From contig JBDRRF010000076.1 in NCBI GenBank assembly GCA_043825875.1, positions 64,001-128,000 on the forward strand: a stretch of 64,000 nucleotides of DNA. Direction: 5' to 3'. The position numbers and the translations under genes were made by a program. This document shows, piece after piece, positions 1-64,000 of the stretch; the stretch's first letter is position 1; each line of letters opens with the position of its first letter. Below the pieces are notes generated by a model, which was not told where the DNA came from, searched no databases, and saw only the letters and a list, made by a program, of their open reading frames with translations. Source of the DNA: Pseudomonadota bacterium (GTDB taxonomy: Bacteria; Desulfobacterota; Desulfobacteria; Desulfobacterales; RPRI01).

Positions 1-177
1 CGATGAGTTGGTTGGGGGTGGTGGGGGTTGGCTCACCTGTCAAAGGATTATTCAAGCATACCTCACCGCTTCCAGTTTCACATTTAACTGCGTAACTAAT
101 TTGAGGTAAAAGTAGAATCAAAAAAAATATTAATAAGATTATTTTCTTCATATATTAATTATATCATAAAAAAATAA

Positions 178-211
178 AAACGGATAGTTTTTTAAAAAAA
201 GCTATCCGTTT
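178..211 (-). terminator. Intrinsic terminator-like hairpin
   Basis: AAACGGATAG...CTATCCGTTT inverted repeat just downstream of the 233..1348 gene, with an A-run to its left (U-tract on minus). Confidence 0.6.
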
Positions 212-232
212 AAAATTTATAATGTGCAAAAT

Positions 233-1348
233 TTATGATTTATTGATCCAGAAATATATATCTGTTGGTTCCCTGGATATTGAAAATTCAATTCTGATAT
301 TTTTGCTCCCGTAAATATCAAAACCATTAATTTTATTAAAGGAACTCCTCCACGTAGAAATACCATCAACATTATCTTTCTCTTTAAATTCTTTCAAAGA
401 AAGATAAGAAATATGGTCGCCACTACTAATTACGCAAGCTTCTTTCCAGTCCCCGGATTTAGTAAGCCTAACTACTTTTGCCGGACCCCATTGAGATTCA
501 TATTTCGCAACCGCCCTTTCCATCTCCAACCGCGCCAAACATTCTTCATACTCCGCGCGATAACGCGAAGTATATTGGCAGGCTTTGTTTAAAAGTCCGA
601 CCTTTTGCGAGAGAAGATTAATGAGATTTTGCCGTTCCTCCACCGACATAATACCGCCGTCGGGGACTTGAATGGCTTGGGCTTTGGAATAATATTCTTC
701 GCCAAGTGCTTCATTCTGTTTCTTTTGAGCTTCAGTATATTTATTCTTTTGACTAAACTTAACAGCAGTATCAAAAAACACAGTCTTTGAGTCTGTAGGT
801 ATGTCTGTTTTATTCCCTGCCTGAAAATAATAATCGGCAACAGTTTCCTTGAGGGCAGGATTTATAGAAGCGGCAGACATAAAGTAGTTTTCCGCTGGTT
901 TATGCTGGCCTTTTTCAAAAAGAGTTTTTCCCTCTGCAAACAATTCCGCACCAATGTCATTTTTAAGACCAGCTTGGTATTGGACTGCTTGACGGTAGAG
1001 CCCAACAGCACGGGACATATCACCTTTTGCTAAAGCCTGAGAACCGGCTTTTTTATATTCGGGGCCGATTTTATAACCATAATCAGACTTCAATTGTACG
1101 GCACTAGCGAAACGGTCTTTTGCATTTGAAAAATCACCCGTATTGATATAACAAATCCCAAGTTGGAATTGAGCCTCGGCATCCGTTGGTTTTTCTTTTA
1201 TTCGTTTATTAAGAAGCTCAATAGCCTGGGGAGACATCCCCGCCGACACAAAATCTTTGGCTTTATCAACATCGCCTGAACACCCGCAAAAAACAAATGA
1301 GATAATCACAAACAATAGATAACAACGAAACTTTCTATTAGACATCAT
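233..1348 (-). CDS. TPR-repeat lipoprotein
   Basis: Basic N-terminus, hydrophobic stretch and lipobox-like FCGC; TPR-like helices (AQFQLGICYINTGDFSNAKDRFASAVQL). Confidence 0.75.
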   Translation of the reverse strand: MMSNRKFRCYLLFVIISFVFCGCSGDVDKAKDFVSAGMSPQAIELLNKRIKEKPTDAEAQFQLGICYINTGDFSNAKDRFASAVQLKSDYGYKIGPEYKKAGSQALAKGDMSRAVGLYRQAVQYQAGLKNDIGAELFAEGKTLFEKGQHKPAENYFMSAASINPALKETVADYYFQAGNKTDIPTDSKTVFFDTAVKFSQKNKYTEAQKKQNEALGEEYYSKAQAIQVPDGGIMSVEERQNLINLLSQKVGLLNKACQYTSRYRAEYEECLARLEMERAVAKYESQWGPAKVVRLTKSGDWKEACVISSGDHISYLSLKEFKEKDNVDGISTWRSSFNKINGFDIYGSKNIRIEFSISREPTDIYFWINKS

Positions 1349-1577
1349 TTCCCCCTCCTTGATTTATTAAACAGTCGATATTTAGTTGTCGATAAATATC
1401 TATATCTGATTTAAATTTCAACTAAAAAACAGCCATTATTGATTTTTGGGAACATTTTTCTATATAAAGATCTCAAATAAAGCTTTCAAGACCCGCCCTA
1501 CACAATTGTATACCATTGAATGGCAGCTGTTTTTCCAAAGAAATATTGGTATTTTAAATTCCGGGTCTATTTTATTA

Positions 1578-1618
1578 TTGATATTTACATCACTTTTTGG
1601 TATAAAATGATTACATCA
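1578..1618 (+). promoter_or_regulatory. Sigma-70-type promoter of the TA operon with TTACATCA direct repeats (candidate operator)
   Basis: TTGATA-17 bp-TATAAA; TTACATCA at 1585 and 1611. Confidence 0.55.
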
Positions 1619-1644
1619 TCCAAACACAAATAAGAGGTGTAAAA

Positions 1645-1917
1645 ATGTTATCTGAAACGCAACAAGAAAAGGTGCGGATAAACATCCAACTTTCTGCAGA
1701 GATTAAGGAGAAGCTATTCAAAGTCTCTTCCAGGCAGGGGAAAAAGGTTTCTGCTTTCGTAAGGGAGTCTATAGAGGAAAAATTGATCCAGCTCGAAAGG
1801 CAGGACTTTGAAAATCGTATGAAAACCGCCTATCAGGACTTAGCCGAAGAAAACATCAATATTTCTGAAGATTTCAAATTCTCTGACGCCGAAAATCTAC
1901 CAGAGGCCACCCCATGA
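1645..1917 (+). CDS. Ribbon-helix-helix antitoxin (MazE/CopG-like)
   Basis: RINIQLS...VSAFVRESIEEKL RHH pattern; ATGA overlap with the toxin. Confidence 0.75.
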   Translation: MLSETQQEKVRINIQLSAEIKEKLFKVSSRQGKKVSAFVRESIEEKLIQLERQDFENRMKTAYQDLAEENINISEDFKFSDAENLPEATP

Positions 1918-2270
1918 CAACTTTTAACATTAAAAGAGGGGAAATCTATTATGCGTCCCTCGATCCGGTGGTGGGAAGTGAAACCGGAAAAACCCGGCCG
2001 GTGTTGATCATTCAAAATGATATCGGTAATCTATACTCACCTACGACTATCGTAGCAGTCATCACAGAATATTCCGAAAAAAAAGCAAATTATCCGATCT
2101 GCGTGCCTATTGGTATGGATACCGGTCTAAAAAAACATTCGATTGTTAATCTGTCGCAGATCCGCACCATTGACAACAGACGTTTGACAGGGCCGAAAAT
2201 CGCCGTTATTTCCAATGAGATCATGGGAAAGGTTGACACGGCACTGAAAAATAGCTTGGCTTTAAAATAG
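1914..2270 (+). CDS. mazF: PemK/MazF family endoribonuclease toxin
   Basis: KRGEIYYASLDPVVGSE.GK.RPVLIIQND...QIRTID.RL signature. Confidence 0.92.
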   Translation: MTTFNIKRGEIYYASLDPVVGSETGKTRPVLIIQNDIGNLYSPTTIVAVITEYSEKKANYPICVPIGMDTGLKKHSIVNLSQIRTIDNRRLTGPKIAVISNEIMGKVDTALKNSLALK

Positions 2271-2321
2271 AGAACGGAGTTTAAGTTAAATTCTACATTA
2301 TACGAAGGATGGTATCACTCC

Positions 2322-3617
2322 TTACGCTGCCTGCTCTTCATCTTTGTTTTCTGCTTTTTCAACTTCCCCATCGGCAACAGGCAGATATATATTAAATGTT
2401 GTACCTTCGTTAATTTTACTTGATACATCTATATATCCATTATGCTGTTTAATAATGCCGTAAGCGGATGAAAGCCCCAATCCCGTTCCTTTACCAAACT
2501 CCTTGGTTGTATAAAATGGTTCAAATATATTTGCTAAAACTTCACTATCCATACCGCATCCGTTATCACGAACAACAAGTTTTACATATTCTCCGGGTTT
2601 TATTTCTTTCATTTGCCGTTTATCACTCTCATGGATTACAATATCGGCTGTTTCAATGGCCAGAATACCTCCATTAGGCATAGCATCCCTTGCATTTGCC
2701 ACAAGATTCAGTAAGACTTGCTCTATCTGGTCCTTATCGGCCATAATATTTCGAACTGTCACTGCAGGCTTTATTTCAAGTAATATATCTTCGCCGATAA
2801 CCAGCTTTAACATCTCTGTCATATCTGTTATCAACTCGTTTATATTTATTTTATTAATTACCAGCAATTGCCTGCTGCTAAAAGCAAGCAACTGGTTTGT
2901 AATAGAAGATGCTTTCTCACCTAAACCTAATATAAGTTTAATACGTTCTCTTGAAGGATGATCTCTTGGAATATCCAACAGCGCCAGTTCACTAAAACCT
3001 AAAATACCGTTAAGCAGATTATTGAAATCATGGGCTACACCTCCTGCCAGCCTCCCGATTGATTCCATCTTATGCATTTGAATTAACTGGCCCTTTTGCA
3101 GATGCTGTTTTTCTTCAGTTTTTTCATTTATTGTATCAAAGGTTTCTTCCAATTCTTTCTTAGCCTGTTCGATCATGTTGTGCTGCGTCTGTATCTGATC
3201 TGTGACATCTTCTCCGTAACACAAAATGCCGGTTATCTTGCCCGTAATGTCTCTTAGCGGTATTGCATTATATTCTACAATTCTTCTTTCGCCCTTTTTA
3301 ACCAAAACAATATTTTGAAATTTTGTTGTCTCTGCATTGTTTATTTCATCTGTTATTAATTTATTAACGAAGATTTTTACTTTAGTTCGCATATCATCTG
3401 GAATAAACAGCCCAATAATATCCTTGCCGATAATTTCTTTCTCTTCATATCCGGCAACTTCACAGGCCTTTCTGTTTACAAGAACTACTTCCATATTAAG
3501 ATTTATTAAAATTAATTTTACTTCTTTAGTATCGAGACAGTTCTGTAACGAACTCTTTATGTGCATCAGCGCCAATTCGGCCAATTGGCTATATCTATCC
3601 CAATACTGATAATACAT
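2322..3617 (-). CDS. PAS-domain sensor histidine kinase
   Basis: PAS/PAC; H-box LAGGVAHDFNNLL; NLVANARDAM, DNGCGM, GTGLGL boxes. Confidence 0.9.
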   Translation of the reverse strand: MYYQYWDRYSQLAELALMHIKSSLQNCLDTKEVKLILINLNMEVVLVNRKACEVAGYEEKEIIGKDIIGLFIPDDMRTKVKIFVNKLITDEINNAETTKFQNIVLVKKGERRIVEYNAIPLRDITGKITGILCYGEDVTDQIQTQHNMIEQAKKELEETFDTINEKTEEKQHLQKGQLIQMHKMESIGRLAGGVAHDFNNLLNGILGFSELALLDIPRDHPSRERIKLILGLGEKASSITNQLLAFSSRQLLVINKININELITDMTEMLKLVIGEDILLEIKPAVTVRNIMADKDQIEQVLLNLVANARDAMPNGGILAIETADIVIHESDKRQMKEIKPGEYVKLVVRDNGCGMDSEVLANIFEPFYTTKEFGKGTGLGLSSAYGIIKQHNGYIDVSSKINEGTTFNIYLPVADGEVEKAENKDEEQAA

Positions 3618-3700
3618 TGTATTTCCTTAAAACCGATCCGAGCAAATCTTATGAAAAGATCTCCCATAAAAGTTTCAGTGTTTCAGTTATGATCAGATCT

Positions 3701-4732
3701 TCACTTTATATTTTTCCCATAGTAATCAACATACCAGTTAACAAAATGTCTTATTCCTGTTTCAAGTAAAGTTTCAGGCTTAAAGCCAACATCTTTTATC
3801 AGATCATCAACATCGGCATATGTTGACACAACATCACCCGGTTGGAGATCAAGAAATTGAATTTCTGCTTTTTTCTCTAAAATAGTTTCTATGTTTTCTA
3901 TAAATTTCATAAGCTCAACAGGATTGTTGTTACCTATGTTATATATTTTATATTTTGCGTATGAGGTGCCAGGATCAGGGCTGTTGCCGCTCCAGTTTGG
4001 ATTCGGGTCAGGAACTTTTTTCATAATCCTTGCAACTCCTTCGATAATATCATCAATATATGTAAAATCACGAGTCATCTTTCCATGATTGAAAACCTCG
4101 ATAGGTTTTCCATTAAGGATTGCATCAGTAAAAAGAAAAAGAGCCATATCGGGTCGCCCCCATGGCCCGTAAACCGTAAAAAATCTCAGGCCTGTGCAAG
4201 GCAAACCATAGAGATGGCTGTATGAATGAGCCATGAGTTCATTTGCTTTCTTTGTGGCAGCATAAAGTGAAACAGGATGATCGACATTATGATGAACGGA
4301 AAAAGGCATTTTTGTGTTTGCCCCATAAACGGAACTTGATGAAGCAAAAACAAGATGCTGAACACTATTGTGTCTACAGCATTCAAGGATATTTGTAAAA
4401 CCGACTATATTGGAATCAATATATGAATAAGGGTTTTTCAATGAATATCTCACGCCAGCCTGTGCCGCAAGATTAACAACAACGTCAAACTTATTATTTT
4501 TAAAAACTTCTTGCAAAGCATCCCTATCTGAAATGTCTGCTTTTAAGAATGCAAAGTTTTTATAAGACAATAGTTGAGCAAGCCTGGATTCTTTAAGACC
4601 AACATCATAATAAGAATTCATATTATCAATACCGGTTACATTAATCCCTTCATTAAGCAATCTTAAAGATAAATGATAACCGATAAACCCGGCAGCACCT
4701 GTAACAAGAACATCTTTAATACTAATATCCAT
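3701..4732 (-). CDS. NAD-dependent epimerase (UDP-glucuronate 4-epimerase type)
   Basis: [35 protein letters not shown] motifs. Confidence 0.92.
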
Positions 4733-4981
4733 CTCATCCTCCGCTCGTTATAGCAATTGTGAGAACCTTGTTCCGTTTGCAGCTTATTGTATTTTTGGGT
4801 ATGGGGTGTGTATGAAAATGAACAGATTTATAAGAATTACTATAAAAATGTTATATGAACTTATATCCAATATGTTTTTGAATTTCAATAAAAAATAAAT
4901 TAGATTATTAGTAAGAATTTCTACCAAAGAGATACATCAATGATCAGGAACATAGCACTTTTAGTTTGTTTTATATGGACG

Positions 4982-6475
4982 TCAGATGGTTTCTGTATTT
5001 ATGTACTTTTTTACTGTACGTCTGTCCAGTTTTACCCTGCGCGCCACTTCTTCAAATGTCCCATACTGCTTATAAAGCATCATACAATAATTACTCAAAA
5101 TCGTCTGGGCATCCATGCTTCCCGATTCTATCCCCGACAGAAGATAGGTTTTTTCATCAGCTCTTATTTCTTTATCATCGCCTGAATAACTGCGCTTGAT
5201 AAGCACTCTTCGCACACATTGTTCCAGCTCCCGTACATTGCCGGGCCAGGGGTAATGATTGCCAAGTTCTTTTAAGATTACATCCTTAACGATGTCTGCA
5301 AGTTCCGGAGAAGGTTTTCCGATTAGTCTTTCAATGGTATGAGATAAAAGCCCGTTTAATTCATCCGGGTCTTCCTCAATACGCTGCCTTAATGGCGGAA
5401 CCGTAATGGTGTCAGAGCATAACCTGTAGAAAAAGTCATCCCGAAATCGTCTTTGTGCACGAAGTTTATTGATGTCGCGATTCGTTGCGGCAAGCACCCT
5501 GCCCTGAAATCGTTTCTTCTCGTGCCCGCCCACCGGAGAAAATACCCGCTCCTGCAAAACCTGTAGAAGTTTTATTTGAACCGGGATACTTGTCTCACCG
5601 ATTTCATCCAGAAAAATAGTGCTGTATTGTCCGCATTGCTCCAGAATGCCTTTGTGGGTATCTATTGCTCCGGTAAAAGCCCCCTTCCTGTGTCCAAACA
5701 ACTCCGATTCGATCAATGCCTCCGGAAATTGAGAAAGGTTTAAAGAAATAAGAGAGCGGGTAAAGCTGTCCTCAAAACAATTACTCTTTTCACTATATGG
5801 GATAAATCCGGAACATCCAATGGCAGCAGCAGCAGTTCCTTTGCCCGTGCCCGTTTCCCCAAGCAAAAGCGTTGAAAAATCTTCCATTCTGTTCCACAGA
5901 TATTTTTCATAAAGTCCAATATCATAAGTAAATACATTGTTCCAGAGACTTAACTTAAGCTGTTTCATGGAAGAACTTGTGCCAATAAGATTGCCTTCTA
6001 TAAAGAAAAAGGCCCGCCGCATCTGGTAAAAAATGGCAAAATAGCGGATAGTTTCAGCTTCCCGGAAACCATATTGCGTTAGAGCTTTAAAGAAATTACC
6101 TGCAAACAATACCTTTAAGGGGGTATCGCCAGCCTTTCGCTGATCTATTATAAATGTGTCAAACTCTGCCGCATACTGATGATAGACATAAAAGAGCAAC
6201 GAGTTCTTTACTATCTCGTGATCATCTCCTGAAAAAAAATTGATATCGGCACGCCCTTGATTTTCAAGTACCTTTATCTTCTGCTCCACCTCATAAAAAA
6301 CCTTTTCCAGCAATGTGAAAGAAGAAGTTTCTGAGGAAAGGCCGGATATCTCAAGATCAACCCGTTCCCTTTCCTCACCGAAAGGGTTGGCAAACACCGC
6401 ACGGGTAACCAATGAGAAGAATCTGCGTTCTATTTTTGTAAGTTTATTTTTTAAGTCCATACAATTTATGTACAT
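4982..6475 (-). CDS. Sigma-54-dependent transcriptional activator
   Basis: GETGTGK, ESELFGH..GAFTGA, FLDEIGE, WPGNVRELE, C-terminal HTH; unrecognised N-terminal domain. Confidence 0.9.
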   Translation of the reverse strand: MYINCMDLKNKLTKIERRFFSLVTRAVFANPFGEERERVDLEISGLSSETSSFTLLEKVFYEVEQKIKVLENQGRADINFFSGDDHEIVKNSLLFYVYHQYAAEFDTFIIDQRKAGDTPLKVLFAGNFFKALTQYGFREAETIRYFAIFYQMRRAFFFIEGNLIGTSSSMKQLKLSLWNNVFTYDIGLYEKYLWNRMEDFSTLLLGETGTGKGTAAAAIGCSGFIPYSEKSNCFEDSFTRSLISLNLSQFPEALIESELFGHRKGAFTGAIDTHKGILEQCGQYSTIFLDEIGETSIPVQIKLLQVLQERVFSPVGGHEKKRFQGRVLAATNRDINKLRAQRRFRDDFFYRLCSDTITVPPLRQRIEEDPDELNGLLSHTIERLIGKPSPELADIVKDVILKELGNHYPWPGNVRELEQCVRRVLIKRSYSGDDKEIRADEKTYLLSGIESGSMDAQTILSNYCMMLYKQYGTFEEVARRVKLDRRTVKKYINTETI

Positions 6476-6559
6476 ATATAATCATATTTTGTCCATTAAT
6501 TTTTTTATTATTAAAAGGCAAAAATATTTAACTTATTGAATATACATCAATAACAATAT

Positions 6560-6575
6560 TGGCACAGTTCCTGTA
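6560..6575 (+). promoter_or_regulatory. Candidate sigma-54 promoter for the VIT gene
   Basis: TGGCAC-N5-CTGTA (imperfect -12) next to a divergent sigma-54 activator. Confidence 0.45.
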
Positions 6576-6645
6576 AACATTATATTAATACCTTGAAACA
6601 AAAGAGGTAAACAAAACAACTAATTTAAAAAAAGGAGGTTTAAAA

Positions 6646-8670
6646 ATGTGCCATAAAATAAAAGTAAGGGTGGTACAGATAATTTTGTTTGCAGGCTTTT
6701 TCATGATGCAGGTATCCGTTTCACAAGCAGCCGGTTTATTAAAACCTGTAAACGGCAATGGTTCGAACATTCACATGAAATCACACAATGTACAAGTAAC
6801 CATAAACAACGGCTTTAGCCGAACGGAAGTAGATCAGATCTTTATCAATGAAGGCGATAAGGATATGGAGGCTATCTATTCATTTCCTTTGCCGGTAAAA
6901 GCAAGTTTGTCGGAGTTGAGTATATGGATTGACGGCAAAGAAACGATAGGTGAAGTACTTGAAAAAGAAAGGGCAAAAAAGATCTATGAACAACAGAAGG
7001 CCAAGGGAAATGATTCAGCGCTTGCCCAAAAAGATGATTACAAGACTTTTAATATAAATGTTTCGCCTGTAAGAGCCGGTGGGGAAACACGCGTGCGTCT
7101 GGTTTATTACCAGCCTCTTGAGATAGACTTGAATATAGGCCGTTATGTGTATCCTTTGGCTGAAGGCGGAGTTGACGAGGAAAGGATTGCTTTCTGGTCT
7201 GTTGATAACAAAGTTATAGGGTCGTTTTCATTTGACTTGACATTAAAATCAGCTTTTCCGGTTAAAGACGTTCGCGTGCCCGGTTATCAGGATAGAGCAG
7301 AAATCAAACAAGCCGGCAATCCTGATGAAGAAACAAACAGCGGCAATACATATCATATCCGAATAACGGAACCTGAAGGCTGTAATCTTTCCAAGGATAT
7401 TGTTTTCTATTACCGCCTCAAAGAAGACGTTCCGGCACGGCTTGAGCTAATCCCATACAAAGCATCACCTGACAAGGAAGGAACGTTTATGGTGATAGTA
7501 ACTCCAGGAGCTTCCTTAAAGCGCATTGCCGAAGGCACTGACTGGACCTTTATTCTGGACAAATCGGGGAGCATGAGCGGCGAAAAGATAAAAACTCTGG
7601 CAGATGGAGTATCCCGTGTTATTGGCAAGATGTCTGTAAATGATCGTTTCCGCATTATCACCTTTAATAATAGCGCCGATGACTTTTCCGGAGGATATAT
7701 CAATGCAACGCCGGAAAATGTAAATGCAATGATCGAGCGCTTAAGAAATCTTCAGGCAAGTGGCGGAACCGCACTTTTCGCAGGGCTTGAAAAGGGATGC
7801 AAAGAACTCGATGATGACCGAACAACCGGAATGGTACTTGTTACTGACGGAGTAGCAAATATCGGACCTACTCACGAGGCTGCTTTTCTTCAATTACTGC
7901 AAGACCACGATATCAGGCTTTTTACTTTTGTTATTGGTAACAGTGCAAACAGACCTCTCTTGAATAAGCTGGCAAAAAAAACCAATGGATTTGCCATGAA
8001 CATATCAAATAGTGATGATATCATCGGACGTATTGTTCAGGCAAAGGCAAAAGTACTGCATGAAAACTTCCATGATGTCAAACTTCGCTTTCATGGGAAA
8101 AAGGTTAAAGATCTAACTCCAACAAGTGATAAAAGTCTTTATATGGGACAACAGCTTGTAAAGTTCGGCAAGTATAATGGCTCCGGTGAGATTGATATCG
8201 AACTGCTGGCTAAGATCTCAGGAACCCAGCACAGTTGGCGATGCACGGCGGTTCTGCCAAAGATGGATACGGATAATCCTGAAATAGAGCGTCTCTGGGC
8301 ACTGTCTGCCATAGAAGACCGAATGGAAGAGATCCGGGAAAATGGGGAAAACAACAAACTGCGTACCCAGGTTGTGGATTTAGGAATGCAATATTCTTTG
8401 GTTACAGACTATACCTCCATGATTGTTCTGTCAGAAGAAGAAATCGAAAATCTCGGGATTAAGCATACAAATAAAGAACGTGTTCATCGTGAACGCCAGG
8501 CTCAGCAGATTCGCAAAGCAGCGCCTGTAAAAAACTACAGAGCGGATAACAGTAACAATAACGGTGGTATGTTTAATGGATTAAAAGCTCCGAGTGTTGG
8601 TGTTGGTTCCGGTCCTATCGGACCTTTATCTCTCGCATTTATTTTCTGGCTCAACCGCAGAAAAAAATAA
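6646..8670 (+). CDS. Secreted VIT + vWA domain protein with GlyGly-CTERM-like sorting tail
   Basis: Signal peptide; VIT (EAIYSFPLP); MIDAS DKSGSM and TDG; tail GVGSGPIGPLSLAFIFWLNRRKK. Confidence 0.85.
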   Translation: MCHKIKVRVVQIILFAGFFMMQVSVSQAAGLLKPVNGNGSNIHMKSHNVQVTINNGFSRTEVDQIFINEGDKDMEAIYSFPLPVKASLSELSIWIDGKETIGEVLEKERAKKIYEQQKAKGNDSALAQKDDYKTFNINVSPVRAGGETRVRLVYYQPLEIDLNIGRYVYPLAEGGVDEERIAFWSVDNKVIGSFSFDLTLKSAFPVKDVRVPGYQDRAEIKQAGNPDEETNSGNTYHIRITEPEGCNLSKDIVFYYRLKEDVPARLELIPYKASPDKEGTFMVIVTPGASLKRIAEGTDWTFILDKSGSMSGEKIKTLADGVSRVIGKMSVNDRFRIITFNNSADDFSGGYINATPENVNAMIERLRNLQASGGTALFAGLEKGCKELDDDRTTGMVLVTDGVANIGPTHEAAFLQLLQDHDIRLFTFVIGNSANRPLLNKLAKKTNGFAMNISNSDDIIGRIVQAKAKVLHENFHDVKLRFHGKKVKDLTPTSDKSLYMGQQLVKFGKYNGSGEIDIELLAKISGTQHSWRCTAVLPKMDTDNPEIERLWALSAIEDRMEEIRENGENNKLRTQVVDLGMQYSLVTDYTSMIVLSEEEIENLGIKHTNKERVHRERQAQQIRKAAPVKNYRADNSNNNGGMFNGLKAPSVGVGSGPIGPLSLAFIFWLNRRKK

Positions 8671-8688
8671 AAACATAGTTCAAAAAAA

Positions 8689-8724
8689 GTATAGAAAGGG
8701 TGGCAATAGTCACCCTTTCTATAC
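8689..8724. terminator. Strong intergenic hairpin between the VIT gene and rhombosortase
   Basis: GTATAGAAAGGGTG / CACCCTTTCTATAC perfect 14-bp stem; no U-tract on plus. Confidence 0.55.
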
Positions 8725-8738
8725 AGGAAGGACTTTAT

Positions 8739-9389
8739 ATGTTAAAGGAAAATACAAAAAGATCAAAGTCTGCCGTAACAATGCGCTCCTTTCCTGAAAT
8801 ATGGGCATATATCTCAATGATAATATTGTGCAATATTCATATCATTTCCGGAAATCTGCCAAATGAACTGGTTTTTTACCCTGACTTGAAGAATAGCAAA
8901 GCATTTTTAAGTATTATAACACACCCCTTTGTGCATGTTTCCTGGTACCATTTACTGCTTGATGGCGCAGGTTTTTTTATTGTCTATTCGGGTATAAAAC
9001 AGGCCAAAATGACAACTCGATTGGCATATGTAGCGTTTTGTTGCACAGGAAGTATATTACTGCCACTCTTGTTTTCATCCTTTAAGCTTGCTTATGGCTT
9101 ATGCGGCCTTTCAGGAATAGCCCATGGACTCATGGCAATTTCCACCCTTGAGATGGCAAATGGAAAGACTTTTAAAATAGGGATTTTCTGTTTTGCACTT
9201 GTTTTCACAAAAAGTATTATCGAAGCCGTTAGCGGTAATGTCCTTTTTTCATTCCTTCATTTCGGTTTAATGGGGCTGCCTGTTGCCTCAACGCATCTTG
9301 GAGGCGTCCTTGGAGGGTGTTTTGCTTATTTTATGTTTAAGGAAACTAATATGCTTTATAATTTTTTCAACTTAAAGCAAAAAGAATAA
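8739..9389 (+). CDS. Rhombosortase (rhomboid-family intramembrane protease)
   Basis: H..W.HLLL, GLSG catalytic Ser motif, HLGG His motif; follows a GlyGly-CTERM-like protein. Start moved to ATG 8739 after AGGAAGG. Confidence 0.8.
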   Translation: MLKENTKRSKSAVTMRSFPEIWAYISMIILCNIHIISGNLPNELVFYPDLKNSKAFLSIITHPFVHVSWYHLLLDGAGFFIVYSGIKQAKMTTRLAYVAFCCTGSILLPLLFSSFKLAYGLCGLSGIAHGLMAISTLEMANGKTFKIGIFCFALVFTKSIIEAVSGNVLFSFLHFGLMGLPVASTHLGGVLGGCFAYFMFKETNMLYNFFNLKQKE

Positions 9390-9763
9390 ATTTTGTTTTT
9401 ATAAAATAAAAATAGCCCGGCTATAGATTTGCCTCATATTTGTTATAATAATATGTTTTTATTGAATATAGATTCTAAGTCATTAATCCAGCCGCAATGA
9501 GCCTGAACGCAATTGCTGTAAATTTACGATTATTCCAATAATCTAATACTAAAGATATTTTTATTTTCAACCGATAATCTTTATAACAGATAATTGCTAT
9601 TTTCTATAACGAAAGCCGCTACTCACCTCTTTTGCCTCCGATTCATCACTTGGACTCTTTACGATCAGTGGCTAAATAATATTGCAATGGATTACGGCAG
9701 AAAAAGTTTTATAAATACATCTAAATACTTTGTTGTTTTTGAAATTTATTAACTAGGCAAATA

Positions 9764-12655
9764 ATGCTACAGAATTTTAGATATTTTTCGATCAGAAAAA
9801 AACTTATGGGCATCATGCTCCTGACAAGCGGCGTTGTGCTCCTGTGCACTTCTTTAGCATTTTTCATCAATGACGTTACATCATTTCGCAGCTGGATGCT
9901 TGATCAGCAAAAAATATTAGCCAATATTGTCGGCATAAATACTACTGCGGCTGTATTATTTAAAGATAATAAGGCCGGGGGAAATGCCCTCCAGGGGCTT
10001 TCTTCAAATCCCAATATTAAAACAGCATACATCCTTGTAGAAAATGGAGAGGTGTTTGCTTCCTATATGCAGAAAGGTCTTAAGCCCAGTAATAATAATC
10101 TGCAGATTAGCTACAAACATGGCATCCCCTATATCCGGGAACCGGACCTTTCCGCTATTACCGCTAAAGGAGATTCTTTTTGGCATTTCTTGGGCAGCAC
10201 ATTTACTGTTCTGCCCTTTTCAATGGATGGTCAACCGGTCAGCACAATAGTTATTGAGTCAGGCAACGGGGAACTAATGACCCGCCTCACACGTTCAATT
10301 ATCTCGTTTTTTGTGATTCTGTTTGCCGCATTTATCTTTGCCTACTTTATTTCCCGAAAATTGCAAAGACATATTTCTGAGCCAATCCTGCATCTTGCAG
10401 AAATTATGGACACTGTATCTACCGAAAAGTGTTACTCAATCCGAGCCGAAAAGACAACAGAAGATGAAATCGGCAATCTCATTTCAGGCTTTAATGAAAT
10501 GCTTGCCAAAATTGAAATGAAGGATAGAGAACTCAAAACTCATAGTGAGCAGTTGGAAGATACAGTTAATCAGCGAACCGAACAGCTTTCGCACGCTAAC
10601 AAAGAAATGGAAGTTGTTATTGTAGATCTTCTCAAGGCCAAAGAGGCTGCGGAAGCAGCGAGCCATGCCAAGTCGCAGTTTTTGGCAAATATGAGCCATG
10701 AGATACGAACACCCATGAATGGTATGATGGGGATGGTTGAACTTCTCCTAACCACTAGTATGTCCCCCAAACAGGAACACTTTGCCGAAACGGCCCGCCA
10801 GTCCGGAGACATGCTGCTTGCTGTAATCAACAATATTCTGGATTTTTCCAAGATAGAAGCAGGCAAACTGGAACTGGAAATAACCTCCTTTCCCCTGCGA
10901 GAGGTGATTGAAGAAACAGTTGATCTTTTTGCCGGAAATGCCCAGAGCAAGGGCCTTGAATTGACATGCCATATCCATACCGATGTCCCTGCACAAGTAA
11001 AAGGCGATTATAATAGACTACAGCAGGTATTAACTAACCTTGTAAGTAATGCCATCAAGTTTACCGAACAGGGGGAAATTGATATCATAGTAAAAACAGC
11101 AGAAGACGATGGCACGACATTACTGGTAAAGTTTGAAGTGCAAGATACTGGAATCGGCATATCACCGGAGGCCCAAGCCCGGATTTTTGAAGGCTTTGCT
11201 CAAGCCGACGAATCAATGACCCGGAAATTTGGCGGAACAGGCTTAGGTCTTACGATTGCCCAACAGCTGGTTTCCCTAATGGGTGGCAAAATAGAAGTTA
11301 TCAGCACACCCGACATCGGGACTACTTTCTGTTTCACCATCCGATTACAGAAAGAAAAAGCACACCAAACACCTACAGACGGACTCTTGCAAGGGTTACG
11401 GATACTTGTTGTAGATGATAATGAAACAAACCTGCGCATCCTGGAAGAGCAAACATCTTCCTGGGGTATGACCTGCCATAGCGCATCTAACGGGAAACAG
11501 GCGTTAGAGCTGCTCCGTTTTGCAGGTACTGATAATCCATACGACCTTGCCATTCTTGACATGATGATGCCTGAAATGAGTGGTATTAAACTGGCCCGGA
11601 TCATATATAACGATCCCAACATCCCCACCATGCGAATCATGCTGCTAACCTCGGTCAATCAGGAGATAGGTCAAGAACAGGCAAAACAATGGGGCGTTAC
11701 ATCGTTATTAAATAAACCTATTCGCCAATCACGACTCTACGAAAGCTTAATGACCTTATTAAACAACGAAGAAGTAATAAATTCAGACTATAATATCACT
11801 GAAAAGCAAAACCCTGAAGATCAACAAAAACTCCGTATCCTTATAGCAGAAGATAATTCTGTAAATCAGCAAGTCATTAAAGCAGCACTTGAATTGCTAA
11901 ACTTCGAGGTTGATATTACAACCAACGGCCAGGAGGCTCTCGATTCATGGTTAACCCATCACCAAAAGCTGATCTTCATGGACGGTCAGATGCCGGTCAT
12001 GGATGGCTATGAAGCAACCATCCAAATACGTAAAGCTGAAGCCACAGATGCATGCCGTTTTGAAAAAACACATACCATTATTATAGCCCTGACAGGTCAT
12101 GCTATAAAAGGAGACCGGGAAAAGTTTCTTGCAACCGGGATGGATGATTACATGTCAAAACCATTTACAATTGCCCAATTAAAATCAATGTTGAGTAAGT
12201 GGCTGCCTGATTCGACGTCAGGCAAGGAAACAGAGGCCGGGTTTGCCAGTCCGGAAATGGAGGTTATTAATAAACAATCATCTATTACCGAGAGCGAATC
12301 CTTGATAGACATGAATTTCTTAAACAATATAAAAAGTCTGCAACGGCCAGGCCGTCCCAATCTGCTAAACAAGGTGATTGAGGATTATGTTGACTCTGCG
12401 CCCCGCCTCATAGGAGCTATCCGTCAGGGTATAGCAGATAAAGACCCGACAGCCTTGAGAAGCGCAGCTCATTCCTTAAAGTCGAGCAGTGCCAATGTCG
12501 GAGCCTCGTCACTTGCCACACTCTGCCGGCAGATCGAATCAATTGGCCATGCCCGAGCAACCGATGGAGCAGATATTCTTTTCCAGCAAATTGAATTCGT
12601 CTATCCCCAAGTCTATCAGAATCTTACGGAAATCCAACAAGAAGAAAGAGTTTAA
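9764..12655 (+). CDS. Hybrid membrane sensor kinase (HAMP-HisKA-HATPase-REC-REC-HPt)
   Basis: Two TM segments, [22 protein letters not shown], two receiver domains, AHSLKSSS HPt. Confidence 0.92.
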
Positions 12656-12698
12656 TCATGGAAAGCGCCACTTTTTTTAATACAGGAGTAAATAGATC

Positions 12699-14879
12699 AT
12701 GAACCAAATCTCTGATAATTATGCGGCAAGACAAGTCCTTATTGTCGATGACGATACTACAATACGGTTTCTTGCCCGTGAGACTTTAGAAGAAGCCGGT
12801 TTTGAAGTAACTGAAGCTGCAAATGGAGCACAGGGCTTTGCTGCTTTCGAATCGATCCATCCACAAGTAATTCTTTTAGATGTTATGATGCCTGAAATCG
12901 ACGGATTTGCGGTTTGCAAAAAGATTCGCAACCATCCCGATGGCAAAAATATCGCCATCCTAATGATGACCGGACTTGAAGACATTGATTCTATTCAACG
13001 TGCATATGATGTGGGCGCTACTGACTTTATTACCAAACCCATAAACTGGCAAATTCTTGGATACCGTGCAAATTATATGTACCGTGCAAACCAGGCATTC
13101 AAAGACCTTAAAAATAGTGAGGTTCAGCTTAGCTCAGCACAAAGAATTGCCCATCTGGGAAGCTGGAATTGGGATATTGCAAACAATCAAATTCAATTAT
13201 CCGATGAACTCTATCGTATTTTTAATATTGATTCCACCACTTGTGCCCTCACCTATGAAACATTTATCAACTTCATTCATCCTATCGACAAAGAACAAGT
13301 AAAAATGACCGTTGAGGAGGCTACAGCCACACAGCAACCTTTCCACCTTGATTATAAAATCGTATTAGCCGATGATGTAGAGCGTTTTGTAAGCATTGAA
13401 GGACAACCGATTTTAAATAGTAAGAGTAAAGTGGTCCGGATGGCCGGAACTATCCAGGATATTACGGAACGAAAACAAGCAGAGGCACAAATCCGCTCTC
13501 TGGCATTGTATGATAATCTAACGGGCCTGCCTAACAGAATTCTCTTCCGTGACCGTTTGGAACAGGCAATCCGACAAGCAAGCCGGCAAAACAGCATGGT
13601 TGCCGCAATATTTATTGATCTTGACCGGTTTAAAGACATAAACGATAGTTTGGGGCATAATGCGGGCGATGAACTCTTACGGCAGGTCGCTAACAGACTG
13701 CTCTCTGTAACCCGATCCAGCGATACCGTATCAAGGTTGGGCGGCGACGAGTTTACAATAGTACTCCAGAATCTCACTTCTCTAGACATTATTTGCTCAT
13801 TGGCACAGAAAATATTGGATACATTTTCAGAACCTTTTTTGCTTGAAGCAAAAGAAATATTTGTCACCGCAAGTATTGGCGTTGCCGTTTACCCCAACGA
13901 TGCCGAAAAAGCCGATGATCTTCTAAAAAATGCCGATATAGCCATGTACTATGCTAAGGACCAGGGCAAAAACAACTATAAACTATTCTCATCAGATATG
14001 CAGGTTAAAGCTGAGACCCGCCTTACCATGCAAAACGAGATGCGCCAAGCCATGGAACGAAATGAATTTTTCCTTAACTACCAACCGAAATTTGACACCA
14101 AGACTGGTGAATTAACGGGAATGGAAGCGCTGATAAGGTGGAAACATCAGGAGAAAGGGATTATTATGCCAAACACCTTTATTCCTATTGCAGAAGCTAC
14201 AGGGCTTATCGTTCCTCTGGGAGAATGGGTGCTTAAGGAGGCCTGTCACCAAAACATGGCATGGCAGGCAATTGGATACGAACCCATAAAAATTGCCGTC
14301 AATGTTTCAGCAATCCAGTTTAAGAGAAGCAATTTCTTGGCTACTGTAAATAAGGTTCTCAAGGAAACAGGGATGGCTGCCCATTTCCTGCAGATTGAAC
14401 TTACTGAAACTTCCCTTATGCAGCAAAGTGAAAACTCAGAAAACATACGAAGCAAGGATCAGCCTGCCAGTAATGCAACAGCATCTGAGGTAGGTGCAGA
14501 AGGAAACAATTCTATAATCAATACACTTGATATATTACAGAAAATGGGCATATCAATTGCTATAGATGATTTTGGCACAGGCTATTCTTCGCTAAGCTAT
14601 TTGAGATATTTCCCGATAGATGTAATAAAAATAGATAGTAGTTTTGTCTGGGCAATAAATGCCTGGCAGGGCAGTGAGATAATTTCAACCATTATTGATA
14701 TGTCAAAAAAATTGAACTTGCAGGTAACAGCCGAAGGTGTTGAAACCGAACATCAGAAAACATATCTTATAAACCGTGGATGCCATGAATTGCAGGGGTT
14801 TCTTACGGGCAAGCCGGCACTCGCAGAAGATTGTGTGAAATATTTTGTAAAACCACAGGGAAAAGTAGTTAACGAATAA
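12699..14879 (+). CDS. REC-PAS-GGDEF-EAL c-di-GMP enzyme
   Basis: Receiver domain, PAS, RLGGDEF, EALIRW, DDFGTGYSSL. Confidence 0.92.
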   Translation: MNQISDNYAARQVLIVDDDTTIRFLARETLEEAGFEVTEAANGAQGFAAFESIHPQVILLDVMMPEIDGFAVCKKIRNHPDGKNIAILMMTGLEDIDSIQRAYDVGATDFITKPINWQILGYRANYMYRANQAFKDLKNSEVQLSSAQRIAHLGSWNWDIANNQIQLSDELYRIFNIDSTTCALTYETFINFIHPIDKEQVKMTVEEATATQQPFHLDYKIVLADDVERFVSIEGQPILNSKSKVVRMAGTIQDITERKQAEAQIRSLALYDNLTGLPNRILFRDRLEQAIRQASRQNSMVAAIFIDLDRFKDINDSLGHNAGDELLRQVANRLLSVTRSSDTVSRLGGDEFTIVLQNLTSLDIICSLAQKILDTFSEPFLLEAKEIFVTASIGVAVYPNDAEKADDLLKNADIAMYYAKDQGKNNYKLFSSDMQVKAETRLTMQNEMRQAMERNEFFLNYQPKFDTKTGELTGMEALIRWKHQEKGIIMPNTFIPIAEATGLIVPLGEWVLKEACHQNMAWQAIGYEPIKIAVNVSAIQFKRSNFLATVNKVLKETGMAAHFLQIELTETSLMQQSENSENIRSKDQPASNATASEVGAEGNNSIINTLDILQKMGISIAIDDFGTGYSSLSYLRYFPIDVIKIDSSFVWAINAWQGSEIISTIIDMSKKLNLQVTAEGVETEHQKTYLINRGCHELQGFLTGKPALAEDCVKYFVKPQGKVVNE

Positions 14880-14913
14880 TATTCATATACCTCTTAATAA
14901 AGGGAATATCGCT

Positions 14914-15012
14914 TTCCCCCTTAACAAAGTGGGTTTATAGGGGGTTGTCCATGTTCATACTTCTTTCAATCCATCCTTACAACCCCCTTTATCCCCCTTT
15001 TTTAAGGGTGAA
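14914..15012. repeat. REP-like palindromic element (about 34-bp imperfect inverted repeats)
   Basis: TTCCCCCTTAACAAAGTGGGTTTATAGGGGGTTGT ... ACAACCCCCTTTATCCCCCTTTTTTAAGGGTGAA. Confidence 0.65.
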
Positions 15013-15183
15013 TTAAAAAGTAGACATTTGCACCAAATACTTATTTTAATTGGTTTGTCTATGCGTAATAAGCAGTTTTGGGTAAGTTCCAAATGCGGTT
15101 ACCCTGATAAAAGTTCTCTGCTGTATTTACAAAATTTAAAATATTTGGTAGTAATAGAGAATTGTTAATTTACTACAGCTACC

Positions 15184-16344
15184 ATGAAGATAAAAAAGGG
15201 AATAATGAAATTATTCTATTTTCTAATTAAACCATTGGAGCCACTTTCAAAACGTTTCAGTTTGGTCAAGCTCAAGGCAGGAGAAAATTTCAACCACAGG
15301 AATACTTTAAGTATTTCGAGGATAGCGCTAAAGCTTCACTTCGTGCGAAATTTGAGCCCAACGCAGAGATCGGCCAAAATGGGGCGTTTTGAAACTGGCT
15401 CATTGGTATTTTTTTTTACTATTGTACTTATTATCGGTTTCGCATCGCAAAGCATAACCGCCCAGATAGAATCTTCTGATATGACCCGTTATTTATACAG
15501 CGGCGATGGGCAACTCCGCTTGTATAGCAAAAAAAACGGGAAATCTTTTTCTGGCAGATACCGTTTAGGTTTGGGAACCTATGATGAATCGGCGTTAAAG
15601 AAAATATGCCGGGTTTTCGATGTACCCGATAGTGCCCCAAATACTCACCTCTCTTTGCGGCTTATAGAATTTATCGATTATTTACAAGACCGCTTTGGAC
15701 CTAATCGCCAAATCACCATCACTTCCGGTTATCGAAACCCGGAATACAACACAGGACTTCGCAATAATGGCAAGCTGGCCGCCAAAGCCAGCCTTCACCA
15801 GTATGGAATGGCTGTGGATTTTATAATGGAAGGCGTTAAAGCAAAGTCTATCTGGAATTATGTCAAGACACTGGGTTTTGGCGGAGCAGGCTATTATCAC
15901 GGAAAAACGGTGCATATTGATGTTGGCCCTTCTCGCTCATGGGATGAAACAACATCTGGTGTTGGAACAAATATTTCCGATGACAATAAACTTATCGGGC
16001 TTGTGACGGATTACGATGTTTATCAACCTGGCGCAACGATTACTTTTCGATTCATAAGAATGACGGCCTTTCCAATCGGCGTAATTCCTGAATTCTCGCT
16101 GCTCCGCTTAGATGATAAGACCGGACCAAGAGTTGTTCTTGATTTTAAACCCGATTCAGCTGTACCCGAAAAAGCCTCCTGTATTCAGTTTGGCAATATT
16201 GACCAGATGGCTGGTATTCGATGGAAATTGCCGAATGGAATAATCCCCGGTCGCTATAAAATCAGGGCTGTCTTCTGCGATGATTCATGGAAAGACATGC
16301 CGAACCAAATCGAAACTCCTGAAATTGAGATCAGAAAAATATAG
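15184..16344 (+). CDS. YcbK/DUF882-like peptidase M15 family exported protein with an in-frame MITE insertion
   Basis: ITSGYR.PEYN, S.H..GMAVD, VHIDVG motifs; start 15184 or 15205. Confidence 0.85.
   Translation: MKIKKGIMKLFYFLIKPLEPLSKRFSLVKLKAGENFNHRNTLSISRIALKLHFVRNLSPTQRSAKMGRFETGSLVFFFTIVLIIGFASQSITAQIESSDMTRYLYSGDGQLRLYSKKNGKSFSGRYRLGLGTYDESALKKICRVFDVPDSAPNTHLSLRLIEFIDYLQDRFGPNRQITITSGYRNPEYNTGLRNNGKLAAKASLHQYGMAVDFIMEGVKAKSIWNYVKTLGFGGAGYYHGKTVHIDVGPSRSWDETTSGVGTNISDDNKLIGLVTDYDVYQPGATITFRFIRMTAFPIGVIPEFSLLRLDDKTGPRVVLDFKPDSAVPEKASCIQFGNIDQMAGIRWKLPNGIIPGRYKIRAVFCDDSWKDMPNQIETPEIEIRKI
15238..15401 (+). mobile_element. MITE copy 1 (164 bp, TSD ATTG)
   Basis: TIRs GAGCCACTTTCAAAACG / CGTTTTGAAACTGGCTC; ATTG at 15234-15237 and 15402-15405. 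Confidence 0.88.
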
Positions 16345-16377
16345 CGGCCAACCGAAATTAATCCGATTGGCCGCTAT
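16341..16377 (+). terminator. Hairpin after the peptidase gene
   Basis: ATAGCGGCCAA...TTGGCCGCTAT. Confidence 0.5.
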
Positions 16378-16700
16378 GGAGGAAAGAAGATTTATTGTTA
16401 GGGTTACTTTATATATAGCAATTAACTTGCCAATGAGGTCTTTTTTTTACTTTAACAATAGATATTATATTTTTATTATAAATTCATGATAGTTATGATC
16501 AGATATATTTTTCCTTTCTCGTTATTAAATCTTTTTTAAGTTTCATATCCCTATCAGTAAGTTCATTATATTGAACCACTATTTAAGAACATTAATATAA
16601 TTGATTGTATTTAAATGATTTTTTTGCGTTCATTATTTTGAACAACAATCTTTGCCAGATAAACTCAGTTCAAAAACCAAACCTTTTCAGTGCTATATCA

Positions 16701-17039
16701 TTACCCCGAGGCAGACCCCAAGGAAGAGTCTCCGGTTATCTTAAGATGATACTTACTATAGACAAACACTTCGTATTCGGTAGGCGCCTCCAGCAACTCT
16801 TCCATCTGAACCTCTATTTCTTTCCTGAGCGGATTTTCTTTCCAGTTCTTCCAATCTTCCGTACTCTGCCAGGTACCGATTACCATGGTTCCTTGAGGAT
16901 TGTTATAATCGACCAAAGTCTCGCCTGAGATATACCCATTCTGATTCATTGCCCTGGCACGGATTTTTCTGATCAGTACGAAAACATCCCTCAACTTACC
17001 CTCTTTAATCCTTCTTCTCATACAAACTTTAACAAGCAT
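16701..17039 (-). CDS. Antibiotic biosynthesis monooxygenase (ABM)-like protein
   Basis: GYISGETL...VIGTWQS.EDWKNW pattern; AGGAGG RBS. Confidence 0.75.
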   Translation of the reverse strand: MLVKVCMRRRIKEGKLRDVFVLIRKIRARAMNQNGYISGETLVDYNNPQGTMVIGTWQSTEDWKNWKENPLRKEIEVQMEELLEAPTEYEVFVYSKYHLKITGDSSLGSASG

Positions 17040-17112
17040 AATGACCTCCTTTATCCAAGTTATTATTAGATGGTTCCATGATGAATCATATTAATATGGT
17101 ATTGATATCGTT

Positions 17113-17733
17113 TCATGTACCGAAGAGACCTTCAATAATTTTTTCTAATTGATAAAGGAAAGAACTGCCAAAAGCATTTTCAACAATTTGAGCTATATTA
17201 TTATCCAAGTCAATAGACTGAGAAGTTCTTTTTTTATTGCAAGGAAACAGCAAGGCATCATCTTGTATAGATAAAATTAACGGATCAGATTCTACTAGTG
17301 CTAACGGCCAGAGAATACATGCCAATGGTTTTACTGATTTTAAGGGAATTTTCATATCTATTGCCACTTTATGCAGAGAACATAAAACCTTTTCCCCTTT
17401 ACCCCGATATCCAAAAACACAAAATTCCTTATTGTTTTTATCAATTGAATATGTATTACTTCCTTCATCTTCGAAAATATTATCGAAACTCTTATCTGAT
17501 TTTAAAAAACGTGCGTATTTTGATGCATAGGGCAAAACCCCAATAATATTAGATAATTCAATACTGTTAATACATACTTCATAATTGGAACAACAGCTTT
17601 GTGAAATTTTACAATTGCTGGTCATGCAAGAATGATTGATAGATGTTAAGGCTTTACAATCTACGACAATCCCATCAATTGTAGGAAAAAATTCACTTCC
17701 ATTCATTTTGCAATCACAACCTGTAATCCCCAT
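17113..17733 (-). CDS. Cys-rich DUF3109-like protein
   Basis: CC, C.F, CSLH..A, KP..C.LWP motifs. Confidence 0.55.
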   Translation of the reverse strand: MGITGCDCKMNGSEFFPTIDGIVVDCKALTSINHSCMTSNCKISQSCCSNYEVCINSIELSNIIGVLPYASKYARFLKSDKSFDNIFEDEGSNTYSIDKNNKEFCVFGYRGKGEKVLCSLHKVAIDMKIPLKSVKPLACILWPLALVESDPLILSIQDDALLFPCNKKRTSQSIDLDNNIAQIVENAFGSSFLYQLEKIIEGLFGT

Positions 17734-17795
17734 CTATTTTTAACCCTGCGTTGGTATTATGTGGATCTCAACACATCTGTTCCGCTGCTATTTTC

Positions 17796-18476
17796 TTATT
17801 TATCATTTACACTATTATTTAAGGCAATTTTCTCAGCTCTGGCTTTAGTCTGCAAAAATGTTTCCGGCACGCTCTTTTCACTTAAGATATCAACTATCCA
17901 TTCCAAACCGAATGGTATAGGACCAGGATCAGTATATACATGGTAGAACACAAGTGAAGTTTTTTCCGTTCCTTCTTCTATACGCCAATATCCGGTTGTA
18001 TCCTTGATGGTCTCTGCTGGATTTAAGCCGGACCATTTTTGCATTTTCCATTTTAATATTAAGGTTTGATTATCAGGCTCTGTCATTGACATTTTGAGCC
18101 GATACTTTTTTATTTTTCCAAGAGGCAGAGACAATGTATAGTTAATCACTACATCAGGCTCTCTCTTTTCCATAATATCAACCCGGCTGACATTGGGCAT
18201 AAATTCCGGGTATTTTTCATACGCAGTCAAAACCTTCAAAATAGTCTCTCGTGAAGTATTAATAAAACCAATTGCCTCAAATGTTTTACCCGGCTGTCCA
18301 TCGATACTGACATCACGCACAATTACTTCACCCTGATCAACAAGTTTTTTCTCTTCTTCAGTCAAAGAATCAGAAGCATAAGCATTTACAGTGGAAAGAA
18401 TAAAAAGCATAGCCGCTATTAAGATAGCCCAAAAAGTTTTATTGCTTGCCGGATTACTTACTAAACCAGGATTCAT
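17796..18476 (-). CDS. Exported SRPBCC/START-like protein
   Basis: Signal peptide; YEKYPEFMPNV, GYWRI, DPGPIP motifs. Confidence 0.7.
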   Translation of the reverse strand: MNPGLVSNPASNKTFWAILIAAMLFILSTVNAYASDSLTEEEKKLVDQGEVIVRDVSIDGQPGKTFEAIGFINTSRETILKVLTAYEKYPEFMPNVSRVDIMEKREPDVVINYTLSLPLGKIKKYRLKMSMTEPDNQTLILKWKMQKWSGLNPAETIKDTTGYWRIEEGTEKTSLVFYHVYTDPGPIPFGLEWIVDILSEKSVPETFLQTKARAEKIALNNSVNDK

Positions 18477-18791
18477 TTAAGATACATCTCCTTAGCCTGA
18501 ATATCATGGTGAGATAATTATATTTTAACTTCTACTGCTACCTTAAATTTTTTTTAATATAAACAGAAACATGGTATCCACCATTTCCTTCGAAATAAGT
18601 ATCTTGGGGTAAATTGAATTTATTTCCATTGACTATTAATATCATAATTAAACGCATATTGGCAATATACATCTGATATTATGGTTATTATGAAATGCAG
18701 CCATGCCTGATGATATATAAGAAGATTGGACTCTGCGAGAGATTAATAGGCCAAACGATAAGGGTTTATCCGGATAATTATACTAACTGTT

Positions 18792-19538
18792 TTAAACCTT
18801 ACTTTCCCTGTAAAGCTGTGTAACTCTGATTATGTAATTCTTCGTTTCCTGAGGCATTTTGTTGGGATTCCTTCCAATATTTCCAACTCCCCAGTTGTAT
18901 GCAGCAAGCGCAAGAGAAATATTACCACTATATCGGTTTAAAAGCCCCTTCAGGTATTTTGTCCCGCCCATGATATTTTCAACAGGATCATATGCATTTT
19001 TAACTCCAAGCTCTTGCGCTGTCCCAGGCATGAGCTGCATAAGTCCCATGGCACCAGCCGATGAGGTGCTTTCCGGTTTAAAATTGCTTTCAACCTGAAT
19101 CACACTTTTGATGAGATCCGGATCTATATCGTGAATTTCTGCGGCTTTTTCTATAACAGTATCAAAACTGTTTTTTGATGATAAAATGTCATTTTCATTT
19201 ATTGTGTGTTGAGTTTTTGACGCTTCCAAAAGACCAGGATCGTTTATAACGGTTTGAGGTTCCCTAATGGAAATGGAACTGGGTTTATCCTCTATTTCCT
19301 CGTTCATCATATCGAGAAGTTCTAAGTCCATCAAATTCTGAATGAGTTTCACTGCCACTGGAGATATTATATCTTGAATTTGCTCATGATTTGCTGCTGA
19401 AACAATCTGATCGAATAAACGTTGAAAGTTGCTGGTATCCGGTTCACCGCCAGATCCAACTTTGCCGGCAATCTCAGGCAAATCGTTTGTTTTGTGTATC
19501 GGTATAAAAAACTCTTTAGATATTGAAAATATATTCAT
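18792..19538 (-). CDS. Soluble lytic transglycosylase (SLT domain)
   Basis: VIQVESNF, GAMGLMQLMPGTA, AAYNWG, ETKNY. Confidence 0.9.
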   Translation of the reverse strand: MNIFSISKEFFIPIHKTNDLPEIAGKVGSGGEPDTSNFQRLFDQIVSAANHEQIQDIISPVAVKLIQNLMDLELLDMMNEEIEDKPSSISIREPQTVINDPGLLEASKTQHTINENDILSSKNSFDTVIEKAAEIHDIDPDLIKSVIQVESNFKPESTSSAGAMGLMQLMPGTAQELGVKNAYDPVENIMGGTKYLKGLLNRYSGNISLALAAYNWGVGNIGRNPNKMPQETKNYIIRVTQLYRESKV

Positions 19539-19547
19539 AAATTACCT

Positions 19548-19734
19548 GAGCATGTTTCAAAACACCCCATTTTGGCCGATCTCTGCGTTGGGCTCAAATT
19601 TCGCACTAAGTGACACGTTGTGAAGCATATGCGCTATCCTTTAGCGCTATCCTCGAAATACTCAATGTATTCCTATGTTTGAAATTATCTCCCGCCTTGA
19701 GCTTGACCAAACTAAAACGTTTTTAAATTGGCTC
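19548..19734 (-). mobile_element. MITE copy 2 (187 bp, TSD ACCT)
   Basis: Same TIRs, inverted; ACCT at 19544-19547 and 19735-19738; two nested internal modules. Confidence 0.85.
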
Positions 19735-19779
19735 ACCTTTTTGTATTAAAGGGCCTAACCAGATCCCTATAAACTCATA

Positions 19780-19795
19780 TTCAATTTTTATGCCA
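19780..19795 (-). promoter_or_regulatory. Candidate sigma-54 promoter for the SLT gene
   Basis: TGGCAT-N5-TTGAA on minus. Confidence 0.4.
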
Positions 19796-19895
19796 CCTCT
19801 ATTGATATTGCCCATAGCGTTTGCCAAAACAAGGTTCCGATTTATGTTGCAATTATTTGCTGATGGCAGTGTTTTATAGTCCCGTTCGATGATCT

Positions 19896-20624
19896 TCAAT
19901 CCTTGAGTTCAGCAAAGACACCTATGCCCGCCTTCTTTGACAATTTCTGATTTTGTGCATAAGCGATTCCGGCACTCTCTCTGATTGCACTCCGGTTTTT
20001 CCCGACGAGCCAACTATCTGCAGCGGCGCGAAGAATGAACGCCCCGGGGTACATCAATTGGGTTGTCAGCAATACTGGACGGCCACCTGCCGATACAATC
20101 CGTGACTTAAAGTACTGCTCACTCTTGCAACACAAGACAATACAGTCGGGAGTTTTTACCTGTTTATCCGACTTTATTGATTTGGGCAGGTCAAAATCCA
20201 TCAAACCATTGTGCCCGATGAAAACAACCAAGTCGTAAGATCCAGATTGAATTGCCGCCTCAAAATCCCGAATGCATTCCTTGATAGCTGATCCTCTATA
20301 GGCTTTTGCATGGAGAACAGCATTCTTGTCTTCGTTGTGGTATACCCGAGTTCTCAATATACATGTTGTCATAGGATGTTCGGTCTTCTCAGTTAATTTC
20401 CATTCCTTGCTTCGATCAAAAACCCCTATAATTCCGTCAGCCGTTCCCCAATAAAGGTTCCGTTCGGGATCATCCCCTCTTCCAATGGCCTCTGGTACTG
20501 GCACGATACCTTGGTTCCGGTTATCCGCTAAAGCCACGAACACCCCAATTGTCTTATCAGAGGCTATGGCAAAACCGGTACTCATGAATAGTATTATAAG
20601 AACAACGAGTGTCTGCATTCGCAT
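19896..20624 (-). CDS. Exported hypothetical protein
   Basis: 242-aa ORF with a signal peptide; NLYWG, GHNGLMD, LCC motifs. Confidence 0.65.
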   Translation of the reverse strand: MRMQTLVVLIILFMSTGFAIASDKTIGVFVALADNRNQGIVPVPEAIGRGDDPERNLYWGTADGIIGVFDRSKEWKLTEKTEHPMTTCILRTRVYHNEDKNAVLHAKAYRGSAIKECIRDFEAAIQSGSYDLVVFIGHNGLMDFDLPKSIKSDKQVKTPDCIVLCCKSEQYFKSRIVSAGGRPVLLTTQLMYPGAFILRAAADSWLVGKNRSAIRESAGIAYAQNQKLSKKAGIGVFAELKD

Positions 20625-20913
20625 AAGTTTGGCCTGCCTTTCAACTATCGGACGGGCTTTTTCACATATTCATAGATACCAAGATTGATCATATTATTTT
20701 CCAGAAGCGGCCCTGAAGGCAAACAAGTTTTCGTGAATAGACTGTTTGATATTCGCCACATCACTGCCGGTTCTTATACATGCCGAATTTTCCATGACCG
20801 CCCCTTTTATTTCATAGTACACCTACAAACAAATACTACCGGATTCTTTGAAAAATGTTTATTACGTATTGAAAGAGAGTAATGTCAGAATCTACGGTGA
20901 AATCCGTAGGATT

Positions 20914-21834
20914 CTATTGTTGGGATAATTCTAAAATTGATTTGAGCTTTTCCGTTGCTGTAATTTTCTTTTTGGATTCCATTTTTAATATATTTTCAAC
21001 CTTCCACTTGATCGCTGGTAAATTTTCAAGCCCTGAAATTGAAAGCAAACTGAAATTAGGATTTCCCATTTTAACAGACAATAGGAATTTTCTTTCATTC
21101 TTTGAAAGGTTAGATAATATCAGCGATGGCATTTCTTTTCCTATTTTTTCGAGTTCCTGGTAACTGACCTCAATTGATGGCATCCCTTTGAATTCAGTTT
21201 CATATGCCTGTCTTAAATCTTGAAAATTTGGAGAAAGCAACTCTGACATGGGTCGATTATGGCTGGCAAGATATACGACAAACGCTTGGCTTATTTCTTC
21301 ATTCAGGCCTCCTGCCTCATAAAGGAACTTGATATCAAATAAATCTCGAGGGTGCTGGCGATCCAAAGCTGCACATATCTTACCACCATAAAGATCTGCA
21401 AAGGATAGTACCGGAACCTGCATTTCCATTTTGAATATTTCAACTGCTTTCCTGCATAATGTTTTGTGAACCGTCGGATAACAGCTTCCCCTCAATATCA
21501 AATTCGGCTCGATTTTAACCAGGCTGTCTGTGCTGTTAATAATCAGTTTGTATATATAACCCGTATCTTTTATTTTAACTTTTTGAATCTGACATCCGGG
21601 GAATAATCTTTTAACACTATCTGAAATCCTGCTGAGTGAATTTGTAATATCTTTTAAAGTTTCATCTCTTGATTTAATTGGAAGAAATGTCAAATCAATA
21701 TCAACAGATATCCGAGGCATATCCAAATGAAAAAAATTCAAAGCTGTTCCGCCTTTTAGGGCAAAATCTTTTTCCTGCGCAATTATTGGAAGAATAGACA
21801 GCATAAATTTTGCCTGTTCAAAATATTTTTTCAT
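20914..21834 (-). CDS. abiEii: AbiEii/AbiGii nucleotidyltransferase toxin
   Basis: ALKGGTALN...PRISVDIDL; GKICAALDRQHPRDLFD. Confidence 0.9.
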   Translation of the reverse strand: MKKYFEQAKFMLSILPIIAQEKDFALKGGTALNFFHLDMPRISVDIDLTFLPIKSRDETLKDITNSLSRISDSVKRLFPGCQIQKVKIKDTGYIYKLIINSTDSLVKIEPNLILRGSCYPTVHKTLCRKAVEIFKMEMQVPVLSFADLYGGKICAALDRQHPRDLFDIKFLYEAGGLNEEISQAFVVYLASHNRPMSELLSPNFQDLRQAYETEFKGMPSIEVSYQELEKIGKEMPSLILSNLSKNERKFLLSVKMGNPNFSLLSISGLENLPAIKWKVENILKMESKKKITATEKLKSILELSQQ

Positions 21835-21836
21835 TT

Positions 21837-22631
21837 TTATGGGATATCCGTTAAGCTGATACTCTTAATCTCATCAGGGACTGTAATTTGATATTTTTTG
21901 TTTAGAATCCCATTGGCTACAACTTGCCGTTTCCCTTTTCCCAGGTCAATCTTTTCTATATCCAGTTTCTGAAACCAGGGCATGTTATATGTGTCCGCAA
22001 AATAGAGGAATAATCGTTTCGATTTTATTGAACTGCATGTTTCGAGAAGGGTTTGTATGTATTCGCATCGCAATGATAATAGACTTTCCATAAAATGACC
22101 CGCCTCTTCAAAAGAATGGTATATAGGAACCAGAGAACACAATTCAATCATGGCGCGTTCGGGTGCAGACCCTTTTATTTCATAATTGCCCATATTAAAA
22201 TCCATTAATCCAAAATCCGGCCGGGATTGAAAAATATTTAATCTTTTAAAACACAATTCATCTTCCCATGGATGTTTTATGAACCACCTTGGCAGTTGAA
22301 TTTTGTTCGGTGCAAAAAGATATATTTTTGCTGTTCGTCCCAATTGGATATTATGTCCGAATCCAGATAATTCCAAGGCAGTTTTCCCACCAACATGCAC
22401 ACAAATGCTTAATTGATGCTGAACAGCATATAATCCCCCTTGCCAGTCAACAGAATCTCCATATTGGATATATGCGCCGCTTCCTATTTTAGTTACCCAG
22501 GGTGCTTTCTGATAATAATCTAATAGCTGCTGATATCCGCCATGATCTCGAAACCACGTTAATGTACCCACGGTTCCTTTGGGCCAGTTCCGAAGAATTC
22601 GGTTTAATATATTTCTATTTTCACCAGTCAT
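21837..22631 (-). CDS. abiEi: Type IV TA antitoxin AbiEi family
   Basis: GGKTALEL.G, SAPERA..E, C.SIK.KRLFL, LGKGKR; directly upstream of AbiEii. Confidence 0.85.
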   Translation of the reverse strand: MTGENRNILNRILRNWPKGTVGTLTWFRDHGGYQQLLDYYQKAPWVTKIGSGAYIQYGDSVDWQGGLYAVQHQLSICVHVGGKTALELSGFGHNIQLGRTAKIYLFAPNKIQLPRWFIKHPWEDELCFKRLNIFQSRPDFGLMDFNMGNYEIKGSAPERAMIELCSLVPIYHSFEEAGHFMESLLSLRCEYIQTLLETCSSIKSKRLFLYFADTYNMPWFQKLDIEKIDLGKGKRQVVANGILNKKYQITVPDEIKSISLTDIP

Positions 22632-22741
22632 GTTTGTGATTATAAATCAAAATCAAACAAAGTTCAAGCCTGTAGTTTAATATTATTGATATTTAACAAG
22701 TTATACTTGTGGTTTTATGACATATCTATTAGCAATTTTTG

Positions 22742-22791
22742 CAGTAACATGAACATCTGCGGCTTGCCCGCCAGCATGTTCGTTGTTGGGA
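22742..22791 (-). repeat. Short or degenerate attC-like site
   Basis: Minus strand TCCCAAC...GAACATGCTGGCGGGCAAGCCGCAGATGTTC..GTTACTG; 50 bp palindrome. Confidence 0.45.
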
Positions 22792-22935
22792 TATATTTGA
22801 TCAAGGGTCAAACGTAGACGCGACCCCTTTTATTCATCCGGTTAATCAAGGTGGTCGAAAGATTCGATTAAAAAAGCATTAATGTCTTCTTTTCTATAAA
22901 TAAGTTTATAAGTTGCATGCGTCCCTAACACTACC

Positions 22936-23163
22936 CCCTTCGACAATCTGGGTGATATTATTCCTCGCTCAGAAACAATAATACCTGAAAGTAACGAGAA
23001 AAATCCTTTCAGTCTTGAACAAACAATGTTGCAAGCAATAGTAAAAGCCCTGAAAATGGCCAATGGCCGTGTAGGAGGTGAAAATGGCGCAGCAAAGATT
23101 CTGGAAATAAATCCTTCAACACTTCGGACCAAAATGCGTAAGCTCGGCATCCATGCCAAGTGA
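22936..23163 (+). pseudogene. Orphan C-terminal Fis-type HTH of a sigma-54 activator
   Basis: Reads SLEQTMLQAIVKALKMANGRVGGENGAAKILEINPSTLRTKMRKLGI; no upstream AAA+ domain. Confidence 0.7.
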
Positions 23164-23280
23164 ATAGTCCACTCGGTATTTTATAAAACAGACAGAAACT
23201 ACACATTACCCCTTTATTACTTCCACCTACAAAGAAATGCTATAGGATTCTTTAGGAACTGTTTATTACTAAAGGAAAGA

Positions 23281-23340
23281 AAGTAACGGTTGAACTATGC
23301 GGCGCAGCGTTTTAGCGCCCGCACCAGTGATAGGTTATAG
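23281..23340 (-). repeat. attC site
   Basis: Minus strand CTATAAC...GTTACTT, 60 bp, internal palindrome, right after the stop of 23343..24500; clearly homologous to the site at 26134. Confidence 0.75.
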
Positions 23341-23342
23341 CC

Positions 23343-24500
23343 TTACCAATCCATATTTAATGCATTATTAAATTCTTGTTCCATATATTCAATAAAGTCA
23401 TTGAAATCTTGCTCGGATTTCATTGCATTGGAATAGAGACCTTTTGTCTCATCATTAAAAACAACGGGAAGGCCGCTTTTAATATACATCATTCCGTATT
23501 TTGAAATGCTACTACTATCAAGAAAGTTGTCAAAATCATCAAAGACATTGCATATGGATACGAACTCAAACTCATTATGTGTCGAAAATATAAAGTGAGT
23601 TTTTGTTTTACTTTTGGTCAAAGACATTGGTATCGCTCCAATGTGTGGCATGTGGACCTTAAATGAACCACCACCTTTTTGAAAATTACCATGTGCTGCA
23701 ATATTTCTGTAACGCTCCTTTACTTCGCAAATAGCATCATAATGAATCTTTGGAGAGCCACCTTTAGATATATCAAAGAGCGTTTTATATTTTTCACCCC
23801 AGTTCTGACCGACGAACTTAGATAAATCAGATTCAGTTACAAAGACCATAATAAATGGTTTGATTAAAACCAAGATATGCTCAAGCAAACTAAAGTAAGC
23901 GTCAATCATAGCGACTGCATAGTTATAACCTTTATTTTGTTCCTTTAATAAAGCATTATATGCCACCATATGATCTTCAAAGCTATTAAAATCAAAATCC
24001 TCATTTTTAGTGTTTTTTAAGTGCCTTTCTGCCTTCTCTCTGAAATACTCGTAGCGGGATCGAAGATGATAATAGTCATTTGAAATAGTAATTTTGCCGG
24101 AATCTACCTGGCTTTTTATTATTGGTTCTATCAGCTTTTCTGCTGTTGGGATTGCTTTTTTTATTACTCTTAATGCTTCTATAGCTATTTTGGCAGCCTC
24201 AGGCTTATCCGAATAAGTTTTAATCTGAAATCCAAATTTTTTATGTGCTAACATCATGGGTACATTCTTGTATTTAATCGGTATTTCCCAATTAACTTTT
24301 TCCCATTGTCCCCCGAAAGAGTATTTCTTTAAATACACAAATATTATAAAAATAATGTACGGTGGAGGTTTATCTTCAAACTTGATTTCTACAAGGTGGC
24401 CGGCGTTCGGGTCCATCCAGTGTTTATTAGCTTCATCATCAGGAAAGAAATTTTTCAATTTCAAGTCTAATGAATTCATTAACTTCTGGGTAGCTACCAT
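23343..24500 (-). CDS. Cassette-borne hypothetical protein with a HEPN-like RX4H motif
   Basis: 385 aa; YFSLLEHIL helix followed by RNIAAH. Confidence 0.6.
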   Translation of the reverse strand: MVATQKLMNSLDLKLKNFFPDDEANKHWMDPNAGHLVEIKFEDKPPPYIIFIIFVYLKKYSFGGQWEKVNWEIPIKYKNVPMMLAHKKFGFQIKTYSDKPEAAKIAIEALRVIKKAIPTAEKLIEPIIKSQVDSGKITISNDYYHLRSRYEYFREKAERHLKNTKNEDFDFNSFEDHMVAYNALLKEQNKGYNYAVAMIDAYFSLLEHILVLIKPFIMVFVTESDLSKFVGQNWGEKYKTLFDISKGGSPKIHYDAICEVKERYRNIAAHGNFQKGGGSFKVHMPHIGAIPMSLTKSKTKTHFIFSTHNEFEFVSICNVFDDFDNFLDSSSISKYGMMYIKSGLPVVFNDETKGLYSNAMKSEQDFNDFIEYMEQEFNNALNMDW

Positions 24501-24518
24501 GTTCTTATTCTCAATTTG

Positions 24519-24586
24519 CTATAACGCTGAACCGGATTTTGGAGGCGCTCGCGCCGGAAAATTTCCGGTTAATCAATTCGTTAGCT
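24519..24586 (-). repeat. attC site
   Basis: Minus strand AGCTAAC...AACCGGAAATTTT...AAAATCCGGTT..GTTATAG, 68 bp. Confidence 0.78.
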
Positions 24587-24587
24587 T

Positions 24588-25637
24588 TTATTGTCTGTTT
24601 AATAAATTGACCATTATTTTGTCGTATTTTATTGTCCAATCCTTAAAAATATTTAAAGAATTATAATAGTCCATATAGTAATTAATTAGATTACTTGATG
24701 TCCTTTTCTGTGGGGGTAAAGGTTCCTCTTTTACCATATTGATTAGCATTTCTTTGATATTTTTATCTTTTGGTTGATTATCAACCATTTTAATACTGTT
24801 TATCCATTCATCTACTATAAAAGTTGAGAATAAAAAATTTTCTAAGAGATCTTTTAATTCCGGTGATAGTTTAAGGTTGTTGTAAGAGAAAAGGAATTTA
24901 ATATTTTCACCTAAACTATACACTGTATTATAGAAAACTTGGTAAATCCTTTCTGACCCACTTAAATTTAATAAGGAGATATTATGTAAATTGTATATAT
25001 TGTTAAATGATATCGTTAAAAATGATAAATTATTGTTTTGAAAATCTGTTGTTTGTATTTCATCGTAATCAAAGACTGAAGCACAAATGCTGAATTTAAG
25101 TAAAACTATATTCTTGTACAATAAGTTATAAATAAACGTTGTATCTTTTATTAATATGCTTGATTTAATTCCATGCTCGAATTTGCTTGAGATATCAAAG
25201 AAATCGTCGTCTTGAATATCAGGGGTTGTTATGTTTATTAGTTGAGAAATGCGCTTAAATAGTTTTCCTATATCTTCTTTTTTGTTAAGAGTACCAGCCT
25301 GAAATGAATTTAGAGGAACAGATAAATCACCTGGCTGAAGACCTGAATGACATAAAGGAACTACTGGAATTTTATTTACCCAACCAGCACCTGCTTCAAA
25401 ATTGATCCAAGGTCTACCAACTGATAGCGGGCTACAAATGACGACCAAAAGTATACACTCGCTTAAAGAACTTTTAATTACAGATAACCAATCATCTCCC
25501 AATTTCAAGCTTTCTTCATGAGAGGAAACAAATACATCTACACTTTTTAAAAACTTCCTATCTATGAAATCTTTCAAATGATTTGCAATATTACTTTCTT
25601 CATTGATATGTGAAATAAATATAATTGGTTTTTTCAT
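24588..25637 (-). CDS. TIR-domain protein (cassette)
   Basis: IFISH, GDDW...I, SP.SV.RPWINFEAGA with the catalytic-position Glu; unknown C-terminal domain. Confidence 0.85.
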   Translation of the reverse strand: MKKPIIFISHINEESNIANHLKDFIDRKFLKSVDVFVSSHEESLKLGDDWLSVIKSSLSECILLVVICSPLSVGRPWINFEAGAGWVNKIPVVPLCHSGLQPGDLSVPLNSFQAGTLNKKEDIGKLFKRISQLINITTPDIQDDDFFDISSKFEHGIKSSILIKDTTFIYNLLYKNIVLLKFSICASVFDYDEIQTTDFQNNNLSFLTISFNNIYNLHNISLLNLSGSERIYQVFYNTVYSLGENIKFLFSYNNLKLSPELKDLLENFLFSTFIVDEWINSIKMVDNQPKDKNIKEMLINMVKEEPLPPQKRTSSNLINYYMDYYNSLNIFKDWTIKYDKIMVNLLNRQ

Positions 25638-25655
25638 TTATTATACCTAGTAGAA

Positions 25656-25713
25656 TGCTAACGTGGCCTTCAGCCGTGAGCGAAGCGAGTCGGACTGCAA
25701 GGCGAGGTTAGAG
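25656..25713 (-). repeat. attC site
   Basis: Minus strand CTCTAAC..GCCTTGCAG...CTGAAGGC..GTTAGCA, 58 bp, extrahelical base visible in the L-box pair. Confidence 0.8.
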
Positions 25714-25753
25714 TGTTTTATAGCACTAAGCGGAAAAAATTTTAGTAAGGACA

Positions 25754-26125
25754 CTATTTGCATGGAAATGCCTCCCTAAGCGCATCCAAGACTAAACCAC
25801 ATTCATGTTCATGTAGTTTGTTTGGATGGTCGCGTAAGTACTTTACTATTACCCTGGCCTTTTGTTCATGGCTGACTCCTTCTGGAATGCAGAAGAATAT
25901 TTCTTTTTTATCCTTCAGAACTACTGAATAGATGATGTTTAGATCGGCCATGCCTTGTAAATAGCCGACGCAAAATCCGCCACTTAGCGCCCCGGCTATG
26001 TCGACATCCTTTCCTTCTGCGGCATCCAGCATATGTTGGCATCCTCGTAATAGCTTATTTCCATCCGCAAACGATGGTGCCGCTGCAAATAATACTATAG
26101 TTAATGCAATTAAGAGTCTGGACAT
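25754..26125 (-). CDS. Rap1a/Tai-family immunity-like exported protein (cassette)
   Basis: Signal peptide; GN.L...C, C.GY..G, FCIPEGV, YL..HP, AL.EAFPC. True start 26125; the longer ORF reads through the attC. Confidence 0.82.
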   Translation of the reverse strand: MSRLLIALTIVLFAAAPSFADGNKLLRGCQHMLDAAEGKDVDIAGALSGGFCVGYLQGMADLNIIYSVVLKDKKEIFFCIPEGVSHEQKARVIVKYLRDHPNKLHEHECGLVLDALREAFPCK

Positions 26126-26133
26126 ATCTTCAC

Positions 26134-26192
26134 CTCTAATGTTTGAACTGTGCGGCACAGTTATTTGCGTCCGCACAAGTGACTCGTTATGT
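26134..26192 (-). repeat. attC site (R' core reads ATT rather than GTT)
   Basis: Minus strand ACATAAC...ATTAGAG, 59 bp; the upstream gene's TAA stop lies inside the R'' box. Confidence 0.75.
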
Positions 26193-26984
26193 GCCTTTAT
26201 CGCTAATCTTAAGCCCCCATTCAAAAATCTCGACACCCATAACCTCTTTTAGAAAAGCTATAGTTGCATGATACTTAACTGCCTCATGTCCTGAAAAATC
26301 ACCCCTCTTTGCGAAGGTTGCTGCACTATCGACAAGGAATCTAAATCCCCGGATATCATTCGGAAATTCTGGCATATCCCATTCCATATATGGCCGACTA
26401 ATTTCGCCAATTAAATCATCCTCATACCAACTGCATAATCTACGGAAAGGATTTAAGAGCAAAACTTCGTCTTCTCTAATTTTCCATGTATGTTCGCTTT
26501 CTAATACTTTTATAGTATCATTGTATTTTCTTTCATATATTTTCCATGCTGATGGCTGGATTGTAATTCCGATCCACTGCTCTCGTCTTTCCGCTTCGTA
26601 CGCTTCAATAAGTGCTTTTCCGAAATAAAGCTGATGTTTGTTAGAAGAGTCAGCTTTAACCTCAAATTCGCCAAATGTAATTGATCCTCTGGCGGTAATT
26701 CCTTTTGCGAGCAATGCAGACAAAAGCATTGCCCCGATCGCATAAATATCCAAGAATGCCCAATCTCCATAGCCCTTAGGGTCTTGATAAAATAAAAATG
26801 TATCTGAAAAATATATTGTTTTAAATTGCCTATTTAATTCTTCCCATCGTGAAAATGATCGGAGAGCAGAATCTATGACATCGTAAACCTCCTGCGGACT
26901 TTTATTTTCCACGAGTTTACTGAAGCCAAGAAGATCCAAAAATAAAAGATACCTTCCATTGGTTAGACTTATTTCGCACATCAT
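26187..26984 (-). CDS. Class III nucleotidyl-cyclase-like protein (cassette)
   Basis: LFLDLLGFS, FSDT, RGSITFGE, GKALIEAYEAE; ATG 26984 after AGGAAG. Confidence 0.6.
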   Translation of the reverse strand: MMCEISLTNGRYLLFLDLLGFSKLVENKSPQEVYDVIDSALRSFSRWEELNRQFKTIYFSDTFLFYQDPKGYGDWAFLDIYAIGAMLLSALLAKGITARGSITFGEFEVKADSSNKHQLYFGKALIEAYEAERREQWIGITIQPSAWKIYERKYNDTIKVLESEHTWKIREDEVLLLNPFRRLCSWYEDDLIGEISRPYMEWDMPEFPNDIRGFRFLVDSAATFAKRGDFSGHEAVKYHATIAFLKEVMGVEIFEWGLKISDKGT

Positions 26985-27087
26985 TCTTCCTATTTGCATT
27001 CGTAATTGTATGCATGTCACTCTTGATCACTGCATTAACATTATCGTTGATAATTTCTTTTTTTGTAGTTTTACTGACGGTACCTAC

Positions 27088-27541
27088 TTATTTTGTAAAT
27101 TCATTGTTACGCAACATCGCTTCAACTGCTTCCGATGGTGTCTTCAGGTCAATATTTACCTTATGCTTATTCTCAATTTGATATTTTATAGTTTGCATAT
27201 GAGATTTAGCTCTCCGAAGGGCCAAGAAAGGATTTTTGACGTAGTACCATTTTTCGCCTGGTAGCGCAGGAGGAATGCCCAACTCTGCCATACCTAAAGC
27301 ATAAAAACTATACTTCAACATATCAGCCATAATTTGATAGAGGCATTCCCCCACCAACGCGTCTCCGCAAATCCTCCGTTTGTTCTTGCACCTTTTCTTG
27401 CTGGTCTTTTGTCAGTCTGTCATATGTGTATTTCGCGAAATATGCGTTCAGTACTACGGCATAATTATTTGACTTACGGTATACACGATAAACAATATAA
27501 AGCAGAATAACCAGTGCAATCACTATCCCCAAATAATTCAT
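27088..27541 (-). pseudogene. Probable frameshifted membrane-anchored hypothetical gene
   Basis: Two overlapping same-strand ORFs (27323..27541 with an N-terminal TM, and 27088..27357) that look like one gene. Confidence 0.45.
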
Positions 27542-28008
27542 TTTTAAATTCCTATCATAATAATTAATATACGTAATATGACTTTATTTGATACCGGGAA
27601 GAAATCTGTATGCAAAGTAGTTAATTTGTAAAGGAATTTAGAGCTTTTGTCAAATTTTTAGTGTGTTATTCTGTAATTGCTATTTATTATCTGTTAACAC
27701 GTATCACGTATAACACAGGAGTTTGTACTGTTGATTTCATCTGTGTTGATTACAGAATGAAACCTTGGGAAACAAAGACGTTTATCAGATTACTTCTTTC
27801 AGGAAGCTATACAATAAAAAAACAGTTGTAAGATTTTTCACGATCAGCAACCCGCCGGAAACGCAGCCTTCACAAGCGAAGTCTTTGTGAAAGGCGTGGT
27901 TGTAAAATATTTTAAAGGGCAGAGCTGTGAACTGTGTGGGCCTGACACCCATGTTGCCCGTCAATGCGACCCCCATTATTTCGGTCACGGCTCACGCCTT
28001 CATTAAAT

Positions 28009-28251
28009 TCACCGCATTTTAATAAACTTAATCCGAAGATAAACGGCCAACACAAACCATGCGACAGCAATTACATTCCATACCTTATTGTCGGCTAACA
28101 CCTCAAAGATCCTTGGCAGAAACACACATGAGAGTATAGATATCCAAAAAAATATTCTTACTACAACCTCATCTTCGGGCCTAGGATCAAAAATACGATA
28201 TAAGATACTTCTTTGTTCTTGATCCGATTTTGATGAATTCTTGTTTTCCAT
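28009..28251 (-). CDS. Small two-TM hypothetical protein
   Basis: 80 aa, GAGG RBS, two hydrophobic segments. Confidence 0.5.
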   Translation of the reverse strand: MENKNSSKSDQEQRSILYRIFDPRPEDEVVVRIFFWISILSCVFLPRIFEVLADNKVWNVIAVAWFVLAVYLRIKFIKMR

Positions 28252-28584
28252 ATCCTCTCGTTTCAGATGGAGAAAGGGGCCTCTAAATTGCTATAAATCG
28301 TCTTTGGGTCAGGTCTGCTCTTGGCTCTTGTATCGTATATGAAATATACTCAAGAGTAAAAAAGGGATCACAATTTCAGACCCGCACGCCTTTTGCATTT
28401 CTATTGAGCCAGAGTACCTTCTCCCTTGTTTTTGTACGTGATGGGCCATACCATATGTCCCAATTGCTTTCCTGGAAAATTGACAACTGCTAACGTTTTC
28501 GCCTCTACCCTCTTCCGTATTCTCTTCAATATCTCTCGGATTAGGATGAAATACAGGTCAAATGTAGACCCCATTACTGACCTT

Positions 28585-28652
28585 TCATGACGGCCTGTTT
28601 CACTGGGAGAGGCCGACTATCCACGATCCAGTGCGAGCTATTGCTGTTGAGG
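28585..28652 (-). repeat. Degenerate attC-like site
   Basis: Minus strand CCTCAAC...CACTGG...CCAGTG...GTCATGA downstream of 28701..29444. Confidence 0.45.
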
Positions 28653-28700
28653 GAATTTTACTACTATTAACTGTTACGGCAGCAAACCATCAAAATCTAT

Positions 28701-29444
28701 TCAATTTAACAAGCTAAATGAATTTAGGATATATAGTAATTCTTCGCGAGTTTGTGTTGTTAAACCTTCTTCAGTTGGTAATTGTGAAGCGGTAACAACA
28801 AAGGCCAATCCATTTCTAAGTATAATTTTCGCAAATTGAAATACCCTTCCGATTGGGCTAATTTGTGAGTACACAATTAATCCCGAACTTGTATTCGCAT
28901 CTATCTTAGATAAATAAACCTCCCAACCGAGCACCTTCATTTTTTGTGTTGATAAATGCATATACTGGTCAGTAGTCATAGCTGCGCAATCTTCAACTAT
29001 AATATTTACATTTGGAACAAAATCTCCAACTTTTTCAGTTTTTGTTATCAAAATCGGAACATTTACCGATGATGGGATGCCATGCTGGTTTAAGGTTGCT
29101 TGATTTAAACTATTATTAGCTACCCATTTACCATTTGGCCAACTTATTTGAAATTTGTATTGCGCACTTGTATATTTGCAGATAATCCCTTCGTCTATAT
29201 CTCTTGCAGCTTTTTTTTCTCTAACAGATATTTCAGTATCTCCAATGGGTGTTTTTGTCGTTTTTGAAGAGAATTTAAATTTACCAACCCCAATTTCTGC
29301 ATCTGTTAAACGCGCGCTTAAATCATCGAATAAAATAATGATTGGTTTGCGAAAAATAATAAAAATAATCAAAAGAATGATTGGCCATGATGTGATCACT
29401 TCGATGAACCTAAGCAAAGCATCAACAAAGTCTTTAATTGCCAT
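28701..29444 (-). CDS. Membrane-anchored hypothetical protein, PsbP/DcrB-like C-terminus
   Basis: SWP TM helix; FQISWP..W, PNVNI.VE, ILNSF. Confidence 0.55.
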   Translation of the reverse strand: MAIKDFVDALLRFIEVITSWPIILLIIFIIFRKPIIILFDDLSARLTDAEIGVGKFKFSSKTTKTPIGDTEISVREKKAARDIDEGIICKYTSAQYKFQISWPNGKWVANNSLNQATLNQHGIPSSVNVPILITKTEKVGDFVPNVNIIVEDCAAMTTDQYMHLSTQKMKVLGWEVYLSKIDANTSSGLIVYSQISPIGRVFQFAKIILRNGLAFVVTASQLPTEEGLTTQTREELLYILNSFSLLN

Positions 29445-29517
29445 TTTTCACCTACTTTTTTCTATTACCCGTAGAAAAAACGGTTGGTTGGAATAAATAA
29501 AAAACAAAAAACGATGC

Positions 29518-29606
29518 CCTTAACGTTTGGGATATGCGGCAAACGGTGTAAATATAATAATATATTGAATAAATTTCCGTCCATACCGGAAATCCCGAGG
29601 CTATCA
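29518..29606 (-). repeat. Degenerate attC-like site
   Basis: Plus strand CCTTAACGTTTGGGATATGCGG...CCGGAAATCCCGAGGCTATCA; its start resembles the 23281 and 26134 sites. Confidence 0.45.
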
Positions 29607-29798
29607 TTACCATAACAAAGATTATATTGGCAACATATAATTGATATTATAGCAATTATCTTACTTGTTTAACACCTTCATGTTTACAGTTACACATCAC
29701 AGATCGCGGCATTCCCAATCTGCTTACAGCGACTATTTGTGCCATACGCATTTCGTTAATTACCCAGCGTTTGTCTATCTCTGTTCCGGGTATGGGAA

Positions 29799-30500
29799 TT
29801 AGTCTGGCTGCGATATAATAGGATCGGGCAAAATGATTTGGTCATTATCGATAGTAATATTTATGAGCGATTGTTTTTTTATGCTTCTTAGGCGGTTCAA
29901 ATCCACATTAAAGTATTTTGCAATATCTTCGTCAAAAATTATTGCTTCCGATTTGTTTCTTCTTTCTCCTCTTCTAAGAAACCACAAATAATTGTAAACT
30001 GTCCATCCAAGCATAATAAACAAAACCACCAGCAAGGCAGACCCGCTATTTGTTAATGCGTTTATAATTTCCTCAAAACCCCCGCCTATCAGATTTTCGG
30101 TGTAGTATAAATGAAATCCTAAAACCCACAGGCAAAGAGTTAATAAAGGCATTAACCAATATGCCCACAATGCCCAGAGGGCAAAAGTAAATGAGCCTTC
30201 GAACAGATAACGTACAGGAGATTTTAATTCCGGCTTATCAATGATTTTAGGTTGTGTACCCAAAAAATAAAATACAAAGACCAGCTTGTCATTTATCCCG
30301 CCTGTGAAATCAATCACGGGAAACAGCATCCGGATATCGAAAATTTGCATAATATATGAAAAAAGCGGCTTTGCCAGGCAAGCAAAAAGACCCCAGCAGA
30401 CAAGGGTTAATAACCCTTCTGAAAATTTTTGCAAACCGGATTTAAGCTCCGGCTTATCAATTATTTTAATGTATGCAGGCCTCTGTCCGGACTTTGCCAT
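29799..30500 (-). CDS. pgaD: PgaD with a duplicated N-terminal module
   Basis: Follows pgaC; T...W..W.Y TM, W..YN...F...RR motif. Confidence 0.8.
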   Translation of the reverse strand: MAKSGQRPAYIKIIDKPELKSGLQKFSEGLLTLVCWGLFACLAKPLFSYIMQIFDIRMLFPVIDFTGGINDKLVFVFYFLGTQPKIIDKPELKSPVRYLFEGSFTFALWALWAYWLMPLLTLCLWVLGFHLYYTENLIGGGFEEIINALTNSGSALLVVLFIMLGWTVYNYLWFLRRGERRNKSEAIIFDEDIAKYFNVDLNRLRSIKKQSLINITIDNDQIILPDPIISQPD

Positions 30501-31726
30501 GTTACAGTTACCCTCCCGGTCTTTCTGATAAATATGTTAAAAACACCCACAATTGAGGCAACTGCGCTTATGACCCAGTATGCAAACGGGTACCAAACTG
30601 CCCAAAAATAGTACTTAAGAGAAGATTTCTCCTCATAACGGCTGTCAATGGAAATACTGACTATAAACTGAATCAGACATACCAAAGCAAGGATTGAACC
30701 TGTTTTTTTCGGTAATAACGGAAATGCGGTATTTACGATATCTGTGCCAAAATCAAAAAACCAAAACAATACATAAGAGACCAGCCAGAAAACAATATAT
30801 ATGGCCAAACTGTATGCCCATAAAGTTCCCACAACATACTCCACATAAACAGGCCATAATCTGCGCTGTCTTTTATCTCGCCAAATATTGCTGTGTTTTT
30901 TCAATACTTCAATGCCGCCCTGGGCCCAGCGAACTCTTTGCATGAAAAGTCCTTTGATGGTCTCGGGAACAAGCACCCAGCACAATGCCCTTGGTTCATA
31001 ACGAACATCCCAGAAATTCTTCTGGAGCTTCCATGTCATGTCTATATCTTCTGTCACAGTGTCGGCGCTAAAAAGACCACACTGGAAAAGAGCACTTTTT
31101 CTATAGGCCGCAATTACTCCTGAGACAGAGAGCATTTTACCCAAAATCCTCTGGGCTCTTTTTATAAGACCGATAATACTTGAATATTCTCCTACCTGAA
31201 TTTTACCAAGAAGAGTTGTCCTGTTTAACACTCTGGGGTTTCCTGTTACAGCCCCCAGTCTTGGATGAGATACGAAATGCCAGGCCATGTATTTTAAGGC
31301 ATCTTTACCTAGTATGCTGTCGGCATCAATAACTAATATGAAATGCCCTTTAGTAAGAAGCAATGCAGCGTTTGTGGCCTTTGCCTTTCCTCCATTAGGG
31401 CTTATATTAATTACCTTAAGCCAATCAGAATACTTTTTTACAAGATTTCCAAGAATACTGGCGGTGTTATCGGTGCTTCCGTCATTTGCCACTATTACTT
31501 CATAATTGGGATATTCAAGGTCTTTTAAATTCTCTATGGTTTGTTCGATGTTAGCCTCTTCATTATGCGCCGGAACAATAATAGTGAAGGGGGGATATGC
31601 ATCCAGCAAAGGTGCTGCCTTTCTTTCCCAGCGCATATAAAAAATCAACCCGCCAACTATCCATACAATGCTCATATAAAGTGGAAAAAGAAAAACAAAA
31701 TAACCAATAATTTCCCAAACAATCAT
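30461..31726 (-). CDS. pgaC: Poly-beta-1,6-GlcNAc synthase
   Basis: PAHNEE, DGSTD, DAD, TEDID, QRVRWAQGG, W.SPDRG; ATGA overlap with the pgaB stop. Confidence 0.93.
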   Translation of the reverse strand: MIVWEIIGYFVFLFPLYMSIVWIVGGLIFYMRWERKAAPLLDAYPPFTIIVPAHNEEANIEQTIENLKDLEYPNYEVIVANDGSTDNTASILGNLVKKYSDWLKVINISPNGGKAKATNAALLLTKGHFILVIDADSILGKDALKYMAWHFVSHPRLGAVTGNPRVLNRTTLLGKIQVGEYSSIIGLIKRAQRILGKMLSVSGVIAAYRKSALFQCGLFSADTVTEDIDMTWKLQKNFWDVRYEPRALCWVLVPETIKGLFMQRVRWAQGGIEVLKKHSNIWRDKRQRRLWPVYVEYVVGTLWAYSLAIYIVFWLVSYVLFWFFDFGTDIVNTAFPLLPKKTGSILALVCLIQFIVSISIDSRYEEKSSLKYYFWAVWYPFAYWVISAVASIVGVFNIFIRKTGRVTVTWQSPDRGLHTLK

Positions 31727-33675
31727 TTTAGCAGCCACTCCTCAGGCAAAGTCCGTGTTGATATGATGGAGGACACAGAGTCCATATTCGGTTGGTTTTG
31801 GAAGACATTATCCGGGTAATAGGCCAGATGTTTGCCTCCCGATGACACCAAAAACCGCAGTTCTTTTTTTAAGATTGCATCACTTACAGGCCGATCATTT
31901 TTCCAGTCATAGCTTTGAACCTTAAAAATTACTTTATCTATAGCATGATGCTTTTCTACTCTGCTTACTATTTCGGCAAACCAGGTCTTAATTGCCCCCA
32001 AACTCTTCAAACCTTCCATTTGGGGATAAGCCATGATGACCGTATAATCATATTGTTTTAAATAGTTTTCAAAATCCTGACAAAACCATTCTTTTGCATC
32101 AGGATTAAGCAAGACAATGCTATAAATATTGCGGGCCGTCTCGGCAAGCGGTCTGTATTCTTTTACTGTTGCCATGAGTTGCCTGATAAAAGCATCTATT
32201 GTTTCTGTTTTAAGCGTAGTCCATTGCTCACGGACCTGATCGTCTCCTATATTATCCGGGTCCAATTCTGTTCCGTAATGTTTCTTAAATGCTTTTAGAG
32301 CGGATGGATGGAAATCTTCAAAATCAGTCAGGTAGGCATCATCCTGGAACAGGATGCCGTCAAAGCGCACATTGGCTGCCAAATCCCTGTAAATAGATTT
32401 TACAAATTCAAGGTTTTTCTCCTCAAAGGGGGAAAGCCTGCGATACCATGAAGAGGTAGTTTTGATTTGATTATCTTTATACTCTTTTACTTTCAGGCTT
32501 TCGTTTAAAACCTTATCCGGCAGCTCATAACTTAAAACAGGCATCCAGACAAATACTTTCATGCCTCTGATCCGTATTCTATTTACTGCATGGCTTAAAA
32601 AATCCATCTCAACGGCCAGGGTATTGTTTGAAAAATATACTGAACTAATATTGCCTGTTGCTTGCCGGTCACAAAAAGCCTGAAGGACCACTGTATTCAC
32701 ACCTGATGCCATCAGCCTTTCTATTACAAGCCCCAGATTATGATCACTTTCCTCAAACGATTCAGGATTTACGATCATATCAAGATCGATCTGTACACAA
32801 CGGGTATCATCCTTATACTTGAAATCTTCTTTCATTTTAGAAGCAAATTCATTGTATTTCATCAATTTCGTAATAATGTTACGATTGACAGCGGTCAATT
32901 TTTTAATGGAGGCCTTATCCGGTTTGAGAGTCAAAATTATTTTAAAGCCAAGTTTTTGTGCTTCATCTATCCCAAGACCATTGTGTTCGCCATAGGGCCA
33001 GGTAAGAATCCACGGGCTGGTTCCGGTAACTTCTTTGATTTTATGAATACTTTTTTTAAGGTCAGTTTTTATTCTATTTCGAAACTCTTTATCGCTTTCA
33101 TATCTTTTCTCTTCTTTAAAGAAGGCAAAAGTGCTCATGGCAGGCTCTGTGTTTCCTGCCGGGTTGTATACTATCGCCTTGTGAGAGTCATTCGAATGTG
33201 AGGCAATATATACCCGGCCTGAATCAGCCATTTCCTTAATCTGTTTCCATGACATCAGATCTTTGTTTCCTACATATTCCGGCTTTTCTTCTATCCATGA
33301 ACAGACCACCGAAAGTACTGCGGAATAACCGTATTTTTTCAATACAGGATATACAAACTGATAAAACGAAAGATATGCATCATCAAAAGTCAGCAAAACC
33401 GCTTTTTCAGGAAGGGGTTTTATCCCTTTTTTTGCAGCCATAATGTCATCAGGATTGATAACCGTATAACCGTTTTCCTTGAGATATTCCAAATGATTTA
33501 CAAAAACATGCCGTGCCACGTCCATAGACACCGATTCTTTTGCAGGGATATCGTGATAACAGAGAACGAGAAATTCTTCCGATGCAAAACAAGGCCATAC
33601 AAACAGAAATATAATGGTTATATAAGCTGTTATTCTAGAAATTTTTTCTAAGACCAAAGAAGGCGCTAAAAACAT
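31723..33675 (-). CDS. pgaB: PNAG N-deacetylase/hydrolase
   Basis: LCYHD, LTFDD, SHS..SH, WPYGE, V.LQAF, RLSPF, YYPDN; start approximate. Confidence 0.9.
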   Translation of the reverse strand: MFLAPSLVLEKISRITAYITIIFLFVWPCFASEEFLVLCYHDIPAKESVSMDVARHVFVNHLEYLKENGYTVINPDDIMAAKKGIKPLPEKAVLLTFDDAYLSFYQFVYPVLKKYGYSAVLSVVCSWIEEKPEYVGNKDLMSWKQIKEMADSGRVYIASHSNDSHKAIVYNPAGNTEPAMSTFAFFKEEKRYESDKEFRNRIKTDLKKSIHKIKEVTGTSPWILTWPYGEHNGLGIDEAQKLGFKIILTLKPDKASIKKLTAVNRNIITKLMKYNEFASKMKEDFKYKDDTRCVQIDLDMIVNPESFEESDHNLGLVIERLMASGVNTVVLQAFCDRQATGNISSVYFSNNTLAVEMDFLSHAVNRIRIRGMKVFVWMPVLSYELPDKVLNESLKVKEYKDNQIKTTSSWYRRLSPFEEKNLEFVKSIYRDLAANVRFDGILFQDDAYLTDFEDFHPSALKAFKKHYGTELDPDNIGDDQVREQWTTLKTETIDAFIRQLMATVKEYRPLAETARNIYSIVLLNPDAKEWFCQDFENYLKQYDYTVIMAYPQMEGLKSLGAIKTWFAEIVSRVEKHHAIDKVIFKVQSYDWKNDRPVSDAILKKELRFLVSSGGKHLAYYPDNVFQNQPNMDSVSSIISTRTLPEEWLLK

Positions 33676-36484
33676 GTGTCGAATCTCCATCATATATTTT
33701 TCTGTCCCATCCTGCATTCCAGAGGAATGCGAAGGTCTTCGAAATATCAACCGTTTGTTCATAGGTAATGCCGTAAATTGCATAAGACTTAAAACCGCTC
33801 TGAGCAAAAAGTCCTTCACGCGTATAGATAGACGATCTGACCTTTTTATCGTAGCGGGCATAATGCATATAATGAAAAGTTTGCGTCAGCATAAAAGTAT
33901 AACTTTCTTGTGGACTGAAATAATCCACGTCCTGCTTGCTGTTTGCGGAATAGTTTAATTCTCCCCCCATCCTGATTTTGAAATCCGGCAAATTAAATAC
34001 ATTTTGATCATAATAAAGAGTTACGCCCGAGCCTCTGTTCCCATCGCTTATTCGATTTTGGCTTAAAGAAAAGCCATAATATCTTAAATCGCTTTCGTTA
34101 TAACGTAAATCAAAGGATATATTTTTCCCTTCAACGCCGATAGCACGGGCTCTTATGGGAATTTCAAGAAGAAATGAGTTGAATCCGCCCGTAATGTCAA
34201 GATGGTCTGTAGGCAACCAGTTTACTGTGGTATAATAACCGAAATCTTTGGCACCTTCATAATCAAACGTAACGGCCTGCCTCCAGATTATCTCCGGAAA
34301 TACTATCCATTCACAACCAAGTCCTGCCCGGTTCCAATCATATTTCAAACCATCATCAGAGGTCTTCTGCCAGACGATTTCCTGAAAAATCTTGAAAGTG
34401 GTTGTAACCGGTTCAGTCATACTTGATCGAAGAAAAAATTCCTCGGCTCCGGGTGATTCCTGAATAAATTTTCCTTCAATCCAGAACTCATTCATATCTT
34501 CAACATGAAAGGTTTCAACAAGATCTATTACATGTTTATCCTTCGGAAATTTCTGATAGAGTTTTTTAGCAAGTTTTCTGGCATCTTCCTTATAATTTAA
34601 CTGATTCAGGGTTCTCGCAATACCGATCTGGATGCTACTGTTAAAGGTTGAATTATCAATATTTTGGGCAATATTAAATTCTTCCAGCGCCCGTCTTGGC
34701 CAACCCCTCCATAAGTATGTGTATGCAAGTGCATTTCGGTTCCCCGAATTCATGCCCGCCTTGTCCATAAATGATGTAAAATGCTCCTGGGCTTTTTTTA
34801 GTTTATCCTGAAAAGCCCAATGCCATCCACGTGCCTGGAATGCCTCAAGCCTTAACCATGGATCAAGCTGTTTTTCCTTATCAAGGTATAACTGTATCTC
34901 TTCCCATGTCTGTTCCGCTTCCTTCCATTTACGCAATTCCTGATAAGTATAAAAAAGGCCCATCAGCGTTGAAAATGGAGATGCTGATCCTTTTTTGATT
35001 GTAAGCTGATAGAAGTACAGTGCTTTTTCAGGTTCCTCCAAATAAAGATATGCATCTGCAACGGCCTGAGTAACATAGGAAGGTATTGATGAAATATCAT
35101 GATTGATAAGGTGAAACTGATCTATGATTTCCTGCATCCGTTCTTTGCTTCGCAGCGCAGTAATGTAGTCATATCGCGCACGAATGTCAGCAGGGTTTTC
35201 ATCCAGTATTTTTTTTAGGATTTTTTCCGCTTTCTCCGGTTGGTCCCACCTTAATCTGTTTCTGGCACGGTCTTCTTCAAGGGAGTGTATAAATGATTGT
35301 TCCGAATTCTTGTTTAATATTGCCTCATCATAGGCAATACTCGATGATCCCAAATCCGATAGTGCTCTTAACTTAAGTTTCTGTGCAACAGCATTTTTCG
35401 GCTTTAAGAGCAAAATCGCTTCATATACATCTATTGCTGCCAGAAAATCTCGTTGCTTTTCATAGACAAAGGCTTTTGCAAAAAGAGCATCCACGGTAAA
35501 ACAGTCCTTAATCAAGACTTTTTCCAACGCTTGATGGGCAGCTAAAAACTCATTTTTCATGGTAAGAGGATAGGCAGACCCAATTGGGGCAAGGCAGGAA
35601 TCCGGCCATTTGCTAACAATAAAGCGATAAATCCGTAGCGAATTATCGTAATTTCCCGCTTTAAAATAACTCCATGCCAGTTCAAGAAGAATACCAGGAG
35701 AAAGCGTTTCCATGTCGAATTGAATAAGCTTAGGTAGGTGATTTATCTGCCCGTTATCCACATCAAGGATAAGATTGAAAGGAAAATTATCCCTGTATTG
35801 ATTCTGTAAGATATGGATGTCATCTGAAGATAGAAAGGAAAAAACCGCTTTGCGCTTATCATATACTTCTTTTATCAATAACTCATTTGTTTCAGCCTGT
35901 AAATACTTCAGATATCCTGTATATGCTTTTCTATAGTTTTGTTCTTTTTGAAACAGATCAGCCCGAAGAAAACTTATTATATTTGGAGAGACGGTATTTT
36001 TGCTTTGCGCTTCATTTATCAAACTATGGGCTTTTGCATAATTTCCTGTTTGAAAAAGGCAATAAAGAACGCCTTTAAATGCTTCGCTGTCGCCAGGGTT
36101 TTCTGAAAGGACCCATTCATAAAGCTGCTGTGCCTCCTGGTATCGGCCCAGGTCGAAAAATGCACGGGCTACGGCTTTGTTCACATAAGGCAGCTTTTGA
36201 AGATCTTTTTTATGTTTTAGGAAAAAATCGACTGCTTCCCGTTTGTTTCCGGTCCAAACCAGACAAACCGCATAGTCCGCTTTAATGAAAATGTGGTTGG
36301 GATCTTTCTTAATAGCATTTATCAGGAATGGAAGAGCTTCGGCGTAATTTTCCTGCTTTATAAAGCTTACTGCCCGATCATAATCAATTTGGATTTCAGA
36401 AATATTTCCTGAATAGGCAATGTTATGAACAAACGAAGCAATCGTTAGACAAAGCAAAAACAGGATATGCCTTCTTTTATACAC
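33635..36484 (-). CDS. pgaA: PNAG export porin (TPR + beta-barrel)
   Basis: Signal peptide, TPRs, WRGWPRRA, YFSP, terminal Phe; first gene of the pga operon. Confidence 0.85.
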   Translation of the reverse strand: MYKRRHILFLLCLTIASFVHNIAYSGNISEIQIDYDRAVSFIKQENYAEALPFLINAIKKDPNHIFIKADYAVCLVWTGNKREAVDFFLKHKKDLQKLPYVNKAVARAFFDLGRYQEAQQLYEWVLSENPGDSEAFKGVLYCLFQTGNYAKAHSLINEAQSKNTVSPNIISFLRADLFQKEQNYRKAYTGYLKYLQAETNELLIKEVYDKRKAVFSFLSSDDIHILQNQYRDNFPFNLILDVDNGQINHLPKLIQFDMETLSPGILLELAWSYFKAGNYDNSLRIYRFIVSKWPDSCLAPIGSAYPLTMKNEFLAAHQALEKVLIKDCFTVDALFAKAFVYEKQRDFLAAIDVYEAILLLKPKNAVAQKLKLRALSDLGSSSIAYDEAILNKNSEQSFIHSLEEDRARNRLRWDQPEKAEKILKKILDENPADIRARYDYITALRSKERMQEIIDQFHLINHDISSIPSYVTQAVADAYLYLEEPEKALYFYQLTIKKGSASPFSTLMGLFYTYQELRKWKEAEQTWEEIQLYLDKEKQLDPWLRLEAFQARGWHWAFQDKLKKAQEHFTSFMDKAGMNSGNRNALAYTYLWRGWPRRALEEFNIAQNIDNSTFNSSIQIGIARTLNQLNYKEDARKLAKKLYQKFPKDKHVIDLVETFHVEDMNEFWIEGKFIQESPGAEEFFLRSSMTEPVTTTFKIFQEIVWQKTSDDGLKYDWNRAGLGCEWIVFPEIIWRQAVTFDYEGAKDFGYYTTVNWLPTDHLDITGGFNSFLLEIPIRARAIGVEGKNISFDLRYNESDLRYYGFSLSQNRISDGNRGSGVTLYYDQNVFNLPDFKIRMGGELNYSANSKQDVDYFSPQESYTFMLTQTFHYMHYARYDKKVRSSIYTREGLFAQSGFKSYAIYGITYEQTVDISKTFAFLWNAGWDRKIYDGDSTHVFSAFFGLRKNF

Positions 36485-36672
36485 TTAAAGTCTTTCCTTA
36501 TCATATATGAGCTTTGTATTTTTCAAACCTAACTAAAGAACGCTTTATGTATTTACCAAAGATCATACCAGAAAAGGGAAAAAAGTGCAATGCGAAAGAT
36601 AATTCCATATGTGGTATGGAAGAGCCTAGTGCAAAAAAGGTGGCTAAGTAACAAAAGATAAAAAACAACCTA

Positions 36673-37107
36673 TTAATTACTTTTTTTTAGTAGATTTTTA
36701 ATCCATTCCAATTCTGCAACCGCCCATTGACAATTAAGACTAACAGCGTAATTGAGCAATTCAACTTTTTCATTATTTATTCGTACTCCGCGCATTGGTT
36801 TTTCTACTTCTTCTTCGTATGGGATCACTTTAGTAACCGGCAAACCTTCAGATTCTAAGAATCCCTCCATAAATGGTATCTCTTTAACATTATCGTCGTC
36901 AACTAAAACTGATACATTAGGAACTTCTATTATTAAAGGCATATTTGCGTACTGCTTTTTTAAATAAGCACAATAGCTCAAGGCAATTTTAGCTTCATTT
37001 AATTTAGGATAAACATTGATTTCTGATGATCTAGCTAAATCTTTCTGACTTTGTTTTAGATTTGATGATTCCGTCAAGTCATCCTGTCTTCGTTTCCAAA
37101 TTGACAT
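36673..37107 (-). CDS. Hypothetical protein
   Basis: ORF with a GGAGG RBS before ATG 37107. Confidence 0.5.
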   Translation of the reverse strand: MSIWKRRQDDLTESSNLKQSQKDLARSSEINVYPKLNEAKIALSYCAYLKKQYANMPLIIEVPNVSVLVDDDNVKEIPFMEGFLESEGLPVTKVIPYEEEVEKPMRGVRINNEKVELLNYAVSLNCQWAVAELEWIKNLLKKSN

Positions 37108-37376
37108 TTTTTTCACCTCCAAAAAATACTTGAGTTTGTAGCTGAATAAATAATATCTATCATAACCGTAAACTGATAGAGCGTTAACAACTTTTATTTA
37201 AATATTTAGGTGGAAGTCATATTGAATAGTTTCTTTTCAATACCGGAAATTTTTAAAACTATCAATATCATAGTTAAAAATATATTGGCAACGTATAATT
37301 GATATCCTTAGGAAGTTCATTGTTCAATGATGGTCTGCCTATGCAAACTACTGTTCTAAAAATTAGTATGCCGACA

Positions 37377-37519
37377 GAGCCAGTTTCAAAACGCCCCATC
37401 TCGGCCGATCTCAGCTTTGGGTAAAAATTTCTATCCTCGAAATACTCCATGTATTCCTGCGGTAAAAATTTTTTACCCGCCTTGACCTTAAACAAACTGA
37501 AACGTTTTGAACGTGGCTC
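37377..37519 (-). mobile_element. MITE copy 3 (143 bp)
   Basis: Same TIRs, inverted; flanks GACA / AACA (3 of 4 match). Confidence 0.8.
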
Positions 37520-37618
37520 AACATTTTGGGAATTAATCGGATGGATGCGATGCATATACCACAGATCAAGATTCTGAGGTATATCAGCAAAGGGTTGGCT
37601 GCGACAGAGAAAACAATT

Positions 37619-37753
37619 TTAAATATCTTTAATGTCTCCAATCAGTTTATCAAACTGCTCAACGTCCACAACCGGTGATGTAGTGAAGCTGATTCCGGTT
37701 AATTTATGTAACGCCACTGAAGAATACTTTCCATACATTATAAATATTGGCAT
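37619..37753 (-). pseudogene. Internally deleted GYD-domain-like gene (44 aa)
   Basis: AGGAGG RBS; MPIFIMYGKYSS|VALHKLTGISFTTSPVVDVEQFDKLI resembles the two ends of roughly 95-aa GYD proteins. Confidence 0.55.
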
Positions 37754-37773
37754 ACTGATCCTCCTTTTTTTAC

Positions 37774-38661
37774 CTAAAGCAGCCCGGCCTCTTTCATTAT
37801 ATCTACAACCTTTTCTTCTTTGCCGATTGCCATTATATGAACACCATCACAAATTTTTTCTTCCTTTATCTTTCTTATCATACGCCCTGCGATTTCAATT
37901 CCTTTATTTAATGCGCCGCCTTTTGGAGCAGCAGCCATTTCATCTATAAGATCCTGCGGAACTAAAACGCCCGCAACGTTTTTATTCATAAAACGCGCCA
38001 TCGGAGCAGAAGTTAAAAGTATTATACCTGCAAGTATTTTAACCGGAAACTGGCGGGCGTACTCCATAAACTCATTGAAATTATCAAGATCATATACTGC
38101 CTGTGTCTGTATAAATTCAGCACCTGCTTCGATCTTTTTTTCAAATTTTATCAACTGCGGCTCAAGAGGTTTGGCTTCAGGTGTAACAATTGCACCTGCA
38201 CAGAAGCTCACTCCACCATCGAGTTCATTTCCTGCCATATCTTTTCCTTTTTCAAGTTTTCTTATTGCAGCCACAAGCTGGCTTGAATCAAGATCAAAAA
38301 CGCCTTTTGCTTCCTTGTGATCTCCCAGCATAACCGAATCGCCTGTAAGGCATAAAACATTGTTTATACCACGGCTGGAAGCAAACAAAAGATCAGCCTG
38401 AAGTGCCAGGCGATTGCGATCCCGGCAGGTCATCTGAAGAATTGGCTCGCCACCAAGTTCTTTTACTAAAAGAGCACCGCCTAAAGAAGGATATCGCATT
38501 ACAGAACTCTGATGATCGGTTACATTCATGGCATCCACCTTATCTTTTAGCAATTCAATATGGTGGGTCATTTTAACAAGGTTCGTACCTTTGGCCGGAG
38601 CGACTTCGCAGGTAACTACAAATTTGCCGGAATCAAGGGCTTTTTTAAATGCTGATGGCAT
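37774..38661 (-). CDS. metF: Methylenetetrahydrofolate reductase
   Basis: NVTD, Q.TCRDRNR.ALQ, LTGD, KKIEAGA.FIQTQ, GVHIM. Confidence 0.9.
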   Translation of the reverse strand: MPSAFKKALDSGKFVVTCEVAPAKGTNLVKMTHHIELLKDKVDAMNVTDHQSSVMRYPSLGGALLVKELGGEPILQMTCRDRNRLALQADLLFASSRGINNVLCLTGDSVMLGDHKEAKGVFDLDSSQLVAAIRKLEKGKDMAGNELDGGVSFCAGAIVTPEAKPLEPQLIKFEKKIEAGAEFIQTQAVYDLDNFNEFMEYARQFPVKILAGIILLTSAPMARFMNKNVAGVLVPQDLIDEMAAAPKGGALNKGIEIAGRMIRKIKEEKICDGVHIMAIGKEEKVVDIMKEAGLL

Positions 38662-38697
38662 AAATTATTTCCTTTCATTATCTGAAAGTATATAACA

Positions 38698-39348
38698 TCA
38701 AACCGGAATTTGAAATTTTCCAGGACTGGGTTCACCAAGATGATTTCGTGGTTTTTTGTAAACCCGCATAACATCAAGGCGTTCTAGTTCCTTTAATCGA
38801 TTGTAAATTAAAGTCCATGCACAGTCTTTGTTGGAATCGATTTCACATTTTCCGTTATTTGTACCGCCACAAGGACCATTAACCAGTCCTTTATGACAGG
38901 CAGTTACAGGACATATTCCGCCGGTTTCTCCTATTACACATATGCCGCACTGTGTGCATACTTCATTATATTCACCGGCACCTGTTTCCTTTCCGACAAA
39001 AAGAGTATTCAATGCCGGAATGGCAATTTTATTGATCTGTCGGGCAATGGTTTGAACACCGAACGCACATGTCATAATAAGCAGCCCGTCAGCCTGTTTC
39101 AACTGAGCCTCGAATTCTCTTAAAATATCTGCCGTCAGATTGTCGCATGCCACAGGAACAACTGTGTTGCCTGTAACGACTTTACCTTTCTCCGACAAAG
39201 AATTTTTCATGGCTTCTACCTGCAATATCCCACCGGTTTGTGTAAGAGTAACGCAGGTTCCGCAGCCGATTATAAATACTCTGTTTATTCCGTAAAGAAG
39301 GCTTTCAATTTCTTCCATCGATTTTTGTTGAGTAATAGATCGGATCAT
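38698..39348 (-). CDS. metV: MetV (MTHFR small Zn/Fe-S subunit)
   Basis: GCGTC, C..CG.C....TGGICP...C.KGL.NGPCGG...GKCE....DCAW. Confidence 0.88.
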   Translation of the reverse strand: MIRSITQQKSMEEIESLLYGINRVFIIGCGTCVTLTQTGGILQVEAMKNSLSEKGKVVTGNTVVPVACDNLTADILREFEAQLKQADGLLIMTCAFGVQTIARQINKIAIPALNTLFVGKETGAGEYNEVCTQCGICVIGETGGICPVTACHKGLVNGPCGGTNNGKCEIDSNKDCAWTLIYNRLKELERLDVMRVYKKPRNHLGEPSPGKFQIPV

Positions 39349-42300
39349 ACTTCACTCTTCTCCTTTTCTAAATCGCATCTTAGACACCTTATAGCTTCAA
39401 AGCGGGCCTCTTGTTCGGAAAACCCCTTTTCAACCTCCCGAAAATCTTTGACACGATCTTCAGGTTCTTCAAACTCGATTTTAACCCTTGGCTTTGCTTC
39501 AGCAGATTCTTCCTCAAGAGCCAGGCCGGTTTCCTGGGCCAGGTCAGTTTTTTCATCCGGTATACTAATGCGTGAGCTGTCACCTGACAAATATTTATCA
39601 ATCGCCAGCGCAGCACGCCTGCCTGAAGCAATTGCCCGGATCACGTAAGTCGGTCCGGTCGTGAAATCACCGCCAGCAAAAACTCCGGGAACATTGGTTG
39701 ACAGCGTGTTTTCATCCACAACCAAACTTCCCCACAATGCTCTTTCCAACTGGCTGTCTTCGGGTAAAAAGGACATATCGGGAGCCTGTCCGATTGAAAT
39801 AATGATGTTATCGGTATCCACATACTGAGTGTCATTGATATCGCATTCCGGGCTGAACCGCCCTTCCTGATTAAACACGGAAATACACCGGGTGAAACTG
39901 ATGCCATTGACTTTACCATTCTCGTGAAAAATCCGGGTGGGCGACCAGGAAGGGTTGAGAATAATCCCCTCATCTATGGCCTCTTCAATATCTTTTTCCC
40001 ATGCCGGCATTTCATCCCGGCTTTCCAGACAGAATATTTGCACAACCTCAGAACCTAAACGAAGCGCCGTCCTCGCAACGTCAATAGCCACATTCCCTCC
40101 GCCGATAATCACTGCTTTTCCTTTCAGTGAAATATCTTTTCCGGTTCGCACGTCGCTTAAAAATGTTAACCCGTATTGCAAACCTTCAAGACCGTCTTCT
40201 TCACCCTGAACGCCGATTCGTTTACTGGCCTGTGCGCCCGAAGCTATAAATACGGCTTCAAAACCTTCTTTCATTAAGTCATTGACAGTATGATTGGCGT
40301 CAATGGGATAATTACAAAATATTTTAACACCCGCATTCTCTATATATTTGATTTCTGCTTCAATTACTTTCCGGGGCAAACGGAATTCGGGAACAGCGAT
40401 GCCCAACATCCCGCCGGGAAGTGGCTGAGCTTCATAAACAGTAGTTTCATAACCCATTTGAGCCAGAAAATAGGCGCAAGTAAGTCCAGCAGGTCCTGCG
40501 CCGATAACCGCCACTTTCTCTTCGTGGGTAACTGGAAACTGGGAACGCTCCGAACCGATATTATCAAAATACCAGTCTGCCGCAAATCGCTTGAGCGTTC
40601 GAATGGCTACCGGTTCATCAAGCTCTCCGCGCCTGCACTTGAATTCGCAGGGATGAATGCAGATTCTGCCGCATACCGCCGGAAACGGATTCTTTTCCCG
40701 GATGATATCGACCGCCTGTTGATATTTCCCACCAGCTATGGCCGCCACGTAGTTGGGCACATCAATTCCGGCCGGACAGGCATGCTGACATGCAGATATA
40801 ACCATGGAATCACAAACAGCTCCGGCGCACCGATGCTCATGAATATGATCTAAATACTCCTTTTCGAAATATTTGAGCGTCGAAAGCGCCGGTTTGGAGC
40901 AAGCCTGGCCCAGACCGCACAGGGATGCTTCTGCCATGGTTTCGCCAATAGATTTGATGGTATCAATATCTTCAATCCGACCGCGCCCCTGGGTAATCCG
41001 GGTCAGAATTTCCAGCATCTGCGTTGTGCCCAAACGACATGGGGCGCATTTGCCGCATGATTCCGATTGTGTAAAATCCAGGAAAAATCTGGCAATTTCG
41101 ACCATGCAGTTATTTTCATCCAGAACCACCATTCCGCCGGACCCCATAATGGCCCCAATCCGCTGAATCGTATCATAATCAACGGGAAGATTTAAAAACT
41201 GCGCGGAAACGCAACCACCTGCCGGTCCACCCATTTGAACGGCTTTAAATTTTCGACCCTTGGGAATGCCTCCGCCGATATCAAATACAATATCTTTAAT
41301 AGTTGCACCGATGGGAACTTCCACCAAACCGGTATTATGCACTTTTCCGGCAAGAGAAAATATTTTGGTGCCTTTGCTTTTTTCCGTACCGATTTGAGCA
41401 TACCAGGCAGCCCCGTTCTTTATAATCAAAGGGATATTTGCCCATGTTTCTACATTGTTTATATTTGTTGGTTTGGCATCCAAACCGGCCTGCGCCGGGA
41501 AGGGGGGGCGCGGCCTTGGCATTCCGCGTTTTCCTTCAATGGATGCCATGAGTGCGGTCTCCTCGCCGCAGACAAAGGCACCGGCGCCCATCTTTAATGC
41601 AAGCTGGAAATTAAAACCCGTTCCTAAGATGTTTTCTCCCAGAAGCCCCAGTTCCTTCATTTGTTCTAAAGCAATAGTCAGATGTTCAACTGCGATAGGG
41701 TATTCTTCACGTACATAAATATATCCGTACTCCGCTCCCATCGCATAAGCGCCGACAAGCATCCCCTCCATGACGGCATGGGGATCACCTTCAAGGATAG
41801 CCCGGTCCATAAATGCACCTGGATCTCCTTCATCCGCATTGCAAATCACGTACTTCGGAATACTTTTCTCCTGCCTGGCAAAGCCCCACTTGATTCCTGT
41901 GTAGAAACCGGCACCACCCCTGCCTCTTAGCTTAGATATCTTAACTTCTTCGATTACTGATTCAGGCGTCATATTGGAAAGAGCTTTAACAATCGCCTTA
42001 TATCCTCCGGCCGCAATATAATGCTCGATTTTTGTCGGATCGATCCGCCCACAATTGGCTAATACGCGCCGTTCCTGTTTCATGTAAAAGGGAATCTGCT
42101 TCTTGTAATAAATCGGCTTTAATGTCTTGGGATCACGGTAAGCCAACCGCTCAATCAACAGGTTGTTTTTTAAGGTCTGACCCACAATTTCCGCGGCATC
42201 TTGCGGGTCAACTTCCTGATATTGAATCCCTAAAGGTTCGATAGCAATCACAGGCGCCTTTGCGCAAAATCCATGACAACCGGTCGACCGGACTTCCACA

Positions 42301-42476
42301 TCGTGTGAAAGTCCCTGTTTTGCGACCTCTTCCTGTATAGCACTCAATACCTGCTCCGCACCGTATGCCCGACAGCCGGTCATACAAACATGGATCTCGG
42401 TTTTCTCCTTGGCGGTATCCTCCAGAATTTTATTGCGGAGCCATTCCAACTGGCCGATGGATGAGAGCTTCTTCAT
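39345..42476 (-). CDS. NuoF/HydB-like NADH:flavin subunit fused to a GltD/NfnB-type FAD domain
   Basis: Trx-like 2Fe-2S; GRGGAGF, NADEGDPGAFMDR, CGKC.PC; then C...CP, CGRIC..PCE..C, GAGPAG, GGGNVAID, CLRC. Confidence 0.88.
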   Translation of the reverse strand: MKKLSSIGQLEWLRNKILEDTAKEKTEIHVCMTGCRAYGAEQVLSAIQEEVAKQGLSHDVEVRSTGCHGFCAKAPVIAIEPLGIQYQEVDPQDAAEIVGQTLKNNLLIERLAYRDPKTLKPIYYKKQIPFYMKQERRVLANCGRIDPTKIEHYIAAGGYKAIVKALSNMTPESVIEEVKISKLRGRGGAGFYTGIKWGFARQEKSIPKYVICNADEGDPGAFMDRAILEGDPHAVMEGMLVGAYAMGAEYGYIYVREEYPIAVEHLTIALEQMKELGLLGENILGTGFNFQLALKMGAGAFVCGEETALMASIEGKRGMPRPRPPFPAQAGLDAKPTNINNVETWANIPLIIKNGAAWYAQIGTEKSKGTKIFSLAGKVHNTGLVEVPIGATIKDIVFDIGGGIPKGRKFKAVQMGGPAGGCVSAQFLNLPVDYDTIQRIGAIMGSGGMVVLDENNCMVEIARFFLDFTQSESCGKCAPCRLGTTQMLEILTRITQGRGRIEDIDTIKSIGETMAEASLCGLGQACSKPALSTLKYFEKEYLDHIHEHRCAGAVCDSMVISACQHACPAGIDVPNYVAAIAGGKYQQAVDIIREKNPFPAVCGRICIHPCEFKCRRGELDEPVAIRTLKRFAADWYFDNIGSERSQFPVTHEEKVAVIGAGPAGLTCAYFLAQMGYETTVYEAQPLPGGMLGIAVPEFRLPRKVIEAEIKYIENAGVKIFCNYPIDANHTVNDLMKEGFEAVFIASGAQASKRIGVQGEEDGLEGLQYGLTFLSDVRTGKDISLKGKAVIIGGGNVAIDVARTALRLGSEVVQIFCLESRDEMPAWEKDIEEAIDEGIILNPSWSPTRIFHENGKVNGISFTRCISVFNQEGRFSPECDINDTQYVDTDNIIISIGQAPDMSFLPEDSQLERALWGSLVVDENTLSTNVPGVFAGGDFTTGPTYVIRAIASGRRAALAIDKYLSGDSSRISIPDEKTDLAQETGLALEEESAEAKPRVKIEFEEPEDRVKDFREVEKGFSEQEARFEAIRCLRCDLEKEKSEV

Positions 42477-42494
42477 GCTTATACGTCATCCTCC

Positions 42495-42968
42495 TTATTT
42501 TTTGCTATACTGCCCCAACACACTGGTGACTTTGGTGGGGTTTAATTTGCCAAAATAATCCCTGTTCACCATCATGGTGGGCGCCAAAAAACATGCACCA
42601 AGGCAGGCTACCGTTTCAAGGGTGAATTGATAATCAGCGCCGGTCTCACCTTCTTTCAGATTAAGTTCTTTTTGCACATGTCTGAGTATATTCCGGCTTC
42701 CCTTGACATGGCAGGCTGTCCCGCGGCAAACTCTTAGAACAAATCGTCCTTTGGGTTTTAATGAAAAACCGGAATAAAACGTAATCACACCCTGAACCTG
42801 AGTCGGGTACATATTAAGCGCTTCTGCAATAGGTTCAATGGATTCAGGAGGAACATACCCGAAGGTTTCCTGTACTTCCTGAAGTAACGGGATCAAACCC
42901 CATTTTTCATCCTGATGCTTTTCAATAATCTCTGTTAGCTTGTTCCGGTTGATCGGTTCAGGTTCCAT
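42495..42968 (-). CDS. nuoE: NuoE/HydC-like 2Fe-2S subunit
   Basis: TFYS.F, CRGTAC, CLGAC..AP. Confidence 0.88.
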   Translation of the reverse strand: MEPEPINRNKLTEIIEKHQDEKWGLIPLLQEVQETFGYVPPESIEPIAEALNMYPTQVQGVITFYSGFSLKPKGRFVLRVCRGTACHVKGSRNILRHVQKELNLKEGETGADYQFTLETVACLGACFLAPTMMVNRDYFGKLNPTKVTSVLGQYSKK

Positions 42969-43010
42969 TTTTAGTCTTACTCCTTAAAAATTTAATAGAA
43001 TAAAGGGGCC

Positions 43011-43165
43011 AAGGATTCGAGGAGTCAAGGGTTCAAGTGTTTAAAAGTTAATAATCTTGCCGGGGTTGTTATCTTTTCTTTCAACATCCCCGACACCTCT
43101 TTTTTGTTTTGAGTTGATTGTTTATATTTATTTTCCCACTTGAACCCTTGAATCCTTGAATCCTT
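43011..43165. repeat. 29-bp inverted repeat built from tandem octamers
   Basis: AAGGATTCGAGGAGTCAAGGGTTCAAGTG (43011-43039) / CACTTGAACCCTTGAATCCTTGAATCCTT (43137-43165); 2 mismatches. Confidence 0.75.
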
Positions 43166-43166
43166 T

Positions 43167-45839
43167 TTATAGTTTTTCTATTCTGACCTGGCAGAAATCA
43201 ACAGCACTTTTTTCCGCCTGCTTTATTTGTTCAAGATTAACAAGATTCATTACATCATTACTATTTACTGCCATTGGAATAAAAATATGCCCGGCAGGAA
43301 GAGAAGTATTTGTCTTAAATTCTCTTTCAATTGAACCGTATGCTGATTTCACTCTGATTCTTTTATCATCAACTAGCTCAAGCTTGCGACAATCGGATAC
43401 TGAAATCTCGATTTCACCCTTTTTATCATATAAACTGATTCTTTTTGAACGAGATGTTCTTGTTCCACTTCCCAAATGAAAGCGCAAAGTACCAATTCGG
43501 GCCGTTAAAGGATAATTCTCATCTTTTTGCAAAGTACTCTTTGGTGTAACAGAAGAAAATATAAATCGATTCCCGTTTCCGTTAAAAGGTGTTTTGGAAT
43601 CATTATTTTTAATCCAGTCCTGGCGATGATTTCCAAACCCTTCATACATGGGAACAACCCGCCTGATTTCCTGTCTTATTTTTTCTATTGTCTCGTATTG
43701 CTCAGGATATCCCATTTTCTTTGCCAAAAGGGAAAGAATCTGCCAATCCGCCTTTGCCTCACCCGGTGGTGATACCACTGCCGCAAATGTCTGGATACGA
43801 CCTTCCATATTGGTAAATGACCCGCTTTTTTCAGCAAATAAAGCCGCAGGAAGAATTACATCGGCAAGTTTTGCTAAGCGATTGTTTAATATGTCCTGGA
43901 CAACTATAAATTCTAATTTGCCAAGAGCAGCTTCTACCCTTTTTGGCTGGGGAAGTGCTCTTATAAGATTTTCTCCCATAATATATGCAGCTTTTAGTTG
44001 TCCGCTCTCAGCCGCTTCGATAAAGCCTGCCATGTCAAGCCCTGGTTCTAAAGGAAGTTTTACTTGCCACTTGTTTTCAAGTATTTTCCTGTTTTCATCA
44101 ATACCAAGAAAGCGTCGCCCTGGAAGAAAATCCGGAACAACACCCATATCAAAAGCACCTACCTGATTATTTTCTTCAACCGGAATATAAAAACCGCATC
44201 CTTTCTTACCAATACTTCCGGCAAGAAGACCCAGATTATACAAAGCATCAACAGTTCTCATGCCTTCCGGATTATGCAAAATATCAGGCCCGATAACAAA
44301 AGCGATATTTTTGCCTTTAATCGAATCTGCCGTTTTTTCCAAATCCTGATACTTTATCCCGTTTTGCCTTAATATCTTGTTATCATCCAATGCATTCAGG
44401 CTTTCGGCAAACGAGTCGAATCCTTCCGCATAACGGCCAACAAAATCCTTATCATAAGCTTTTTCTTTTAATATTATTTTAGATATTACATTTATCAAAT
44501 CAGCGTTTGATGCATCCAAGTGTTCAGGCGGTGAAGAACGTATCCATTGTTTGGCCAATGCAGAAAGATCGCTGCGTTCTGAATCCATAACAATCATAAA
44601 TGATCCGTTTCCGGCAGCTCTTTTGAGATGATAACCTGCAACCGGCACCGTATGATCGCAATCAACATTTACTGCAAAAATAACCTGGGCTTTTTTTAAA
44701 TCAGACAGCGGCGTAACCCGGCATGTTCCATATGTCTTTTTTTCAATATATGACAAAAGCATTTGTCCTGGTACATAACCGCCGTTTATCAGGTTAGAGG
44801 TTTGAAAAATTACACGGGCGATTTTCTGGAATAAATAATTTTCCTCATTGGAGCATTTTGATGATCCAATAAATGCGATGCTTTGCGGGCCGTGTTTTCT
44901 TTTGATTTCGGAAAGCTTTGCAGCAACAGTTTCCATTGCATTGTCCCAGGAAACTTTTACTTGCACATTTTTAAAATCTTCGTCTTTTTTTCTGATCATG
45001 GGGTGAGTGAGTCTGTCCGGCGAGTTGATATAATCGTTTGAAAAGTGACCTCTCACACAAAGAGTTACACCATTAACCGTTTGCTTATAATGCGACGGAT
45101 TAACTTCAACTATTTGCCCACCGGATACTCCTATGGTAAGAGAGCATCCTGCTCCGCAGAATCCGCAGATGGAATCATTTTCTCTTTCGGGCGTGCCTGC
45201 ATGGTGAAAGTATTTTGGCGCCAATGCGCCGGTAGGACATACGGAAACACATGTACCGCAAAATGTGCAATTGGAATTTTCTAAAAAAGTTTCATGAACC
45301 GTTGCGGGTCTTGATCTAAAACCACGGTTGTTATAGTCAATAGCTCCGGTGACTACAAGTTCGTGATCCGCACGGATGCATTTACCGCAAAGAATGCATT
45401 TGCTTAAATCCCTTGTTATGAAAGGGTTGATCTGCTCAAAGGGTTTGTAATTCGGCATTTTGTAAAGGCCATGCTCAGCCACACCTAATTTAGCTGCGAT
45501 TTTTCTAAGCTCACAGCGATTACCCTTACTACAGACAATACATGATTCAGGATGCTCTGCCATCATAAGGCGCACAATATTTCGGCGATGATTTAAAATA
45601 CGGGGGGTATCGGTTAGTATTACCATATCCTGCATTGCAGGAGTTACACATGAAGCCATTAAACGGCCGGATTTTTTATCTTCAACAAGACATATCCGGC
45701 AGGCCCCATATGGTTTAAGATCCGGATGAAAACACAGTGTGGGAATATAAATGCCATTTTGGGTTGCAGCTGTCAGGATGGTAGTTCCGGCATTACACGT
45801 AATCTTTTGATCATTGATATTGAACAAAATGTTTTCCAC
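43167..45839 (-). CDS. NuoG/FdhA-like molybdopterin-oxidoreductase-fold Fe-S subunit
   Basis: 2Fe-2S, H...C..C.....C, two 4Fe-4S motifs, CGFCGAGC...C.RG; no ARxC/UH ligand motif. Confidence 0.85.
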   Translation of the reverse strand: MENILFNINDQKITCNAGTTILTAATQNGIYIPTLCFHPDLKPYGACRICLVEDKKSGRLMASCVTPAMQDMVILTDTPRILNHRRNIVRLMMAEHPESCIVCSKGNRCELRKIAAKLGVAEHGLYKMPNYKPFEQINPFITRDLSKCILCGKCIRADHELVVTGAIDYNNRGFRSRPATVHETFLENSNCTFCGTCVSVCPTGALAPKYFHHAGTPERENDSICGFCGAGCSLTIGVSGGQIVEVNPSHYKQTVNGVTLCVRGHFSNDYINSPDRLTHPMIRKKDEDFKNVQVKVSWDNAMETVAAKLSEIKRKHGPQSIAFIGSSKCSNEENYLFQKIARVIFQTSNLINGGYVPGQMLLSYIEKKTYGTCRVTPLSDLKKAQVIFAVNVDCDHTVPVAGYHLKRAAGNGSFMIVMDSERSDLSALAKQWIRSSPPEHLDASNADLINVISKIILKEKAYDKDFVGRYAEGFDSFAESLNALDDNKILRQNGIKYQDLEKTADSIKGKNIAFVIGPDILHNPEGMRTVDALYNLGLLAGSIGKKGCGFYIPVEENNQVGAFDMGVVPDFLPGRRFLGIDENRKILENKWQVKLPLEPGLDMAGFIEAAESGQLKAAYIMGENLIRALPQPKRVEAALGKLEFIVVQDILNNRLAKLADVILPAALFAEKSGSFTNMEGRIQTFAAVVSPPGEAKADWQILSLLAKKMGYPEQYETIEKIRQEIRRVVPMYEGFGNHRQDWIKNNDSKTPFNGNGNRFIFSSVTPKSTLQKDENYPLTARIGTLRFHLGSGTRTSRSKRISLYDKKGEIEISVSDCRKLELVDDKRIRVKSAYGSIEREFKTNTSLPAGHIFIPMAVNSNDVMNLVNLEQIKQAEKSAVDFCQVRIEKL

Positions 45840-45871
45840 GATAAGCTCCTTTGGGCAAAATAAAGAAGTAT

Positions 45872-46747
45872 TTATTTTAAGCCGGCAGCATCAAAATATT
45901 TCCTCAACTTATCTTCCCCACCTATTGTAATAATATGCACGCCCTGGCAAAGCTGCTTTAAGCCTTTAATCGTATCCGAAAACAATTCTATGCTTGCTTG
46001 TTCTTTATCTGCTGCTTCGGAAAGTTTTCTTATCATCCATTCAGGCACTAATCCTGGCTTCATATGACGGTTTAAAAACTTTGCCATTCCTGCCGTACGT
46101 ATTATCAATACTTCAGCAATAACCGGGATCCCGAATGTATTCGTACGACCAAGAAATTTCTCAAAATGATCAAGATCAAATACCGGCGTAGTTAGAAAAT
46201 AACCCGTTCCAATTTGAATCATTTCTTCCATTTCTTTCATTTCAAGATCGGGAACATTTTTACCCCAAGCCGACTCCACACCTGATCCCATAAAAAATTC
46301 CGCACTGGCAGATAGTTCTTTTCCTTCTAAAGTTTGGCCCTTTCGCAGATGTTCAAGAACGGATTGCAACTTACCGGCATCCACATGGAAAAACATCATT
46401 TCATTAAGACTGTCGCCGGTAATACGGTAATCTTCAGTAAATACCAACAGATTATCTATACTGGATTCATGTGCATGCAGGAGGTCTTGTTGAAGCTGAA
46501 GTCGATCCTTATTTCTGGTAGTAGTTTGATATATGGGTTCAAAACGATTGTGTTTGAGGACATCACAAGCATTAATGCTATCAACGGCAACACCTTCAAA
46601 ATCAATCTCTGACAGTGATACGCCATCTACGCGGCCTCTGACAAGCTTCAGGCTTTCGATAAGTTCATTCGGATCCTTATCCATAGGGGACTGAAATTCA
46701 GAAGTCACAACAAAATCTTTTCGCTGAAGAGCTTCTTTAAGCTTCAT
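45872..46747 (-). CDS. Divergent MTHFR-family paralogue
   Basis: FVVTSE, Q.TTRNKDRLQLQ, G.GYF.T.PVFD, GVHI align with the MetF at 37774. Confidence 0.75.
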   Translation of the reverse strand: MKLKEALQRKDFVVTSEFQSPMDKDPNELIESLKLVRGRVDGVSLSEIDFEGVAVDSINACDVLKHNRFEPIYQTTTRNKDRLQLQQDLLHAHESSIDNLLVFTEDYRITGDSLNEMMFFHVDAGKLQSVLEHLRKGQTLEGKELSASAEFFMGSGVESAWGKNVPDLEMKEMEEMIQIGTGYFLTTPVFDLDHFEKFLGRTNTFGIPVIAEVLIIRTAGMAKFLNRHMKPGLVPEWMIRKLSEAADKEQASIELFSDTIKGLKQLCQGVHIITIGGEDKLRKYFDAAGLK

Positions 46748-46785
46748 TCGTACCTCCCTGGCATTAAGAATACTACACCATATTC

Positions 46786-47355
46786 TTACGATCCAAGCAA
46801 TCGTGCTACTTCGGTTTTTAATTGAGCAAGAGGAAAAGGTTTGGAAAAGCAGACATCGGCACCGTATTTTTTCATCTGATTAAATTTTTCTTCATCAAGA
46901 TATGCTGACAAAACTATAATTTTGGTATTTTTAGTTTCGTCATTACTCTTTATCGTTTTGCATACCTCATTTCCCTTAATATCAGGCATCATGATATCAA
47001 GAATTAAGAGATGAGGCTTAAAATGATTGACCTGGAGACCTGCCTCAAATCCGTCAGATGCAGAGATAACCTCATAGTCATTTTCATCTTCTTCCAGCGA
47101 TTGTACAATTGATTCAACAATTATGGGATCATCATCAACCACAAGAATTCTTTTGCGGGTATCTTTTGTCTCTTTTTCAGGAATCGGAATTCCTTGTTTT
47201 AGCATAAATGTTTCAAGGTCATTTATGCTGATACGGCGATGTCCTCCCGGAGTTTTATAAGCCTTGAAATATCCTGCATCGATCCAGTTTATAATGGTTT
47301 TAGATGATACTCTGCAATACTGGCCAGCTTGATATACTGTGAATATGTCATCCAT
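46786..47355 (-). CDS. Response regulator with an N-terminal excisionase-like HTH
   Basis: VSSKTIINWID.G...AYKTPGGHRRI followed by a receiver domain. Confidence 0.88.
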   Translation of the reverse strand: MDDIFTVYQAGQYCRVSSKTIINWIDAGYFKAYKTPGGHRRISINDLETFMLKQGIPIPEKETKDTRKRILVVDDDPIIVESIVQSLEEDENDYEVISASDGFEAGLQVNHFKPHLLILDIMMPDIKGNEVCKTIKSNDETKNTKIIVLSAYLDEEKFNQMKKYGADVCFSKPFPLAQLKTEVARLLGS

Positions 47356-47616
47356 ATCGGGACTCCTTTTTTTGCAAGATCTTTGCCCCTTGGAATACTC
47401 TGTTGAAATGGAGTGAAGAAGTTCAAATTAAAGCTTTTTGATTATTATATTAATTGCAGAATTATATCTTTGTCAAGATATATTTATAAAATAAATCATA
47501 AATATATATATTATAATGATTTATATATTAATTTTTTAACAATAAGTAACCAGCTGGATACTTACAAAGTTCCTATATTTTATTTATTATAGTTATTATA
47601 GTTTATATGGTTCATC

Positions 47617-49443
47617 TTAGTCCTGTTTTACAGGCAGTAAAATTGTAAACTCAGCTCCTTCGCCGGGGGCGCTTTTTACCTTTATATCACCGCCATGATC
47701 TTGTATAAACCCATAGCAAACGGATAACCCAAGCCCGACCCCTTTTACGCTGGGCTTTGTAGTAAAAAAACTGTCAAATATTTTATCAATATTTTCTTCC
47801 AAAATTCCGCCACCGGTATCTGTAAACCGTATGTTAACAAATCCATTTGACTCAAAAGTCTTAACTGTAAATGTACCACCATCTATCATTGCATCCTTTG
47901 CATTTGAAACCATGTTTAAAAAAACCTGACGTAACTGGTTAGTTGATGCTATTACTTTATTTATTTTATTATCGAATTCCGTCTTTATTTTTATGCTGTT
48001 TTCCTGGAATTGTTTCTCATAAAGCATCATTATTTCATCTAATATAACATTTACATCCACAGGTTTCTTTTCCTCATACTCGGGCTTTGAAAAAGACAGC
48101 ATTTTGCGAAGCATTTCTGCAAGCCGGACAATTTCTGAAAGTGACATATCCAGCAATTTTCGTCTTTTATTTTCAGGCGAAATTTCCGTTTTTAACAATT
48201 CAAGTGTATTCATAATTCCATAAAGAGGATTATTAAGCTCATGTGCTATCTGTGATGTAAGGCGTCCCATTGCCGCCAGTTTTTCCGACTGCAAGAGTTG
48301 TTCGCGTGTATCTCTTAGCGTGTGCTCCATCTCAATCCGTTCGGTAATATCAACAAATGACCCTACTGATGTAACCTCATTACCATTATCATCATAAATC
48401 ATGGCAGCAGACAAATTGCCCTCAATAGTCTTTCCATCCTTACGCACATAATGCACGGGTTGAGAACGGAACATGCCAACACCGCCATGTTCAGGGCTGC
48501 GTATCATCTTCATGATTTTATGTGCCATGCCTTCAGGATAAATTTTACTTATATTCATTTTACCTATTACTTCGCTGGCCGGATATCCAAGCATGTCTTC
48601 TGCTGCCCGATTCCAGATAATAATATTGCCCTTAATATCGGCAGCCATAATTGCATCAGGTGAATTTTGAATAATCTTGTTCATAAAATCCCGTGCTTCT
48701 TTAAGCCTTCTTTCCATCTCATACCGGTGGGATTGGTCAACAACTATTCCCTCATAGCCTACGATATTGCCATTAAGGTCATACCGGACATGGCTTGTCA
48801 TCAAAACCGGAATGGAGCTTTTATCTTTTCGCTTAAAAATTGCCGCATAATCTATAACACGCCCATCTCTTTCTATCATTTTCTGAAACTCTCGCCTATC
48901 ATCAGGGTGAGTATAAAGATCAGTAATGATATTTATTTTTAAGAATTCTTCTTTGCTTGAATATCCCAGCATATCGAGTATACCCTGATTTACATCAATA
49001 AACTTACCATCCTTTGTGCTGATATAAACACCAACTCCTACATGCTCAAACAAATTACGGTAGTCTTCAACGGATGCTTTTAATATGGCTTCATGCTGTT
49101 TACGGTAAGTAATATCCCGATAGATAAATATGCTTGAAAACGTACTATCTGAATTTTCCAATGATATTTTCTTTACCATAAAAGTTTTATCAATTTTTGG
49201 AATATAAAGCTCCTGCTGAAACTCTTCTTCGTTTAAAGTTCGGTCCTGACCTTTCACAGTGCACCATGGACAGATATCATTACTGTCATTAATTATCTTA
49301 TAACATTTTTTGCCAACACCTTTACCAAACATACGAATCATGCTCAGATTCATAAACTCTATTTTAAAATCCTGGGCAATTACATAAATTCCGTCTTCCA
49401 GATTATCAAGAATTGCATTTAACTTCTGCTTTTCGTAATCCAT
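47617..49443 (-). CDS. Multi-PAS cytoplasmic histidine kinase
   Basis: Three PAS domains; IAHELNNPL, NAKDAM, G.GLGL. Confidence 0.9.
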   Translation of the reverse strand: MDYEKQKLNAILDNLEDGIYVIAQDFKIEFMNLSMIRMFGKGVGKKCYKIINDSNDICPWCTVKGQDRTLNEEEFQQELYIPKIDKTFMVKKISLENSDSTFSSIFIYRDITYRKQHEAILKASVEDYRNLFEHVGVGVYISTKDGKFIDVNQGILDMLGYSSKEEFLKINIITDLYTHPDDRREFQKMIERDGRVIDYAAIFKRKDKSSIPVLMTSHVRYDLNGNIVGYEGIVVDQSHRYEMERRLKEARDFMNKIIQNSPDAIMAADIKGNIIIWNRAAEDMLGYPASEVIGKMNISKIYPEGMAHKIMKMIRSPEHGGVGMFRSQPVHYVRKDGKTIEGNLSAAMIYDDNGNEVTSVGSFVDITERIEMEHTLRDTREQLLQSEKLAAMGRLTSQIAHELNNPLYGIMNTLELLKTEISPENKRRKLLDMSLSEIVRLAEMLRKMLSFSKPEYEEKKPVDVNVILDEIMMLYEKQFQENSIKIKTEFDNKINKVIASTNQLRQVFLNMVSNAKDAMIDGGTFTVKTFESNGFVNIRFTDTGGGILEENIDKIFDSFFTTKPSVKGVGLGLSVCYGFIQDHGGDIKVKSAPGEGAEFTILLPVKQD

Positions 49444-49507
49444 GTTTTTCCTTTAAGATAAGTATATAAATAATTGATGGCCAATGTTATATAAAGCTTT
49501 CCATTTC

Positions 49508-49536
49508 TTGACATTATAGTATCATACCAGTATATC
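49508..49536 (+). promoter_or_regulatory. Candidate sigma-70 promoter for the KamA-family gene
   Basis: TTGACA-17 bp-TATATC. Confidence 0.4.
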
Positions 49537-49707
49537 TTAACATAGAATATGTTATTTGCAATTTCCGTTCAATAGCAATATGAATATTAATTACCATTTA
49601 TTCTTCATCTTTTTTTGATAAGCTTATTATTAAATTAATTTTTCTCACTTCAAGGCTTATAATGATGAAAGATGAAATATCCCTGATTATATTTTAAGGA
49701 TACAAAA

Positions 49708-51504
49708 ATGATTGATATCAGTAAATATTGTCCTGAATATTTGTTGTCGGCTATTCCACAACCTTTTGAAATTGCAAAAAAGGCCGCAACACTTGATGAA
49801 TTCAGGCTTGAAATAGCCGATTATGTTCATACTATGCATTATGAAATGTTTGATGATGATGATTTATCAAGCGAAAGCAGAATTATTCGCGTCAGGGATT
49901 GTGCACGAGCCATCAACAGGGCATTTATTCGTCAGTCGGAAGAAAAAGCACAATTTTCCATATCCCAGGCAATTTCTGATATAGCCCATAAAGTTCCGCG
50001 ACCTGATCTTTCTCCGGCATTTTATGCTGAAATACTTAATTTGTTTTTGGGTTTGCAAGGAAAAGGGCCTGCTCCTCGTTTTGCAGATTCGTATCTGGAA
50101 CCCAGCCACCTTGAAGGACGTGAAGCTGCTCTTGAGCGAAGCGATCAACTGGATGCTCTTTCTGTGGAAATGTACAGACAAACAAGCAAATACACGGATG
50201 GCTTAAACGAAGATTCAGTTAATCGCCGCAGTATGCGCAAAAATCATATTCTTCAAAAACTCGGAGCAACGCCTGAAAACTGGTATGACTGGCGCTGGCA
50301 GTTTCAAAATGTTTTACGTGATGTTAACCAGATTAAAAATCTTTTAAATCTGACTCCGGATGAAGCTGCTGCTATTGAAAAAGTAAGAAAAAATAAAATA
50401 CCTTTTGGTATTACTCCCTATTATCTTTCTCTTATGGATGATGACCCTGATTCGGGAAGAGACCGCTCCATCCGGGCCCAGGTTATTCCACCTTCAACAT
50501 ATATAGAACAGCTTGCATTAAGAGATGATAAAGATAAATCCTGCTTTGATTTTATGTGTGAAAGTGATACATCTCCTATAGATCTTATAACCCGCAGATA
50601 TCCGGAAATCTGCATTTTTAAACCTTTTAATACATGCCCTCAAATCTGTGTTTATTGCCAGAGAAACTGGGAAATCGAAGATGCAATGATGCCGGGCGCT
50701 TTGGCTTCAGATCAAAAAATTATGGAAGCAGTATCATGGATTAAAGCACATCCGGCCATCCAAGAAGTTCTGATTACCGGCGGTGATCCTTTTGGAATGA
50801 ATGATTATGATATAGACCGTATAATTTCATTGATAGCAGACATACCTTCAGTTGAACGAATTCGTATAGGCACCAGAACATTGGTAACAGCTCCCATGCG
50901 GCTTACGGAAACACTTGCGGATATTCTGGCCAAATACCGGATTCCAGGAAAAAGGCAGATTGCCGTTGTTACTCATGTACAGCACGCATATGAGCTTACT
51001 CCTGAAACACTTGCAGCAATTGAAAAACTAAAAACCAGGGGTATCCCGGTTTTTAACCAGCTAGTATATACATTTTATGTTTCAAGGCGTTTTGAAGCAG
51101 CATTTTTAAGAAAAACTCTTACCAATTGTGGCATAGAACCATATTATACTTTCAACACCAAGGGCAAGGAAGAAACTATTGAATACAGGGTGCCGATAGC
51201 ACGCCTGCTTCAGGAACAAAAAGAAGAGACACGTTTGTTTCCAGGCCTTGTCCGAACGGATGAAGCAGTTTATAATGTGCCGGGCATGGGCAAGAACTAC
51301 CTTAGGGCTGTTCAGCATCGCGATCTTCTTTCCGTACTGCCGGACGGCTCACGCCTTTATCAATTTCATCCATGGGAAAAAAATATTACGAAAACACTTT
51401 CAACTTACATAGGACAGGATGTACCTATTCTTGACTATCTTTGCAGGCTTGAAGATGTTGGCGAAGATCCGGATAATTACAACACAATCTGGTATTATTT
51501 TTGA
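49708..51504 (+). CDS. KamA-family radical SAM protein (long form)
   Basis: W.DW.WQ, ITPYY, CPQICVYCQR, ITGGDP, RIGTR, PGMGK. Confidence 0.88.
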   Translation: MIDISKYCPEYLLSAIPQPFEIAKKAATLDEFRLEIADYVHTMHYEMFDDDDLSSESRIIRVRDCARAINRAFIRQSEEKAQFSISQAISDIAHKVPRPDLSPAFYAEILNLFLGLQGKGPAPRFADSYLEPSHLEGREAALERSDQLDALSVEMYRQTSKYTDGLNEDSVNRRSMRKNHILQKLGATPENWYDWRWQFQNVLRDVNQIKNLLNLTPDEAAAIEKVRKNKIPFGITPYYLSLMDDDPDSGRDRSIRAQVIPPSTYIEQLALRDDKDKSCFDFMCESDTSPIDLITRRYPEICIFKPFNTCPQICVYCQRNWEIEDAMMPGALASDQKIMEAVSWIKAHPAIQEVLITGGDPFGMNDYDIDRIISLIADIPSVERIRIGTRTLVTAPMRLTETLADILAKYRIPGKRQIAVVTHVQHAYELTPETLAAIEKLKTRGIPVFNQLVYTFYVSRRFEAAFLRKTLTNCGIEPYYTFNTKGKEETIEYRVPIARLLQEQKEETRLFPGLVRTDEAVYNVPGMGKNYLRAVQHRDLLSVLPDGSRLYQFHPWEKNITKTLSTYIGQDVPILDYLCRLEDVGEDPDNYNTIWYYF

Positions 51505-51524
51505 CCGGTCTTTTCACAAGTCCA

Positions 51525-52118
51525 TCAAATATTAATCACCTTATCTGCTACCTGCATAGCTGTAACTATATCCAGCATGTTGGTAGTCTCACCAACTTTC
51601 TTTTTTTCAAGCAATTTGAAATGATCAAGACATGTCCCACACACAAGTATAGTAATGCCGCTTTCTTCCAGCTCTTTTAATGCTTTAAGAGCAGCTGATC
51701 CTTCTGTCGTAAGCTTTACTCCATTATTTACAAATACAAGCCTCCAAAGCTCTTTACCCATCTCTTTCAGCGTTTTGATAAAATTTACAATAAGTTTTTT
51801 ACCAAGTTCGTCATCGCCATAACCCATTCTGTCTGTGGCCACCATAACCATTATTTTTTTTTCACTGCTTCCGGATTGTTTATCTTTTTTAGGCAACAAT
51901 TTTTCTTCACAAGCTCCGGCTATAATGAAATCCTGATCTTTCTGCTTAACGGAGGTTTTGAAACCCTGATTTTCCAAAAATCTGCTTACATTCTGCCTGG
52001 CAGCTTCATTATCAACAATAACCACAATTTCTTTTACACCTTCGGTTTCAACAGCAGCCTTAGTTTGAAGCACAGGTGCCGGGCAGGATAGGCCGCGGGC
52101 ATCTATTTCTTTTTTCAT
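51525..52118 (-). CDS. yedF: Selenium-metabolism sulfurtransferase-like protein (TusA + DsrE domains)
   Basis: DARGLSCPAPV; GDDELG; CGTCLDHF; TNM.DIV. Start 52118; the ORF-track extension runs into the MITE. Confidence 0.88.
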   Translation of the reverse strand: MKKEIDARGLSCPAPVLQTKAAVETEGVKEIVVIVDNEAARQNVSRFLENQGFKTSVKQKDQDFIIAGACEEKLLPKKDKQSGSSEKKIMVMVATDRMGYGDDELGKKLIVNFIKTLKEMGKELWRLVFVNNGVKLTTEGSAALKALKELEESGITILVCGTCLDHFKLLEKKKVGETTNMLDIVTAMQVADKVINI

Positions 52119-52141
52119 TGATTCTCCCTCACAATTAATTC

Positions 52142-52284
52142 GAGCCACTTTCAAAACGTTTCAGTTTGGTCAAGCTCAAGGCGGGCGAAAATTTCAACCG
52201 CAGGAATACATTGAGTATTTCGAGGATTGAAATTTGAGCCCAACGCTTAAGATCGGCCAAAATGGGGCGTTTTGAAACTGGCTC
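52142..52284 (+). mobile_element. MITE copy 4 (143 bp, TSD ATTC)
   Basis: TIRs; ATTC at 52138-52141 and 52285-52288; lies between selD and yedF. Confidence 0.88.
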
Positions 52285-52286
52285 AT

Positions 52287-53336
52287 TCATATAATTTTAA
52301 TTTTTTCTTCAGGTTCCGTTGTAACTTCTCCGATCATGGCAGCTTGTGAGATCCCTTTTTCTTTCAACCGATAAAGAAGCTCTTTGGCGCTATCTGCAGC
52401 AACACAGATCAGCAAACCGCCGGATGTCTGGGGGTCAAAAAAAACATCCTGAAGTAAAATATCCACAGAAGATGAAATATCTACTATATGCTCCCGGAAC
52501 TTCCGGTTTTTATGCATTCCGGCAGGTATCATTCCCATAGCGGCATATTCTAATGCTTCTTTTAAGACCGGCACACTGTTTGCCTGAATATGAATACCTA
52601 ATCCCGAACCAATCACCATCTCAGCCATATGCCCAAGAAGTCCGAAGCCGGTAATATCCGTACAGGCATGAACCGGAAACTCCATCATAACTTCTGCCGC
52701 ATCACGGTTTAAAGTTGCCATAAGCCGGGTTACAGTATCAATAAGTTTGTCGGATGCAAGCCCACCTTTTATGGCAGTATTTATAATGCCTGTACCAAGA
52801 GGCTTTGTCAGAATCAAACGATCTTCTGCTTGTAGATTATTCTTGGTAAGCACTCGCTTGGGATGCACAAATCCCGTGACTGATAAGCCATATTTTAATT
52901 CCTTATCCTCAATACTGTGACCGCCAACAAGCACTGTACCTGCTTCCGTAAGCTTATCAAGGCCGCCCTGGATTATTTGACGCAAAACATCTATATCCAT
53001 GGTCTTGATCGGAAAGCCGACCAGGTTCATGGCTGTTTTAGGTGTTCCACCCATAGCATAAACATCACTAAGTGCATTGGCAGCAGCAATCTGACCGAAC
53101 CAGTAAGGATCATCTACAATAGGGGTAAAAAAATCCACTGTCTGGATCAACGCCAGATCATCTGAAACCCTGTAAACACCCGCATCATCTGCCCGGTCCA
53201 AGCCTACCAAAACATTTTCGTTAGTTGGAAATACCATTCCGCACAATGCTCTGTCCAGGTCCCCTGGCGCAAGTTTAGACGCTCAACCGGCACCTGCAAC
53301 TGTTTCAGTCAGCCTTAATTTCTTTATGTCTTCCAT
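52287..53336 (-). CDS. selD: Selenide, water dikinase, selenocysteine-containing
   Basis: Frame extends through TGA (53283-53285) to ATG 53336: MEDIKKLRLTETVAGAG-U-ASKL; DDAGVY, QTVDFFTP, DPQTSGGLL. Confidence 0.93.
53247..53285 (-). promoter_or_regulatory. SECIS-like hairpin
   Basis: CCAGG-GGA-CCTGG stem-loop beginning 15 nt after the in-frame UGA. Confidence 0.7.
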
Positions 53337-53419
53337 AAAATATCCCCTTTAAAAACCCTGCACTATTTCACCTTGATCGCAATCATAACATACTTCAAAT
53401 AATATTAGCCATTAATTGT

Positions 53420-54163
53420 TCATTCTCCGGCAAGAAGAGCTGCTCCAAAAGCACCAACCATCTGGGGATCATTTGGTATCAGAATTTTTCGACCCAGTCT
53501 TTCTGCAAGTAAGTTACGCATACAAGGATTTTTTGCTACGCCACCCGTAAAAACGATTTCGCCTTCCGATGATACACGATTAATCATTCCGGTTGTACGT
53601 CGTATAACACTATTGTGCAAACCCTTTGCAATTTCACGCCTTTTGCAACCTCTTGCAATAAGGGAAACAACTTCGGATTCGGCAAACACAGTACACATGC
53701 TTGAAATATTGATATCGTTTTTTGCATAAAATGCTTCCGTGCCAAAATCGTCAATATCAAAACCCAAAGTCTTTGCCATGATTTCCAGAAACTTTCCTGT
53801 ACCGGCAGCGCATTTGTCATTCATTTCAAACTTTTTTATTTTTCCGTTACTATGCAAAGAAATAGCTTTGCTATCCTGCCCGCCAATATCAAGCACAGTC
53901 TGAGCATCGGGAAATAAAGCCCGCGCACCCCTGGCATGAGCTTTAATTTCAGTTATCGTAGGCATATCAAAAGATGACCCGATCAGAGAGCGCCCATAGC
54001 CTGTTGCTATAATGTTATCGTACGATATTTTGCGCAACAGACCTTTCACCTGTGAAACAGGATCATAACCGGTATCGGTCATGAAGTTATATATGATTTT
54101 ATCCGCTTCTATAACGACAAGTTCTATTGTACGAGATCCGATATCAATTCCTGCATAACGCAT
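53420..54163 (-). CDS. HgdC/BadF-type ATP-dependent activator (DCCP-R-like)
   Basis: GIDIGS, TGYGR, DIGGQDSK, NDKCAAGTG, CTVFAESE. Confidence 0.9.
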   Translation of the reverse strand: MRYAGIDIGSRTIELVVIEADKIIYNFMTDTGYDPVSQVKGLLRKISYDNIIATGYGRSLIGSSFDMPTITEIKAHARGARALFPDAQTVLDIGGQDSKAISLHSNGKIKKFEMNDKCAAGTGKFLEIMAKTLGFDIDDFGTEAFYAKNDINISSMCTVFAESEVVSLIARGCKRREIAKGLHNSVIRRTTGMINRVSSEGEIVFTGGVAKNPCMRNLLAERLGRKILIPNDPQMVGAFGAALLAGE

Positions 54164-54172
54164 TATTATCTT

Positions 54173-55450
54173 TTATCCTAAAATTTCAAGAAAAGCTTCA
54201 ATCCTTGTTTTTAGTTGCCCTGCATCCTCCATGCTATAATCGGTTTCTATCCTAAGTACCGGAATGTTCTCATTTTCAAGAGTTTTTTCAATGGGCATTG
54301 ATTCCATGATATATGGCTGGCAAAACTGCAAACCATAAAGAATTACTCCGTCCACCTTGTATGTGGCAACCATTTCCCGGATATGATCCAGGCGTTCATG
54401 GTTTGGAGTAAAAACTGCGCAATCGATCTTGTAATAGCGATCCACGATGTCTTCAATCATTTCGTCAACAGTTTTGCCGGATTCATCCGTCAGATTCCGC
54501 ACACCTCTTTCACCAACACAGGATTCTTCTCCCACAATAACAGCACCTGAGGTTTCCACTATAAAAGGAAGCTTCCAGTTGGGTACAGCCTGTGGGCATC
54601 CTGAAACAAGAATACGGGGAGTCTTTTCTGGAAATACTCCTTTTTCTTCTTTTATTCTTTTTTCCAGTTCGTCACAGATTTTATTTACAGACTCAGTAAA
54701 CCGGGCCGGATTATCATAGAAAGAAACCTGGTTTGCCAAAAGCGCATCCAAACCGAATATAGGCGCAGGATCGGCTTTGCGCAGAGCCGAAAGATGATGT
54801 ATGGCATTTCGTTTAGCATTTACAGTCTGAATTGACTGTTTTAAGGATTCGGCAGTAATGGGAACCCTGGTAAGTTTTTCAAGTGCTTCTTTAAAACGAT
54901 AATATTCAGCTTTTAAAAGCGCCCTGCCCTGCTCTGATTTTATTTGGGGCAAATCCATAACATAAAGGTTATTAACCAAAGAGTTTAACGATTCATATGC
55001 TTTCTTTTTGCCGTCACAGGTGTTTTCGCCTACAACCATATCAGCGCTTTCCAGATATGGACAAACCTTGCCGAGCTTAAATCCGAATGCGGATTTAATA
55101 AGTGCGCAAGTATTTCTCGGCAAATATTTTTCAACTTCTTCTATTGCAAAGTCAGCACCGGAGCAAAGCCCTACCAGAGTGGCATTGGCAGCTAATACAA
55201 TTTCTTCCGGCACAAATACACAGTATGATCCGATGATTTTTCGCCCGGCTTCTTTTTCATCCAAAAGCTCTTTTATCCGCAAACCATGTACTTCGCTCAT
55301 TACAAAATCGAAATATCCCATATTTTGAGGCCGGTTTTTTTGCGCTGCATAAATATCTCGATATGCTTTTCCCAAAACCCCAAGCAACATATCATGGGCA
55401 TCAAGATCAAGCCCCAGATTCTTCCACATATCACGGTAATCTTCGCTCAT
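54173..55450 (-). CDS. Double-cubane-cluster reductase (HgdAB/FldBC-like family)
   Basis: Single chain with nine motif cysteines: YCVFVPEE, GLC, NTC, VCPY, TCDGKKK, GCP, ESC, DCA, FC. Confidence 0.8.
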   Translation of the reverse strand: MSEDYRDMWKNLGLDLDAHDMLLGVLGKAYRDIYAAQKNRPQNMGYFDFVMSEVHGLRIKELLDEKEAGRKIIGSYCVFVPEEIVLAANATLVGLCSGADFAIEEVEKYLPRNTCALIKSAFGFKLGKVCPYLESADMVVGENTCDGKKKAYESLNSLVNNLYVMDLPQIKSEQGRALLKAEYYRFKEALEKLTRVPITAESLKQSIQTVNAKRNAIHHLSALRKADPAPIFGLDALLANQVSFYDNPARFTESVNKICDELEKRIKEEKGVFPEKTPRILVSGCPQAVPNWKLPFIVETSGAVIVGEESCVGERGVRNLTDESGKTVDEMIEDIVDRYYKIDCAVFTPNHERLDHIREMVATYKVDGVILYGLQFCQPYIMESMPIEKTLENENIPVLRIETDYSMEDAGQLKTRIEAFLEILG

Positions 55451-55579
55451 TTTTTACTCCTCCAGCCCAAAAGCATGGTTTTTTAATAAATTTTGCAAAG
55501 GATAATACTTTACAAATACACTATACTTATAATATCCCTCTCACCGATATCATCTGCATGTCAAATAGATAGTACTAAT

Positions 55580-55602
55580 ATCTATAGGTATAATTTATAG
55601 AT
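55580..55602. promoter_or_regulatory. Palindromic operator candidate (LysR-like)
   Basis: ATCTATA-N9-TATAGAT about 130 bp upstream of the reductase start. Confidence 0.4.
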
Positions 55603-55885
55603 AAACTTAATGATGCCAGCCAAACAACAACTATTCCTGTCCTACCCTGCTTGATAACCGGCTATAGCCATTCCTTTTATATTTTTTTCTTAAACAGTTT
55701 AAATTCAATCAATCATAACATTTCTCATAAATACATAAATTTATACTCTTGTTTAAAAAACCTATTGATTTAATTTAAGCAAAGTATTAACGAAATTTCC
55801 GTATTGTTGTTCATTATACAAGTTGTTTATTTTAAACGTTTTCTGGAATAAATAATCCGATATCTCATTTTATTCTTTATTGGAT

Positions 55886-56049
55886 GAGACTTTTGAAAAA
55901 TGTTCAATTTTGCTCAAGTTCAAGGAAGGCGAAAATTTTAACCACAGGAATACATCGGGTATTTCGAGGATAGCGCTAAAGCTTCACTGCGTGCGAAATT
56001 TGAGCATGACGACGGAATCGGATGAAAGGGGGCGTTTTGCAAAGGTCTC
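55886..56049 (+). mobile_element. MITE copy 5, divergent subfamily (164 bp)
   Basis: Ends GAGACTTTTG / CAAAGGTCTC; same core and 22-nt module; no TSD seen. Confidence 0.75.
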
Positions 56050-56074
56050 AAAAGGATTGAACATGACCGGATAT

Positions 56075-56122
56075 AAAAAAGCCCCGATCTTCATATAATT
56101 GAAGCACGGGGCTTTTGTTTTT
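56075..56122. terminator. Bidirectional intrinsic terminator
   Basis: AAAAAAGCCCCG...CGGGGCTTTTG downstream of aor. Confidence 0.7.
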
Positions 56123-56154
56123 AAATGTTTTAAACTATCAAAAATTAGCTAGTA

Positions 56155-58050
56155 CTATTTATCAAAACCTGAATTCATACCTTTTAGAGAAAGCGTAAGC
56201 TCTTCGATTCTGCCCGAACTGAGTGTGCCCTCCTTGGAGTCCCAGCCCCGCTCCTCATAGTAAGCAGTTAAAAGATCATCGAGATTAGCACTATTTAGCG
56301 GCGGGAATAATGAGTTTCCAAACTTGACAGACTCGGCAAGGAACCTTTCGGGTACACCGTCGTCTTTTCGGGTTGCGCCTTCGCGCATATTAAAAGCTTT
56401 TCTCATGTCACGGCCACGAGCAGCAGCTTCAAACAGTCCTTTGGCATCCATATCAATTCCGGTAGCAGCAAAATAAAGGTCCGCCCATAAACTGACATCA
56501 AACTCCTGATATATGTAATGCATGCAAATACCCAGACATTCCAATATAAAACTATGATCGTCCGCCCATTTGGTCATGCGGGGAACATTATACCCATCAG
56601 GACCGGAAGATACGCTTTTAATATCTTTTTCCGTCATTCCTACCTTTTTGCAGTATCGGACCAGTTCATCTCCTGACGTCTTGAAAAACATTATGTTTGA
56701 GAAGTGACCGGTTGCATTGGTCAATGCACCAAGAAGAAAGGCGGATAAAAAGATACGCGACTCTATGCCGCCTATTCCCTTGAAGTGAATCGCATAATAT
56801 TCGGCCCCACGACCGATCTGCCGGGATGCCTCTACAAGACCATTTGCCAAAACATCTCCGATACCTCTCCTGTAAGCAATATCTCGCACTAGCCTGTGAA
56901 GGGTTGCTGCATCCCAATCAAGGACCAATCCGCCAGTATCAGCTTTTGTAATAATTTTTTTCTCATAGAGTTCAATAGCCATAGCTGCTATGCCTGAAAT
57001 GGAAATCTGATCCATTCCAAGCCGGTTGCTCATTTCGGCAAACCGGAGTGCTTGGGGCCATCCTGTAACACCGCAATTGATAGCCGTTATAATCGGATTC
57101 AATCCGCAAGATATTGGCAATGCCAGCCCGTCAAGCTCACCGCCTTTTTTTCCGGCCATATAATGTTTGCATCCAACAGGGCATGAAAAGCAACTTCGCC
57201 TACTCCGGTGGATTTGATCCAGTAGCTTATCAATATCGTAGTCTTTCAGCAACTCCGGCCCGGCGGTATTGCGAAAGTTCCGGTAAGCAAGTCCGCCCGT
57301 ATTGACCACACCTTCTAAATGAGCCAGGCCCTTGCCGTATTTACGGAAGTTTTCATTCTGCAGTTTTGGGATTTCTTTGCATAATTTGTTTACTATCTTA
57401 ATAAATTTCTTAGGGTCCGCCACACTAATACCCTGACTTCCAAAGGTAGCAATAGCCTTTAGATTTTTTGAGCCCATCACCGCTCCCATCCCTGTTCGCG
57501 CAAATGCCGAGTATTTATTGGCAATTATACTTGCATCCCTTACAAGATTTTCTCCGGCAGGCCCAATGCTCAATACTGTGTACAGCCTTCCCAGTTCATC
57601 CCATACAGCATCGGTTGTTTCCCAGGTATCTTTGCCCCATATGTGACCAGCTTCACGAATCTCAACTTCATCCCCTATCTTCAAATACACGGGCCTATCT
57701 GCCTTGCCGGTGATAATAACATGGTCATAACCTGCAAACTTCAGCATTCCCATGTGTCCGCTGCCTGATGATCCGATAAACCGGGAAGAAGGTGATTTAG
57801 CAGTAATATTGGATTTGCCTGCACCAGGAGTCAGTGTACCAACCAGAGGCCCGACACCTAATATAAGAGCATTTTCAGGCGATAAAGGCTCAACATTCGG
57901 TTCAATATAGTCATAAGCCAGGCGAGCATTGATTCCGGCACCACCAAGAAACTTATAAATTAATTCTTCATTAAGGGGTATTTTACTGATACTGCCAGTG
58001 CTTAAATCAACTTTTAGGATGTTGCCTGCGTAAGCGTTTATTTTATCCAT
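56155..58050 (-). CDS. Aldehyde:ferredoxin oxidoreductase family protein
   Basis: LGG.G, KSP, GPAGEN, R.G.GAVMGSKNLKAI, C..CP..C, LG.C, YYEERGWD. Confidence 0.9.
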   Translation of the reverse strand: MDKINAYAGNILKVDLSTGSISKIPLNEELIYKFLGGAGINARLAYDYIEPNVEPLSPENALILGVGPLVGTLTPGAGKSNITAKSPSSRFIGSSGSGHMGMLKFAGYDHVIITGKADRPVYLKIGDEVEIREAGHIWGKDTWETTDAVWDELGRLYTVLSIGPAGENLVRDASIIANKYSAFARTGMGAVMGSKNLKAIATFGSQGISVADPKKFIKIVNKLCKEIPKLQNENFRKYGKGLAHLEGVVNTGGLAYRNFRNTAGPELLKDYDIDKLLDQIHRSRRSCFSCPVGCKHYMAGKKGGELDGLALPISCGLNPIITAINCGVTGWPQALRFAEMSNRLGMDQISISGIAAMAIELYEKKIITKADTGGLVLDWDAATLHRLVRDIAYRRGIGDVLANGLVEASRQIGRGAEYYAIHFKGIGGIESRIFLSAFLLGALTNATGHFSNIMFFKTSGDELVRYCKKVGMTEKDIKSVSSGPDGYNVPRMTKWADDHSFILECLGICMHYIYQEFDVSLWADLYFAATGIDMDAKGLFEAAARGRDMRKAFNMREGATRKDDGVPERFLAESVKFGNSLFPPLNSANLDDLLTAYYEERGWDSKEGTLSSGRIEELTLSLKGMNSGFDK

Positions 58051-58091
58051 TGCCTACTCCTATTCGATGCTTATGTTGATTTTGAGTAAGA

Positions 58092-58373
58092 TCAGACTTT
58101 TTCAGGCATCTGATTAAATCCGTCTGCTAACTTTTCGATAACAAGTGCGTCAAATTCACAGTATTGCACACATACTCCACATAAATTACAATCATTTTTA
58201 AGCGTTATCTCAAAACATTCCATATTGTAAAATGGCACAACCATGATTTTTGATTTTGATATATTAAAGGCCTTTTCAGTAGATGTGAAAAAAGAGCAGG
58301 CCAGGCTGCATCGAAGACAACCTGTGCAAAATTCCGGGGATATTATAATTTTTTTGTTTTTCTTTTTAGACAT
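58092..58373 (-). CDS. 2[4Fe-4S] ferredoxin-like AOR partner
   Basis: CTGCLRCSLAC and CNLCGVCVQYC. Confidence 0.8.
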   Translation of the reverse strand: MSKKKNKKIIISPEFCTGCLRCSLACSFFTSTEKAFNISKSKIMVVPFYNMECFEITLKNDCNLCGVCVQYCEFDALVIEKLADGFNQMPEKV

Positions 58374-58529
58374 GATTTACCCCCTTTTGCTTTTTGATAA
58401 GGATTTTTTGTATATGTTATATGGTTTACAGCAAATATGATATTGAAAAAACAATAATTCATCAAGAAAAAAGGGGAATAGCTTTGCACTTAGGGTTGGC
58501 TACTCCTTCCAGTCGCTTTTACTTTCGGT

Positions 58530-58597
58530 TCACCTTCCGATTCGCTTCACCATTAGACAACTCATAACGAAGATGCCCTTGCCTTCGGCTAATGTTT
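58530..58597 (-). other. Possible group IIC intron domain I fragment
   Basis: Minus strand TTAGCCGAAGGCAAGGGCATC...TCTAATGGTGAAGC resembles recalled IIC domain I sequence. Confidence 0.35.
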
Positions 58598-58613
58598 ATG
58601 TCTCGAAAATACC

Positions 58614-58642
58614 TTGACTTATCATATTTAATAAGTTATTAA
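58614..58642 (+). promoter_or_regulatory. higBA promoter with overlapping palindrome
   Basis: TTGACT-17 bp-TATTAA; ACTTAT...ATAAGT inverted repeat; ATG 8 nt after the -10 with no RBS. Confidence 0.55.
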
Positions 58643-58650
58643 ATTTAATA

Positions 58651-58923
58651 ATGTGGCGCATACGAGAACATCACAATTTAAATAAGATTATTGCAAAATT
58701 ACCGTTGCAGGTCGTGAAAAAATACGAACTTTGGAAAGATATTGTTTTTCGACATGGGCCAGATATATTACGTGAATTTCCTGGTTTTCATGACGAAAAA
58801 TTAAAAGGAGAGTTTGAAGGACAACGATCATCACGGCTTAATATTCAATATCGTGTTATTTATTCTATCGAAAAAGAGATAGTATCAGTTTATACCATTG
58901 ATATAACACCACATAAATATTAG
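58651..58923 (+). CDS. higB: RelE/HigB-like mRNA interferase toxin
   Basis: HDEKLKG...G.RSSRLN.QYRVIY; toxin-first order. Confidence 0.8.
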   Translation: MWRIREHHNLNKIIAKLPLQVVKKYELWKDIVFRHGPDILREFPGFHDEKLKGEFEGQRSSRLNIQYRVIYSIEKEIVSVYTIDITPHKY

Positions 58924-58935
58924 GGGGTTAAAATA

Positions 58936-59211
58936 ATGAAAATTAAAAAATCGGACTATATGCCGGCAAAACAGCATACGATCTTAACTACCGGAGAAGT
59001 AATTAAAATGTTGCGTGAACTAAAAGGATGGACTCAAGAGGAATTATCAAAATATTGCTCTATCAATGCAAAAAATATCAGTATGCTTGAAAATGATAAA
59101 TTAGAAATAGGGAAAAAAAGGGCCTTGCAACTCGCCACTGCATTTAATGTACATCCTGCTATAATTATGTTTCCTGAATACGAATCAAAAGAAATTCAAA
59201 AAGCGGCATAA
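58936..59211 (+). CDS. higA: XRE-family HTH antitoxin
   Basis: LRELKGWTQEEL...ISMLEN.K..IG...A..LA.AF. Confidence 0.8.
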   Translation: MKIKKSDYMPAKQHTILTTGEVIKMLRELKGWTQEELSKYCSINAKNISMLENDKLEIGKKRALQLATAFNVHPAIIMFPEYESKEIQKAA

Positions 59212-59327
59212 CAAAGGGTTAACCGGAAATGCTGTTGAGACGCCGAAGAATTTTTTATCAGTTTGTTGCCAATAGATGTAATCGTCTTGTTCAAATCAAT
59301 GGTGGATTTTTAAGCAGATTTTTTCTG

Positions 59328-59385
59328 CCACAACATGAAAATCAACAGGACCCCAAAAGCCGGGCCGGTGCTTAAACCGTTGAAC
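59328..59385 (+). repeat. attC-like site
   Basis: CCACAAC...CAACAGGACCC...GGGCCGGTG...GTTGAAC, 58 bp, imperfect. Confidence 0.4.
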
Positions 59386-59473
59386 GAGACGCTACGCCGC
59401 AGAAAAAACCTCAAATTAGTATATACTCACATAGCAGCCAAATTCCGGGCATTATTTCATGAGGAGATACATC

Positions 59474-60571
59474 ATGATTTTTTTAAAACCAAATATTGAA
59501 AAGCTTAGAAAAAACCACAATATAAAAGGACTGCTCAAAGCGCTATCCTATAAAGAAGCATTTATCAGATCAGATGCCGCCTTTACTATCGGTCAAATAT
59601 TTGAGGGATATAATAAAAGTCCTTTAAAAGACGAAGCCTCTACAGCATTAGTACAAACATTGGTGGATTCTGATTTTAATGTACAAGAGACCACTGTCTA
59701 CGCTCTTGGACACATGAGGCAAGTTGAGCCACTGATTGAGGTACTTAATAACGGTGAAAAGCAATTACGTATTGTTGCCGCAAAAGTAATGGGATGGAAT
59801 TTACAAAACCTGTCAGTTATAGACGCATTGGTTATAGCTTTAAAAAATGATAGAGATGAAGAAGTCAGGAGTAATGCTGCCAGTTCACTGGGAAGTATAA
59901 TAGAAGATCGAAAACGTCAATTTGATCAATATGAAGAAAACTATGATAAAAAAATTATCGACGACTGTTGTAAAGTATTGTTGGAAGCACTTAGAGATAC
60001 ACCATTGGTTTATTCGAATGCTCTCTGGGCCTTGGCCAAATCAAAAAAGAATGATGTTATCCCTCATTTGATTAAAGGATTAGGTGATGAAAATGGAGCA
60101 GTCCGTAAAATGGCTGCCGTGGGTTTGGGTATGGTAGGGTCTGCCGTCGGAAAAGAGGGGGTTAACAGTTTGGTAAGAACTGTACAAAATAGTAATGAAT
60201 CCGTAGAAACACGCGAATGCGCCATTCGTTCTTTGGGTAGTATTCAGAACGATATTGCCCTACAAGCACTGCATTTATTGCATGAAAGTCCTGTCGCTGA
60301 TAAATTCAATACAACCATTGATTATGCTCTCGGGCAGTATCCATCGAATAAAACAGCGGTAGCAGCAAAACAGCATAAACAAACATGGCAGTATTGGGCA
60401 TATATCCATAAGCACGGTCAATTACAAGTAAAAGAATGGTATCAAGGTAATACTTTTATTCAAGAAGCACCCACATCTCCAAATGTTAAGCATTTCCTTG
60501 AAGAGCCTTTCGAAGCAACATCTATTGAAGAGGCAGAGGAGATTGCCGCTAAATTACTGAATCTTAATTAA
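59474..60571 (+). CDS. HEAT/PBS-lyase repeat protein
   Basis: KPNIEKL...IKGL.KAL start; repeated VR..AA..LG; AGGAG RBS before ATG 59474. Confidence 0.8.
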   Translation: MIFLKPNIEKLRKNHNIKGLLKALSYKEAFIRSDAAFTIGQIFEGYNKSPLKDEASTALVQTLVDSDFNVQETTVYALGHMRQVEPLIEVLNNGEKQLRIVAAKVMGWNLQNLSVIDALVIALKNDRDEEVRSNAASSLGSIIEDRKRQFDQYEENYDKKIIDDCCKVLLEALRDTPLVYSNALWALAKSKKNDVIPHLIKGLGDENGAVRKMAAVGLGMVGSAVGKEGVNSLVRTVQNSNESVETRECAIRSLGSIQNDIALQALHLLHESPVADKFNTTIDYALGQYPSNKTAVAAKQHKQTWQYWAYIHKHGQLQVKEWYQGNTFIQEAPTSPNVKHFLEEPFEATSIEEAEEIAAKLLNLN

Positions 60572-60717
60572 CTAATGCAAGCGCACATAAGGAATAAGGA
60601 TTGATTTGCGGGTCCACAATCTTATCCGGTGGTTGAACAAGCCCGGTGTCTTTATATAATCCCTTTAAAAGAAAAAGTAACTAAAGGTCAAATGTAGACC
60701 TGACATCATTTGTCTCT

Positions 60718-61503
60718 TCATATAATTTCAAGTTTATCGATGATATGTGGTAGCAAATACTCTAATAGATCAAGAGCTTTAGTTGTAACTTCAACAACGT
60801 TATTTGGCGTCGGCTCTAAGCGTTCTATTATTCTCCTTTTTTCACCCTTAACCATTCCAATATATTCTTTATCGTAGATAAAATCGAATGATGACTGGCC
60901 TGTTAAAAATAAATTTCCAATATCTAACCCGATCCATGGTTTTTCAAATCCAATGAGGAACGACATAAAGGTTCGTAATGAACCACGTTCAAATCCAATG
61001 AATAACTTATTATCATTCGATATTTTTCTATAGAAAGATCTTGCTCCAAATATAGGTTTTTTCTTGGCGATTTTGTATCCAGGATCTCGTTCTTTTATTG
61101 TTTCTTTTATTAATTTATTTACATCAAATTTCGGATATACTTCTGAGTATCCAGTAATATACGCCATATAATTTGTGCCCTCACGTACTTTATACCATTT
61201 GTAGAATTCATCTCTTGCTTCTATTAAGTCAGGATATCTATCATAGAAGGATCGCGATTCAGAAAGCCCAATAAGGCCAGAGAATTGTTCTTTAACATTT
61301 TGTTTAAAATATTGAACAAGTTTATCCTTGATGTTTTTGTCGATATCATCTTTGTAAATGTGATACTTTTCTAAAACCTCATATGATACTTCTTTTGGCC
61401 AATTAAAATTATCAAAAGGTGAGACCCTAAATATTATCTGTTCTGTCAACTCAATTAGTTTCTTACCTGTATGAAACTTTTCTTTTTCATCCATACATTT
61501 CAA
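60718..61503 (-). CDS. Hypothetical protein
   Basis: 261-aa AT-rich ORF with no recognised motif. Confidence 0.55.
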   Translation of the reverse strand: MKCMDEKEKFHTGKKLIELTEQIIFRVSPFDNFNWPKEVSYEVLEKYHIYKDDIDKNIKDKLVQYFKQNVKEQFSGLIGLSESRSFYDRYPDLIEARDEFYKWYKVREGTNYMAYITGYSEVYPKFDVNKLIKETIKERDPGYKIAKKKPIFGARSFYRKISNDNKLFIGFERGSLRTFMSFLIGFEKPWIGLDIGNLFLTGQSSFDFIYDKEYIGMVKGEKRRIIERLEPTPNNVVEVTTKALDLLEYLLPHIIDKLEII

Positions 61504-61574
61504 TCCTAAACATAACTAGGAGTTCTATAGAAAAAAACTACCTTTTATGCGAATTTGCAGGTTATACAGAAAAA

Positions 61575-61589
61575 GCAAGTTAAGTGCCA
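61575..61589 (-). promoter_or_regulatory. Sigma-54 promoter
   Basis: TGGCAC-TTAAC-TTGC, a consensus match upstream of 60718..61503. Confidence 0.6.
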
Positions 61590-61733
61590 ATACTGCTTTT
61601 TGTGCTTTATCCTTTGCCGGCAATAATGTTTTAAATAGCCCGATCCAGGTATCTCGAATACCAATTTACACTAGAGAGCGCAGCCTACTCCCGGTTTTTA
61701 TAGTTCAGGCATTCAAAACAAAGATCACAAATA

Positions 61734-62321
61734 CTACCTTGTCCTCTGTTTTAAAATTTCCTCCCTGCTCTCAGGAGGGTCATCTTTTCTTATGCGAACT
61801 AAATCAACAAAACTACACCTTTTTAAAGCTTCTTCTCTGTCCTGGTCTTCGTTTCTTGTACGAACTATATCGGAGGGCTGATCTATAAAATCCCCATACC
61901 TGAATTTTTGTTCAAGATTTGATAGCTGTGTTTCAGTACTCTCTAAGTGTTTTTCCGTTTCAACAGCATTTGAAAAATACAGGATATTTCGCTCAAGTGT
62001 TTCAAACGCAACCTTATTCCCGCTTTTCAAAACCTTCCTGGCATCTTCCAATAACTCCGATACAATCGGAAGTTCATCTTTGATATCCTTATATATATCT
62101 GATTCCTCCAGGAACATCTCCCCTTTGCCGGTAAATAACCAGTTGAGATTCACATTAACGTTACCTGCCCAATTAATTAGAGCATCCAAATCCACGCTGT
62201 TACGTTTTATTTTATTAGACAGATTTTTATCTGATATATCAAATATTAATAACGCAATATCCTTTTGAGTCTTCCCTGTTATTTCCTTAATTCTTTCAAT
62301 TATTATTTTATAATCTATCAT
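61734..62321 (-). CDS. Phage CI-like HTH repressor
   Basis: IIERIKEI....QKDIA.......LSNKIKRNS; VNLNWLFTGKGEM. Confidence 0.75.
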   Translation of the reverse strand: MIDYKIIIERIKEITGKTQKDIALLIFDISDKNLSNKIKRNSVDLDALINWAGNVNVNLNWLFTGKGEMFLEESDIYKDIKDELPIVSELLEDARKVLKSGNKVAFETLERNILYFSNAVETEKHLESTETQLSNLEQKFRYGDFIDQPSDIVRTRNEDQDREEALKRCSFVDLVRIRKDDPPESREEILKQRTR

Positions 62322-62399
62322 TTAGCGTATTTATTTTTTGAAATGATAACAAATCGGTGGATATAATCCTTAATTCAAACAAAAGGTATCTCATGAAAA

Positions 62400-62660
62400 C
62401 TAAGATACTGTATATTCTTTCCATGGAATCAGGGATGGATCAATTAACTTCATAAAACCCAGCAGGTCTTTACTACCCTGATACTCAAACAATCCACATG
62501 AACTCTTCGACGCTAAAATGAGCGGAATCCCAGGAAAAAGCCCTTGGTAAGCTGCCCGCGTCTTTCTTGAAACTTGTATAGTTTGCATTGCTGATTTGTT
62601 AACTATTACGATAGCAAATGTAACAGCTTGTTCTTTAATCACGGCACCAGAAATCTTCAT
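62400..62660 (-). CDS. Small conserved-looking hypothetical protein
   Basis: GAVIKEQ.VTFAIVIV...FPGIP...IPWKEYT; GGGGG RBS. Confidence 0.6.
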   Translation of the reverse strand: MKISGAVIKEQAVTFAIVIVNKSAMQTIQVSRKTRAAYQGLFPGIPLILASKSSCGLFEYQGSKDLLGFMKLIDPSLIPWKEYTVS

Positions 62661-62722
62661 TTTAATCCCCCTTTCCGGGTTAATGATGGTTTTAAATATA
62701 TTATTAAAATCAGGAGTAAGTA

Positions 62723-62960
62723 ATGCGTCCGGCAGACAGACAAAGCGCCTTGAAAAAAGCAGGCTTCACTCAAAAAGATATAGCAAAGGAGCTTGGTATG
62801 GGCCAAATGCCCGTGTCGAACGAAAACAACGGTGTTCCAACTTACGAAAGCATCCGCCAAGGCAATTGCACAAAAGATCGGGAAAGAATAAACGGAAGTT
62901 TTCCCGCAGTATTATTTTGGCAATAAACGCCTGCGTAAAAACTGGATTATAAATAGTCTA
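62723..62960 (+). pseudogene. Ner/Cro-like HTH pseudogene
   Basis: MRPAD.Q.ALKKAG.TQKDIAKELG; continues in another frame as KAIAQKIGKE*TEVFPQYYF. Confidence 0.6.
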
Positions 62961-63164
62961 TAAGTATAAGAAAGTCAATGCTTAAAAAGCGAAACAATAT
63001 AGATAAAAAACCATACCTTTATTAAAATTAAGAAGTGTGATAATTATGAAATATATTTTTACCCACCCCTCGTTACTGAAACGGGAATAGATGATTGTGT
63101 GGCGCTTAAGAAAAGCAACACTATCAGAACCTACGATCTTATTAAATAAACTTTGAGGCTTACC

Positions 63165-64000
63165 GTGACACGACTAAAACTGCTTATAGGCCAATGGATA
63201 GCTCAAACTGCCAGAAGATTACGCAATAACTTCTATCTTTATCTTGCCGCCCTGTTTACGCTTTTTGTATTGTTTGATGCCGGCGTGTTACATGTGGGAG
63301 AAAACATGCGTCAAAGGACATTTGATTTCATGGTCCGAAGCCGTGTGATTGTGCCTAAGCCGGATAAAGAGATTGTGATTGTGGATATAAACGAAGCCAG
63401 TTTAGCTGCTATGGCAAAGGAATATGGACGCTATCCATGGCCGCGTCAGGTGTTCGGCGAGTTTTTAGAAAATATCGAAGCACAAAAACCCAAAGCCATC
63501 GTTTTTGATATTTTATTTAGTGATGCTGATATAACCAACCCGGATAGCGATGCTTATTTTAATGAAACCATAGCTGACACGGATAACACTTTCTTTCCTT
63601 TTATACGGTTGTCGGAAACCCAGGATAAACTTAGCGCATTAAAACCTGTTATGCTGCCAGGCGTAACTGAAATAATCAAAGGGCAATCGGATAAAGATGC
63701 CACGATTGCCTTGATATTACCACATTTTGCGGCAGCAATTAATTCTGGCCGTTTAGGGTTCAATAACATATACCCGGATAAAGACGGCATAGTACGTGAA
63801 TATCGCCTTTATAGAGATGATTATGGCTGGAAGGTGCCATCGCTGTCTATGAAAGTCGGTAATATGCTTGGCTACAACATGCCGGAAACACAAAGTGTGC
63901 TTATCAATTGGCGCGGCAAACCCTTTACCTACCAATACGTCACATTCAGCGATGTACTTTTTGACATGAGCAGTAAAGTAAAAAAACGTCCGCAAAATGA
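63165..64000 (+). CDS. CHASE2-domain protein, truncated by the window end
   Basis: GTG start; TM; IVIVDINEASL, GRYPWPR, VFDILFSD, D.DGIVR. Absent from the ORF track because it has no stop in the window. Confidence 0.85.
   Translation, partial: MTRLKLLIGQWIAQTARRLRNNFYLYLAALFTLFVLFDAGVLHVGENMRQRTFDFMVRSRVIVPKPDKEIVIVDINEASLAAMAKEYGRYPWPRQVFGEFLENIEAQKPKAIVFDILFSDADITNPDSDAYFNETIADTDNTFFPFIRLSETQDKLSALKPVMLPGVTEIIKGQSDKDATIALILPHFAAAINSGRLGFNNIYPDKDGIVREYRLYRDDYGWKVPSLSMKVGNMLGYNMPETQSVLINWRGKPFTYQYVTFSDVLFDMSSKVKKRPQN

Follow-up and report, generated by a model that had tools for sequence, protein, structure and literature searches.

An integron cassette array with no integrase nearby is probably a partly decayed satellite attI platform loaded in trans

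How does an array of integron cassettes come to lie where there is no integron integrase? The locus that raises this question is part of a 64,000-nucleotide stretch (the window) of contig C76 in a genome of the Desulfobacterales (G000). The original prediction described it as an integrase-less, decaying cassette reservoir. The marks of decay are real, but the genome has four intact IntI, and the array includes an attI-bearing element that is repeated ten times. Because those integrases coexist with a matching attI in a ten-copy element, we favor a satellite platform over a stranded array. We put the probability at about 70% that a satellite attI platform, loaded in trans, underlies the array; this copy of it is partly decayed.

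The cassette array itself is genuine, as judged by reciprocal cores and strong matches to a covariance model. All seven attC-like sites first noted are present in the sequence where they had been placed. Together with two short sites of 49 and 50 bp that the earlier description lacked, they make nine attC-like sites plus a conserved attI, spanning ~20.8–29.7 kb with abiE included (Table 1). The model, built in-house from 17 attC sites of the same genome outside the window, strongly matched the sites at 26134 and 23281, but it gave the site at 24519 only 12.1 bits and did not report those at 25656, 22742, 28585 and 29518 at E ≤ 5. Similarly, the expected folding of the bottom strand with bulged bases holds for 25656–25713 but not for 28585. 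An Rfam search of the window gave 0 matches. With two or more attC sites on the same strand (two by strong model matches, more by fold and reciprocity), a widest gap between sites of ~1.8 kb (20925 to 22742) where 4 kb is allowed, and no intI nearby, the array is a CALIN.

Table 1. Coordinates of the features of the array within the window, with the evidence for each
Feature	Position	Strand	Evidence
Tail element Y, second copy	20819..20883	-	nhmmer E 5.6e-17; blastn 79% to first copy
attC, short (49 bp), perfect L boxes, ATT replacing GTT	20877..20925	-	model 16.4 bits, E 0.42; fold z -3.6
AbiEii toxin of type IV toxin-antitoxin pair; stop codon inside attC 20877..20925	20914..21834	-	Pfam PF08843 E 1e-33; PADLOC AbiEii E 2e-107
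AbiEi antitoxin	21837..22631	-	Pfam PF11459, PF17194; PADLOC
attC, near-canonical, one spacer a base too long	22742..22791	-	fold z -2.7; no model match
3′-end fragment, sigma-54-activator-like gene (Fis HTH)	22937..23158	+	93% identity to G000:C89:23292-23513; HTH_8 E 1e-4
Tail element Y, first copy, starting at crossover of last attC	23220..23287	-	10 nhmmer matches in genome
attC, canonical, 60 bp	23281..23340	-	model 41.6 bits, E 1e-6
Cassette gene, 385 aa, no family	23343..24500	-	no Pfam, PADLOC or NCBIfam match
attC, spacer between R″ and L″ longer by five bases	24519..24586	-	model 12.1 bits, E 3.6; fold
Cassette gene, TIR-domain protein, 349 aa, GC 0.28	24588..25637	-	TIR_2 E 9.5e-8; PADLOC TIR-TM E 4e-13
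attC, canonical by eye, 58 bp	25656..25713	-	sequence; fold z -2.0; no model match at E ≤ 5
Cassette gene, Rap1a immunity-family protein	25754..26125	-	PF18602 E 3e-18
attC, perfect L boxes, ATT replacing GTT	26134..26192	-	model 43.2 bits, E 5e-7
Cassette gene, nucleotide-cyclase-like	26187..26984	-	unnamed and "guanylate cyclase" clusters at 0.96-0.97 by Atlas features
First cassette, split into overlapping frames of 72 and 89 aa	27088..27541	-	no recognizable attC behind it
attI core, with ATT for GTT in the R box here	27559..27576	-	one mismatch to core beside long-form intI genes
Element X, non-coding, promoter-like, attI-terminated	27562..27861	-	10 copies in G000 (nhmmer profile)
attC, short (50 bp)	27856..27905	-	fold z -2.0
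Cassette gene, 80 aa, no family assigned	28009..28251	-	same gene at another G008 locus
3′-end fragment (second piece), radical-SAM-like gene	28437..28544	-	81% to G000:C15:44021-44132
attC, degenerate: GTC, 3 extra bases, long spacer	28585..28652	-	sequence; fold z -0.4, not attC-like
Cassette gene, 247 aa, no family (Pfam, PADLOC, NCBIfam)	28701..29444	-	reciprocal core 4/5
attC right arm only	29518..29550	-	sequence; 89-bp stretch without single-attC fold
Fragment (first piece), same radical-SAM-like gene	29678..29811	-	83% to G000:C15:43831-43964

The four reciprocal core pairs read as originally claimed. Over the five bases after the triplet, the cores match at 5/5 for the HEPN-like gene and at 4/5 each for the TIR, Rap1a and 247-aa genes. 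The sum, 17/20, has P = 5e-5 against random pairings of 31/34 attC sites taken from other parts of the genome. When all seven units flanked on both sides by attC-like sites are counted, 21/35 bases match (P = 0.005); abiE (0/5) and the unit of Y plus the Fis-HTH fragment (1/5) are not reciprocal, and the cores of the site at 22742 do not pair with those of its neighbors. The cyclase-like gene has a degenerate reciprocal core at its start codon, with a 5/5 match at a site picked post hoc. The two cores inside one attC site match at just 0–3 of five bases, as expected because attC sites are chimeric. The array has the reciprocal cores that circular intermediates leave in complete integrons, and integration of its cassettes by IntI is supported.

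The cassette genes all lie on the minus strand, but the original description of unrelated, co-oriented genes with very short spacers does not extend to the frame at 22927–23163, which is on the opposite strand, or to the long spacers at 27541–28009 and 28251–28701. The Fis-HTH fragment is not a cassette gene. The two frames of the first cassette are probably one broken gene, behind which no attC is recognizable. We take the R-N-x-x-x-H motif of the 385-aa protein to suggest a HEPN domain (R-x4-6-H); the protein has a weak structural likeness to RnlA clusters (TM 0.28–0.30). The 247-aa gene interrupts a gene fragment that we presume, from its CxxxCxxC motif, to belong to the radical-SAM family.

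Cargo such as AbiE, TIR and HEPN-like genes resembles that of defence islands, and could point to a fixed island or operon of non-integron origin, with chance palindromes. Indeed, a rule-based attC scan did little to distinguish real sequence from a shuffle (53 vs 35 matches), although that scan served solely to choose clear sites for the covariance model. This explanation is contradicted by the reciprocal cores and model matches, by the four large genes, none of which has a match in 30 relatives, by synteny near pgaD, which in G011 is followed by other genes and not by this array, and by homologues that carry attC sites elsewhere; it is refuted in practice. The homologues of the 385-aa gene in G113 and G063 are each followed by an attC match. 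At 80 loci with TIR homologues, no IntI was found within 3 kb; the attC model matched six of the 27 loci scanned and none of the six full-length homologues, one of which (L172) has a 10-base reciprocal core by eye. The cyclase-like gene has no match among 300 genomes of the phylum.

Element X sets this array apart from a simple string of cassettes. It starts at the crossover of the 50-bp attC and includes a putative promoter, TTGACA (27648–27653) and TACAAA (27625–27630) separated by 17 bp. A promoter scan did not flag this pair; TTGACA or a near match is present in nine of the ten copies. Three congeners hold 10 further copies of X, and in the 20 copies the triplet that follows is GTT in 14, ATT in two, GAT in two and another in two, with conservation ending after the triplet. 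X platforms sit among housekeeping genes and head short arrays of 1–5 genes. These counts rely on the longer profile, since the 17-base core alone, with two mismatches allowed, is a weak probe (14 matches vs 4–5 in shuffles). At 27030–27055, a candidate second attI or collapsed attC, only a 25-bp palindrome is seen.

The core at the end of X is also found upstream of a divergent long-form intI in the same genome (contig C107), at four of 19 intI loci of congeners, and at the intI of a genome from another family (G031), whose IntI is 75.5% identical. In all, it is common to the long-form intI of six genomes. X and the native attI region of C107 have only the last 17–20 bases and one short upstream motif in common. 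As in a complete integron, an attI heads the cassettes, an assignment made by sequence match only and for a window copy that carries ATT. Could cassettes simply have entered ordinary secondary sites (attG), with X a multicopy promoter or other repeat whose end is a good target by chance? One study reports a very large number of genomic sites at which IntI inserts cassettes (10.1101/2022.09.11.507474). Many repeats besides X are present in the genome, and the upstream cassette at 28701–29444, lying within a gene fragment, fits such an insertion. Nonetheless, the end of X is the sequence that occupies the attI position in six genomes and so is not arbitrary, and we consider this explanation very unlikely.

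The absence of intI from the window was correctly called. On C76, no match exceeds the TIGR02249 cut-off, tblastn finds only a phage-type recombinase, and neither the contig nor X contains an intI remnant; X itself was rejected as such a remnant on the same tblastn result. The genome-wide search that had been proposed as a check likewise found no intI near the array, but it did find four intact intI genes on other contigs. We take the catalytic motifs to be kept in all four IntI. The gene on C107 encodes a 437-aa long-form enzyme, and its own attI has the X core. The ten X cores and four intI genes have no contig in common in this assembly of 118 contigs, in which one X copy lies 1.2 kb from a contig end. 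With no intI adjoining it, the array is not a complete integron.

Comparison with congeners suggests that platforms without an integrase exchange cargo. Orthologous X copies in G000 (C100) and G008 (C83) have flanks that are 95.6% identical and different genes behind X; the sequences diverge directly after GTT and rejoin at an R′ box. Likewise, a cassette behind X on G008:C48 and one at an unrelated locus of G000 (C103) are 97.8% identical, with the identity beginning a few bases before GTT. The gene with the 50-bp attC of the window also occurs at another G008 locus (94.5% identical), and here identity stops at the crossover.

These observations bear on the possibility that the array is a plain decayed CALIN, loaded in cis and never in trans, with X copies as stumps of integrons that lost intI or of arrays split by rearrangement. 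Both routes are listed for CALINs by Cury et al. (2016, PMC4889954). The window copy has many marks of decay (ATT at attI and at two attC sites, one over-long attC spacer, two damaged sites, and a first cassette that falls into two frames), the array is flanked by gene fragments, and X and the native intI-attI spacer may be diverged paralogues. However, neither C76 nor X contains an intI remnant, ten separate losses would each have had to leave the same 110–300 bp, the X promoter half and Y adjoin intI at none of the 19 congener loci, and the orthologous intI-less copy swapped cassettes between two congeners. We judge the decayed CALIN unlikely.

The tail element Y, or its first 14 bases, follows nine of the ten X copies within 0.4–4.3 kb; this 14-base motif has 32 matches genome-wide, with ~0.02 expected per 5 kb. 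Y may represent the 3′ half of the platform site. An empty site, with X joined directly to Y, was found neither in G000 or the loci fetched from relatives nor, as an exact pattern, in 185,579 genomes, a set from which near genomes may be left out. A near match on C108 was rejected as it has only a Y-like start with no preceding X. A joint from 23288 to 27562 in the reads resembled the empty form, but it has 24 letters on its short side and unknown letters between; it is better explained by a locus on C28 (22/24 and 37/40 matches, 519 bp apart) and was not counted. Y could also be read as a cassette that lacks an ORF and carries an attC, but we did not adopt this, as the boxes pair unconvincingly.

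We propose that X supplies the attI site and probably the promoter of a satellite platform. An IntI encoded on another contig, most likely the C107 enzyme of 437 aa, would insert circular cassettes successively at the G|TT of the X end, each insertion pushing Y, the original 3′ half of the site, downstream. Action in trans, the choice of enzyme and the activity of the promoter are what we infer here. The window copy is probably eroding and, with ATT in its R box, closed to new insertions now. Five extra bases probably impair the attC at 24519, and the two canonical attC sites could still be excisable. In the sole read run that contains it, the array is one unbranched contig of flat depth; current shuffling was not seen in contigs, which drop rare variants. 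This counts against a satellite platform, as do the ATT in the window copy, the failure to find an empty site, the limited likeness of X to the native attI region of C107, the unflagged promoter and the fragmented assembly. There are also cassettes upstream of X (27856–29550), which trans-loading alone does not explain.

The arrangement of X and Y varies between copies. In most, including the window, X is followed by cassettes and then Y, whereas in G008:C89, and partly in G000:C110, Y and X are contiguous in a form that starts at an attC crossover and ends at attI. The permutation point is near a short AGGTGAAG motif, present at both ends of one G008 copy, and whole X/Y units of one genome are missing from the same locus in congeners. 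At two such presence/absence loci, neither target-site duplications nor an outer-end GTT was evident. X and Y may be one non-coding mobile module of ~0.4–0.55 kb, with promoter and attI, that spreads via a circular intermediate and seeds integrase-less integrons; this is a tentative idea, and we lean against it.

How does such a platform compare with known systems? As a bare CALIN, the array would be ordinary. As described by Cury et al., a CALIN is a set of two or more attC sites and their cassettes that has no intI close by, as here, and it is defined without a search for attI, the tool matching only class 1–3 attI exactly (PMC4889954). In the present array, an attI and a promoter-like half belong to a platform repeated ten times with a common tail. 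The complete integron of C107 has the same attI core, insertion at G|TT and cassettes reading away from attI; X platforms differ in lacking intI, in their upstream half, in their many copies and in their short arrays. In SALINs and attG insertions, cassettes likewise lie far from intI, placed by an integrase in trans, but at many unrelated genomic sequences (10.1101/2022.09.11.507474). A SALIN has a single attC in a target that is neither attI nor attC; here there are nine attC-like sites and one conserved, repeated attI. No description of multi-copy orphan attI platforms was found in a literature search that covered few subscription papers.

What is the broader significance of a platform of this kind? 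CALINs are more numerous than complete integrons, and close to most of them there is no remnant of intI (PMC4889954; 10.1101/2022.09.11.507474), which leaves their origin open, and half share a replicon with intI and may stay functionally linked to it (PMC4889954). The attI of a CALIN goes unchecked because attI is unknown for most integrons. Here, a CALIN does retain an attI, found at ten places, for which a cognate integrase can be proposed, making trans-loading directly testable; the natural X ends GTT, GAT and ATT are a ready test set for one enzyme. The cargo (AbiE, TIR, HEPN-like and cyclase-like) consists of candidate phage-defence genes. The genome may run many short, separately promoted arrays, avoiding the silent distal cassettes of one long array. 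If the mobile module is real and IntI itself moves it, integrons would spread the sites at which their cassettes land, and CALINs would have one more way of arising.

The array lies on one unbranched contig of flat depth in the only sequencing run that contains this DNA, possibly its source. All seven attC-like sites of the original prediction are present, as are the co-oriented cassette genes (23343 to 29444, minus strand), and two further sites had been overlooked. One of these closes the abiEi-abiEii toxin-antitoxin pair; the array hence extends over ~20.8–29.7 kb. With no intI anywhere on the contig, it is by definition a CALIN (at least two attC sites, no intI nearby).

The array carries footprints of circular-cassette integration. 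As predicted, the 5′ core of each of four cassettes is complementary to its own R″ box, at 17/20 bases once the fixed triplet is set aside (P = 5e-5 when compared with random pairings of 31 attC sites from other parts of the genome). Inside one attC site the two cores agree at just 0–3 of 5. Across all seven units between attC-like sites, 21/35 core bases match (P = 0.005); there is no such match in the abiE unit or in the unit that contains element Y plus a Fis-HTH fragment. Our attC model, built on a rough alignment of 17 sites outside the window, scored two of the predicted sites highly and a third low, and missed four. Genome-wide it gave at least 37 matches, with 150 of 535 candidates scored, including arrays on contigs C25, C102, C109 and C75.

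Features of the window and related loci (window coordinates unless a contig is named)
Feature	Position	Model bits	Remark
attC	20877-20925		overlooked; closes abiEi-abiEii
R″ boxes flanking abiE pair	20919-20926, 22785-22792		same eight bases; neither fits an upstream core
attC-like	22742	missed
Short REP-like palindromes, GGTC/GACCCC arms	22805-22830, 27960-27980, 28555-28575		at array seams
Y	23220-23287		begins at crossover of last attC
attC	23281	41.6	canonical
attC	24519	12.1	five extra bases
attC	25656	missed	canonical by eye and by fold
attC	26134	43.2	ATT replaces GTT
X	27562-27861		terminal conserved run, triplet, then unrelated sequence
attC	27856-27905		overlooked; closes 80-aa gene
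attC	28585	missed	degenerate
attC	29518	missed	right arm alone
120-bp non-coding repeat	29555-29672		also at C79:253018, C76:101219, C31:64969 and in four congeners; an attI-like run with GTT terminates one copy
pgaABCD-like polysaccharide operon	29799-36484		intact; kept in G011 at 82%
Palindromic repeat, 140-190 bp	15235-15405, 19548-19735		very high copy, dozens in this genus
Small gene pair	58650-59211		presumably HigBA-like
Lone attC-like site	59328-59385	26.5	opposite strand to array; flanked by that pair and by a 370-aa gene; may be a further cassette locus
Phage-type integrase, nuclease-like neighbour	C76:60392-62454		just left of window; possibly a prophage edge
Copies of region upstream of C51/C68 and C79 intI, away from any intI	C79:105384-105566, C76:38948-39043, C35:79954-80055, C47:10583-10716; C83:69265-69510, C91:34913-35095
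Native upstream half with same attI core, no intI within 1.5 kb	L124, L140 (G031), L130, L137, L141 (G009), L128 (G210), L132 (G001), L134 (G010)		in further genomes of this order; G031 is of another family

The array genes are not a fixed operon. The four large ones have no match in 30 relatives, and in the relative G011 pgaD is followed by different genes. Homologues of the 385-aa protein occur in 2/300 genomes of the class, each followed by an attC match, and the 80-aa gene with its attC recurs at another locus of the congener G008 (94.5% identity, stopping at the crossover).

A comparison of the region with its own genome revealed two repeated non-coding pieces, X and Y. A profile found ten X cores in this genome and ten more among 15 regions fetched around matches in G008, G013 and G011; X is present in 3/16 congeners. 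The triplet after X is GTT in 14 of 20 copies, ATT in two, GAT in two and otherwise in two; the following base is conserved in 14/20, subsequent bases in 7–10/20. The core at the end of X also lies ~200 bases upstream of a divergent intI on contig C107, beside 4/19 congener intI loci, all four long-form, and next to an IntI from another family that is 75.5% identical to the C107 enzyme. Position and sequence thus identify the end of X as the attI of this integrase. The upstream half of X is unlike the native C107 one and bears TTGACA, 17 bases and TACAAA; it is only likely to be a promoter, because our promoter scan did not flag this pair.

No contig bears both an X core and intI. Beyond these, some nine weaker orphans are similar to the native upstream half. 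Sequences like the attI regions of the C51/C68 and C79 integrases are likewise dispersed away from intI, so there may be orphans in several attI families.

Intact integrases do exist elsewhere in the genome: four exceed the TIGR02249 cut-off (C51, C68, C107 and C79), each with an open frame and the catalytic motifs. They fall into three types: C51 and C68 share 88% identity, and the others 44–50%. Two have long N-terminal extensions (proteins of 437 aa, on C107, and 506 aa).

Y, or its first 14 bases, lies downstream of 9/10 X copies in the same orientation, at a distance of 0.4–4.3 kb, and the intervening stretch contains one to five small unrelated genes. Most simply, X and Y would be halves of a single site that insertions have separated. 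We found no empty X|Y site; one read joint resembling it was explained by another locus. The elements occur in both orders (Y-then-X is contiguous in G008:C89), with the permutation point near one short motif. A circular intermediate would produce this, an explanation we consider doubtful; simple tandem nesting and erosion could also do so. Cassettes upstream of X are flanked by two pieces of a radical-SAM-like gene and may have arrived by secondary-site insertion or rearrangement.

Cargo exchange is seen at X copies that have no local integrase. At an orthologous copy (G000:C100, in the genome under study, versus G008:C83), flanking identity is 95.6% as far as GTT, different genes follow, and the sequences rejoin at an R′ box. 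One G008 cassette behind X shares 97.8% identity with a cassette at an unrelated site of our genome. A 3.6-kb unit on C46 is missing from G011 and G002, whose flanks lie 90 and 12 bases apart, and a C109 unit is missing from G008; gain and loss are indistinguishable in both cases.

In function the platform would correspond to an integron's attI/Pc half. In earlier reports, trans mobilisation of CALIN cassettes is already stated (PMC9668308, 10.1101/2025.06.18.660453, PMC4889954), isolated cassettes are explained by insertion at secondary chromosomal attG sites (10.1101/2022.09.11.507474), and diverse attI sites are each linked to intI (PMC3146285). Multi-copy orphan attI platforms appear undescribed in the literature searched, whose coverage leaves out most subscription journals.

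The description of a “decaying” reservoir suits the window copy, because its attI reads ATT, its first cassette gene is split over two frames with no attC behind, and several attC sites are altered; it does not suit the system. We propose, with a probability of roughly 0.7, that the C107 IntI loads cassettes onto X in trans and that X would drive their expression.
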